DNA from: Saccostrea cucullata
Lineage: Eukaryota
Reading direction: 5' to 3'
NCBI RefSeq assembly: GCF_032062105.1
Contig: NW_026935291.1
Location: forward strand, 434,001-498,000
DNA: 64,000 nt
Positions 1 through 64,000 of the stretch are shown here, one piece after another (position 1 is the stretch's first letter; each line of letters opens with the position of its first letter). The notes under the pieces were generated by a model. That model did not search any database. It worked only from the letters and a program-made list of their open reading frames with translations, and was not told where the DNA came from. A program made the translations under genes and the position numbers.

Positions 1-31
1 CCTCTTTTTTCGGTTAATACAACATCCTCAG

Positions 32-3000
32 ATAGTTCCAAATAGAGGTTTAATGTCCAAAGAAACCTGGTTCTGGTCCTGGCATCGTTACGGCACAGGT
101 GCGCTCCACAAAAAGTGTCTTCTAGCTTGATTCCCGAGATCTTCCAAATGTGTCTTTTACATGTTAAATACTTGAATGAGTTATAAAGAAGTCATTCGAT
201 TTTAAATATTGCTTTCTAATCTTGTAACACAGCTCTTTTATTTTCATTTGTGTTGTTTTTATAAACCTTTAATTTATGTGCATTATGTACTTTTTATGTA
301 GATCTCAAGAAAAGAAATGTTTCAGGTAAGAGACCTGAATAAACGAGCTTTTAATTTGGTATGTTTTTCTTTATTTTGAGATTTTTTATCACTCACAATG
401 TGACATTTTCTTGCATCTCTGATGAATTTCTTACCAATACATTCTACATTCTGGTTATTAGCTGAGGGGTATATCTCTGTAGATTTATCATTCGACGTTT
501 ACAAAATTAAACGGGGAGCGCATAGGGATAATTCATGTCATATTCTTGGATGCGTCCAAAAAATCAAAGTACTCAGAAATACAGAGAGCCGGGCTCATTT
601 ACAGAGTAGAATGAATTTCTTACATGAATCATACGTTTATATTCTGATGAAAAAAATATTTTAAAACTATCAATATAAATGATAAGACACTGACAGTGAA
701 TTTTGCGATCCTAATACCACGGTCCGATTTTGTCAGAATCAGAATTAATCTGGTACGCAGCTGAATGTAAACAAACAGGCTAGTCTGGTTCCCTCTCCTG
801 CTTTACCTCGTATGTGTAGAGAACTACGATAACACTGATTATCAAAAATCCTTACGCTAATGAACTATGTTCTTTGACTTAGAACTGAAGTTTCCAAAGT
901 CATTACTACTTATGTTTTATAAAGTTAAAACTTCGTTTTGTTTTTGTTGCTTTAATTAGCGTTTGTATTATCTCAAAAACCGGTTGAGAGCAAGAACTAT
1001 ATTTTTACTCGTAACTTTAAAATGGCGACTATGGGGTTGACTTCCTGCCTTGAACAGGATGACATAAGCCGGCAATTGCTCTTTGAGCAATAAGCCCGGC
1101 TAATGAATGAAATACTTTTGTTTCAGTCGATCCGCATCAGTTTCTACCATTGGACCATTTCATAGATTTCTTCCAAGTTCCACAGATATCGAAGATGAAG
1201 GTATCATCAAACGGCTCCAAATATTCTGACATCATCACAGGTAAGTGAGCAAGAAAATCAGGAATATGAACTTTTAAGTTCTACATGTACTTACAGGCTT
1301 TAAGAAAAGAAGAAATGACTTTTTTAAAAATAACAAAACAACAGAACATGCAGAAGAGTGTCTCGCAGAAATATAAAAAGATGTTTTAAATTGGCTATCA
1401 TTTGTGAGTTTTATACCTTTTTAGGTCATGCAGACCCCATGGATTTTTGGGACAACACGTTATGGCGATTTATCCCCCAGAACTACAAGAATGACTTAGA
1501 GCCGACCGTCACCACGCCATATCTGATCCGCCATGTACAACCCAATATAAAACTCATCCTACTACTCAGGGAACCAGTGGAAAGGTTCTCATATTTGTTT
1601 TAATATTAACACAATACAATTAACATTTTTATATAATCCCTATTTACTCAAACAGTATACGCATCTTAAGGTCCACTATCCTCTCTTCTTTACTCACATA
1701 AAATTTTGCTTCGATGCAAAGGATCTTCCAATTAAAAATGTTACATTTATTAAAATTCACAAAATTCAGACTCTCCAGGGGAATAAAAAAAATAGTCTTT
1801 TATTTATAAAGGAATAATAGATGAAACCCCGTGCATGCGTGGGGAATTGAATTTATAGTTACCAATAACGACAGTTTTACTGACAGTCTAGGCCTATAGG
1901 AGGAAGAAAAACTTTGTTCGAAATCCCGCATAAAGTAGATGTACGTCTCCACCACCCCACCCCCACCCCCCTGAAAAACAATAATTTCATTATTTGACGT
2001 TTATTGTGAAACCTGTTACACTATGTTATGGATATTGTACTTCAGATGTTCTTATTTCATTTCCGTGAAGGATAAAAGCAGTGAATTTGAATATGCACAT
2101 TTTACTGATAAATTGATTTGAGGTAAGCTGGGGGGGGGGGGGGTTACTTTGGACTTGGTTTATAAATATGTATGTACCTTATTGATATGTGAAAAAAATA
2201 TCGTATAAGGTACATACATTTTCATATGTATAAGCCAAGACCAAAGTACCTGTGTAAAAATTAGCTTTTAACGCCCTATAAATAAGCCGGTAGACTGTAT
2301 TCAGAAAAAAAAACTGAAATGGATTGATTAAAGCACAAAACTTTACAGCTTTAATTGTATATGAATAATATCTTACTCATTAATTTTCTTCAATCTGATT
2401 GAAATCAGATCCTTTGATTTGCTCACACAGATCACTACGTAGCGATCAACGTGAGCAAATCAAAGGATCTTATTTTAAACTAATTGTACTTCCGGTTCGT
2501 TGCAATGATGCTCTCAGTAAGGGAAATTTAAATTTTACCTATAAATTTATTAGAAAAACCTACTACATATATGTTATAGTCTTTCAATATATCAATATAT
2601 TCAGTACTTATTTAAGGAATAACTGTCTTATTTTTCGATTTCATGGTGTGATCAATCGATTGGGTTGCGTGATAATTTGCATAAACGACGAAGGCGTTTA
2701 TGCAGAAAATTATCACGTAAGCCAATCGATTGATCATCGTCATGAAATTGAAAAAATCTGACAGTTATTCCAATATTCCTTATATTTACATGCTTTGATT
2801 CCGCCAATCCACGTTCTCCAAGCCCTGCTCCTGTCCAGCTGTTTGTTCCGCTCTGCACGTGGTTTTTTTTAGAACCGCGCCAATACATTGATGGGGAAAT
2901 AAAGTACATTTACAATTTGAAATTTTATCTCGGACAAAGACATTGGAAGTGTAAATATTAGGAAATAAATGTTGCCAGTTTCATTAAAATTGCGAATAGC

Positions 3001-6000
3001 TTAATATATGATCCGCCAATCGGAAACCCATCTTACTCATTTTTGCTATTTCTTGGCTGTTTATAGAAAAATATTTACATTTGCAAATGTTTTTCTTAGA
3101 TGAACCTTTTGAAGAGAAAATATGTTCAGTATTCTGTAATGTATGAACTTATTTGGGGGTCAGAAGTCATAGCGCGACCGAATCGGCGAGATGATATTTT
3201 GCCTACATAGTACAAATATTTCTGTCACGGTTTCGGAACATTTCTAAATTAATAGCAAGGAAAGATAAATGATTGAAAAATATGGATTTTTTTCAATCAG
3301 CATGCAGATGTACAATAGATTGTCTTTTGATGTGAAAAATGTTTTGAATACTATATATAATCAACCTAAAACCGCACTTCCCTTTTAACCCGAAATTCCT
3401 TTGGAGTTACGTAAACTAAAACAGGCGATACCACTGCTTTTGACTTCAAATATTTTCAGAACTGTGAAATAAAAAGTTTATTCTCAACAGCGATTATTTT
3501 TCTGGCATTATATATAAACTGAGAATTCCTGAAGTGGACTGCTGAACATCATTGTAAACATTCAAATCTTGGAGCGAGGCGAACTTTTAAGACCTTCGGG
3601 CTTCACAGGATTTGATAACGTGACCAACTTCATTTCCCAGTGAACTTTTTAACATAGTTGTTTATTTCTTAATCAAAGTTGACGTTTAATTTAATGTGCG
3701 ATACTTGCTATGCGAGTAAAATCTAAATATAAATTACGGGCATCATCTTGTATATACATGTAGCATATTAATAGAGGAGTAAGTAAGGACTCTGGTGCAC
3801 CCATTTCGGAATTTATTTGCAAAATGCATTAATTTATATGTATAGATTTATTCCAGTGGGAGTTATCTTTCTTAACAGAGGGCCGTTGGTCCTTAATTAT
3901 TATTAACTTGGGAAAGAGAACAGAAAGGATTTATCTCTTGGGGTTTATCAAGCTATACTCGCAATCCGTTACCTGGCCATCCCCACCCCCTCATTGTGTC
4001 AAAGTAAAACAACTCCTACTCCCACATATTAAGTATATTTTTAGGCTTTTCTGCTTGAAGATCTTGTATATACTTCCCCTGTCCTCGTATTATAAAGTTA
4101 ACCAATTTAAGCTCCTGGATTATACATCCTTTTATGTCATCTGTTGTTCTTTCTATCCAGATTATACAGTCAATACTACCATCTTGGTTTCGGGACGTCA
4201 CCAGAGGATTTCCATGTAGATGTGTCGGCCTCCATGAGGTACATAGAACGATGTCGGGGTCGGGACGGTCTACGGTCCTGTCTCTATAACAGGTCCCTTC
4301 TAAGGGATATGCCGGTAAGTTGTGATCTAAAATGTAATAACAAGCATTCTGAGATTATTGCATAAGCAATATATGTCCCTACCGGGTTCCCCTTTTCTCT
4401 TTGGGATACAAGCTCGTTTGGAACATTAATTCAGTGCATCAAGAACCCGATCGTAATCCCAATTATTAAAAGAAAAAAAAAATGCGATAATTCCGTCAAA
4501 AATCAATGACGCGGAACGAAATTCAAACTTGATCTTTACTCATCATGCAAGATATACTTCCATGCCAAAAATCAGTCAATATCTGCAAGCGTTTAGTCAA
4601 AAACTGCGGAAAACCAAGTAGGACAGACTGTTAGACAGACGACAGACGGACGGACTGACAGAATCAGAGGAAACCTATAGTCCCCTCCGGTTTCACCGGT
4701 AGGGGAATGATAATAAACTTCTATCGAATCGGGTTTTACCAGTAAAGTTATGATCTATAAAGTTTTAATGTATAAACTTCCTCTACCGAACATTTTTTGT
4801 TTTAACTTTAGAAGGATTATTGATGAGTTCATAAATGCCATTGTCCAAAGTTATTTTAAAGCTAGTGAATTTAGCTTTTCTGGTGTTTTTTTTCCCCGAG
4901 GGTTATGTCAAGCACATGTTTGTTCGGACAATATGCGATTTTTTAAATTATAACTCCGATTTTGAAAGTGTTTTGTCTGAATCTTTCTATTTTCTAGTGT
5001 TAATGACAAGATCTTAATTACCTCACCTTTTGATATTTTCTTGAATAAGATAAATAAAAGAAAATCTATAATTCACTGTTATACATGTTATACACGCGCT
5101 CTGCTGCATAAGTTTATGTCCTGTACTTATTAAATCATAAATCGTATTTTACTTTCATGAAATAAACAGTCGTCTTTTTGTAGACCCCGCTTTATTCCTC
5201 CTTTTACGATGTCCACATAGCCAACTGGTTAGATGTCTTCCCGAGAAACCAGATGTTCATCGTCCGAACCGAAGACTTCTCCAAAGACATTAGATCTCAC
5301 CTTTTACATTTGTTCAAATTTCTTGAAGTTGGTAAGAAACATATCCGAAATCATAACTACCCACGGTATTAAACACGGAAGAAAAAAAAGAATTGTGATG
5401 ATTTAGCCTAAAGAATGACCTGCGACTCATCTAGCAATCTATCAAATGCAACATATATTTTGACATTTAAGATGTATCTACTGCAGTATTCATCCAACAA
5501 CTAAATAAATCTAAGAAAATGATAGTACTCATATGGATTATGAAGGTCATGAAGGAATTTTTATTTCTTTTCATTTTAAGTGAAAAATGTAAATATATAT
5601 CACTTGCAATCGAAATGGTTCTTTCTTCACAGGAATAAAAGTGATTAATATGTTATTCTTATTGAATATGGCAGACATCATATTTTACAATATGCTTCGC
5701 ATGAAAGAAAAATGGATCTTGATACATGTATACATATATGTCTGGATTTTAGATAAACAATTCATCTTTCTAAATGCACCACCTTGAATTATTTTCATGA
5801 AAACAGGTTTAAACATCTTTCATATGATTTTTTTTCTTTAGTGTAAAGTGCGTTAAAAAGGCACACTTACTTAAATGACAATATCATTAATATAATTCTC
5901 ATTTTTCCCCATATTATCTTCTTTTTTGATAGATGATGTGTCAGAAACATTATTAAACAGAATGTCACAGATGTCTCACAGGTACAAATCAGTCTTCAAG

Positions 6001-6126
6001 GACAAAGCTGGACCAATGTTAAACCGCACTAGGCGCATGCTCAGAGACTACTTCCGGGAGCCTATGAGAAGGCTATCACATCTTCTTAATGACCAAAAAT
6101 ATACATGGGCTGACGTGTATGGATAG
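32..6126 (+). CDS. CHST15: Carbohydrate sulfotransferase 15-like (GalNAc4S-6ST family), 3' part; 5' exons lie upstream of the window
   Basis: Phase-consistent GT-AG exons 32-98, 302-325, 1127-1240, 1425-1584, 4161-4314, 5184-5331, 5933-6126. Peptides KETWFWSWHRYG, TPYLIRHVQPNIKLILLLREPVERLYSQY (3'-PAPS-binding R..S motif), WLDVFPRNQMFIVRTEDF and PMLNRTRRMLRDYFREPMRRLSHLLNDQKYTW resemble CHST15-family C-termini. The symbol is family-level, not proven orthology. Confidence 0.85.
2145..2248. mobile_element. Short foldback/MITE-like inverted repeat
   Basis: tactttggacttggtttata...tataagccaagaccaaagta, with inner atgtatgtaccttat/ataaggtacatacat arms. Confidence 0.6.
2407..2470. repeat. Palindromic element core (20-bp perfect arms), probable MITE fragment
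   Basis: agatcctttgatttgctcac (2407-2426) and gtgagcaaatcaaaggatct (2451-2470) around gatcactacgtagcgatc. A related half-site occurs at ~27111-27130. Confidence 0.6.
4339..4715 (+). mobile_element. Non-autonomous Helentron/HINE (pearl/CvA-like) element
   Basis: Starts AACAAG, has a (GACA/GACG)n tract at ~4620-4660 and a subterminal hairpin cccctccggtttcaccggtagggg before ATAA, the architecture of bivalve pearl/HINE elements. Confidence 0.65.
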
Positions 6127-6779
6127 CAACTTCTCGGCGTGCTTTAAAACCGAGGATAGCAGCAAAAAGACGCATTAGAAAGATAAATTCAGTCTTTCGT
6201 GTTGAAAAAAAAGAATATTGTTTGATTCGAACATTTCTTAAAAAGAAATGAGGTTTGACAGAAAAAGGCTTTTTAAAAGTACATCAAAAGCAGATGGTGC
6301 ATGTTTTATTAATGCTAACTGGCATAAATATAGCTTATCGTTAAAGATTGTCATTGTAAATGATATTCTCTAAATGTGGATTCTCTTACACCCATGAGAA
6401 GAAGATTTCCAGGAAATATTCTGTAAGAATCTGTCTCAATAATATTAATTAAAATTGGATTATATGTATTTGATTTGAATTTTATAGAAATTTACGTCAA
6501 TGAGTCAAACGATAAATACGATTGTGGACGAGTGAAATCAGTTTTAATACAAGTTTTTGGGAAAAATTGTATCGCTGTCTATCGTTTCATCAGATGTAAG
6601 CATTTTATTTATTTATTAATGATTTATATCTTTAATCATATGCATAAGTTAATTTTTATTGTTTAAAGATCGATACTATACCTGTGAAACTTTACCAGAT
6701 AAAATATTCAAGCGTTAATATGAAGCATCTTAAATGCTACTTATAACGCTATTTTAATGTTATAAAGTGCTAAAGAGCC

Positions 6780-7235
6780 CCACCCTCTCCCCATTTTAAC
6801 CCCAATCTCTCTACTTTCAACTCTCTCCAGCCTCTATGCCCTCTACTCTCTACTTTTAATACCCACACCAACTCCCACTCTCTCTATCTCCCCACTCTTT
6901 TTCTCCTCTCCGACTCCCCCCCACACTCTCTCTGTCCTCTCTCTCCACTCTCTCTCTCCTCTCTGACTCCCCCTGTACTCTCTCTCCCCACTCTCTTTTT
7001 CTCCTCTCTCCGACTCCCCCCTTACTCTCTCTATCCTTACTCTGTCTATCCTCTCTCTCTAACTCTCTCTCTCTAACTCTCTCTCTCCCCACTCTGTCCC
7101 TCCCCACTCTGTCTCTCCTCTCTCTCTCTCACTCCCCCTCTCCCTTGCCTCTCTCTCGCCACAGTGACTCTTTCTCTCCCCACTCTCCCCCCCGTTCTCT
7201 CTCTCTCCATTGGCTCCCCACTAGCTCACACTCTC
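6780..7235. repeat. CT-rich low-complexity tract
   Basis: Near-pure C/T with ctctctcccc-type units; explains the spurious RE-rich minus-strand ORFs. Confidence 0.9.
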
Positions 7236-10059
7236 TTTTTGTGGCTTTGACTTTATTATACCTCAACCTTGCGAAAAAACTGTATTTATAATTGATAAAG
7301 AGATGTTTCAAAGTTTTTAGAAATTGAAATAATGAAAAAATACCTATTCTGGAATGAAAGGAGAATTCTTATCCTTTTTATAAAAGGTATTATAAAATGT
7401 TTAATCTTGATAATTTTACTTTTAGTTGGAATTAGCAGAATGGTTAATATTTTAGCAAAAAATGAATGTGATTTAATATTACAAGGGCGATAACTTCAGT
7501 CAACAGAAACTACTACTTTTCAGTTCACAATTTGATCATTGCGCGATATCCTTGCACATTTAATTTTATCTGCTAGACCAACAATATCTGAATACATGTA
7601 CTTACTAAAATGCGAGGAACGTGATATATCAGCTTGAAATTCAAGCGGATATCATTTGTTTTATCGTTATGAAAAGTTAACACATTTTTCACAAGAAAAC
7701 ATTGATGTAACCATCAATTGTATGAAGTAAACAATGAAATTGAGTCTTGATCATCAAAACGCTTCGATATGTGTGAAAAGGCATGCGTCTAAAAGATGGA
7801 GACGATAGTCGCAAATATTTTGAAAACTTATAGTCGGATAAAAATCAAACAAAAACGATACCATTTTAAACTTGATCAATTCCTCAAGTAAATGTTGGCT
7901 GCATAAAATATAAATTAAAGTTAGACACATGCATAACCCATATTCAAAAATGTATTAATTTTCAATTTTAAAATATAAAACACGAACTGTGCAGAGTACG
8001 TTTTTATGCGAGAAGTAAAATTCGATGTTCTAAAAAAGGGGACCTGTCGTTTTTTCGATAGTAAATGATAAGCAACTTTATATATGAAATATGAAAAACA
8101 TGTATATTTTTACCGATTCACTTTATGGAAGTAAATATATTATGTATCTCGTAATTTATTAACGGAAAGAACTTCTGATTAACAATCTTTTCAACGTTTA
8201 GAAAACCTTTAATTATAAATAACTACTCCCACCCCAATTCCCATACACCAACACTTAAACTTATATGTATAGAGCAGCCCGGTCCTCCGGGCTGCAATAA
8301 CTTTTGTCCTGTTCAGACGTTGCGTAATTGCGTTGAATTTTAATCAAAATACACTTGCATCAAGACTCTCTCACTGAGTATTTCATTTTTTTGTATATAA
8401 ATGTTCGTTTTTTTAAATTTAAATACGTATTGTGAATAAATCTGCATGTCGTGTACTATACATGGTTCTACTTTTTTAACTATAGATTTCCGCTAACAAT
8501 TCTGAATAACCGTTAGGCCGTCAGTGTAATTTGAGTAAATGTTCACCATATTACAGGTCCTGGTCAGGCTTCTGGGAAAATTAAAATCATTAAATGAAGC
8601 GTCATTCTATCAAAAAATTAGAGACAAGCAAGTTATGGGCTTAAAAAAATTGTTAAAGCGTTGCCTCTTTCGGTAAGTCATACTACCGGTAGTACGTGTA
8701 GGCGCCCATCTACATATTTATAGCATTTTCCTTTACAAAAGACAACATTAATAAGTTTGTAAATTGAAGGTAGTAAACATGTAAGAAATTCGAAATTCCT
8801 TAACCCCCGCCACCCCACCCCCCGAAAAAAAAGGTTGTCCCCAGACCATATTTTAATGACGAGAGCAAAAGTATACCCAATGAGATTCATACTGCAGTGC
8901 ATGATTTGGAGACGAGCGAATCTTATTTACAATAAATTATCAATCCTGTCTTCAATGTGTAGAATTAAAACAAACTATAGTCATTCATATTATTATTATG
9001 ATATCCCCTCATCAGAATCTATGAGATATGTCCGATGTTTTACAATGTATGAGAGAAGATTATTCATTGTCAAATTCTCCCATTTGAGCAAATTTATGCA
9101 TGAGAGAAAAAACCCTTAATGCCAATGAGTAAAATTACCACATCTTGGGTAAAAACATCACATCTGACACGTTTTCTCCCATCGGAGAAATGTGGGAGAG
9201 TTGCTAGGACTAAAAACCCCATCATTCTCCTATGGGTGTTTTTACTTTTAGGACTTCGTATCTTTAAAAAAGGGATGTTTGTGAGTTCAACATGAGACCC
9301 TGAAATACTCTAATTGCTATAATTTATTTTTAGTCATCACAATTAGAAAGGGTAGTAAAAAGTCTGGACAATGTCGTGTCCGAAGTGAAATTATATTTTG
9401 TTCCAAACATTAAAAAACCCAGTATTCTACGAAGTTTACTTTTGGACTTTACACCGAACAAGAACTGACTTTAGCAGAGTTATCTTTCTTTTTCCAGATA
9501 TTACATGTCCCTACCTCGAACGCAGCCACGTGATTTACATTTGAAATTCTGTGATATTGTAAAAGTCTCTCTGCAATGACTAGGAAGCTGAATCATTTTC
9601 AGGACCGGTTGCCCTTGACGGAGGGATAAATCGGATAAGACCATAATCTTCTAATTTGTTAAGGCAATTACCATTTTCCATTATAAGATTACTATATTGA
9701 TCCCAATGCCTAAAGGGCAAATGATAAAATATTTCCACAAAATTCAAGAAAATATGTAACAACTGAAGTTATGCTTTTGATGAGTAGAATGAATATAAAT
9801 TTAACCGCATAGATTTTTAGTTAAATTTTCACAGTATTAATGCTTTGTAAAATAAAAAAAATGTATAGATTTATAGATTCACGGAAAAAGATGCAGAATT
9901 TTGAACACCATAAAAAGATAACAACTTTACAATATTTTATAAAATTTAATTTAGATCATTTACAATCACAATGTAATATTTCGTGATCAGTAACTCATCG
10001 AAAAAATGTAATTCAAATCCATTATTTGATGCAAGTTTGAGAGTGTTCATTCCTTGATG

Positions 10060-10716
10060 CACTATCCTTTGAGTTTAGTACAGATAGGCTTATAGTTTCT
10101 TCGTAGTGGACCTGCATCAAAAAATTTTAATTTGGCGCCTGTGGCTATCAGGAAAATTTAGATCAAATCCAGCATCCCAAAAAAGCCTGATATAATATGC
10201 ATCCTTAGACTGGGTCTTGAAGAAAACTTGCATAGATGATACACCTATGTAAGACTGGTAGTGTGTATTTTTAGATGTATCATCCCTACAAGTTTGGTCA
10301 ATATAGGACTTATAGGTACAAGTACTTTAAATGAACCTGCTCCAAAAACTTGGTCACTCATCCGGAAAATGTAAGTCAGATCCAGCAAGCCTGGTAGTGT
10401 GTATCATCCGTGCAAATTTGGTCAACATACATGCATGTAGGGCTTATAGTTGATTGGAACGAGACCTTTTGCAAAAGCTTTCACTCGCTCCAAAACCTTA
10501 TCTGCTCTAAAAACATTAAACTTGTCATTCTTTAGCTGAAGCCTTGACTGGTACAATGAAACACATTAGAAACATCTTCCATGCATCTCTGATTAATGCA
10601 GGGGTTAGAAGTACCTAAAAAGAAAACTGCTCCAAACACTTTAACCTGGGACGTCGATGACGACGGTATCACATGTGTAGCATAAGCTGCCCCCAACTTC
10701 GTTGAGGCGAGTCAAA
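10060..10716 (+). mobile_element. HINE-like element with degenerate internal repeats
   Basis: Repeated ctgctccaaa, ctggtagtgtgtat and tttggtcaa motifs; ends gacgtcgatgacgac...ctgcccccaacttcgttgaggcgag-AAAAA hairpin. Boundaries approximate. Confidence 0.45.
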
Positions 10717-11486
10717 AAATAATAGCAATAGCATATTTATAATTATATGTAAGGTTTAGTAGTTTTACCAGGGGGCACTTTCAACTGGTAAAAACTATTG
10801 AACATTACGACATGAATCAAACCATGCTGTTTTTAAAAATTAAACTGGCATATAATTTTTAAGATTTTTAAAAACACAAATAGCACGTCAGTGCAAGGAG
10901 CATTTTATTCATAAACTGACTTCAATTGCAAAAATTATAAATAACAAAATTAGTTAATTAACAATGGGATATAAAAACAAATGGTAACACTACACACATT
11001 TAATGTAAAGAAGTAACGACACATTCACGAAAATGACATAAATTCAAAGAACATAGGAGAGCACCATGTTTTGTAGAGGTAAAGACACATTCGCGACTTC
11101 TCGGGCCTTTCCCACGAGCGGATTTCCGACCTCACGGAAAGGCCCGTGATGATGCGATTGGTATTGACAGGGAAGTATGCAGTCTCTCACAAGAGGGCGT
11201 TTTACGTTCCGTTCCGTAAGCGGAGCGCTGCCTCTGGTGAGAGAGTGGGAAGTATGAAAGGTTTTGTACAAACAGTTCGTGGTTCATCTTACTCGTATAA
11301 AATTCTAAATACAGTAAAGCATATAATAAATTATATCACAGATTCAGCTTGAACACAGTTTTCTACAATTTTGGCAAATGCAATATTAGAAAGACAAAGT
11401 GATGTGGAAGACGATTGGATCCTCGATGTGACCTTTGACCTATGTCATATTGCTAACATGGCTGGATCCATGGCGTGACCTTTGAC

Positions 11487-14400
11487 TTATGACAAATTGA
11501 CGTTGGTGCCTTGTATGATGAGATCATGGTCACCGGACAAAATATCGTCATGTGTTTCCTTACCCTGTAGACCTAAAAATAGAAACAATGGCATTCTTAT
11601 AGAAAATCCCAGAGATCGAAAAATGCTTTTTTTTTTTTACTAATGAAAAAACATATATTGAAACAATTCGTTGTTTATACCCGACCCCCCCCCCCCAAAA
11701 ATAAAATAAAATAAACTCACTTAAGTGTTTATGGAGGAACCCTAGGGAGGCTTTGTTGGCTAATGACATGGCAGTCTTTGGAGACAGAGTATACCGGACA
11801 TCTAACACACGCCCCACCGCTTTATTGACCAGAAACTGGAAGTCTGTTACGCTTTGGTGACAAGTACCCCTAAGATAAAAAAAAAAAATCTTAAATTTCG
11901 TTAAAAAATTAACATCCTAAAATCTAATTGTATAATTGTTCACTTTTTCATCCTTACTTTATAAGATAGGGAAAAGACTTTGAAATAAACCCCATAATAA
12001 AAAAAAATTGTCGTATGAATATCTTAAAAGCGTGGGCAAAAAATATTATAATCCGAGGATAGACTTTGTTGTCGAACGCCTTAGACGCCTTTTAAAGAAC
12101 TCTTAGCCATCGTTTTATTTTTCTTTTTTAACAAGAGCATCCAGTTTCCCTTTTTACACTCGTTCTTCGTCCTACACTATATAATTGGTTTCTTTTGTTC
12201 GGTTATAAATTGAGATATATAAAATATAAAATACTGTTTATTATATCTGCTAAATAGAAATTTATAATTTATCGAATTTTATAATCGATAAACGGGAGGC
12301 ACCTTTATTTACTCGCTTGACGACTTGGACTTTGTCCTTTCTTGAGATATAATTCTGCGGTTTTTCGGTACACACAGTTCCCATTCATAATGACATATTT
12401 GGTTGCGGTTTATCGTTTATATACTCCTACTAGAGGCCTTCAACACCTACTCAGGCTTTAGATTAAGAACAGGTAAAAAAAATATCAAAAGTGATGACTT
12501 ATAACTTAAACGTTTACCGAATCATCATTTTCATGATGTAAAGGACGATTCACATTTTTTTTTCTTTTCGTTTTTTTTTTTTTACTTCGAAGCCACTACA
12601 AAGCGAAAAATATTTGTAGCTTTTCGAGCAAAACATAAGACCTTGAATAGTTGCCAGATAAACGCAATTAAACTGTTTGTCGTTTACAACGATTTTTGTT
12701 TATTAATATTTACACTCTAAGCAGGTTAGTTAATTAAGGAGGCTCGAACCACTGTACACAAAAGAGTTCTAATTTCATGGAACTTATTTGCTGCATTAAG
12801 AAAGTTTGCTATATTTCCTACGTAGTATGTACACATGTATTTTGTCCGTTTTAAGAAGCATCTCTCTGATTTCCTTTAATTCATGTTCTATTGTCTTTAT
12901 TATATTTTCATTAGGAAAAGGCTGTTAACCTTTATTGAAATGTCAAGGTACACTTTGAGGCGTAACTCCAGCAAATTTATTAGCAGTGAACATGTACAAT
13001 CAATTCTGGTTCCTTGATATACTTCTTACGACAGAGATAGTCATCTAACAAGCATCCTAACTAATCTTCATCTTTCATTGCATTGTCATTGCACGTAAAG
13101 AAATAACAAACCCACTCGTATCGCAAAACCACAACAAAAGTTTTCTACAATGTACAGCCCCACACTTGTTTTCTTGCCTAGAGTTTTGGATTCCCGAAAC
13201 GCCTTTATTTTATTTTGTCAAAAAACACAATTTTCTCCACTGTAAATAATGTGTTAATTTTATCAATATAAATTCGATCTTCTATCTCGTTAGTCGTTAT
13301 TATACATGTATAAAGATAATGAGATAAGGATTATTTTTAAATATAAATTTAATTCTGGTTGTAACGCTGTATTTGATTGGATAAAGAATTACTTTATATC
13401 GTATAAAATGGGTTGCCTACGTCACAATGACTTTCGTCAAACACGTATCAATCCGCCTGACGTTATGTGTGCACATTCAAATTTTGTACAAATTTAAGTC
13501 ATTTTGTTAGAACAATCATCTTTTTTTCTTACATCAAATAAGTGAAAATTAAATTATAATTAAGTCGTACTTGATTGTGATCATGTTGCGTCTTTCTGTG
13601 TCTTCCGTCATCAATTTCATCATTTGTTCTAGTAATTGATGAATGTATTATAGTTGGATATTTACAAAATTCACAATCTTACATTGATATGGAAGGATTC
13701 CATGTTTAGCATTACTGTGGACCCTTAAGGAGTAGCATTTGATGTTTCCCACATTTATTTGCCTGATCATAGAAAATTGCTTTATTTCTCGTCCAATATA
13801 ATGGATATTGTGTGCATAATGCCTATTAGACCATCCATAGAATTTACACATATGATAAGGATTCAGGGGCTAAAGTTGTTATTTTACATTATGACGCAAC
13901 AGCCATCAAAGTGTGACCATGTAAAATATCAATTTAATTGATCGCAAAAAAATGTATCCTGTATAGAATTTTTAAGTATCTAAGATGATGTTTTAAATTA
14001 CTAGAAAGACCCCCCCCCCCCCTTGTTTATACAGAAACTAGCAATATCTGTAAAAATTGTTTGGCAGCTTTTCAAAAAAATAATTAACATTTTATTGATT
14101 TTCAAATACGTATATTTTCAAAAGTTGAACTGATAATTTTAATTGCAAATTCAACAATTTATGATTGTCGCACCTAAATACGTGCAAAAAAAAATTATGT
14201 GCAAAATATTTCCCAGAGAGAAGTTGGGTAGGGATTTTCCTGCTATTTATAGGAGTGTTTAATGCATCTTTTTTGTTTTTATTCGCATAAAGTAGAGTCT
14301 TATCTTAATATTTAAAGAAAAAAATGTGCATTTATTTTTAGAACAAAAAAAATTGTGAGACTTTTTAAAACAAAACATCCAGTTTTTTGCAGAAATTATT

Positions 14401-17400
14401 AATGTACCTTGAAATTCCAGTTAAACAATTCATGTTTTTAAGATGCACTGAAAAGAAAACTAGAGTAATTGACATTTATAGTTGGATATTTACTGTATTT
14501 ATTGATATGTAAAATAACAAGCCTCCATTTTATTTTTTTTAAGTTTTGCATGTCCCTCACCAAGTAACGTTCCTTAAAATAAAACTGTTTTTTGCACCCT
14601 TAAAGAGTTTGTGATTCCCACATTTATTGCCTGTATTATTTCTTTTAAATTATGTAGTAAACCATACAATATAATCTCAGGTTGATAAAACATGTTTACA
14701 CACAAAAAATTCAGGGGCTAAAGTTGTTATTTTACATTTGACGCAACAGCATTGTGAGGCAATTCTGCAAATGAGAAAGATACAATCTTCTGATTTAAGA
14801 CAGTGAGTAGTTTTTCAAAAAATTTATGTAACATTTTATAATACTTTGTGTTTTTTAAATTGAAGAAAAATAAAATTATTGTGCGAGCTGATTCGGTTAG
14901 GTTTGAATTTCTCTTCGAAGTCCTGAAGAAAATAATTTTCCTGGACCAAATTCAACAATTTCAAATGTTTAAGTGTTAAATACAAAAAAGTGAATTGCAA
15001 AAAAAAATTTTTTAAAAACAGTTTAGAAACTGGTTTAGAGAGAAATCAGAATTTTATTAAAATTTTGAATATTTTTAAAGAAAAAAATACATTTTTAGAA
15101 CAAAAAAAATTGAAGATATACAAAACATCCAGTTTTATTAGCAGGTAATGTCTCTTTCTGACCTAAAAATAAAGCATAAAAAGAAAATGCTTGCAACTTA
15201 TTTTGTCTGATTTTTTAGTATAAAAAAGTCTCTTTTAATAAGAAATCCCTGTAATTGATGAATGTATAATGATCATTTGAACCTTCAGAAAAGGATAGTT
15301 TTACACATTCAAATAAAATTGATTCAACAATAGTTTTCCACTGGAAGGATTCCATGTTTAGCATTAGGACGGGTTGATTGATGTTTCCATAGATCTCCTC
15401 GTCCAATGGATGCATCCAACCATCTAAAACCACGCCCACCCTGCAAGATATCAAGAAAAACGTCCAATTTTTAAGCCAAGATGAGTTAAATTACTAGAAA
15501 GGAGTCTATGATTTCAGAGAAAATTCAATGATTGTCTTTCAAAAGTTGAACTGATAATTTTAATTGCTAATATTGTCGCCCATACGTTTATGTGCAAAAT
15601 ATTTGTTTTTAATCCAGGTTAAAGAGAAGAGGCTTAAAACGTTTTCAGAATTATTAACCTTGAAATTCCAGTTAAACAATTCATGTTTTTAAGATAGAAA
15701 ACGAGAACCACATTTATGCTGACTTACTGTATGTACGAGGGTCATTCAAAAAGTTCGTAGACTTTTTCCTAACTTTTTTATTTAACGTCATATTATATCC
15801 AGATTTTGTACAAATATTTTAACAACAGATTCAAATAATTTGACTAAAAAAATTGGAATGTATCTTCATATTTATTAAAATTACCTAGGAATTAGAACAG
15901 CAAAAATGGGGTCACGGAGCACTGTCAAAATTGAGTAATTTTCTAATTTTCACTTTATAGTTTTAACAGCTATACCTCTAATAAATGGAACTGAAAGGAA
16001 ATAAAATTTACATGTTTAAATAAAGTACTGCTGTATTAATTAAAATGAAATCAGGTTATGTTATATCTCGCTCCATTTAAAAGATATCAGCTCCTAAATA
16101 CATATGGACTTGATTATAAAAGGCAAAAAACCATGACGTTGGAGGATGTCACGGAGCAGCATTACACTTTACATTCGGGAAACTTCCTCTACAAGCTTAA
16201 AAATTCCTTATAAACCAGGATCTGTATGAAAAATAATCTGTGTAATTGTATTAAATTGAAAATACAATTTTTGAGTGGTAGCGAGTTTGAATCGGACGAT
16301 GGATTGTCTGCAAAGAAACAGGTTAATGTTAAAAATGTTGTCAAAAAAGTTAGGAACGTCATTGGACTGCTTCATCAATGTTGCAGAAATAATAGAGTTG
16401 CATGGTAAATAAAGACAATAACATTCTAATTCAAGCTTTATTTGTACAATTGTTAGCAAACTAAGTGTTAAGTGTTGTGGATATGTGTTTTGAATGGAGA
16501 AGACCCTACAAACCGTGTTCGAAATTTTAAAAAAATGAGTATACTTTTGACAGACTTTTTAGCGTTGTTTTTGAACAATATTGGTTAATGCTGTGGTAAC
16601 AAAACATATTGCTTTAAATTTTGGCTAACATGAGCTCTATTTAATCAAATGGAATGAAACTTCACACTTCGACAAAATAAATGTTTATGTTTACGAAAAT
16701 GTGTTGATCTATATTCTTGTAATAATCATATGACAATGAGAAGCATTGTCTACGTATTTTTTGAAAGACCCTCGTAATGTAAAATAAATTTGATATTTTG
16801 AGAATAAAATAAAAACGAATGCTTAGAGTATATCAAAAAGTCTCTTTTAAAAGAAATCCCTGTTTGTATAATGATCACTTGAACCTACAAAAAAGGATAG
16901 TCTACACATTCAAATATTGATTCAACAATACCTTGGTGATGCAGTTTGTTTAGATCAATAACTAACAGTTGTCACCAATATAAGCTAGAGTCTAAATCAA
17001 AGCTTCAAAACGTTTATTTTTTATTACTGTAATTACTTCAACATATCATCTGAAATATTGATAACTGCAATCATCAAGATCACAACTAGTATAATTTTTC
17101 TGCGACAAAAGACGGCGACATAGAAAGCCGTATCCAGGAAACGTAACAACAAATAATGTCTATTATATAAAGCTGGAAAAGTAGAAAGTTTAATCCCGAT
17201 GAGTGACGTAAAGGGTTTTAAAATGATTATGTTTAATACAAATAGTAAGAAGTTCAAATAAGTTTATATATTTGGAGTTTAAATACAATGAATGAATTGA
17301 AAAAATCGGTCAAGGCTTAATTTCTAACCTTTATAACTTTATCTGGGTCAGTTTACTTCAATACTATAAGACACATTTAAATTCAACATTATAAATTTAT

Positions 17401-17888
17401 AATGTTGAATTTAAATGTGTTTTATTTTCTACAGTGAATACGCATGTGGAACAGTATTATACCTAACATTTAAATATTTGAACACTCATTCCAGTTCAGA
17501 TTTAGAATTTCTCAATAATAAACATGTGTGCCAGAACTACAATTAAACATGAAACAAATTTATAGAAAAATCCATGGAGCCTGTTTACGAGTGGGTGGGG
17601 GTCTGTAAGCTATCCTGCGAGCGAAAAAAATAAGGCCAAGCTTAAAAAATTCTTTGTTTGCAGTTGCCGACCTATAAGTTTTAGACTGGGTCGGTAGGAA
17701 GGCATTCTTTTTTTTTCTTTTTTTGAGAACAAAAAAATTTTGTTAGATAGCAAATAAAAGAGGTTTTCATAGACCTACTACACATGAATAAGCTCAACTC
17801 TTTTTATAAACCACTGATTGAAAAAAACAAAAGTCAAAATTTGAAAAAGATACAGTTTCAATATTCTGAAAAATTGAAAAAAAAAAAT

Positions 17889-17949
<61 letters not shown>

Positions 17950-20824
17950 GACAAATCCAGTCTATCGGTATTACATTTACAAATGTCACATCTATGATGC
18001 TCTCTCTCTCTCTCTCATGATCAAGTCTAGTATAACTTGGATTTGCATGAAGATGATACATGAATTTTATTGATTTGCGATGATGTTCAAAATTTCGTAA
18101 AACATTCAAAAACCAATTTATTTTATCTTACATACCAAAGATAATTTTAATAACTTTCTATAAAGCACATGCTAAATACATTACATTAAAATATAAGTAT
18201 TCTTCTTCATATTTCAATGCTCTCGTGGATCTTTGAAGGGCTCATTTAACAGGCGTTTTATTATAAAGAAGTTTTTTTTTTTAATTTAAAAGAGCATATT
18301 TATACATTTGCCACATGCAACGAAATCATTTTTATTGGCATTATACAAGTCTTTCATACAAAACTCTGGCATCAGTTTTATATTTTCTAGATAACACTTG
18401 TTCATTGAAAATTGTCTACATGGATGAATGTACACTGACTTAATATGCATTAGAAGCTAAAGGGATATATATGTTCCAAGTGTACTTTATTTTTTTTACC
18501 TCCAACTTCTTTGGATTGCCTATGAGTAAGCACTTCACACAATGCCTGTTAACTTTTATTCTTTTCATGTACACTTCAACTATACAATTATCCCGCGCTT
18601 TATTGTAACTTGTTAGCCAATGTAAAAAAAAATCCCATTTTACTCTCGCTGTTCCGAAATTGGTACTCACCATAAATTGCTTGGTATTGAAGTGAGTTCT
18701 CATGGAATTATGCAGTTCTTTGCCATTATGTAGTAAGACTAAATTGTCTAATGCCTGGATTACCTCATCTGCACGATGGTGAACCTAGAATATCATTTAT
18801 ACTTAGTGACATAAACTCGCAAAAAAAAAACAATTTGCTGACAGCAGTAATTCCAAAATTTAATGCACGATTGCACGATTCACTTACAATGTAATGTTTA
18901 AATCAGCGATATAAATCGTAATTTTTGAAAAGTAGTTGAATTTTAATTTTTTCTTTCTGATTGAATATACATGTAGTTATTTCTCTGTTATTGATCAAAA
19001 ATTATTTCACACAGCGTCCTAATTAAACCTCGCGTCAGATTATCGGTGCAGTGGTTTAATTACCTGTTTGTTTCTATACGTAAAGTCGTCCCAGGGTTCG
19101 AACCACTCGAATGGTTTCCACTCCTCGGAGTACAGATGCGTTCGGTGGATTGTGTGCCGACTGTGGGGTCGGGAGTTCGATTCCCCGGATGTTGTTACGT
19201 GGTGTCTGTTAATTTCTTCTGATAAGTGATATGTCATGGAAGCTGAACCATCTCTGTCAAATTATTGATTATTTTTTGAAATTATATTGAAAAAAATATT
19301 TTATCTTTTCCACTCAAGACTTTTGGAGAAATTAAGTCTCTCTCAACAAATAACTGATATACGCTGATTTGCATTTTTTTTAATTGTCAATACTGAAATA
19401 TGTTTCATATTTTAATAACTGAAAACGTAATAAAGTTTTTACATTTATTATATGAATGGTAAATAATGTAATATACCTGTGTTCTACGGATGCGACAATA
19501 AATCCTTGGGAGGCCAGCTCACAACACATTGTCGTGTTCGTTGTCCGGTTACCGCCCAAGCCGTGCGAAAATATGACCACCGGGAACTGTGTGTTGGAGG
19601 GACAAAGGGGGCCCTGCCAAAGGGCGGGAACGTATACATCCCCTGTAAAGAAAAATTTCATATGTTTGCAAGATCAAAGTAAAATACAATCAATATCAAA
19701 TGAATATAAATTATGACTAGTAAATATTAGAACCTAAAAAAATAATAAAACAATATATACGTAACATATAGAAATCTTGAAGTTTTGAGAATTTTCATGA
19801 TTTAGTTAATGTTTAAAGATATACACATGTATACCTCCCATCCAGTTGAACAATTTGCCGATAACTTTAATTCTGGGATTTTTTGTAATAATGTCTGCGT
19901 ATCCTTCGCCATACTGTTTCCTTGGTAACCAGAGTGGCCATTGTTTGTCTCTTTTCTGTAAAACATGATTTCCAAATATTTTTTTAAGTATATTCAAATG
20001 AATGCAAGAATCTATATATAAATTAAAAGTAGAAACAAAAAATCCACATTTGGGATTAATTCGGGCAACCCGGATCAGCGATTTTAAAATGAGTGGGAGT
20101 TAGACGTGACCAAATTGCGACCTCTCTCAAATGTTTTGGGAGGGGCGAGAATATTTTCCTTCAATTTGAAAAAAAAATTCAAAAAATGATTGAGAGGGGG
20201 GGGGGCGAGCTTTTCGTCCCAAGGATTTTAAACGGCCTTGTTCAGAAATAACCCCTAAAATAATCTGGAGATAAACATTTAAAAATATTGAATATACTTG
20301 TTTTCTCTGTGTTAATCCGATAAGCTGATTGAAAGACAGGTTTTTATGTAAGCTGTCAAAAAGACTTGGCATTCAACTGGCACAGACTAGAAATATCCTG
20401 AATTCTACCCTCCACCGAGATATTGTAATATATTTATAATTTACTCAACTTTTGAATGCTTGCAAATAAATGGACAATAATAAATTATTTATTGTGCATT
20501 TCCACGGGAAAAATATTAAACAGATATTCATTAATTAATAATTGAAATAAATGTACAGGATTTTTCACCACTTACATAAATATCAGTCTTCTCCACGGGA
20601 TAAAATAGTCTGAAAAATGTTCCTTTATCACTGGGTCCCCCACACATCATGTCCCAGCACCCCACGCTGTATTCACCCGACCCCACGGGCGTGTGCCGGC
20701 GAATCTTCCTTTTCTCTTCTGAATTCCTCTCATCTGAAAGCTTCCGAAATACTTTCAGCTTCAGACTGGGGGTCCGGCTTAGAGAGCCCGTCACACTATC
20801 ACATAATTTCATTTGTAGATCCAT
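11487..20824 (-). CDS. Platelet-activating factor acetylhydrolase (PLA2G7/PAFAH2 family); disrupted as assembled
   Basis: Exons 20824-20576, 19955-19835, 19642-19477, 19253-19064, 18784-18671, [GxSxG exon not found], 15441-~15332 plus ~13632-13571 (one exon in two pieces), 11869-11721, 11572-11487. Motifs G.YSVGC.D, FFRLFYP, PVVIFSHGLGG...ELASQGFIVASVEHRDGSA, GVVLDGWMHPL (catalytic Asp), MITIKGTCHQSVTDF (catalytic His), NKASLGFLHKHL. Confidence 0.85.
15736..16774. mobile_element. Tc1/mariner-type non-autonomous DNA element (TA TSD)
   Basis: TA|cgagggtcattcaaaaagttcgtagac ... gtctacgtattttttgaaagaccctcg|TA imperfect TIRs; no transposase ORF recognised. Confidence 0.75.
17371..17420. repeat. 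Perfect spacerless 50-bp AT-rich palindrome
   Basis: acacatttaaattcaacattataaa|tttataatgttgaatttaaatgtgt. Confidence 0.95.
17891..18017. repeat. (CT)n microsatellites
   Basis: Long (CT)n at 17891-17947 and a shorter one at ~18000-18017. Confidence 0.95.
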
Positions 20825-21868
20825 TCTTTTTAACTTGAAGACCGACGAGCAAGTTCTACTTCATTAAAATCAAAACACTGCACCATGTGCCATGTTATGA
20901 AATTCCTCCCAAAATCTTTAAATCCAAAGTGCGTAATTATTAATCCATATTCATTTTAGTTAATGAAATCCCGTACTAACTTGGCACAGGTTGAAGTACT
21001 CTGTGGTAAACGAGAAAATTCGCCGACACAGTTTGTTGTTTATGTATACTTATTTATATTTTCTATCGGTCGCCACGGCACTATTATAAGTCGGTATGCA
21101 AGTGTAGCGATTTTTAAATCTCTCTCTCTTTACCAAGCGATTCACCAACACAGCAATTTAAATCAATCCATTCAGTCACATACTACAAACGAATGTAAAC
21201 GAAAAACAGCTGATGAACATTGAAAGATGTTACGCAACATTCGTGTAAACTCGCGCGCAAAGTCTCAATCGCTTAAGAATGCGTAAGAAGAATGTTGTAC
21301 ATCCACCTAAGTGCTAAGTATTTTACCTGCGATTGATTACCAAGGACACACCTGACGAGAATCAATCACTGATCACTAGGTCCTTACAAACATGTAACAC
21401 TTTTGTTATTTTATGCGTCTTAATTTAATGTTGGCGGGATTAAATTTTAAGAATTATACATGTCATCAATTTTACAGTGTCATTTTTTTAACAAGCTTGT
21501 TAGTCATATAATGATGATCATTATGCTAATTAATTAAACCAAGATGAATATAGCAACAATGCTTACAATATTTTGTTAGATGACATAGATTAAGATTGAA
21601 GTACATAAAGTACCCATATGGATAAAAAAAATTATCACACCCTTTTCCAATTATTTCACCATTCCTTTAGAAATAAGTTTTATTATCAACGTAGTGTGAT
21701 CCAATACTTTGTGATGTGCTTCATCATATTCATTAGGTGACCAAAGGTACATTTTCTTGAAAATAAATTCTCTCTCTCTCTCTCTTTTATTTTAGGAGAA
21801 AAGACAGGTTGCAAAGATCGATAATACATAAATTAAAAGGTAATTAACTTAGATTGACTGAACATTTT

Positions 21869-22085
21869 ATTTATTATACCCCCCCCCCCCTTTGAAAAGT
21901 GGGAGGGTGTACTGTAATCGGTATGTCCGTCCGTCTGTTTTTTTTTTGTTTGCAAATACCAATGAGAGAAATTTTTGAAAATTTCACAAAATTTAAATTA
22001 AAATTGTGGACCTCCTATCATAAGAAATATAATAACATGGACTTTATATATTTTTTTCATGAGCTCATTGCTCACAGTATTGTTT
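21869..22085 (-). mobile_element. HINE/pearl-like fragment, same family as 35710-36035
   Basis: ttattataccc...ttgaaaagtgggagggtgtactgtaatcggtatgtccgtccgtctg closely matches 35711-35765. Confidence 0.55.
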
Positions 22086-23073
22086 ATATGAGAAATATTT
22101 ACAAAAATTAAATTTAAAAATTTAAAAATATAATATTTTTTTTTATTCTACCGCCTGTATCAATATGAGAAATATTTACTTAACTACCAAAAACCAAGGT
22201 TCAAATTTAAAGTAGGTTATTGTAAATACAAGAAAGATAACTCTATTAAGTAAAAGTGTTTGTCTTAAAGAATTTACCTGACCGAAATATTTTGAGACTA
22301 AAATTTCATTTTATTTGCTTCCATTTTTCCCTAGGTCTCCATCTATTCTTTTCAAATTCGCAGAGTAATATTAAAGTATATGTAGAGGAAAGCAACCCCC
22401 CACGAAAGAGATTTTTTATGTTAAATTGTTGTGAGAGATTTTTTAAAGGGAGGTGAACCCAACCAAACCCCTGGGAAAATCCTGGCCCAAAATCTTTTCA
22501 CAGTGTTCATAATGATAATTCTAAAACACACTATTTTCCCATCATTTTCAATGAACAACGTTATAGAAGATTAATGTTGGAAATACAGAGTGTTACATGT
22601 GGACATCGCAAATTTGAATTTATTGATTATATCAGACCTACTTTACACGTACATACATGTATATGTACAATGTACCACTTATAGTATATACAAAAATATA
22701 AATAAAACATCATGAAAAGCGATTGAGTAAATCTCCACAGGTTGAATATGTAACAAGAAATTTCTTAAAATGAGAAAGTACAAAATATAATACTTTTATT
22801 AAATTTTTTTTATATCGAAGAGATGTGCAATAATAGCATCATAGTCATATTCTGCTAAATTGAAAAAAAAATCATACACTTTTCTTTTCAATCTAAAAAA
22901 GACAACATTGATAAAGAGAGTTTACGAACTAAGTTTAAATCGATTAAGCTTACAATTTATCACTGAAAACGCCATATCCCCGAGACCCCGGATCAACATA
23001 TGTCGCGAGGAACGACCAAATCAGTTCGATAAGCAACAAAAGGTGTAGTAAAGAATTCAATACAACCCAGGTA

Positions 23074-23082
23074 TGACGTGGC
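23074..23082 (+). promoter_or_regulatory. UPRE/XBP1-ATF6-like site TGACGTGGC
   Basis: Matches the UPRE consensus TGACGTGG, ~95 bp upstream of the ATG of a predicted ER-resident protein. Confidence 0.4.
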
Positions 23083-23172
23083 GAGAACGTCTTCTACACA
23101 CGTGCAATTTTAACAAGAACGTGCAATTTTCTTGCACATATATTCGGGTATCCTGTCATTCCTACAGGAAGG

Positions 23173-26100
23173 ATGATGTCTTTACATGTTACGATACTAA
23201 TTTTATCAGCAGTCCTACAAAGTTGTTTCGCTAAAGTTGGTTTTCCTAAGGATCAGAAGATGGATGTCTTATTTCCGCCCTACATCGTCCCTTCCGGTCA
23301 AGGAATTCCTGATGGCCACCTCCGTCCTTTAGGTAAACGTTCATTTCATTGTTCAATTTCACAGTACTAGTAATATTTTTCAAGTTATAAATGAGCTAAA
23401 ACTAAAAGCTCAGCCATGTTTTGTTTGGAACACAAGTATCAAGATGAATTATTCAAAATACCAGGTTTATTGTTTAGTGAGACAAGTTTCAACAGATCAA
23501 CAAATTGTCTTTCAATAGTTATGTATATTATGATATCACAAATGTAATCTTTATCATGCTTTACGTACAAAGGCTGGCAGAAAAGATCCAGTGGAAGGAT
23601 TATGGAGACACCGGAAATGCCAAGTGCGCATTCTCTGTATGTGAAGTACATCAACAACAAGAAACCTGTCCTGATTCACGACGGCCTTCAGGATGTCAAG
23701 GTCATGAAAAACTGGGAAAGCGATGTCTACCTTAAGCAACAGTAGGTCATGGATATTGTTAACTTATTTCCTACCCATGATTTCGAAAGCCATATCAATA
23801 AATATACTGTTTGATGAAATTGGAAGTTATTAAGTTAAACATATACTAGTATGTTGAACTAGAGGAAAGCGATAACGCTTCTTCTGCATTATCCTTTTGA
23901 TATTTCCTATTGCTGTTCAGGTATGTTGTTTGAAATTATAAATTGCATGGTTTATTATATCTTTATTTTTTTTACTATGCCCTCGGAGAGCAAATTTTCC
24001 TCTTCAAAAACATCGAAGAATCTTGAATTATATTATTTGACCAAAATCAAAATTTTAAGTTAATTTTCTGATTTTTAAACATATCGTTAGTAATGAAATG
24101 TGAAATAACTTTGTCTCATTACCTTAAATAGGTTACCATTTACTAATACGTAATTACCATTACATTTATTTTAATAATTTCAGTTTTGGAGATTTGAATG
24201 TAACAGTGACAGTCAAGAGGCAAGCAGTTCAACAGCACGTGCAGCACGAACAACACGTGATGAAGTTAAAGAAGTTTCTAATGGACTACATGTATGAGGA
24301 ATGGTACCTCGTTACTTCAGTGCCTAAGAAAATGATGGCCGAACTTCCGGTATGCATAAAAACGACGGGAATTCAAGCCACAGTTTTTAAATTTTATACA
24401 AGTATATATTTTGTGGCACAGTGGAGCGTCTGCTTTAGAGTCGGAGTAAGTAGCCGATTCTTATGTCACGGGTTCGAATCCACAGCGGAACGGGGAGTTC
24501 GGGCCTTTGGATGAAACCGTATGAACCGAGGTCCCGTGTCGCAGTAGGTGCAGGCACGAAAAAGATCACTCACTGCTCAATGACCGTAAGTGCCGAGTAT
24601 AGATAAATTTGCAGCTCTCCACCGGCAAATGGTGACGTCTCTATACATGTATGAGTGAATAATTCTCTAGAGTGACGTCAAACAACAAAAACAAAAAAAT
24701 TATATTGCCCAGTCCATTCAGATCTTTGGAGTAGATATTTTAGCATGAGTGAAAGAAGATGTCCAAAATACCATAGATCGATGTTTTAAGCACTTGATAG
24801 TTAATCATTAAGTTTATTGCATCGTCGCAAACCACGGTCCAGAGTCCGCATATACCGTATATAGCTTTCCTACGGAATGGGAGAGGATTGTACGTTTTGC
24901 CGTGATTTGCGACGATGCTTTTATTGGTGTTATAGTGGCGATTCTATTAATAATAAGAAGTCTTTGAGCCAATGCTCACTAGTAATACTCCGCTCTGATG
25001 CTAATATATATACACTATCATGTTAATATGCACAAGTTCAGGTTATGACCATATGCACAGATAAACAGGAAGTTGACATCAGATTTGAATAAAAATGATT
25101 CCCACCATATGGCATGCCTCAACAAAGAATGTGCTAAAATTTCATTCTGCGATGACTAGTTGCTGACAAAACTGCAACTAAAAAAGTAAAATTTGTTGTG
25201 TATGGTACGGACAGACGCACGGATAAACAGGGGGTTGATTGATTGTATGCTGTTTAACGTCTCTCTCGAGAATTTTTCACTCATTTGAAGACATCACCAC
25301 TTGCTGCCATGGTGGAGAGCTGCAAATTTTGATCTGTACTCTGCACTTAGGGCTATTGAGCAGGGAGGGATCTTTTTCGTGCCAGCACCTACTGCGATAC
25401 GGGACCTCGCTTTATACGGTCTAATCCGAAGGACCGGTCTCCACGTCCCACAGTGGGATTCGAACCCGCGACGTTAGGATCAACTTCTTACTTCGGGACT
25501 CTAGAGCAGACGCTCTAACCATTGCGCCTCGCGGGCGACAACGTCTGATTTGAACATAAATGAATCCCACCATATGGCATACATATGTTGATATGTTTTT
25601 AATTCTCAGTTGCCGGGTTGTTTGAAGTGTGGTACATTCTACGAGAGGCTCTATGAGGCGCGGTTATGGATGAGTAGCGGTGGCACATCATCTCGTCTCC
25701 ACAGTCATGAAGACCACGACCTTCATTGCGTGTTGTTCGGCAGGAAAGATTTCATTATCATCGATGAAAAATACAAATGGAACTTTCATTATGAAGAAAA
25801 TGTAAGAGCATAATATTATGCTCGTTTCATCTAATTTTTTTTTTTCCGAGTAAATTGATTAATTTTACAAATGAATATGCAATATTCATAAACCAAATAT
25901 AATTTCATTAAAAATTAGAAGTTTTAAATAGAGTTTGACTTTGCTTGCGCTTAAGTCAAAGCATCAGTTACAAGTCCATGTTTTATTCTAGTATAAGAAC
26001 TCCGGCTCTGGTCACTCTCCTATCGATGTGGACAAAGTGAACATGTTTAAGTTTACAGACGTCTCCAGTACGCCATGGAATCACGCCACACTACTGTCAG

Positions 26101-27648
26101 GGGACTGTATCCTTATTCCAGCAGGTATATTTACATGTGCCAACATGCAAAAGAAATTTTTGATATAAAAATACACAATGTTTATTCATAGCTTTGTATA
26201 CGGTCTTGATTTAAAAAAGTGCCTATATTATCGGGATTAAATTGAGATATGTTGATTTCAAAAATTAAACCAAAAGTATATCACAGCAAGTACCATCGAG
26301 AATAAACCATTTATTTTATTTAAAATGAATGATATATATTAGTTTTGAAATGCATGAAACTAAATTGAGTAAATTACATGTGTTAAAGAGAAAAGCGTAA
26401 TACATGTCATTTTATTTTACGTATCCCTGTCTCTTTAATAGCACTGTTAAATATGTTTGTTTGATTATAGGATATTTACACCAGGTCCGCTCCTATGGAC
26501 GAAGTCTTTCTTATTCTATACTGTTCTCTCCGTCTGTGGAATACGATTCTTCTGACTGTAAGAAAGTCCTCTCAGCTAACGATGAGGTTAAAGATGAAAA
26601 CGACTCGACAAAGAGAGTTTCCCTGGCGGATGCCAGTTACATGTGGATAGACAAAAATGGCAGCAGGGTATACTGATACTTTTTAGAGCATAAATATATC
26701 TAGAAGTTAGAACTGCGTTAAATATAATGAGAAAATTCAGGACAATATCCACTGAAATTGATATCTTTTGGTCCGTTATTAATCCCTAAACAGTCGAAGT
26801 GAAGTTCATCTAAGACTGATTTATCAAACCATATAGACACCGGTTTCTAAAAATTTAAGCCAGTGTGACTCTCATTCAACAAATTCAAAATATAAATGAA
26901 ACGCAGTGGCATGTTTTAATATTGACAAGATTACCTTGTGTGGATTCGATTTCAGTTTGATTTTAAAGAAATTCGCAATATACAATATATAAACAAACTG
27001 GTTGCCTAAGGCTTATTATCATTGACTATTATGTCAATTTATTTTCATATGAAAGGTCAATCTGAGTTGAAACCAGTCGGCCTAGTACCTAGAAATAGAC
27101 TGAGAATGGAGTGAGCAGATCAAAGGATCTAATTTCAATTAGAGTTTATTCCACGTTTAAATAAGATGTTTTGGTGAATTATATATTTTTTTCTTTTCTT
27201 TCTATATTCATAGGTGTTGAATCCAGAGAGAATGGAACCCGATGAATTGAAAACTACGCTGCTTCATTTATTAAGAACAAAAAATCATTTTTACATTGAA
27301 CAATTTGAACATTTTTATAATGACACAATGAAAAAGGTAAATATGTTTTTTTTTTCATTATAATATGCAATATCACTGTTAATATGAAATTATCAATTTC
27401 ATTTGTGGTTGTTAATATGGGTTTTTATTGGCAAGAAATATTCAATCATACATTATATTTTTAATTTTCAGTTCGAAGTAAAGCCAAAAGCCACGGAGGT
27501 TTTTAGTTTGCTTACTTCCGGTTTAGGTCGTGATTATCTGACCAGAAATGACATCATCGATCTTAGTGCTGATAAAGTGACATCACTCTCATATGTGCTC
27601 AAAGAAGGCCAACTTCCGGTGACGATTGAAAAACGAGTAGAACTTTAG
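23173..27648 (+). CDS. ER-luminal JmjC/cupin-8 fold protein, 438 aa (JMJD5/7/8-like), with signal peptide and C-terminal RVEL
   Basis: Exons 23173-23332, 23573-23741, 24184-24349, 25610-25801, 25992-26124, 26471-26667, 27214-27336, 27472-27648; 1317 nt and phase-consistent. Signal MMSLHVTILILSAVLQSCFA. JmjC signatures KYINNKKPVLI, NWESDVYLKQHFG, LWMSSGGTSSRLHSH, CVLFGRKDF, LLSGDCILIPAGYLHQVRS. Ends KRVEL*. Confidence 0.88.
24413..24699 (+). mobile_element. tRNA-derived SINE
   Basis: A box (gtggcacagtgg), B box (gggttcgaatcc), central GGATGAAACCGTATGAACCGAGGTCCCGTGT...GCACGAAAAAGATC segment (Deu/Nin- or Meta-type by recollection, unconfirmed), A/C-rich tail. Confidence 0.85.
24819..24918. mobile_element. 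100-bp MITE
   Basis: TIRs gcatcgtcgcaaaccacgg / ccgtgatttgcgacgatgc. A related end fragment lies at ~54128-54168. Confidence 0.65.
25235..25539 (-). mobile_element. tRNA-derived SINE, full length, same family
   Basis: Reverse-complement copy with B box (gggattcgaaccc on +), head ...gcgggcgac and (ATTG)n tail. Confidence 0.88.
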
Positions 27649-27855
27649 TGAACGTTTTCAAATATCATTGTTCTAATCTTCACCCTGAAGTCATGAAATA
27701 ATATTTTTACAGTGTACCTCATCCATTGTATACCTAACACGGTTTCGTCCACAATGGGGGGTCGGGTATCCATTACTTTTTAAGGAAACCTAATGTTCTT
27801 CATTTCATTGTCAGATTAGGCATTTTTTAACGATTTCGGTTTAGTTAGAGATATA

Positions 27856-28818
27856 CGAGGGGTGATCAAAAAGTTCGCAAACTAATTGAATAACTTCCAT
27901 ACAAGAAACAATATTTGGTTTTAATGTTGATTATATTTTAAATTAATCTTCCCTGATTTTAATGCACATCAACCACCGTTCTGCGCATGCGCGAATCACG
28001 TGATATTGGCGGTCACGTGACCCCCTCCATAGCGTTCTGTCACAAAAGTTAAAAGATTTTTCCGAGTTTTATATTTCTTTCCATGTGAGTTAATTTTTAT
28101 GACAAGAACAGTTAATTTGTCAGAAATGGTCATATCTCGGCAACAGAATGGGTGGATAATAACATCCTTTCCAAAAATAAGCATGGCGACCATTAAAACA
28201 CAAATCTTCTGTCTCAGCGGAGACCTTTATTCAAGGTGGATAGAGAATGGGTGCATCCTTTTTATCATATCTAATATGTTTAAAATCTAAAGTAAACGAT
28301 ATCTTAGGTATTTAATACTTATATCATTGTTCAAATATTCAACTATTTTTCAAAGTGCTAATTGGAGGTCTTTGATAGCAAATTGCTTAATTAAAAATAC
28401 ATATCTTTTCAAACTTGCTTTCACTGGGCAAGATGACAAGTATCATTTTTAACCATCAGCCTTCCTTCACTAAAACGATTAATCCAGTCATTAATTGAAT
28501 TTATAGGAACTCATTTATCTCAATAAACTGTGTACAAATTATTATATGATACTGTAGAGGGATTTCTAAGATATTACAATAAATTGTACAGTCGTTTGTT
28601 GAAGAGTTCGACTGAGACAACCATTTTTCGTCACAAGTGACCTAAATAGTGACGTCATTTTCACATTGTGACGTCACAAACAAGGTGAGAAACTTTATTC
28701 AACATATATGCTATTTATAGACCTTGTGTATGGCTATGTGTGTACCGAATTTCATTCTAATCTGAATTGTGGTTTTGTAGATATAGAGATAGTTTGCGAA
28801 CTTTTTGATCACCCCTCG
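27856..28818. mobile_element. Mariner-type MITE with perfect 29-bp TIRs and TA TSD
   Basis: TA|cgaggggtgatcaaaaagttcgcaaacta ... tagtttgcgaactttttgatcacccctcg|TA. TIR related to that of 15736-16774. Confidence 0.9.
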
Positions 28819-29156
28819 TAGATAGAGATAGAGATAAATGAAAATGAATGTATGTCCATAGGATTAAGAATTTTCATTTTGAAAGAGGACAACGATCGTA
28901 TTGTTCAATTCTTTTTTTATATACGTTATGAACAACATTTCTACGCAACTTTCATCTATAAGTACTTTATGTATATGATTGTATCACTTTTAATTTAAGG
29001 ATTTGACCTTCTTATAATATAAAAAGAAACCTTCCAGTTTCTGTGGACTTTTGAGGAATGAATGCAATTTACTCGTTTTATGTTCAGCAGAATGAAAAGA
29101 GAGAATTTATGATTCATTTGTTTATTAAGGGATAAGATTCGTAGTGTTGACGATTA

Positions 29157-30182
29157 TTAACAGGGTCCAGAATGCACGGCGTGTAGTTCATGTCCGTGTC
29201 CATGGCACTCGGCTTTGGCAAACTCACAGCTAATAAAAATCATAGAAAAGATTAAGAAACATGATATATTCATAGTATTTTAGCTTTAAATAGACATAGT
29301 ACTTTACATACTGTATGTCCATAATGTTTGTCGTTTAATCCCACAATTAAGAAAGATTTCACATAATCTGTTCTAGATTTATTTTCACTGTACCTGTTAT
29401 GGTAGGTCACTCCGTCTGATCCACACACAACTTCTGCTTCGAATGTGGAGCAGTCCTGTTGGAGGACATGGTGGCAGAGTTCTGACCCTTGGGGTGGCTT
29501 CTCACCCTGGATGACTATAATAATAAGTACGATAATACATTAATGTAGCTGATTGTTTTTAAATTTTAATTAATACGTTTCTGCCATCGATGATGAAATA
29601 AAATAAGCCCCTTTGATTCCTTTGCCAAAACAGATTTTTCAAGAGTTTGGAATTACGATTTCTTGTTTAGATTAAAGAACGTTGTTCAGACTGTGTTACA
29701 AGATCATTTATTTTGTGAATATTTAAATAAAAAATGCGATTCGTATGTTCAAAATTGGTTATCTACCCAACTGATATTCACGTGATACTGATTTTAATTT
29801 GTTTTTGTGTCGCCCGCGTTGCGCAGTGGTATAAGAGCGTTTGCTCTAGATTTGCGAAGTAAGGAGTCGATCCATACGTCGAGGGTACGAATCCCACTGT
29901 GGAGACCGGTCCTTCGGATGAGACTGTATAAACTGACGTCCCGTGTCGCAGTAGGTGCTGGCACGAAAAATATCCCTCACTGCTCAATGGCCGTAAGTGC
30001 CGAGTGTAGGACAAAATTTGCAGCTATCCACCGCCATATGAGTGAAAAGTTCTCGAGAGGGGCGTTTAACAACTTACAATAAGTAATTTGAGGATATTTT
30101 TTGCTTTGTTATTCTATCATTTTTGCCTGTAAACATACATACCCACAACAAGAACCAAAAGAGCAACAGCCTTGATCATCAT
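29157..30182 (-). CDS. Secreted single-domain Kazal-type protein, 77 aa, His-rich
   Basis: Exons 30182-30143, 29514-29394, 29229-29157 (40+121+73=234 nt, GT-AG). MMIKAVALLVLVVVIQGEKPPQGSELCHHVLQQDCSTFEAEVVCGSDGVTYHNSCEFAKAECHGHGHELHAVHSGPC*: signal peptide, six Cys, Kazal motif VCGSDGVTY.N.C...C...H.GPC. Confidence 0.92.
29809..30080 (+). mobile_element. tRNA-derived SINE, in Kazal intron 1
   Basis: Head gtcgcccgcgttgcgcagtgg, degenerate B box gggtacgaatccc, ggtccttcggatgagac...cccgtgtcgcagtaggtgctggcacg core. Confidence 0.88.
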
Positions 30183-30790
30183 TGTTTCGGAAATGTGTTC
30201 AAACCACACTGTCTTATCAGCTGTGATAATTCTAAGGCCATTGAGAGTCACGGAATCCTGTGTGTCCCGAAGGTTTTTGTTAAAGAGCCTTGTGTTTGCG
30301 TGGCATTTACGACTTACATAACAACAGAAGCGAATTCTTAAGTGGATTGTATTAAATCAAAAATAAAAACAAATTATGGTAAAATGTTTTGTTTTCATTT
30401 TTGGTTTGATAAAGTCCGTGAAAATGCTCTTTTATTAGACATTGCCCAGATGTATGCATTTTTGAAATTTTTAGATGTAGAAACGATTGGCAGTTGCGGA
30501 CAAGAATTGAAAATAATCGAATGATTGATATCTAACATGACTAATTATAAATGTTTGTTCTTTTTTAAATTTAATTTATGTTCAGGAAAGTATGAATTCC
30601 AATAAGATTTTGTGGACTTTAATACGGTAATTGGGTGTTCTTGACCTTGTTTGAAATATTTAGAAATACCTTAGAGTTGAACTGGCAACGAATCCTGATA
30701 GTTCTGGCAACTACAATGTATAGCTCTTTTCCTAGATTTCTTCAGCAACAGATTTACTCGTCTTTTCATAAAACTTGGAGTCAAAGACTA

Positions 30791-31404
30791 TGGTGTCCCG
30801 ATAGGGCCATTGCAAAAGTGTATTAGCGCGTTAGAAACAACGCGCAAGCGCGTTAATGACAATGCGCAAGCGCATTAATGACAACGCGCTACGCGTTAAT
30901 GACAATGAGTTGTGTGTTAGCGCGAAGTCGTGTTGTGAACAACGCGCTATCGCGTGGACATTAACGCGCTAGCGCGTTGTTAGAATACAACAATAGGGTA
31001 TTCTCATTAATACAAGAATACAACAAAACAAGAATACAACAATACAAGAATGCAATAATACAAAAATGCAACAATACAAGAATACTAAAGAGAAAAAATT
31101 TTAAAAGGCGTTAATAACGCGAAAAAAGGCGTAATAACGCCTTTTAATATTACAAGAATACAAGAATACAACAATAGAGTATCGTCATTAACGCGCTAGC
31201 GCGTTGTCATTAATGCGCTTGTGTGTTGTTAGAATACAACACGCTAGCGCGTTAATGATAACGCGCTAGCGCCTTGATCACAACACGACTTTGCGGTCAC
31301 ACACAACTCTTTGTCATTAACGCGTTAGCGCATTGTCATGAATGCGCTTGCGTGTTGTTTCTAACGCGCTAATACACTTTTGCATTGGCCCTATCTGGAC
31401 ACCA
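30791..31404. mobile_element. ~610-bp foldback MITE (TA flanks)
   Basis: TA|tggtgtcccgatagggccattgcaaaagtgtattagcgcgttagaaacaac ... gttgtttctaacgcgctaatacacttttgcattggccctatctggacacca|TA; long inverted arms of aacgcgctagcgcgtt palindromes around an (aatacaag)n core. Confidence 0.85.
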
Positions 31405-31412
31405 TAAAAGAC

Positions 31413-31703
31413 TGATTGATTGTATGTTGTTTAACGTCTCTCTTGATAATTGTTCACTCACTTGCCAGTGGAGAGCTACAAATTTTGTCCTATACTCAGC
31501 ACTCAGAGTTTTTGAGCAGTGCGGGATCTTTTTCGTCCCAGTACCTACATGTACTGCGACACGGGACCTCGGTTTATACGGTCTCAGTCGAAGGACCGGT
31601 CTCCAGGCCCCACAGTGAGATTCGAACCCTTGACGTAAGGATCGATTCCTTACTTAACTCTTAACTAGAGTAGACGTTCAAACCACTGCGCCACGCGGGC
31701 GAC
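31413..31703 (-). mobile_element. tRNA-derived SINE
   Basis: Same family; tgattgattg tail abuts the foldback element and the head ends ccacgcgggcgac. Confidence 0.85.
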
Positions 31704-33505
31704 GGGAGACAAAGAGACGTTGTGCTTGAGTCTTATTCTTCCCATAAAGCTTAGATATTTACCAAAATTAATATAATTTAAAAGCTTCAATTGCTTGTAA
31801 TCAAAGCTTTAAATACCAAACTACGAGTATTCAAATCTGCTTCGTGTTACCATTAAGAAAATTTGTTTCCGGTGGCTTGTGCTGCGTATTTGCGCGTTTA
31901 GCCACACCACTGATAAAATACAAATGTAATAATTTTTACGGCAAGAAATTATTCAGCCTCTTCTTTATCAGTTTCTATCTGTACTTTATCTCGGTCATCT
32001 TTGAAATTTATCCAAGGTTAGCCTTGTAAAGTTGTTTCAGTTCAAGTAAAAGGTATTTGTTCATCATCTATATTTATTTGTAAGCTTTAAATAACCTGAT
32101 CGTGATGTAAAGAGAAGTCTTATCCTCTACAACATGTTAATTTATTAATTTGCAACTGAATTATTTTTACAACGAAATCCAATGCATCATCGACAATAAG
32201 CAATTTTGCAATAATTATGTTGAAAGCAACAACAGACGATTAATATTAAGTATTCTTTTCCTTTAATTAAGCAAATGTGAATTTTGGACCATTCATGCAC
32301 TTAATTCATGATATTAGTGTATATGTACAAGTACTATATGTACTATATGTCCGCAAGATACTTTGAGATGTTACGGAAAAGGTTATCAACAGAAACTGCG
32401 CTGTATTGATAAATGTTGTAATTACTAAATTGACCCATATCTTCACATCAGTCCGAATTTGTATTTATCTAAGTTACAGTAACAACGAGTATCTTGAGGT
32501 CTTTGGGACCACTTTATTTGGTCGATGATTTTTTTTGAAGATTTTATTAAAACAGGTATTCATAATTATAAACCCCACCCATCAAAACCGATTGAATTGC
32601 CGGATACATGTATATTGACAGGAGAAAGGAAATTTAGAAAATTCAAAAATAGCACTGCATTCTCCTCCAATTAATAGTTCTGATTATACTGAAACAAGAG
32701 TGCACATATTTTTTTCAAGTTTCAAAGAGAATTATTTGCATTTGCATAACTATTTATGTCAACAAATTAAATCTAAATATTTTTTTTTATTCATTTGATT
32801 GAAAAATACATTGCTCTGATTTTTTAATAAGTGTAAAAGGAAAGAAAATCAAAAGATTTTGTTTTATTATAATTAATACCCTTGCAGTGAGTTCAAATAT
32901 TAGGTCATGCAAGTTCGTATTAGGGTAGGATGGGGTCTGGATCGAGTAATGCTTCTGTTATAAATTTGAACGGCTAGGGGTCAAATCATTAAAATGAAGA
33001 TTGTATTTGTTTTAATGGATCGGTCACACTTGGGTTTGTTGACAAACACTAAGACAGAAGTCAATTGATGTGATATTATTGATAAATCCTATATACCTGT
33101 TCCCAGAGATGAATGTGGCTTGTCTTGTTATCTGTATCATACTTTGCATTGTAAATAAAAGCATCTCGGAGTAACTTCAGGTTGAGGATACAATGGGGTG
33201 TTTTTATGCAAAATTAAAATATCAAATGAATTTAAGAACTGCAATTAACAAAAGATATTTTTTTCAAATTGTTTCTTGAAAAAAATCACGACATTGTCTA
33301 CCAAGCTGTTTGAAGTCTTATTTTAACTTGTCATCAGTATTACCCCCTTTGCAGGCCCCTTTGCATAAAGTCCAAAAATCATGAAAGTACATGCTTGTTA
33401 ATGATACACCTCCAAACTCTGAGGCTGCATGTTTCGTCTTTCGTTTGGGGGAGTGTGTAAATTATGGACATTTAATTACTTTTATTTGCATTTATAACTT
33501 AAAAA

Positions 33506-36500
33506 ATGTATTTCAAACCAGGATTAAGGATTCTTGGTTCTTTATCATTCATATTTCTACAGTATTTAAATTTTGGTAAGTAATACTTTATTTGCACCGA
33601 GATATACGGTAGGATCTATTACTAATATGTTTTTCCCCACTGTTATTTTATTTTGTCTGAGATTGAGACGATCTTACAATTCAATGCAATATATTTTGCA
33701 CATTGATACAGAGATGATTCGTTAACGGGATAAATTGTCATGCTTACTTGCTTTTAAAAGACTCGATAATAGTGCCTCAAAATATCGATTGAATCAAAAT
33801 ATTACCATAAGATCCTTTAAGCAATACCTTGAATCTTTGAAATTTCCCCCTTCAAAAATATGTTTTGTATACGAAAAATTTTAAAACCGACACAGACTAC
33901 TAACAAATAGGTTGATGTTACATGATTATTTACTGTCTTCTTTAATGCATTAATTGTCAAATTGTATGATCTTTATAATGATCTTGTTTAGAAAGAAAAT
34001 TTATTCTAAGTACCTTTTCAAAACAGAGTGATTATGGCGGATATGACTGTCGACAAAGGGATTTTTCCAGGCACATGATCCGAACCCTGATTTTCAAGTG
34101 TCAGATCAAAAAGTAAAATAGGAGGTCACAATGGAATTATGCAATAAGGATTCTGTGAAAGTATCATTAAGTTTTATTCAGTGGTATAGAAGGGGTTGGG
34201 GATAAGAGATGGGTACCCCTCAATATGATTATTATAAAAATATGGCAGTGCCCATTAAAAGTAAAATATGAGGTGCACAATGTCATTATGTATTCCTTGA
34301 AAGTCCCATCAAATATCATTAAGTGGTATTAGAGGAGTTGTGGATAGGAGATTGGTATCCCAAAGCGTAACGGACGGACGTACATTTTATCTTATATAAA
34401 GGTTTATCTTTGGTATCCCCGGAATAATATTAAAAGACAGTGAAACATAAAAGTACAGAAACCTCCGTTGCATTCAAATGAGAGGGAAAATTTAATTAAA
34501 TGTTTAATTTATTCAATTTAGTTTTATGTAAAAATGAAAATAATCAGAATTCTTGAACTGATGACAGCTTAAGAAATATGCCCTAGATTTCAATATATCT
34601 ATACCCCCGCTTGAAAAGCAAAAGGGTTTATAGTGATGGAGTTTCCGATCGTCCGTCTAGATGCTCTCAATGTTCAAAAATATCTTATTATATAGAAAAT
34701 AGATAGTTTTTGTAAAACAGGTTATGCATGTGAGCAAAGCCTAACAGATGTAACACGTGTGGATATTTGAGGTACATGTACTTCGTATTTTTTATAACTT
34801 CCCAAGATTCGTTAAAGTGTTATTTACCAAAATGAAATTCATGTAAATGTATCTGAAAAATTCTTATAAAAATACTGTTTTTAAAGAACATGGACTAGAT
34901 TGTATGTTTTCGCTCATTGTCAAAATTATTGGTAATTAGAAAAAAATCATGTGTAACTTATTAAATTGATTTAATCTGCAGAAAAAAACCTTTGAAAAAA
35001 TTGAGATATTGGTTTAAAAATAAATATCATTTTTGTAATTTACTAAAAATGTTTTATACTATTGTATTAAAGAAATTTATAAAGTTTAAATTTTGATGAC
35101 CAGTTTCAATGGTAATTAAAAATTTGCACCTTAAAATAAAAAAAAAGAGACATCATTAAACTTTTTTCCAAACAAAACAAAACAAAAAATTAAAATCTGA
35201 TAAACTCAGGAAACAAAGTTAATATATAATAACACACAGTATAACTTGGCAGACAATGTTTTGACCCGTACTTCTGTATCGGTTCAACCGTAGATAAGTT
35301 ACGGGTACTCTGTCGTATTAGGTTACAACTTAGAACTCATTGTATCACCAGGTTATCTTATCTTGACCCCCTTTTTGCCGTGCTATGTACAACAGGACCT
35401 GAAATCGTATTTTATCAATCTTTAATCCAGATCAAACACGATTATTTGTTTTCATAAATATATACATACCAAAAGTTTCGAGAAAATTTTATTATATACT
35501 AAATCTTACATATAGTTGCAAAAATTTTACTATTAGATTTTATATCCCCCACCTGAAAAGCAGGAGTACATACATATATTAATGGGAGTGTCCATCTGTA
35601 CCTCTTTGGGGGTACCCATCTCTTTTCTGTATCTCCTATACAACTGAATGAAATGTGAAGTCACATTCACATTATCTTTACTACGTATTCCCATGCATTG
35701 TATACCTCCATTATTATACCCCCTTGAAAAGTGGGAGGGTATATAGTAATCGTTATGTCCGTCCATCCATCCAGCTGTCTGTCTGCCCGTCCGTCCGTCT
35801 GTGACGCTTTGAGGTACCCATCTCTTATCCGCAACTCCTCTCATACCACTGAATGAAATTTAATGAAACTTTCACAGAATCTTTATTACATATTGCTCTT
35901 GTGCACCTCCTACTTTACTTTTAGATCCGACACATATTTTAGATTTCCCATAGCAAAACCTGGACACTGGCATTATATTCATGTGGGAGGCGGGGGTATC
36001 ATTTAGTGAGCTTTTTGCTCACAGTACGTCTAGTTTCAATTTTAAAATATGAGACAAAACGTTCATGTGTACTTTAAGTTTTCAATAACAAAGCATAACC
36101 ACTGTGATTCTTTCTATAGTATTTTGGGTATTCATCTCTTACCCGCAACTCGCTCTTCTCCTCTAAAAAAAACTAGAGGTACTGTTCACGAGCACTGAAC
36201 TCACTAAATAATATCCTCCGCCTCCCGTATGAATGATTATAATGGCAAAGCCCATGTTTTGCACTGGGAGACCCGAACTAAGTGTCCGATCAAAAAGTAA
36301 AATAGAAGGTGCACAATGACATTATGTAATAAGGAATCAGTGAAAGTATTATTAAATTTTATTCAGTGATATAAGAGAAGTTGCGGATAAGAGATGGGTA
36401 TCCTTCAGTATTGTAGAAAAAATGGCAGTGTCAATGCTTTGCTATGGGAAACCCGGAATATGTTTCCTATCAAAAAGTAAAATAGGAGGCCACAATGGCA

Positions 36501-39500
36501 CTATGTAATAAAAATTCTGTGAAAGTTTCCTTAAATTTTATTCAGTGGTATAAAAGAAGTAGCGGATAAGAGATGGGTTCCCCAAAGCGTAACGGACGGA
36601 CGGACATCCCGATCACTATGTATCTTCTCTCCTTTCAAGCGGGGGTATAACAATGAGCCTTTCACAGATCCTTATGAAATAGTATCAATGTGACCTCTTA
36701 TTTAATCTTTTGATCGGGTACATATTTTGGCTTTTCAGTAGCACATGGACTTTGCTATTACTCACTGTATCTTTAGGGGGAGTGAGGGGTTAATTTGTGA
36801 GCTCATTGCTCTTAATATGTATAATTTAAATGGATTTAAAATAAAGTCTAATGATGACGAAACCAAGAATAAATTGCCAGCAAACTAGCAAATAAGAAAA
36901 ATTAGAAACTGAAGTATATTTTTTCTGTTAGTAACTGCTAATTCGTAAGGTAAAATTGAGAAGGAAAATTGAGTATATATTATATATTTTCAATATTTTT
37001 CAAATAAAGGTCTCCTTTTACAAGAGTTTTTTGAATACAATGAAGTGCATTCATTCCTTAAATTGAATTATTCAAATATTTTATAGAAATGGTTGTCTTT
37101 CGCAATAGTTTGTCAATGGAACGCCTCAACTGCCTAATGTAGACAACTTTAATGTTGAACTTAAGAAACTTTAAATTTTATGCTCACACCTTCACATTAT
37201 ATGTTTTGATACTTTGTTTTATGTAGTCATTTTGATATTATATGCTGATACTTTTACAATATTATGCTATCACTTAAATATTATATGCAAATACTTTGAC
37301 ATTATATGAAGATACTTTGATATAACATGCAGATCAATACTTTAACAACATTGTACATAGAATGCCGAAACTTTGACAATATTTGCATTTAATATTTAAA
37401 GTATCGGTATATCATGATAAAGTGCTAATTATGTTAGGAAGTTTTAGCATATAAAGACAAAACATCAGCATATTATGAAGAAAAAGTATCAGCGGCAAAC
37501 AAGACATAGAGAAAAGTAGTCAAGCACAAAATCCCATCGACAAAATATAATCGGAAAAATCTGTAATAGACAAGCAGTGTGTAAATAATGATCTAACAAT
37601 TACACGTAGTATGAACAACGTCAGCCAGCATACGACTTAAGGACAGATTATATTTGCTGACAATTGCAAGGTCATTACATCGACCATAAAAGTTGCAAAA
37701 TGTTAATTTTAAAACGAGACTGATTATCTTTGTTTTATAAATTTGTTTGTCACTTGCTTGCCTCAATTTAGAAATTGTTCATGCGTAGAGCATGCTCTTA
37801 CGTATTGAATCAACTCTGAGACATAATATTCATGCAGGTGATTATGGTATATTGTTTCATAATTAAGGAAAGTTGACGATAAAAAAGTGAAAGTCATCAT
37901 GTTTATCATTAAATTTTGATATTAAGTTACCTTTAACGTCTTTTCCTGGCAAAATATACAAATATTATGAAGAAGTATCATGGCAATTCAAATAACCAAG
38001 TTAAAGAATTGAGGCGTCCGATATTGATGGAACATACTTGTGAAACTAAATCAAATATTTTTTCTGTGTGCTCCATATATAAAAATGCCGAATTTGGTTT
38101 TACAGTTTCATCAACTAATCAAAACTGTCCACTGTACTGGTCAGCATATGCAAATGTATGTTATCGATTTCGTTGGGTGAATCTCAAAAGTTGGAATGAA
38201 GCGAAAGCATGGTGTGCATCACAGGGTGGGGATCTTCTCAAGCTTGAAAACAATTCAGAAAGAGTAAGTCATTCATTTATGTTAGGAAATTACAAAAGGA
38301 CAATAAAGCAAAATGTTTTAAGTCAGAGAATGGCAAAATGACTAATCTGAGTGTAAAGAACATTAAATAATAACTACCTCATTGCGTTCTAGAAGACACA
38401 ACCATTTTTTGAATGATTAATGAATTCAAAATTTCTCCGATTTATACTTTGATTGTGTCTTGTACTATGTTTTCTTTTCTTCAGACGTATATTACAAATG
38501 CAATTAAAAACATAGTGCAACACAATCATTTAAGAAATGCGAAGTGGTGGTTGGGTATGAACAACAAAAACCCACAATCCCAAGCCTGGGTGTGGGGGGA
38601 TAAATCACCAGTGACTCAAGACATCATGTAAGTTACCTTATCAAATTTATCTTTGTTTATCTCCCCAATGTCAAAATGTTTTTACTGCACATACATCCAT
38701 GGCAAACTCGTCCACTGAACCCATTTGCAATTAAACAGCGTCATCAGCAAACAGATTCATAACATTCTTCAATGAAATCATTTTTCTTGCTAAATATATT
38801 AATTTCCTTCTACCAAGTAAGTATTGCCAAAAAAAGCTATAATAAATTACTACATCCTAGTCATGCAGCATAGAAATATGAATCAAAAGTAATAAAAAAT
38901 ACATTATACCATATACAAAGCTGTACGTTATGTCACAGTGGTAAATACACGTTCACAATAACCATAATTTTGTAACAACAAAATTCAGAACAACTTACAT
39001 GATCATATTCAGATAATTTTTTCCATTTCGTTCCAATAACTATTTTTTTCCAATAACCCTTTACAATACGATACATTTTAAATACAACAGAAAATATTTT
39101 CTCAAAATAATGATAATGTATAATTTTGTAATGCTGCAAATCGGTGTAAATTGTAAATGGATAAACTCTGTGCTTGGGTATCTCATACCATGTATGGTAG
39201 TATAAATTCTTATACATGTACCGTCTATATCTCGTAAAGATGGTATAATATGTCAAAATATTTGTATACAGAACAACATAAAATAAATATACTCTAAATA
39301 TTTGAAGCCACTACCCCAAACACATTCATTGCCCCAACTTGCTACATGTGTAAAAGATAACCAGTTTGGTACTGTTCTCCCCTTAAGATCATCAGCTACG
39401 TGTTAAACTGATCATCACTAGTTAAAATGCTGAAACATTTTAACATCACATCAATTCAATTGAAAGTGCAATATTCCTATCTTAATTACATAAAATACAT

Positions 39501-42500
39501 CAACAAATTAGAAAATACTTACAATACTTACTATCGATCCTGAATACTTACAGTTCGGGGGCACATCTTCACCAGTCTACAACAGACCACTGTGTTTATA
39601 TCAGTGGTACAGCAGGATTGGTCAACACTCAGTGCTGGCAGAAATATGCTTACATCTGCGAGAGACCAAGAGGTAAAATGATATTTAAAATGACAATTTT
39701 TCAGAGAGTAGACAGGATTAACACGGCTTATAACAGACGCTAAGGAGTAGACAGAGTTAATAAGGGTTGAGTCAGGGGTACGTCAGGGAATAAACAGAGT
39801 TAAAATGTGTTGAATCAGGGCACATCAGAGAGTAGACAGAATTAACTGGGGGTTAGGACAAGGCACGTCAGGGAGTAGACAGAGTTAACAGGGTTGAGTC
39901 AGGGCACGTCAGATTGTAAACATAATTAGGGGGTTGAATCAGGGCACGTCACAATGTAGAGAGAGTTAACATGGGTTGAGTCAGGGCACTTCGGTGAGTA
40001 GACAAGGTGCTCAAGGACAGCGACAGGTATTCGTAGGAGAAAGAAAGAAACAGGAAAATGTCATGGACGGACTGGGTGAAGGAGTAGACAGAGTCTGCAA
40101 GGGTTGAGCAGGGAACGTCAGGGTGTAAACAGGATTAAAGGGGGTTAAGTCAGGGATTTCCAGAGAGTAGCACAGGGTTAACAGGGGTTGAATTAGGATA
40201 TGTCAGGGAGAAGACAGGCTTCGCAGGGTTTGAGTCAGAGGACGTCAGGGAGTAGACAGGGTTAACAGGGGTTTGGTCAGGGCACGTCATGGAGTAAACA
40301 GAGCTAACAGGGATTGAGTCAGGACACGTCAGGGAGTAGACAGAGTTAACAGGGGTTGAGTCAGGACACGTCAGGGAGTAGACAGAGTTAACAGGGGTTG
40401 AGTCAGGACACGTCAGGGAGTAGACAGAGTTAACAGGGGTTGAGTCGGGGCACATCAGGGAGTTGACAGAGTTAACAGGGGTTGAGTCAGGGCACGTCAG
40501 GGAGTAGACAGAGTTAAAAGGGGTTGAGTCAGGGCACAACAGGGGAGAAGACACGGATAACATGGGTTTTTGTTACGGGGCACTTCAGCGAGTAGACAAG
40601 GTGCTCAGGGACAGCGAAAGCTGTTCGTAGGAGAAAGTCTGGAAAAGAGACAGGAAAATGTCAGGAACTGACAGGGTGAAGGATTGGATTTTTTTTATCA
40701 AAGGCAGAAAATCACCACAGTAGGGTAAAAGAATTAAGGAACCTGTAGATTTTGAATTAATCAAATCCAATGCTAAGATTTTATCAAGTCTGTTCCTTAA
40801 CGCTTAGTCATATTTATGTGGAAGCATCCTTATGTATTTTATCTTGAAGAGCTACATGACCCCCTGGGGTAGGTTGGGCAGTATTTTATAATATGTAATA
40901 CTTAGTAGTTTAAAAAAAACTGTACAATACAGATGATAAAGAAGAGAAGGGTCATAATTACTAAGGTGAGCGATTATGTCCCATAGATGCCTTGTTAAAG
41001 AGATATGATACCTGTTTAAGAGTCAAATTCGACGTTTAAATATCTCAAGGAAATTGAAGACTTCTCAGACAGTTTTTCTCAAAGAAGGCATATTTGAAAC
41101 TCGTTTTTAGTTAGAAAAAGAGATACACAGTAAGGCAAAGAGCAATCAATCTATTACTTTATTTTTGACAGGCACCCCATTGACTTGTGACGCTACCCGT
41201 GGATGGCAACAATTCAATAACTTCTGTTATCAGGTCCACCCCACTGATGTACAAACATGGAGTGGCGCGGTGTATGTATCCATCTAAAAAGCAAACCTTA
41301 AGTGAAAATTTCATTCAATATTCATCGTATAATCTCGTATAGTAAATTTCTGGCTTAAGCATAGTTTACTTTATACTGTAGCCAAGTGTGCTCCAGAAAT
41401 GGAGGAGATCTGGTAGAGATTGACAATGATCAGGATCAAATCGCCATTCACGATTTCGCCCGAAACACTAAGCGCCCTCTGTGGACAGCATTACACAGCG
41501 TTCAGACGGTTAGCAGGAAGCTTTCTGCAAAGTTATCAATTTTTTTTCTCATTGTTGTTTTTCACAAAATACTCCATGCTTTTTTTGAGTATTATATTGT
41601 CCATTTGTAGGGTAACACAAACAACTGGCAGTGGTTGAATGGGACGGTGATGACGTCAAATCGAGCACTTCAGTACTGGGCTAATGGCCAGCCTCCCGTT
41701 CTCCGGAGGTGAGGGGGTTAAAAAACAGAGCTTTATTTGACAATTAGATATAGTTATAAAATTCTGATATTGATGTTTACATATTATCATATTTAGCGGA
41801 AGCCTTTATTTGATAGTAATTCTCACCTATGAGTACAACAACAAAGATATCTGAGTCTAAGTTTTATGGACTTTTTAGATAATGCTGGAAGAAATAACTG
41901 TCTTTATAAAACAATTTAAAGAATTAGACATTAAGACAAATTGATATTTTTAAAACGTATATACAGTCACCTAATCCACTGCACAGCCACTGATACATGT
42001 ACAGAGACCACTGCAATTTTTGTGACTTGAATAGACCACCACCTTAAAGTGTTAAGTATGGAGGACCAGTTAAGTAATACGTATTTATCTTTTGAATTAT
42101 AAACGAAACCGAATGAATGTCAATTCTGTTTTGTTTTAGCAATATGCTGAACCGTACCTGCGTATGGATGAATAACGGACAACAAGACTATCACAAATCC
42201 TGGTCTACGGACAACTGTAATGTCAGAAAAGGCTTCGTCTGCAAGAGACCAGAAGGTAATTAAAAAAATAGGTAACACCGGAAATCAAAATTAATAAATC
42301 TTCACTTTTAATGTGTAATTCCATGAGTACTTATATTTGAATCTTGAAAAACGTACTTAGCTATTTCTAGAGAGATTATGCTTAAGATTAGATCTTAATT
42401 GATTTGTTATTGCATAAATGGTTTGTGTTTAAACGTACCTTGATATTTGAAATAGTTTGATTGGTTGATTTTCAAACAGGTGTGTGTATGCCGGGCTGGG

Positions 42501-45500
42501 TACCCCACCAAAAACTGTGCTTCTTATTCAACATTCGATTTAAGTACAACTGGTATCAGGCCAACAGGTTCTGTAAAAGCTCTGGAGGGAATCTTGTCTC
42601 CATTTACGGGTGATTGCCTTTAACATTTATGTGAATTTTGTGTATATATATATATACAGTCATGTATATTTAGCATATTGTTATTGTTTTTTTTTGTTTT
42701 TTTTACTTTGAAAGTTATAATATCCATTGTCAAAATTAATGTAAACAAAATATCTTTTAGAACGACGTTTACTAACTTCTTAAATTCGTACCTCGATGAA
42801 CTACAATCAGCAGGCATTGACTCGTTCTGGATTGGACTCACTGGTATGTGTTCGATATATAATGCATGAATTCGTTTTCTAGCTAATTATTTTCATGTTG
42901 ATTAAAATGTACAGTATACAATTATATCTGTCTGCCTATGGTAAATATGAATCGTTTTACTTTACTTCAAAACCCTTGGGAAGTCACGAATGTACCATGA
43001 CTTGTCAAAATGAAGTATGTCTTTATAAGAGCAAAAAGAATTCGGACATTACATCGGTGTTATATAATTCATATTTGAATTTTTTGGCCTCTGATATTCA
43101 AAATCTAGTAGGCGCTAAATCACCTTTAATGGCAATGTTTGCATGCATGTCTACATATGAAATTCTTTCCTCCAGACAACAATAAGACGGGTGGTCCCTG
43201 GATGTGGACAAATGGAGGAAACATCCAGCACTATCAGCACTGGCCGGGGAACCATGCTGCCCGTAACACTCCCAACAAACAGGACTGTGGCTATATCTAC
43301 AGCGGTATCTATCAAAGACAATTATATTCAATTTGACCCATATTCTTTTTTTTTTTTTTTTACATATGTCCTTATCCTTTTTCATTCAATAAACATACCC
43401 CCACCCGCCCAACCAACCTCCCACCCACCAAAAAATAAAGAAACGTATTCATTGTTAATCAGTTTCCGTCCAGTTACTTTTATCTTCTTTGACACACAAG
43501 TATTAGTTTTATTATTCTCATTTTTAGGTGACAGGAGTGGATCTTGGAGAACGACCAACAACTGTGCTACACAAAAGGCGTTTGTTTGTCAAATCCCTAT
43601 GGGTAAACGTGTCAACCCAGTAACCACGCCCAGACGTAAGATCATCCCAGTAGTCTGAATATTGTTATAGGGACGTTTTTGAATGATTGTTTCTTAAATA
43701 AGAACAAATTTATGAATTTCACAATAAAAAGAGTGATTTAAAACATAGCTTCATGATAACATTAATAATTGTTATTTTATTAGTTTAAAATAAATTTTAT
43801 TCATAGAAATGGATTGAACAGCAGGTATAACTGCCTATGATCGTTCTCTCCATAATTTTTTTTTTATAATTTTTATTTTAAATTTCTATCCCATGTATAT
43901 CTTAATTTTATTTTATTGCAAGGAAAAAATATCTTACAATGAATTATTGAATTTTATTTAATCATTTTAATATTTTACAATTAATTATCGCATTTTTAAA
44001 AATCATTTCAATATTGTATAATGAATTATTGAATTTTATTTTAATTTTTTACTTTCTTTGGCAGCCCAGTTTAAATGTACTGGCCACTGGTTGCTTTTCA
44101 ATGGAAACTGTTACCAGTTTAATGACACCAGATTATCATGGCTTAATGCCCGCCAAACTTGCCAAAATGCAGGGGCGGATCTAGTTACCATTAACTCAGC
44201 AACCATCCAATCTTACATTCTCAGTAAGTCATTGCAAACTGAGAAAATAATTTTTTTTTTCTCTTCCTTTGAGATGAAATCCACATTTTATTTGCCCACC
44301 TTCTTTGTACTTTAAGGACAGTCCCATGGAAAGGAATACTGGATCGGATTAAATGACAGAACCCAGGAAGGTCGCTGGCAATGGCTGGATGGAACCACCG
44401 TCAGTATACTCTTGTATAATTATTTCAAAACAACAGAAATTAACATAGATTAATTAAAATTGATCGTAAAATTATTTTTCACTGCAATATGCTAATACAT
44501 GTATATAAAATTCAGTCTTGCAAAAACCACAACATAACCGTTTGGTAATTATATTTGTAGGGCAGCAAGTACTATCATTGGAATGCCCACGAACCAAACA
44601 ATCTGGGGACTGAGAACTGTGTGGAGATGAATTTTATGAACCATCAAGGAAAATGGAACGATCGTCAATGCTCCACCCTTGTCCGTTTTATCTGCCAAAA
44701 ACCAGCAAGTCAGTTTACATTCAAAATTCATATGATAAAAAGATTTTTACAGGAAAAACATCTTTTTCTTTAACAAAACACCTTTTCTTTATTTATTTTC
44801 ATATAAATTCGTGTATTTTTAAAAATTCTTTTATAAATCTTCTTTTCAGGTAATGCCCAGCTCCCTGTCAGCGTCTCGACTACTGCAGCCAGTGAGTAGA
44901 ATTTAATCTTTATACTTCCAGTGAAATGAAATACAAGATCGGGCTTGTTTTCATTATATACTGTATACTCTCCTTTGTTATTTTCATTAGAGTTTAACAT
45001 TATAATATTCATCTTATTTTTCTTAATTTTTCTACACACATGTAAGCTAAGTACTAGACAGTATTTATTTTTTATCAAAGATGTCTAGCGCCCGTGAGAA
45101 AATCACATTATAAGAGTACATGTAGAGCTAAAGGATTAGATAATATATTTATTTTTAACAAAGTTTAAAAAAAAACTGTCTAACAAGTGTGTCCTAGCTT
45201 GAGACAAAAATATATTGCTACAGACATGTACTTCAATAACTTTATGATTTTAATAAATGTATCTCTTACCAAAAAAATGTAGAAACTAACGTGACTGTAC
45301 TTTGCCAAAAGAATTTGGAAACTTAAAATTATACTCCTGGTCTGAGAAATAGGGTACAGAAAATTGTAAATAAGTTGTCATACCTTAGTCTTTTGAAGGT
45401 CTTTTATATTCCTTGACCTTTGTAGTGCCTATAAGTGTCCGCTGTGGTTTGAACTGGGAGGAGGATCCAAATTCTAACAATTGTTACCAGTTCTATGACA

Positions 45501-48500
45501 AACAGTTGGACTGGATGGATGCCAGAGAAGTCTGTAGGAACGGAGGAGGAGATCTGGCCAGTATCGAGTCCCGAGTAGAACAGGCCTACATTGCCGGTAA
45601 GGAAAGGCATAGAACTTATGACCAGTGTATTGAATTATGATGTGGTCCTTTTCAATTTGGAAGTGTATATGATGAAAATCATGCAAACAGTTGAAAAGGA
45701 GAGAAATGTCTGGTTATGTGCATTGACTATGTTCTCCCTGTTGAATATCAGCTGTAAAATCTGCAAGACATATTAAAATATTAAATACATTTTACAGATA
45801 AGAAAACTACTGTTTTGGTCATAATACATAACCACTGCAGAGATGATATGTAAAACACAAATACTCGTAAAATGCAGTCTTTGAAATTGTTTTGTTTTTA
45901 ATGTCTTTGTAGGAAAGATCAACAATATGAATTCTATAGCTCTGTGGATTGGGATAAATGACAGAGCGACAGAGAACAAATTTGTATGGGTTGACGGTTC
46001 ACCTGTAGCTTATCTCCACTGGGCAAATGGTACATGTATATAATACTTAACCTTAACAGGTCAAATGTTAACTCAGTATATTTATCTTAATTTGGCAAAT
46101 TTTTATATTTATCTTACATGTAACTGGCCAAATGGCTAAATTTTCCTAATTAATTGAGCAAATTATACTTTCTTACTATAACTGTTTTTGTATGACAGTA
46201 GCTAGAGTGTTTTTAATAGTAAAGGAGATGGGTAAACTCAGCATGCAAAAAGCCCACTAGCTTCAGATATTTAAAAATCATATTCAACTTGTCAATTTAG
46301 TATGCAGAGTAAAGTTCTCATCATTGATTTTTATGAAATCATGATAAACAAAAAGTTTTGTGGAAAATTTTTCGTTGAAATTTTTTCTTTTATTAAAAAA
46401 ATGTGGTTTCCATTTTGTTTAAACCCTAGCAATTAAAATCCTGAGTTGCATTCTCTATTGAGATTAGCACGCTAAATACTACGCTACACAAGTCCTGAAA
46501 GTTTGTGGCATTTAAATCATATTTGTGATCTGACCATTGAGTTAAAGGACTTAAGTATTTCTCGAAAAGATATGAAAGTTATGTCATAAAACTATATTTT
46601 TAAAGTATAGTGGGTCTTTGCTCCATAATTTTGGAAATCAAAATATGTATGTTTGTATACAAACTTTGAGGATTAACTTTCAAAAAATGAAGAGAAGACC
46701 CACTCATATAAAAAAAAATAGTGTTATAGTGTGAAAAAATGACTCGTTTTGTCCTCTTTCGTGTGTGTATAATATTTCATAGGCAAATAACTTCAATCTT
46801 CATGAGATTGTTGCAAGTTGTAGAGATTTTACTTAAAGTATACTTTATTGTTAGATGAAATATTAAGGAAAATTATTTTTCACCTTCATGTTTGTTGCGC
46901 GATGGGCCTATCTCTCGTCATGTTCACCCATCTCCTTTCTCAAACTGTGTTTCTAAGACTTTATCCACCTGTCCTCGAAGGACTTTATTATCAGCCGCCT
47001 ACTTGTAAGGCTTTATTATGATGGTACATGTATTATGTTACAGGCGAGCCTAACAACTACAGGAATAGAAACGAGGATTGTGGCAACATGTACACCTCCA
47101 CTTCCTACTGGAACGACAGTCCTTGCAACGGAAGGAACGGCTTCATCTGTAAAAAGCAATGTAAATATAGGGAAACAAGAAATTAGAATTAAAGAATAGA
47201 ATAGTGTGTGCTTAACAGGATAGCTCTTTTGCAAAGCACATTATTTGGAGACTTGTTTATAGTACAGTGTATATAAATGAACGAGCTTATTGCAAACTAA
47301 ACTTAAAATTTTTAATCATGGATTTTACGGAAGTTTGACTTCAATTGAATCTATATATTGTTGTGTTTTTATTGTTTATATTAAAGTCAGATCTACAAGG
47401 TAATTTCAAACAAAATATTCAATTAAATTTCTTTTCAATACATCATTATGTCATATGGTTTTTTTTAATATTTGTAAAGTTATGTTAATCATTGTCCTGT
47501 TTTTAACTTTTGACCCTTTGTCCCCTTTCAGCCAGCCAGCGTACTACCACCACCCCTCCCCCTCCTGTGGTCACGAAGGCGGGGTATGTCATGGGATGTC
47601 AAGATGGCTACCAGCCCTTCCAAGGAAACTGTTATCACCTGTGGCAAATACGACAGAACTGGAACGCCGCAAAAAGTTTCTGCCATCGTCAAGGGTCATT
47701 ACTAGCCACTATAAATAGTAGAGAGGAGCAAAACTTCGTAATGACCATGATTCCAAAGTGTAAGTTTTAAATTTCTTTTTATCTTGGATTCTTTTGAAAA
47801 ATTGTATCTGGAAAGTTATCATATTATCTTTAAAGGTTAAAGTTCTGTCATCTGACGCGGTTACTGATCGCATGTATGTAATAGGTATTATTGTAATTAT
47901 ATTGTTTCTGAATATAATTGTGTTGTCAAGAAAGAAACAATTTCAAAACAGAGGTAGTTTTTTCCTGATTCTTTCATTGAAGAGGGGATAGCGGGGGTAC
48001 ATGCAGAAGTTAATGAAAGTTAATGTATCTGTTTTTGCTAAAGAGCTACGTAGTGAGATGAGTTTTTTTGTATCTGATTGTTCTGTAATGATATGGATAT
48101 AGATTACTTAGTGGTATCGCAGGCCACTTAAGTTAGGAATGGTGGTAACATTTATAACGGTTTATGTATTTGGCATTTGTTTTTTACTCTATATCTGGAG
48201 GTTGATTTTATTCTAGTCATAGTTATTCATTCCATTATTGAAATACTGAGCAACTTCTTTGTTGTGATAAATCTTTATTGCGTTGAACTAGCTGTCCTTG
48301 AATTAGTATACAGATGGATTTTGGAAATGGTTTGGGTAGAATATTGTTCTCCATGAATTTTGGGGATAATGTTACCAAAATACAAAAAATAATAAATTTA
48401 ACGGTTTCTTTTACTTCTGATTCAGACGGATATGGCTACTGGATTGGACTAAATGACCTTGCAAACCAGATGACCTTCTTTTGGTCCGATGGGAGTCCTG

Positions 48501-51500
48501 TTTTGTATACAAATTGGGCGGCACGCGAACCAAATAATTATGGGCATAAAAATGAAGACTGCGTTGTCATGCTTAGAACGGTACGCATTCAGAGCAACGG
48601 TATCTCTGAGTAAATCCGTTTTGTTACCGAATGATAATTTTTTTTTTAATAGAAAATTTTATTTTTATGGTCAAGAACTCGCCAAATTTTTCTTTCATAA
48701 CATTCCTGTAGATAACAACGTTTATGAGGTATTCTTTGCACTTACAAAGAAAAAAATGTATTAAAATTTTGTTTTGCATGATTATATTCAATAAAAATCA
48801 TGAGTAACAAAGTAGAAAGAATTATTTTGCTTACTAGTGGATCTTCTTCATTATATTCATGAAAATGATGGCTTTTTTCTATTTTAAATAGAATGGTCAA
48901 TGGAACGATGCCATATGTCAGAATCCAGCTGATGGCTTCATTTGTAAAAAACCTATGACCTTGATGTCTGCCACGCCCAAGCCTGAATCAGTGGGATGTA
49001 CCTGGGTATGTTGCCATTCTAGTCCCTCATTATTAATAGAGACATTAACTTAGAATGTAAGGTCAATGCGTACGTAGGTTTGCTCTAAATAATCATATCG
49101 ACAAACCTTCGGAACCTTGCCCTTAAGTTTCTTGTCTGGATTTTCCAGAGTTTTATGGTTTCTAGAAAAGATGTTTATTCAATGTATTATACAGTTCTTT
49201 CTGTGGTTGATTTTTTTTGCTTTTAACGAGATAACTAAGTCGTTATAACGAGATAACTAATTCGTTATAACGAGATAACTAAGTCGTTATAATGAGATAA
49301 TTAATTCGTTATAAAGAGATACTAACTCGTTATAACGAGATAATTAACTCGTTATAACGAGATGATTAACTCGTTATGACGAGATAACTAAGTTGTTATA
49401 ACGAGATAACCAATTCGTTATAACGAGATATTAAGTCGTTATAACGAGATAACTAAGTCGTTATAACGAGATACTAACTCGTTATAACGAGATACTAACT
49501 CGTTATAACTAGATAACTAACTCGTTATAACGAATTAAATATTTTTTTTTCTTTTTAAAAATGAGCCTATCCGGCTTTCGTACTTAAGTGAGCAATGTGG
49601 GCCTATTGGATCTTTTATCTAGAAAATAACGCACTTCTCTCTCTAAAAATGAAGAAATTAATATGAAATCAAAATGCATATTGAAAATGACAGTACATGA
49701 ATAGATATCTTGAGTATCGCTTTCAATAAATATCACACAAATGATTAGACGAATTTATTTTATATAATTATCAAATTAAGATATAATCAAACATATATTT
49801 ATATGTTTCCTTTACAAAGGCACAGAGAGTAACGTAGTGCATATTGAACTAATGTAGTTCTCCGAGGTAAAATATTGAAATATTATACAATTGTGAAATA
49901 TAAAACCCTAGCACCACCTATTCAAAGGTTATGATCAAGGTTAACGCTTTTAAAGGTAGGACAAATTCCAGGGGCAAGTTTAAAGGGTCAAGGTTGTTGG
50001 TTTCTAAAGAAAGACCTTGTTCCAAAGATTACATATATGGGAAGTATGAAATGCTGGCCCTTAACGTTCAAAAGTTATTGCCGAGGTTAAAATTTGTAAA
50101 AAAAAAAATAGGTCAAACTCCAAGGTCAAGGTCAAATTTGTTAATATTTGATGAAAGGTCTTGTCACAAGGATTACATAGGTAAAGTGTGAAAGATCTAG
50201 CCTTTACTGTTCAAAGATTTGTCCAAAGTTTTTTCGTAAGTATGGTATGTCCAAGATCAAGGTCAAAAGACGAAAATAGTTGGTTTGAAATGAAAGGTAT
50301 TGCCACAAAAAATTGATCTTTGAAATATGAAATTCTTACTACCGTTTAAAAATTAGAGCCAAAGTAAAAGTTTGGATTTCTTGTGTAAAATAGGGTCAAA
50401 CTCCAAGGTCAAGTGGTCAAGGATCTTGATATCAAATGATAGATCTTGATACAAGGGTTGAATACTTGAAATATGAAAGCCTGTGTTCTAACCTTTCAAA
50501 AATTATGTTCAAAGTTGTATTTGAAAAGTAGGTCAAATTCCAATGTCAAGGTCAAAGGACCAATCTCCACGTCCCACAGTGGGATTCGAACCCGCGACGT
50601 AAGGATCAGCTCCTTACTTTTCGTCTCTAGAGCAGATGCTCTAACGACTGCGCCACGCGGGCGACTGAAATGGGAAAAGACATTACCATATCACTATTAG
50701 TAGTACTTACACTGGTAGTACTTACAAACAATTCTTTTAAAAAGAGAGGTGAGTTAGCGCTGTAGCCATCATAAAACACAGAGGTAGATATCAGAACCGC
50801 TGTAACTTTAATTTGCTGAATTGATAAATTATTAATAAGAAAGTACTGTAGGGTGGTGGTGGCGGTCTCAATTCAAAATAATGAATTCTAGAGTGGACTT
50901 GACAATGACACAGCTCAATGACTCTGCTTTATAAGCATTCTGTGTTTTACTGTTATTTCAATCTGCGGTGAAAAATGAGAAACCAATAGAACAAATGGGC
51001 ATCAAGTTTATAATATTCAGCTGAACTTGGATGAGACCGTATAAACCAAGGTCCCATGTCGCAATAGGTGCCGGCACGAAAAAGATCCATCACTGCTCTT
51101 GAAAGGACCGTAAGTGCCGAGTATAGCCTAGGATAGCAGCTCTCCACCGGCAAGTGGTGGCGTCTCCATAAAAATGAAGAATTCTCGAGTGGGCCATTAA
51201 ACAACATACAATCAATCAATCAATCAATCAATCAATCTTCCATTTCAAGGTTCAGAGATTGATTTCCAGATACTTGCAAAACCAATAGACCTTTTCACAA
51301 AAAATTTCATAAATAAGTTTCAACCTCTAGAGAAATCTTAACAAGGTTTCACAAAAATTCGTAGAGGTTCTTGCCTGTAAAATTTAACAAAGCTTTATGA
51401 GAGCCTTTATCTTTCACATAGAATAGTAGCTGCAGAACTGTACCTCTCTGCTTTAGAAAATTCGGACAGATAAAGCAGAGAGCTACAGATCCTAGCGTTG

Positions 51501-54500
51501 TAAAAACCTTCGATTTACGCCGCCGATTTTTTGTCGCTACTTCAGGTATTTATATCGTGTAGTTTAAACTTTCTCTGGCTTTTAGAATTGTATCCTATAA
51601 TTAATCATATATTTAACTCTTATTTTTGATACTTTATTAAAGTTTATTTACCTTTTAATGGTCTGAAACCGTCCTGTATTTAATATTGTAATGTCGGTTT
51701 AAAAGAGTTTCATTTTGACGTCCGTAACCAAAAACAGCCATTTGTTAGCATTGAATGGTAAGTACATTATCAAGAATTTAAGTTAAATGGAAAATTATAA
51801 TTATAAAATACCTTTTTAAAGCTGAGGGAAGTATAAAATAGAAAAAAAAATTGACGTGAGCGACAAAAAATCGTCGGCGTAAATCGCAGGTTTTTACAAC
51901 GCTTGGTTCTGTAGCTCTCTGCTTTATCTGTCCGAATTTTCTCAAGCAGAGAGCTACAGTTCTGCAGCTAATAGAATAGTACCTAAGCTACATTAATTCA
52001 ATATCACGTTATCGTATCCATGGCAATCATAAAAAATATACTTTATGTAGAAAAACGAATGCTAAAGATACTTGAATAACCAGTTAGTTTTGCCCATTAA
52101 ACAAAAACTGGGGGCCAAGTACAGCTGTAGTCTACTTTGCAAACAAAAGTTTGTTTTTTGGCCAGTTTGCAACTTATTACCATGGCAACCCAAGAATTAA
52201 TTACTCTATGGAATCTTTTCATCAACAGAGATATTTTGATATATACTACTTGTATCTATTTGTTTTTATTTTTCATTCAGAAGGCCTTTTTTTTGGAAAA
52301 TCTCATTTCAACTTTCAAAATAAATGACTGTATGTAAAAAGGTAAAGTGGATACAAAAGTGGTCGCTAGGTATTCAGAATTATACCCATGGGTTAATAAA
52401 GTACCAAAATAACTTTATAAGACCAATATTAAATTGACATTTATGCCCAATTGCATTTTTAAGAAAAATATCTATTCGTATCTATCAAAATCTATACCAA
52501 AAAGGCCAAAAATAACTGTTTTTGCATTGTTGCTAGGGAAAATTTTCTGTTGCCATGGAGATTAATGATTATAAATTATTCTTTCATTTTAAAATTATAT
52601 GAGAGTTATTTTCTATTGCTTGAAAAATTGTATCTGCCACAAAAAGATAAAAATTTATAAGATTTTTAACCCAATCCTTTACCATTTTTCACTTTTTAGT
52701 TATCAAAACATCCAATTTTGTTGCTAGGCAACGGATAGGACTTTTCAAAAAACCCACGCTTTCAAAGTCAATTTGTAAAAGAGAAATCCTCTACTTTTAT
52801 GTGAAAGTCATGCAGAATCTATATTAGCTTGGTATTTTTTTTAAATTGACCTTGAATATTGTCAAAATCAAGGAAAATGCTGAATCAGCAAAAATGCAAA
52901 AACATACATATATTCTAATGTCTACCATAGTAATAGCTTCAGATAAAATATCAATGTTTTGTGTGTTTTAAACAAATAAAGTGTGTGTCTTTATCATACC
53001 AGTAAATGAGAATTATTGTTAAAGTTTTTATATATAATTTCAGGCTTTAAAGATCAGTGATTTTCAGTGCCTTCAAATTGAAAAATTGGCTGGTTGCTAA
53101 GGAAATTACTTTGATCAGGTTTCCATAGTAACCATGATCCAACACATTTTTTATTTAACATACATGGATCATAGGTCAAGAGAAATCTATGTGTGGAAAA
53201 TCATTGAATTCTGAGAACCCGAGTGAATCACCTTTTGCATGATTTTTATATGGACTGGAACTTAATTTGACAATACTTTTGTATTGATTTTGTTATTCAA
53301 TGTGCATGTTTCTTTAACTTTTATCCCGAAAGAAAAAAATTCTATATGTTCTTAGAACCGTTCAATTCATATTAATTTTATCATGGCATTAATTAGTTTT
53401 TCCTCACGAAGGAAAAACATTGGTGTTTTATATGTCACACTTTCTAACCATTTACAAACATCTATAAAAATGAGATATGTTTTTGATTTACTTGTAGCCT
53501 GCGTACGGGTATGGAAGCTATTGTTACCGATTTGTCTATCAGACCAAAACTTGGCAGGATGCTCAAAAAATTTGCGTCAATGCTTTCCACGGGACACTGG
53601 CTTCCATAAATGACAGGTGATAGCATAAAAAATCTAAAAAATTTAAGGGAATATTTTAAGATTCATATTAATATTTATTTCAAATCAAATTCTAAGTGTT
53701 TTCTTGGATGAACAATGTTGTATAGAGTTAACCCCCCTCTCCCGACATCAGCCGGACTTAAAGTTGTCATTTTCTTAAAAAATTGTAATACAAAAATCTA
53801 AGGTGGAATCTGCCTCAATACTTGAAGTATCCAGAGGAAGTTTAAAGAAAATGTCAATTAACGTCTCCTGATAAGCTCCTTTTGTAACAGATTCACAGAA
53901 GCCTTCCTGTCTGCTTACATGTCCTATCAGACGGACTATTTCTGGATCGGATTGTCTGACACCCAGACCCAGGGAACTTACAAGTGGGTCAACGGAGTAC
54001 CTGTTACATACTCCAACTGGGTTGCTACCCATACTGGTACAGTACTAGTCCTTTGAATAATTTTTAATTAGTTTATACATGTACATGTAAATCATTAAAG
54101 TCTCGTGCCATGACTCTCTCTCCAAAATAGGAGAGGATCGTACGTCTTGGATGTGGTTTGCGACGATGATATGAAACTTTGCTTTCCTTTTGAATAAGAA
54201 ATGTTAAACTGCATTTTAAGAAAAAAACTTTGAATGTGTAGGGAATGAAATTGCATCTTGTGTGGCGTTAACAAGCCGTCATCCAAAAGGACTTTGGGAG
54301 AACTTGAATTGCACAGACCAGCACCACTTTATCTGCCAGCTCCCAAGACAGGGCTTCACCACCCCCGCCATCACAACACCCCCAGCCAGTCTACCCTGCC
54401 CCGGGGGTTACAGCGGCTACCAGTCTTACTGTTATAAGGTAAACCGTGCCCTTTATACAGTATCAGCCAAATTATGTTTGACCAACTGAAACCTCAAGAC

Positions 54501-57500
54501 CCAACAAAGCGTTGATTGGTTGTTTGCAATGGGGCAGAATTTATTATATCTTCTTTTATAACTCTGTATCAATAACAAAATTCTAAGTTCTTTAAACTTT
54601 CAACATCTTGGCTTAGTGTAGATTCAGACAAGAGACTTTTCATGATAAAAAAAGTCTACAATGCAATCAAGGAATAAGGGAAACGGTTTATTTAATCATA
54701 AATGTACATTTTGTAACAGGCAATAGGACTGACAGACAACACTCAGTGGATGTCGTTTACCCAGGCCAGGGATTACTGTCAAGGTTACGGAGGGGACCTA
54801 GCCAGCATCCACAGTGCAGGGGAAAACAGTTTTATTAAGACTTTAACACGGTAAGACAAAAATCATGTCTTTTAGGTTTACGAGTATATTGTGTCAAAAC
54901 AGCAAATGTAAGGTAATTTGAAACGGTTTATAATAAATTTTTATTCATATTACATGTCATTTAAAAATGAAGAGAAATTACAGTGTATGCTCTAGGAATG
55001 AAGTGATAGCTAGTTGACTTTAATATCTTTTAATGAAAATTGTTAATAATTTTTCAATACAGATCGGCATCTGTCAACATCTGGATTGGACTGAATGACA
55101 GAGATGTCGAAAGTGGTGAGTACTTGTCTTAAATGTTTTCCCTATCGCCTTAAAGGTAAATTAAATTTACAAATTGACTATCAAATCACTGTCATTTAAG
55201 GACACAAGTGGACAGACGGAAGTGCCACAGATTATACTCAATGGAACCGAGGAGAGCCTAATAACTTTGCCGATACGGAAGATTGCGTTGAACTGACTCG
55301 CGGCATTGGAGGTTGGAATGACGTCAACTGTTTCTTCAGTAAGCCGTTCGTGTGTAAAGTCGCTAAAGGGGTGCAACTCTCTACAACAGCAGTACTACCT
55401 ACGGCCTCATCATGTAAGTCTTCCCTTCTCTATTTCGGATCTTTCAAATTTTAATTTAAATAATTTAAAAATATGTTCATTCAATGCTCTGTTTTATTAG
55501 CTGGATCGTGTGGAACAGGATGGGTTTTCTATAATCAGTTCTGTTATTACATTGGTAATGGCACTACGCTCATGACCTGGTTTGATGCTAGATCCACGTG
55601 TAATCAGATGGGAGCAGAATTGGCCAGTATTCACAGTCAAGATGAAGACAACATGCTTGTTGGACAGGTAAAATTAGGGATTCAATAACAAATCACCTGA
55701 CTAGCTAAAGGACTTCAAACAGATTACATTTTCAATCTGTTCGCCTCCATTTGCATAGATATATATTTCTTTTCCATTTCTTAGTCTGTGAATACACTCA
55801 ATTAATGAAGAAGTCCAATAAAGTTTATTTTATCAGTTTTGTGCATGCTAACAATTTTCAGTGGAAATCACCAGCGGGGAAAAATAGGTCTAATAAATAC
55901 GGTAGTTGCGTTTGAAGTGCGTTTGCAAACATATTTGCGAAATTCATTCGCTTGGCTCTCTGAAGTGTACGCTTGGACCTGTGTACCAGTGAAAACTGTC
56001 GCTAGTGCTCAGAGTCCGTGTACTTTCGTTGATGTTCAATTGTATTGTCCTGTGTTACAACTGGACGTGAAACAGACAAACCAGACGTACTCAAGACACC
56101 GTATACATAAGCATTGCTCTAACGGTCAGAAACCAATTTGTCAGTTTCTCATTCGTTTTACATTGGTTTAACAAAGCACTCGATTATTTCCTCAAACGGT
56201 GAGGTCTTTTAGTAAAAATTTAAGCTTAGATTTAAAATATAGTGAAAATCTAAACACGTCCACCTATTTATACGCTGCATATACAAGTATGTATATTGCA
56301 ATAGCTTTAATTAATACGATCTTGGAAGTACAATGTATAAAGTTTCTTGTACAGTCATGTATTTTAAGGATTCAATAATTTTTCTTTTGTTTGATATGTT
56401 TTGACCTTTAGTAAGAAATTAATTTTAAATAAACATCTATTCTTCAGTATACAAAGACCAAACGAACGGTGGACTACTGGATTGGACTAAATGATATCGA
56501 GTATAACAGTAAATATGTGTAAGTTTACACTTCATCAACTTATCAACGTATGCAATTATAAAAATAAAAGCATTGTCAGTATGCAAAACAAATTTCATGA
56601 CTTTTGCAATTGGAAAGAATTCATCAACTTGAAAATTTACAGTAAACCTCACCCCTTTCAGGCTAGTAAAAAAATAATCTGAATGATCTTGATTACGCGG
56701 TATTTGAATTGAATGAAGTCTGGAAGTAAATCAATAGCTGAATTATATGTCAAACCATATACGTGTATTTGTTTTTATTTTGAAAAGACCACTTTATATG
56801 TACGTGTATTCAAAACGTAGACATGATATTTTGTATCTGTCCTTAAGAATTTTCCCGCGCTTTTTAGGTGGACAGACGGTAGTTTATTGGACTTTGTCAG
56901 CTGGAGTCCTCATGAACCAAATGACTATGGCGGCGGGGAAAACTGTGTCACTATGCCCTTCTGGACAGGCGGAAGTAATTAAGTTTTTATTAAAAACCAG
57001 TTTATTACTTTTCTGTATACAAACATATCTTCATTGACTTTTTCCATCCAGTCATATTAACACGTGATTTTATTTTATTACTGAATCTGAGAACTTCTAT
57101 CCAGAAAGCCTGATTAAGTTATGTCAAGGATGGCGTTCAATCAATTGTTGATAACGTTGGATCAACGTTAAATCTGACGTTGGCCCAATGCAAATTTGCT
57201 CATGGGCCCCATGCTGGTTTCTTTCCAGAATATAGACTTTAAGACTCATGTTGTATACATTCTTTAACAGAATGGAACGACGACAATTGCAACATGAAGA
57301 AAAACTATATTTGTAAGAGACCAGTGACTGGAAGTACCAAACCAATCAATCCAGGAACCACTGCCATCATCGCCGCTGGCTGTCCAAATCCTAATTTCAA
57401 ACCCGTCCCACATTGTGAGTTAAATTCCATTTCAAAAATCACGTCTGACATCGTTAATAAGTTCAACTCCGCGCCCCACATTGTTCGTTAAACTCAATAC

Positions 57501-60500
57501 AGTATTGTGTACTACATTTTGTTATTTTCAAATGTAATTTTCCCATGTGCACCGCTTTTTTCAGACGTAAAGTTATCAGAATTTATCACATATGTTAATC
57601 CCCGACGCAATTAATTCTTTCTTGATCGTCTATAATCTTGAAAAATGCAACGAAGATACAATTTCCCATCAAAATATTTAACATTAAAATATAGGAAACA
57701 AAAAAGAGAGATGGAAAAGGAGGAAAATGTGCTAAGAGTTCTTAATTTCAGAAATCTGTAGATTATGTTTTCAAGTTACTCTCATGCACTTTTACTGAAA
57801 TTAAATAAAGTTTTACCTATACAGCCAATAGATGTTTCTTCATTGTCCAAAACAAAGTGAACTGGACGGATGCTGTGTCTGCATGTAGGACTGCTTATCC
57901 AGGAGCGACCTTAGCAACCATCAGCAGTCTGCAGGAACAACGTAAGCCGCTTTTTAAAAATATCTGGAAGAAATATGATCGTATTTTAAATTGACCTCCA
58001 GAATGATCCAATAATTTGTTCCAAGTTACCAGAAATTTGCTACATGTCAGTAAATGCTGACACTACATCAAATGCGAAGAGATCTTAAAACAAGTTTGAA
58101 ATTCACTACTGTGTACAAGGTGATTTTCGACCTATGTTGTTCTCAACTAATTACACTTACCAAACATTTTGGTCTCATTTTACATGAACGCAGGTATATT
58201 TGTATTAAGGAAGTTACTAATCCCTTCTTTGAATTTTGTCAAAATTAATGAACCGACTTGTATTGAGTAGAAAAGGTGCAAAAAAGGAGCAAAAATGTCC
58301 TTATATGAAGGGAAGATTTACATGTAGTTTATCATAAAAAAATTTCTACTCGATAGCATCAAAGAGATTTGTGATATTGGACTTTCAAAACCCCATGGAC
58401 CTCTGGTTAAATATCGTTTTGAAAAAAAAGAATGGGTTTCCTATATATTTTCCAGTATTTTTGAATTCGATGCTATATGACAAAGATCCCAGATTGACTC
58501 TCTGGATTGGTCTAAATGACTTACGTCAGTCACGTAGGTTTACATGGGCAGACAACTCTCCTCTGACGTTCGTCAACTGGTACAAAGGAGAACCCAACAA
58601 CGCACCTGACGGATCCAACGTCAAATGGAACTCGGTAGGTAACATTGATTGCTTACTGCATGTGATTATGCATGACTCTCATCATGGCTGCTCTCATTTT
58701 GAATATCAAAGATTTAAAAGTTTTATTTGTAATATTTCAATTTAACAGGCTTTGTACATCTCCAACTCAAAGGAACTTTCTAATGTATTTCAAAGTTAGG
58801 CAACTAGATTAAGTTTTACAATAGAGATGATTTGGAGTCGGTAGGAAAACACATGTTGGATTTTATTTTAAGGAATTCATTCGAACTGTGAACTGTGATA
58901 TTTGCATAGGAATTCTCTAGCAAATAAATAAATAAATATTGGGTTTATATAGAAGGTTAATGATTACATAATTCTGAAAAAATACTACAATTCATAGATG
59001 AATTGGCTTTTGAAGGGCTACGATATAAATCATAGTTTTATGTTTGTGGTGTTCGTGACTTGTTTCTCAGGAAGATTGTGCCGAGCTTTATATAGATTCT
59101 GACAGGGCGGGGCGTTGGAATGACGCGGTGTGTGGTCAAAACCGAGGCTTTGTGTGCCAGCAACATCGGCGTAAGTCACGTGGCAATACCCATCATGCAC
59201 TGCAACTACTGTCTTCAAGTTTAGAAATCACATTCCCCAGTTATAAATATTCGTTTCAGCTGCAGAATCGCAGACCATGTAAAATGCTGTTGTCTTGGGA
59301 TTCTCCATTTTCAGAACTAAAAACACGAAAACGAAACAGCTATTGTGGATTTTGACTCTACCATACTTCCAACATATTCTTTTGAAAATCTCATGAATGG
59401 CATGCAAGTACAAAATGTGCTAGAAAAAAAAATCTCAAAATACAGAGACAGAAATTAATTTGAAAACGAGTTTTTACAACAGAAGGAACTATGGTAGACA
59501 TTTGGGGAATGTTCTATATATGTCACTGTTTGTAAAGTACTGTGGTATCATTATTGTTCATAGGGGACCAAAGTTCGTGGATTTTTAGCAAAATTTTAGC
59601 ATATTGATTCATTGCAACTACTGTATAAATGATTCAACCACGAAATTAAGTTCTCACTTACAAGTAAAAGTATGCCTGTCTACGAACATTGACCCCCACG
59701 AATTCAAATGCTTCCACAGATTTCATGTCTGAATATGTTACTCCTTTGGTCTGTCCTTACATGTGCACAAATCTTGTTTGTACAGGAGCGTTGTGTTGAA
59801 ATGTACGCCTCCAACAGCGCCGCTGGTCAATGGAATGATAAACAATGTGGCGCAATGCGAAATTTTGTTTGTCAGCAACATCGACGTAAGCCACAACAAA
59901 TCATGGCACAAGCAGTTTACGCTAAAGAGCACTAATCAGGCTCTTCATCTCATTATATCAACTAATTTTTATAATTTTCATTTCAACTTATTTCAATATT
60001 TTTTATTTAAACTAATTTCATTATATTTTATTAACACAAGTTTTAATTTCTCTAATTTTTAATTTTTAAATTATCTGAATTATATTCATCTAGAATTTCT
60101 TTAAAACTAAATTACCTCCATTTTGTTTGATGTCGGAAAAAATGACATTTGTTACTTGTATGCATAATTACTAGTATGTCATTTGTAATCAATAATAGAA
60201 TAACAAATAATTGGAATTTAAAAATGAAAAAAAATGAAAATTTAAAAAACTAAGCATTTCCATTTTCGAATATTTTTTAATGATTTTAAATTCTGCATCA
60301 TGTTTATTCATTATCACAGGCATTACACACGGTTCAATTATATACAATGAGTGCACAGATCACAAATAATCACTTTTACATTTTCAAGATATACGTATTT
60401 TGATAATGAAATGGATACTGTATATTTCATCAGACTGAGCTATTGTGTTTTGTGTAATTGTACAACAATTTAGATTCTAAATAATCTTTACTTTAATCTA

Positions 60501-63123
60501 AGACTATTATAGTATTTATTCATACTGATTACATACCTAAATTCTCGTGTTTGTGTTTTTTTCACACTTTCAAATTGTTGGACAGCCTTGCACAGTTGTT
60601 TACTGTAAACCAATTATTATTCGCATGCAAGAAAAATTCGCGCGACTTGCGATCTTCTGTTACTTGAGAAAATTTCTTTCTGTCTTTCTTCATCTTTCTT
60701 GTAGTAATTCTCAGTTCGCGAAATAGAATCGTCGCAAAAACATTTTAAACAAAAATTCGCGAATAGAAGTCGCTAATAATAATTAGTTTACAATATATAT
60801 TGGGCTTTACCAGTCATATCATTCTTGATACGAACAATTGATTTGAATACAAATTTTTAAACGTTGACAAAACTGTTTATCTATGTTATTCAATTCAAAT
60901 TATGATTTGTAATAAAAAGACAGTACTTGAAATCCGAAAAATCCAAAAATTGGTTCATACAATGTCTGTCATTAAAAATACAAAATTAATATGCAATTTT
61001 ATTCTGGATGACATTACAATGGCACGCTTTGCTTAGATTAATTAACTTATAATTTAAGTAATTTAGAAATCTTACCCCTGCAGAGACCGGCGTTGCTGTT
61101 GCTTCTGTCCAGGGAGCTTGTCCCTCGGGATTCGCTGCTTTCGGGGCCAGCTGTTATCGATATTTCCCGCCAAACGGTGCTGCTGGCTCCTGGACGCAGG
61201 CGCAACAAGTGTGTCAGCAGAACAATGCGCAGCTAGTGGTGATAAGCAACGTGTATGAGGACGGGTTTGTTCAGTCTTTGGCGGGAGATCTCGCTCCTAA
61301 TGGATATTGGATTGGAATGGCGGACCAGACTGTAAGTACTGAAGAGTCAAGAATCAATAGATTTAATAAATAATTTCAATACTTCCATTTCAAGTGCATA
61401 ATGATGATTATAGATTTTTCTAAGCGTTTGTTCATATTGATAGCCAATACGATGCCATTTGCATGATAACAACCTTAACATTACAATATATCTCGAATTT
61501 TCCAGATTTTGCAAAATTTTAATGAGTATTGTTAGAAATAAGAAAAAAAAACATACTTTGATTTAGTCTTCGGGTACCTATACGTGGGTACAATCTGGCT
61601 GGCCAGTCACCTACACCAATTGGGGGGCTGGGGAACCAACTAAGAGTACCGGCGAGGGATGCGTAGCCATCATGAATCACAAATGGAATGATACACAGTG
61701 TAATCAACAGCTAGGATTTGTCTGCCATATCAACAACAGTAAAATTTCTTCTACTTGTAGTATATACTTCTGAAATAAAAATATTACTCTGACGTAAAAT
61801 TCACTGTACATATAAATTAATTTGCAAAATAAGTTAAGAATTCAATGACTCGCGCGTATTCGTACTTTACTGCACAACTGATACAGTATGTGAAAATCTT
61901 TTTTTTCATTTAAGACACGCCCCTTCCTACACCCCCACAGTCATCAGTGAGCTGTGATGGCAATGCTCCTATTGCTGTTGGAGATAGTTGTTACTATATA
62001 TCGGGCTTCAAAACAAAAACCTGGCCCGAGGCGAGCTATCTGTGTGAGAGAATGGGCATGGAACTGGCCAGTTTTCACTCCATTGCTGAAATGAATATCA
62101 TTCTACAGAGGTTCCAGAATTACCAGGCACAGCCAGGTGAAACAGCTCCAAGATATGCCGAGAATATATGGTTAGGAATGACCAAAGGATTTTCAGGTAT
62201 GATTGTTGGATGAACTGGTCTAGTAACTCAAAAACTATATCTGAAACAACTGTTCTTTCTGGGACAGCAAAATATCTTCCTGTTGTTGAAACAGAAATGG
62301 AAAACAGTTGTTTTCATATTTTTATTGTCGTAGATATGTTATTCAAAGAGTCTATTTGCATTGAAAACTGTTTCAAGAGCTTCTTTCCAATAAAGTGTGA
62401 AATCAATGTTGATGGTCTTTTCATGACTTTTCTTCTTCAGACGGGTTTCAGTGGAAGGACGGATCCGCTGTCAATTTCCTGAACTGGGACAAAGGAGAGC
62501 CTTCTGACGCAATGAGTTCCTCCCAGGAGGAATGTGTAGAGATGTACACAAACAGCGGAAAATGGAATGACGTCACATGCTTCACCAAACGAAGATATGT
62601 CTGCAAGAAAGCAGCTCGTACATATCTATTTTTCTTAATATTTGATTTTGAAGGAAATATTGTATTCAACAGAATTAATATGTTTGCATGGATGTTATTA
62701 TCTTTCTTTGATTGAGGGTTTAATTATGTGCCAACAAATTAAGTAAAACATATGAATTTTTGTATATACGAGTAAAATGATAAAATTCAAGGACTTTACT
62801 TTATTTATTTTGGCCAAGAGTAGTTGTTTTTAACCATTAAACTTATCAAACTTCTTTTAAGGATCCATAAGTATAAATCATATACCAAGGGTATTTATTT
62901 TTAGAGATGAGCACTGTGGGGTTCAAACTGACAAGTGGAAATCTCCCACCTCTGAATCCGAATCCTGGAACAACAGGATACAACCCATGGGCACCTGTGT
63001 CATCCACAAATTTCCCAACCAACCGCATCACCCCCAGTCGGCAGACCCTTCAACCTATTACTCAGCCACAGGGAATGGGAAATCCCAACGCAGCCCCTCA
63101 ACAACAGAGTTCATCGTCAATAA
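33506..63123 (+). CDS. Macrophage mannose receptor-like multi-CTLD lectin (12 CTLDs plus Pro/Thr/Ser stalk); 3' end, presumably TM and tail, lies beyond the window
   Basis: Signal exon 33506-33575 (MYFKPGLRILGSLSFIFLQYLNF), then phase-consistent exons 38106-38263, 38485-38627, 39554-39672, 41172-41271, 41382-41508, 41611-41708, 42140-42255, 42480-42609, 42761-42843, 43176-43304, 43528-43635, 44065-44223, 44317-44399, 44561-44708, 44850-44891, 45426-45596, 45913-46029, 47044-47160, 47532-47759, 48426-48580, 48892-49005, 53498-53616, 53891-54036, 54242-54438, 54720-54850, 55063-55115, 55201-55413, 55501-55667, 56448-56518, 56868-56974, 57271-57414, 57825-57941, 58456-58634, [59071-59170 OR 59786-59885], 61084-61331, 61567-61738, 61915-62196, 62441-62617, 62905-63123. 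Repeated C..W....CY / W..A...C...GG.L / WIGL.D / EPN / WND.C...F.C motifs. Confidence 0.92.
34040..36652. mobile_element. Cluster of HINE/pearl-like elements in lectin intron 1 (~34040-34381 +, ~35710-36035 -, ~36170-36652 +)
   Basis: Shared ~170-180-bp unit (aaaaagtaaaataggagg..cacaatg...gaaagt..cattaaatt..attcagtggtat..gttgcggataagagatgggta), (GGAC)n tracts, AACTAG start and cc...gggggtataa terminal hairpin. Confidence 0.7.
39700..40680. repeat. 42-bp G-rich minisatellite
   Basis: Unit gagtagacagagttaacaggggttgagtcaggacacgtcagg, most homogeneous at 40310-40540; produces the 14-aa repeat in ORF 40150..40563. Confidence 0.92.
49224..49582. repeat. 21-22-bp tandem array (aacgagataactaagtcgttat, ~14 copies) with one MITE-like end
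   Basis: Head-to-tail self-complementary units. The 3' end gagcctatccggctttcgta resembles the TIR ggccctatctggacaccata of 30791-31404. Confidence 0.85.
49850..50555 (+). repeat. Degenerate ~150-bp satellite-like array (aggtcaaactccaaggtcaaggtca)
   Basis: Recurrent ggtcaaactccaaggtcaagg...gaaaggtcttgtcacaagg...gaaatatgaaa motifs at ~49955, 50110, 50255, 50395 and 50530. Confidence 0.7.
50553..51237. mobile_element. One SINE split in two: 5' half on - (50553-50665), 3' half on + (51027-51237)
   Basis: The halves join exactly at ggtccttt|ggatgagacc; (CAAT)n tail; TSD ccatttca at both original ends. Confidence 0.8.
51427..51970. mobile_element. MITE with ~115-bp TIRs and 9-bp TSD (Mutator/MULE-like)
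   Basis: ATAGAATAG|tagctgcagaactgta...gattttttgtcgct ... agcgacaaaaaatc...tacagttctgcagcta|ATAGAATAG; TSD at 51418-51426 and 51971-51979. Confidence 0.9.
59071..59170 (+). other. Mutually exclusive exon A of CTLD10
   Basis: tttctcag|GAA...CGG C|gtaagt; 100 nt, phase 0 to 1; EDCAELYIDSDRAGRWNDAVCGQNRGFVCQQHR. Confidence 0.88.
59540..59719. mobile_element. Short MITE between the alternative exons
   Basis: ta-ctgtggtatcatt...ggggaccaaagttcgtgg ... ctacgaacattgacccccacg...aaatgcttccacag imperfect TIRs. Confidence 0.6.
59786..59885 (+). other. Mutually exclusive exon B of CTLD10
   Basis: ttgtacag|GAG...CGA C|gtaagc; 100 nt, phase 0 to 1; ERCVEMYASNSAAGQWNDKQCGAMRNFVCQQHR. Confidence 0.88.
60603..60793. 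mobile_element. Short MITE
   Basis: ta-ctgtaaaccaattattattcgc ... gctaataataattagtttacaa-ta, with internal ttcgcgaa motifs. Confidence 0.55.
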
Positions 63124-64000
63124 GTAAGTAGTGTGTTTTACAATAACAGAAAGTATATTTGTAGTACAAGGTTTAACTTCATGTCAGTATACTAGAAAGT
63201 TATATTTCAGTAACAAAAAAGTTTGTCTTGGGTATGAAAATAAGCTTTCAGAATGAAATGATATTCAAGTTAAAGCTGATATGAACTCTTAAAAAGGCAT
63301 CATTTTACATCTTTGTACGACTTACTACATTCCTGTACGCCTTTGTCCGCCATATTTCATCGATTCCGCCATATTTAATTGAAAATTTTTGGTCACCTGT
63401 ACCTGCTATATAAAGCTTTGTACAATTGTTTCACTTGAGTGATTTTCTAGCCTGGCTGTCGACATGTACACAACTCCGAAAGCATAGTTTTTAGAAGTCC
63501 ATAAACTGACCAAATACATGTTTGAAAAGTAAAAATTCAACAAAAACTAGAACTATACCGAGAATTGAATTATTTTTGAATGCATTTGCTGCAATGTAGA
63601 AAATATACTAACACGGAATACATTCATGTACAGCAAAAATCCATGCATATCGAGAAAACGCGTCAAACGCAGTGATAAAAACATTTACCTGAATACTGCT
63701 ATCGTTACAGGGATGTGCACATGTCGAAAGAATTATCCTATTTTACTTTTATTGAAAAATGCATCTTAGAAGTCATGTAATCCATTGCTAACTCAACAGT
63801 AAAAAATGCTTGGACACATGCCAATGCCGATCATTTTATTTGGTCAGGGAAAATATCAAAGGTTGAAAGCTCCGTGGGGTTGATTGAAAAAAATGCAAAT
63901 AATTTTTTCCAATAATAAACATTACTCTTGTCTGTAAATGTTGTAAATAAAATTTATGAAAACATGGTTTAATTTCATCAAATTTATAAAAGAAAAAAGC

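Follow-up and report, generated by a model that had tools for sequence, protein, structure and literature searches.

Two homologous 100-nt exons, A and B, lie in tandem in an MRC1-like receptor gene of Saccostrea cucullata and encode alternative versions of the β3 to β5 region of one C-type lectin domain (CTLD10), together with the start of the following linker. Positions refer to the window, the whole stretch of 64,000 nucleotides analysed here, unless stated otherwise (Table 1). Mutually exclusive splicing of this pair, which had been proposed in an earlier note on this DNA, is supported by its presence in five oyster genomes, by isoform pairs in three species and by conserved intron flanks. 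The accessory Ca2+ switch and the Dscam-like diversification proposed in the same note are not supported. The exon pair is real and oyster-wide and, judging from predicted isoforms, very probably expressed. The best explanation as a whole combines a duplicated pair, a regulated choice between its members, decay of frameshifted products and a change in glycan preference, and we assign it a probability of about 65%. Its components differ in strength. The exon anatomy, the conservation, the selection on both copies and the annotated isoforms are held with high confidence, whereas the regulator, the nonsense-mediated decay and the ligand change, taken jointly, stand only slightly better than even.

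The receptor gene and its protein

A single exon led to a Pinctada orthologue and from there back to Saccostrea, where the S. cucullata RefSeq protein XP_062580490.1 aligns with the window as 41 exons, starting at position 33506, with zero mismatches at the junctions. This protein uses exon B. Pfam identifies 12 Lectin_C domains in the receptor, and counting of the tryptophan motifs places the swappable segment in domain 10. The tandem lectin domains are followed by a single transmembrane (TM) helix and a short FENAMY tail, both of which are encoded past the window end. The FENxxY-like motif of this tail is presumably an internalisation motif. The EPN motif is present in six of the 12 CTLDs.

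The receptor is an MRC1-like type I receptor with 12 CTLDs. Its best PDB sequence matches belong to the vertebrate mannose receptor family (MRC1/CD206, MRC2, PLA2R and DEC-205), with which it shares the type I organization, the tandem CTLDs and the FENxxY-like tail. Unlike the vertebrate proteins, it has 12 CTLDs, six of them with EPN, and contains neither a ricin-type (cysteine-rich) nor a fibronectin-II domain, as Pfam reports lectin domains only. The oyster protein is mannose-receptor-like and not a member of the vertebrate family. We know of no comparable exon pair in the vertebrate members.

Two degenerate tandem repeat tracts (39700-40690 and 49230-49535) are located in introns of the receptor gene. 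Inspection of translations by eye identified three neighbours: a sulfotransferase-like exon (1334-1600, plus strand), a PAF-acetylhydrolase-like gene (19383-20860, minus strand) and a secreted JmjC-like gene (23077-27648, plus strand).

Table 1. Features of the receptor gene and of the region around the exon pair (window positions unless stated otherwise).
Feature	Position	Strand	Remarks
MRC1-like receptor gene	33506..64000	+	41 coding exons with B (42 with A); 12 CTLDs, TM helix, FENAMY tail
Last exon of the receptor gene	about 502689-502900 of the contig		past the window end; read directly in genomic sequence
Constitutive exon	57825..57941	+	CTLD10 N-terminal strand and first helix; from XP_062580490.1 mapping
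Constitutive upstream exon	58456..58634	+	WIGLND, EPN and long loop; phase-0 donor; from XP_062580490.1 mapping
Exon A	59071..59170	+	derived (probably), acidic; probably minor; absent from the S. cucullata RefSeq protein
Intronic element after A	59189..59200	+	CC(C/T)AT(C/A)ATGCAC; YCAY-rich, conserved
Dispersed repeat in the A-B intron	59531..59728	+	at least 40 genome copies
Acceptor region of B	59746..59785	+	UG-rich; best-conserved acceptor flank of 35
Exon B	59786..59885	+	ancestral-like (probably), basic; in S. cucullata, S. echinata and O. edulis RefSeq proteins
Intronic 10-mer after B	59945..59954	+	TCATCTCATT; YCAY pair; invariant in five oysters
Constitutive downstream exon	61084..61331	+	linker and CTLD11 start; phase-1 acceptor; from XP_062580490.1 mapping

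Anatomy of the exon pair

Exons A and B are adjacent, equal in length and identical in their phases. As had been claimed, both have intact splice sites, each with an AG acceptor and a GTAAG donor, and they sit between a phase-0 donor at 58634 (GTAGGT) and a phase-1 acceptor at 61084. Inclusion of either exon alone preserves the reading frame. When both are included, a TGA is reached at the fourth codon of B; when both are skipped, the frame shifts and a stop follows after 50 codons.

The two exons share 19 of 33 residues, and 10 of these 19 are specified by different codons, which reproduces the earlier count. At the nucleotide level, 55 of 100 positions are identical, with a saturated pS of 0.885 and a pN of 0.338. 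Beyond the splice junctions, the introns flanking A show no similarity to those flanking B, and the region is single-copy in the S. cucullata assembly. A recent duplication or an assembly artefact is therefore rejected, given also the synonymous saturation and the occurrence of the pair in four further genomes.

A profile search of the introns revealed no further hidden exon pair in the Saccostrea receptor gene, where the next-best match to the exon profile scores 38 versus 115. In other species, the intron matches proved to be a decayed copy or tandem repeats that are partial and nearly identical. In several cases in Magallana, Ostrea, Pinctada and Mytilus, the 3´ end of an exon is repeated in tandem with its donor into the following intron; this gene has often undergone recent partial duplication. 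The dispersed repeat inside the A-B intron plays no part in the mechanism as far as tested. An intron of the Magallana gigas orthologue carries a Pao-type retrotransposon ORF of 1926 aa on the minus strand (24188-29968 of the stretch taken for that locus).

Annotated isoforms

Equal-length RefSeq isoforms X1 and X2 that differ only in the use of B or A are present in M. gigas (XP_065939762/763), C. angulata (XP_052711034/041) and Crassostrea virginica (XP_022336327.1/336.1), under the title 'macrophage mannose receptor 1'. The M. gigas pair recurs in two annotation generations. These XP isoforms are predicted models, and RefSeq isoform models are usually built on transcript alignments. None of the retrieved proteins holds both A and B. 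Searches for transcript-derived fragments spanning the exon junction returned only genomic single-exon ORFs or nothing.

B is the only version in the proteins retrieved for Saccostrea and Ostrea and in the latest C. virginica model, which suggests that A is the minor form, as far as annotated models can indicate. A frameshifted product that skips both exons is annotated as X3 in C. angulata and as X3 in the older C. gigas set. The statement in the earlier note that exactly one exon must be used consequently holds for the full-length receptor and fails for these two Magallana annotations. Both X3 forms end soon after the EPN loop of domain 10; they may be targets of decay, or they may give a secreted ectodomain of nine domains. 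On paper, the AG at 61084-61085 would allow both exons to be skipped in frame; the annotated skip forms take the frameshifting acceptor.

Conservation, selection and origin

In S. cucullata, S. echinata, Ostrea edulis, C. virginica and M. gigas, both exons are intact, 100 nt long and arranged in the same order; these five genomes represent three genera-level lineages. The C. virginica contigs were assigned through identity to RefSeq peptides of that species. Relative to S. cucullata, dN/dS ranges from 0 to 0.16 for A and for B alike, in agreement with the proposed old duplication with purifying selection on both copies. Neither copy is lost or degraded in any of the five oysters. Between the two Saccostrea species, synonymous change is lower in A and B together (5/43) than in the flanking exons (34/100; p=0.007), which is expected where exons hold splicing signals.

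The search of other bivalves with both exons, as the earlier note had suggested, recovered the intact pair in the four further oysters and one exon in Pinctada and Mytilus. In Pinctada imbricata and Mytilus trossulus, this single exon has the same intron phases, and an HMM search of the whole interval detected no second copy. The duplication is thus oyster-specific and dates to the oyster stem. The A exons form one group on a long branch (support 98/100, in a tree of 33 columns only), and each of the five bivalve outgroup segments gives B a higher score than A; for Patella, A is the closer of the two. The long branch of A and the higher scores of B indicate that B is probably the ancestral-like copy and A the derived one, to the extent that sequence comparison can tell. 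Elsewhere in the M. trossulus gene stretch (30130-30261), a tandem copy of a CTLD C-terminal exon (the EPN-WND half) has decayed and contains two in-frame stops, in contrast to the intact oyster pair.

Intron flanks and possible control of exon choice

For 35 orthologous introns, the conservation of the flanks was ranked across Saccostrea, Ostrea and Magallana. Of the 35 donors, those of A and B have the first and second most conserved flanks, respectively; of the 35 acceptors, that of B has the most conserved flank. YCAY motifs are enriched and conserved downstream of both exons, although such motifs are short: five follow A and five follow B, whereas the other donors of the gene average 1.7 and have at most 4. 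This contrast is weaker after B in O. edulis and after A in M. gigas. An exon is enhanced when Nova, or Pasilla, the orthologue in flies, binds downstream of it (PMC3165201), and the downstream YCAY clusters make these proteins the lead candidate regulators of the choice between A and B.

The products containing both or neither exon reach early stops ahead of many further junctions, so that decay probably sharpens the exclusivity. Three other mechanisms were considered and discarded. Steric exclusion does not fit an A-B intron of 443-7871 nt, U2/U12 incompatibility does not fit splice sites that are all ordinary GT-AG, and long-range RNA pairing is not conserved among species.

The predicted sugar-binding site

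Structure models of the two M. gigas forms of CTLD10 show an ordinary CTLD fold in each case (pLDDT 91.3 and 92.6), but do not resolve the long loop that precedes the exon. The exon aligns to L-selectin residues 88-117 and to SP-D. The ligand numbering of MBP-A and the selectins on the exon is taken as an assumption. All five primary-site ligands (E-P-N, E and N-D) are common to both forms in all oysters, and both forms keep the full primary Ca2+/mannose-type site (EPN, E and WND).

The two forms contrast in the β3-β4 loop, in the two residues after WND and in surface charge. At seven positions, A and B each have a fixed residue of their own (L/M, I/A, D/S, R/Q, A/K, V/Q and G/N). These fixed differences cluster around the WND strand (exon positions 6-9, 15, 19-20 and 26). 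The net charge is -2/-3 for A and +1/+2 for B. Exon positions 7, 9, 19, 23 and 25 presumably correspond to Val180, Trp182, Val192, Thr196 and Arg198 of dectin-2, and at positions 9, 19 and 23 every oyster has different residues in A and B. These five dectin-2 residues constitute its secondary site (PMC5555199). Contacts 263, 265 and 277 of cow CD23 fall in the corresponding stretch (PMC6791321), and the disaccharide specificity of both lectins is set by secondary-site residues in this part of the fold (PMC5555199, PMC6791321). The seven fixed differences therefore appear to fall around a secondary sugar site, and the likeliest effect of the exon swap would be a changed preference for extended glycans.

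Alternative explanations

The earlier note had attributed the functional difference to EDC in A and ERC in B, which would alter accessory Ca2+ binding and hence the Ca2+- or pH-dependent release of ligand in endosomes; this now appears unlikely. It draws on exon position 2, which is an invariant Arg in B of all six species and D, E, K or N in the outgroups. This Arg could replace the cation, and the receptor tail bears the putative FENxxY-like internalisation motif. The equivalent side chain, at position 260, belongs to the accessory site of cow CD23 (PMC6791321). The same position in A, however, varies across oysters (D, D, D, E and H, with M. gigas annotations in disagreement between D and E), so that the Asp of EDC is not conserved. 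Moreover, four residues after the WIGLND Asp, every oyster has Ser or Ala instead of the Glu that is present in CTLD4, 5 and 8, indicating that the site is probably incomplete with either exon. L-selectin, which binds a single Ca2+, also has EDC. A different proposal is that the swap alters a protein-protein or interdomain surface, through packing of CTLD10 against CTLD11, pH-dependent bending of the ectodomain or contact with a protein ligand. Mannose-receptor-family ectodomains change shape via interdomain contacts, the exon extends through β5 into the linker, and a uniform charge shift could act on such a surface. However, the linker-proximal ends of A and B are nearly identical and the fixed differences concentrate around the WND strand, and this proposal is considered quite improbable.

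At the RNA level, the choice could be enforced by structure, either by docking/selector pairing or by a stem between exon A and its downstream element that encloses the donor of A. In Saccostrea, this element can pair with the 3´ half of A at -22 to -28 kcal/mol, and the donor lies inside a consensus fold in which 88.7% of cells are paired. The best pairing partners nonetheless vary by species, no conserved docking/selector partner and no covariation among oysters were detected, and the covariation score is no better than that of shuffles (97-137 of 500 reach it), with an unfavourable covariation term of +1.6. Control by RNA structure is correspondingly given little weight. It is very improbable that A functions in Magallana and Crassostrea while being a silent or decaying pseudo-exon in Saccostrea, a possibility raised by the B-only RefSeq proteins retrieved for S. 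cucullata and S. echinata. All 33 residues of A are identical in the two Saccostrea species, with synonymous changes only, against a dS of about 0.45 in the neighbouring exons. The splice sites and intronic elements of A are intact in Saccostrea, whereas the truly decayed Mytilus duplicate has its two stops.

Proposed origin and mechanism

The preferred explanation is that one ancestral exon, encoding the β3-β4 half of CTLD10, was duplicated in tandem in the oyster stem lineage and that both copies were retained as regulated, mutually exclusive exons. B would have stayed near the ancestral sequence as the default, and A would have diverged into a minor or restricted form. The choice is most likely made by RNA-binding proteins that act on the conserved intronic elements, with the YCAY clusters pointing to Nova/Pasilla, and nonsense-mediated decay would remove the frameshifted products. 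The switch most likely alters which larger glycans CTLD10 accepts, not whether sugar is bound. B would favour anionic ligands, and A neutral or less anionic ones.

Relation to known exon pairs

Homologous tandem pairs of mutually exclusive exons that retune a ligand-binding domain are known from FGFR1-3 (IIIb/IIIc) and integrin α7 (X1/X2). As in these genes, the duplicated oyster exon supplies the C-terminal half of a single extracellular binding domain, the annotated full-length isoforms carry one copy or the other, intronic elements are conserved and double inclusion shifts the frame. The oyster pair differs in that it lies in a C-type lectin domain rather than an Ig domain or a β-propeller, and in that it is confined to oysters. 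Arthropod Dscam1 likewise uses mutually exclusive duplicated exons in a cell-surface receptor (PMC3165201). The oyster gene, by contrast, offers two variants in one of 12 domains, as opposed to Dscam1 arrays of 12, 48 and 33. The description 'Dscam-like' is not appropriate for one duplicated exon in a gene with no array and no conserved docking/selector pairing.

Other invertebrate receptors vary at comparable places. The annotated isoforms X1 and X2 of an Anneissia japonica MRC1-like protein (XP_033107416/417) are of equal length and, as in oysters, swap the C-terminal half of a CTLD. The swap affects the first CTLD (residues about 105-150) and includes the EPN itself (RPD versus EPN). This candidate mutually exclusive pair is apparently of independent origin. 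RefSeq isoforms of the scallops Pecten, Mizuhopecten and Argopecten vary in an insert of 7-15 Thr/Pro-rich residues, which lies in the long loop of the domain that corresponds to CTLD10, directly ahead of ExC and at the junction of the oyster exon pair. The site of the pair thus seems, from these isoforms, to be alternatively spliced in another way in scallops. In several annotations of a Branchiostoma multi-CTLD receptor, equal-length isoforms swap a block at residues about 437-500, which appears to lie in an F5/8 (discoidin) domain.

Significance

The A and B isoforms are already in automatic annotation and are apparently undescribed for this gene. Our search found no published description of the oyster pair; the main shellfish-immunology journals and most subscription journals lay outside its reach. 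Neither alternative splicing nor exons are mentioned in a review of these bivalve lectins published in 2025 (C-type lectins; PMC12842671). The pair is a new instance, in an oyster lectin receptor, of a familiar kind of alternative splicing, with only two variants in one of 12 domains. It adds a coding exon, A, that is absent from the retrieved Saccostrea and Ostrea proteins. The two forms of CTLD10 are identical but for 33 residues, with class-specific differences fixed across the oyster family, and provide a natural pair of lectin domains for testing how a secondary site controls glycan choice.

The usual explanation for the diversity of bivalve lectins is the expansion of gene families. Here, one gene very probably yields two receptors, which probably differ in their sugar preferences. 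The broader view that a tissue- or infection-dependent switch toggles the glycan preference of one domain, and that multi-CTLD receptors were diversified in this way independently in several invertebrate lineages, with the oyster CTLD10 pair, the CTLD1 swap of the crinoid Anneissia and the scallop micro-exons of the same loop as its cases, is put forward only tentatively and is at present doubtful. If isoform use does shift in haemocytes, in gill or palp, or on infection, recognition in a farmed animal would vary along a second axis, that of splicing.
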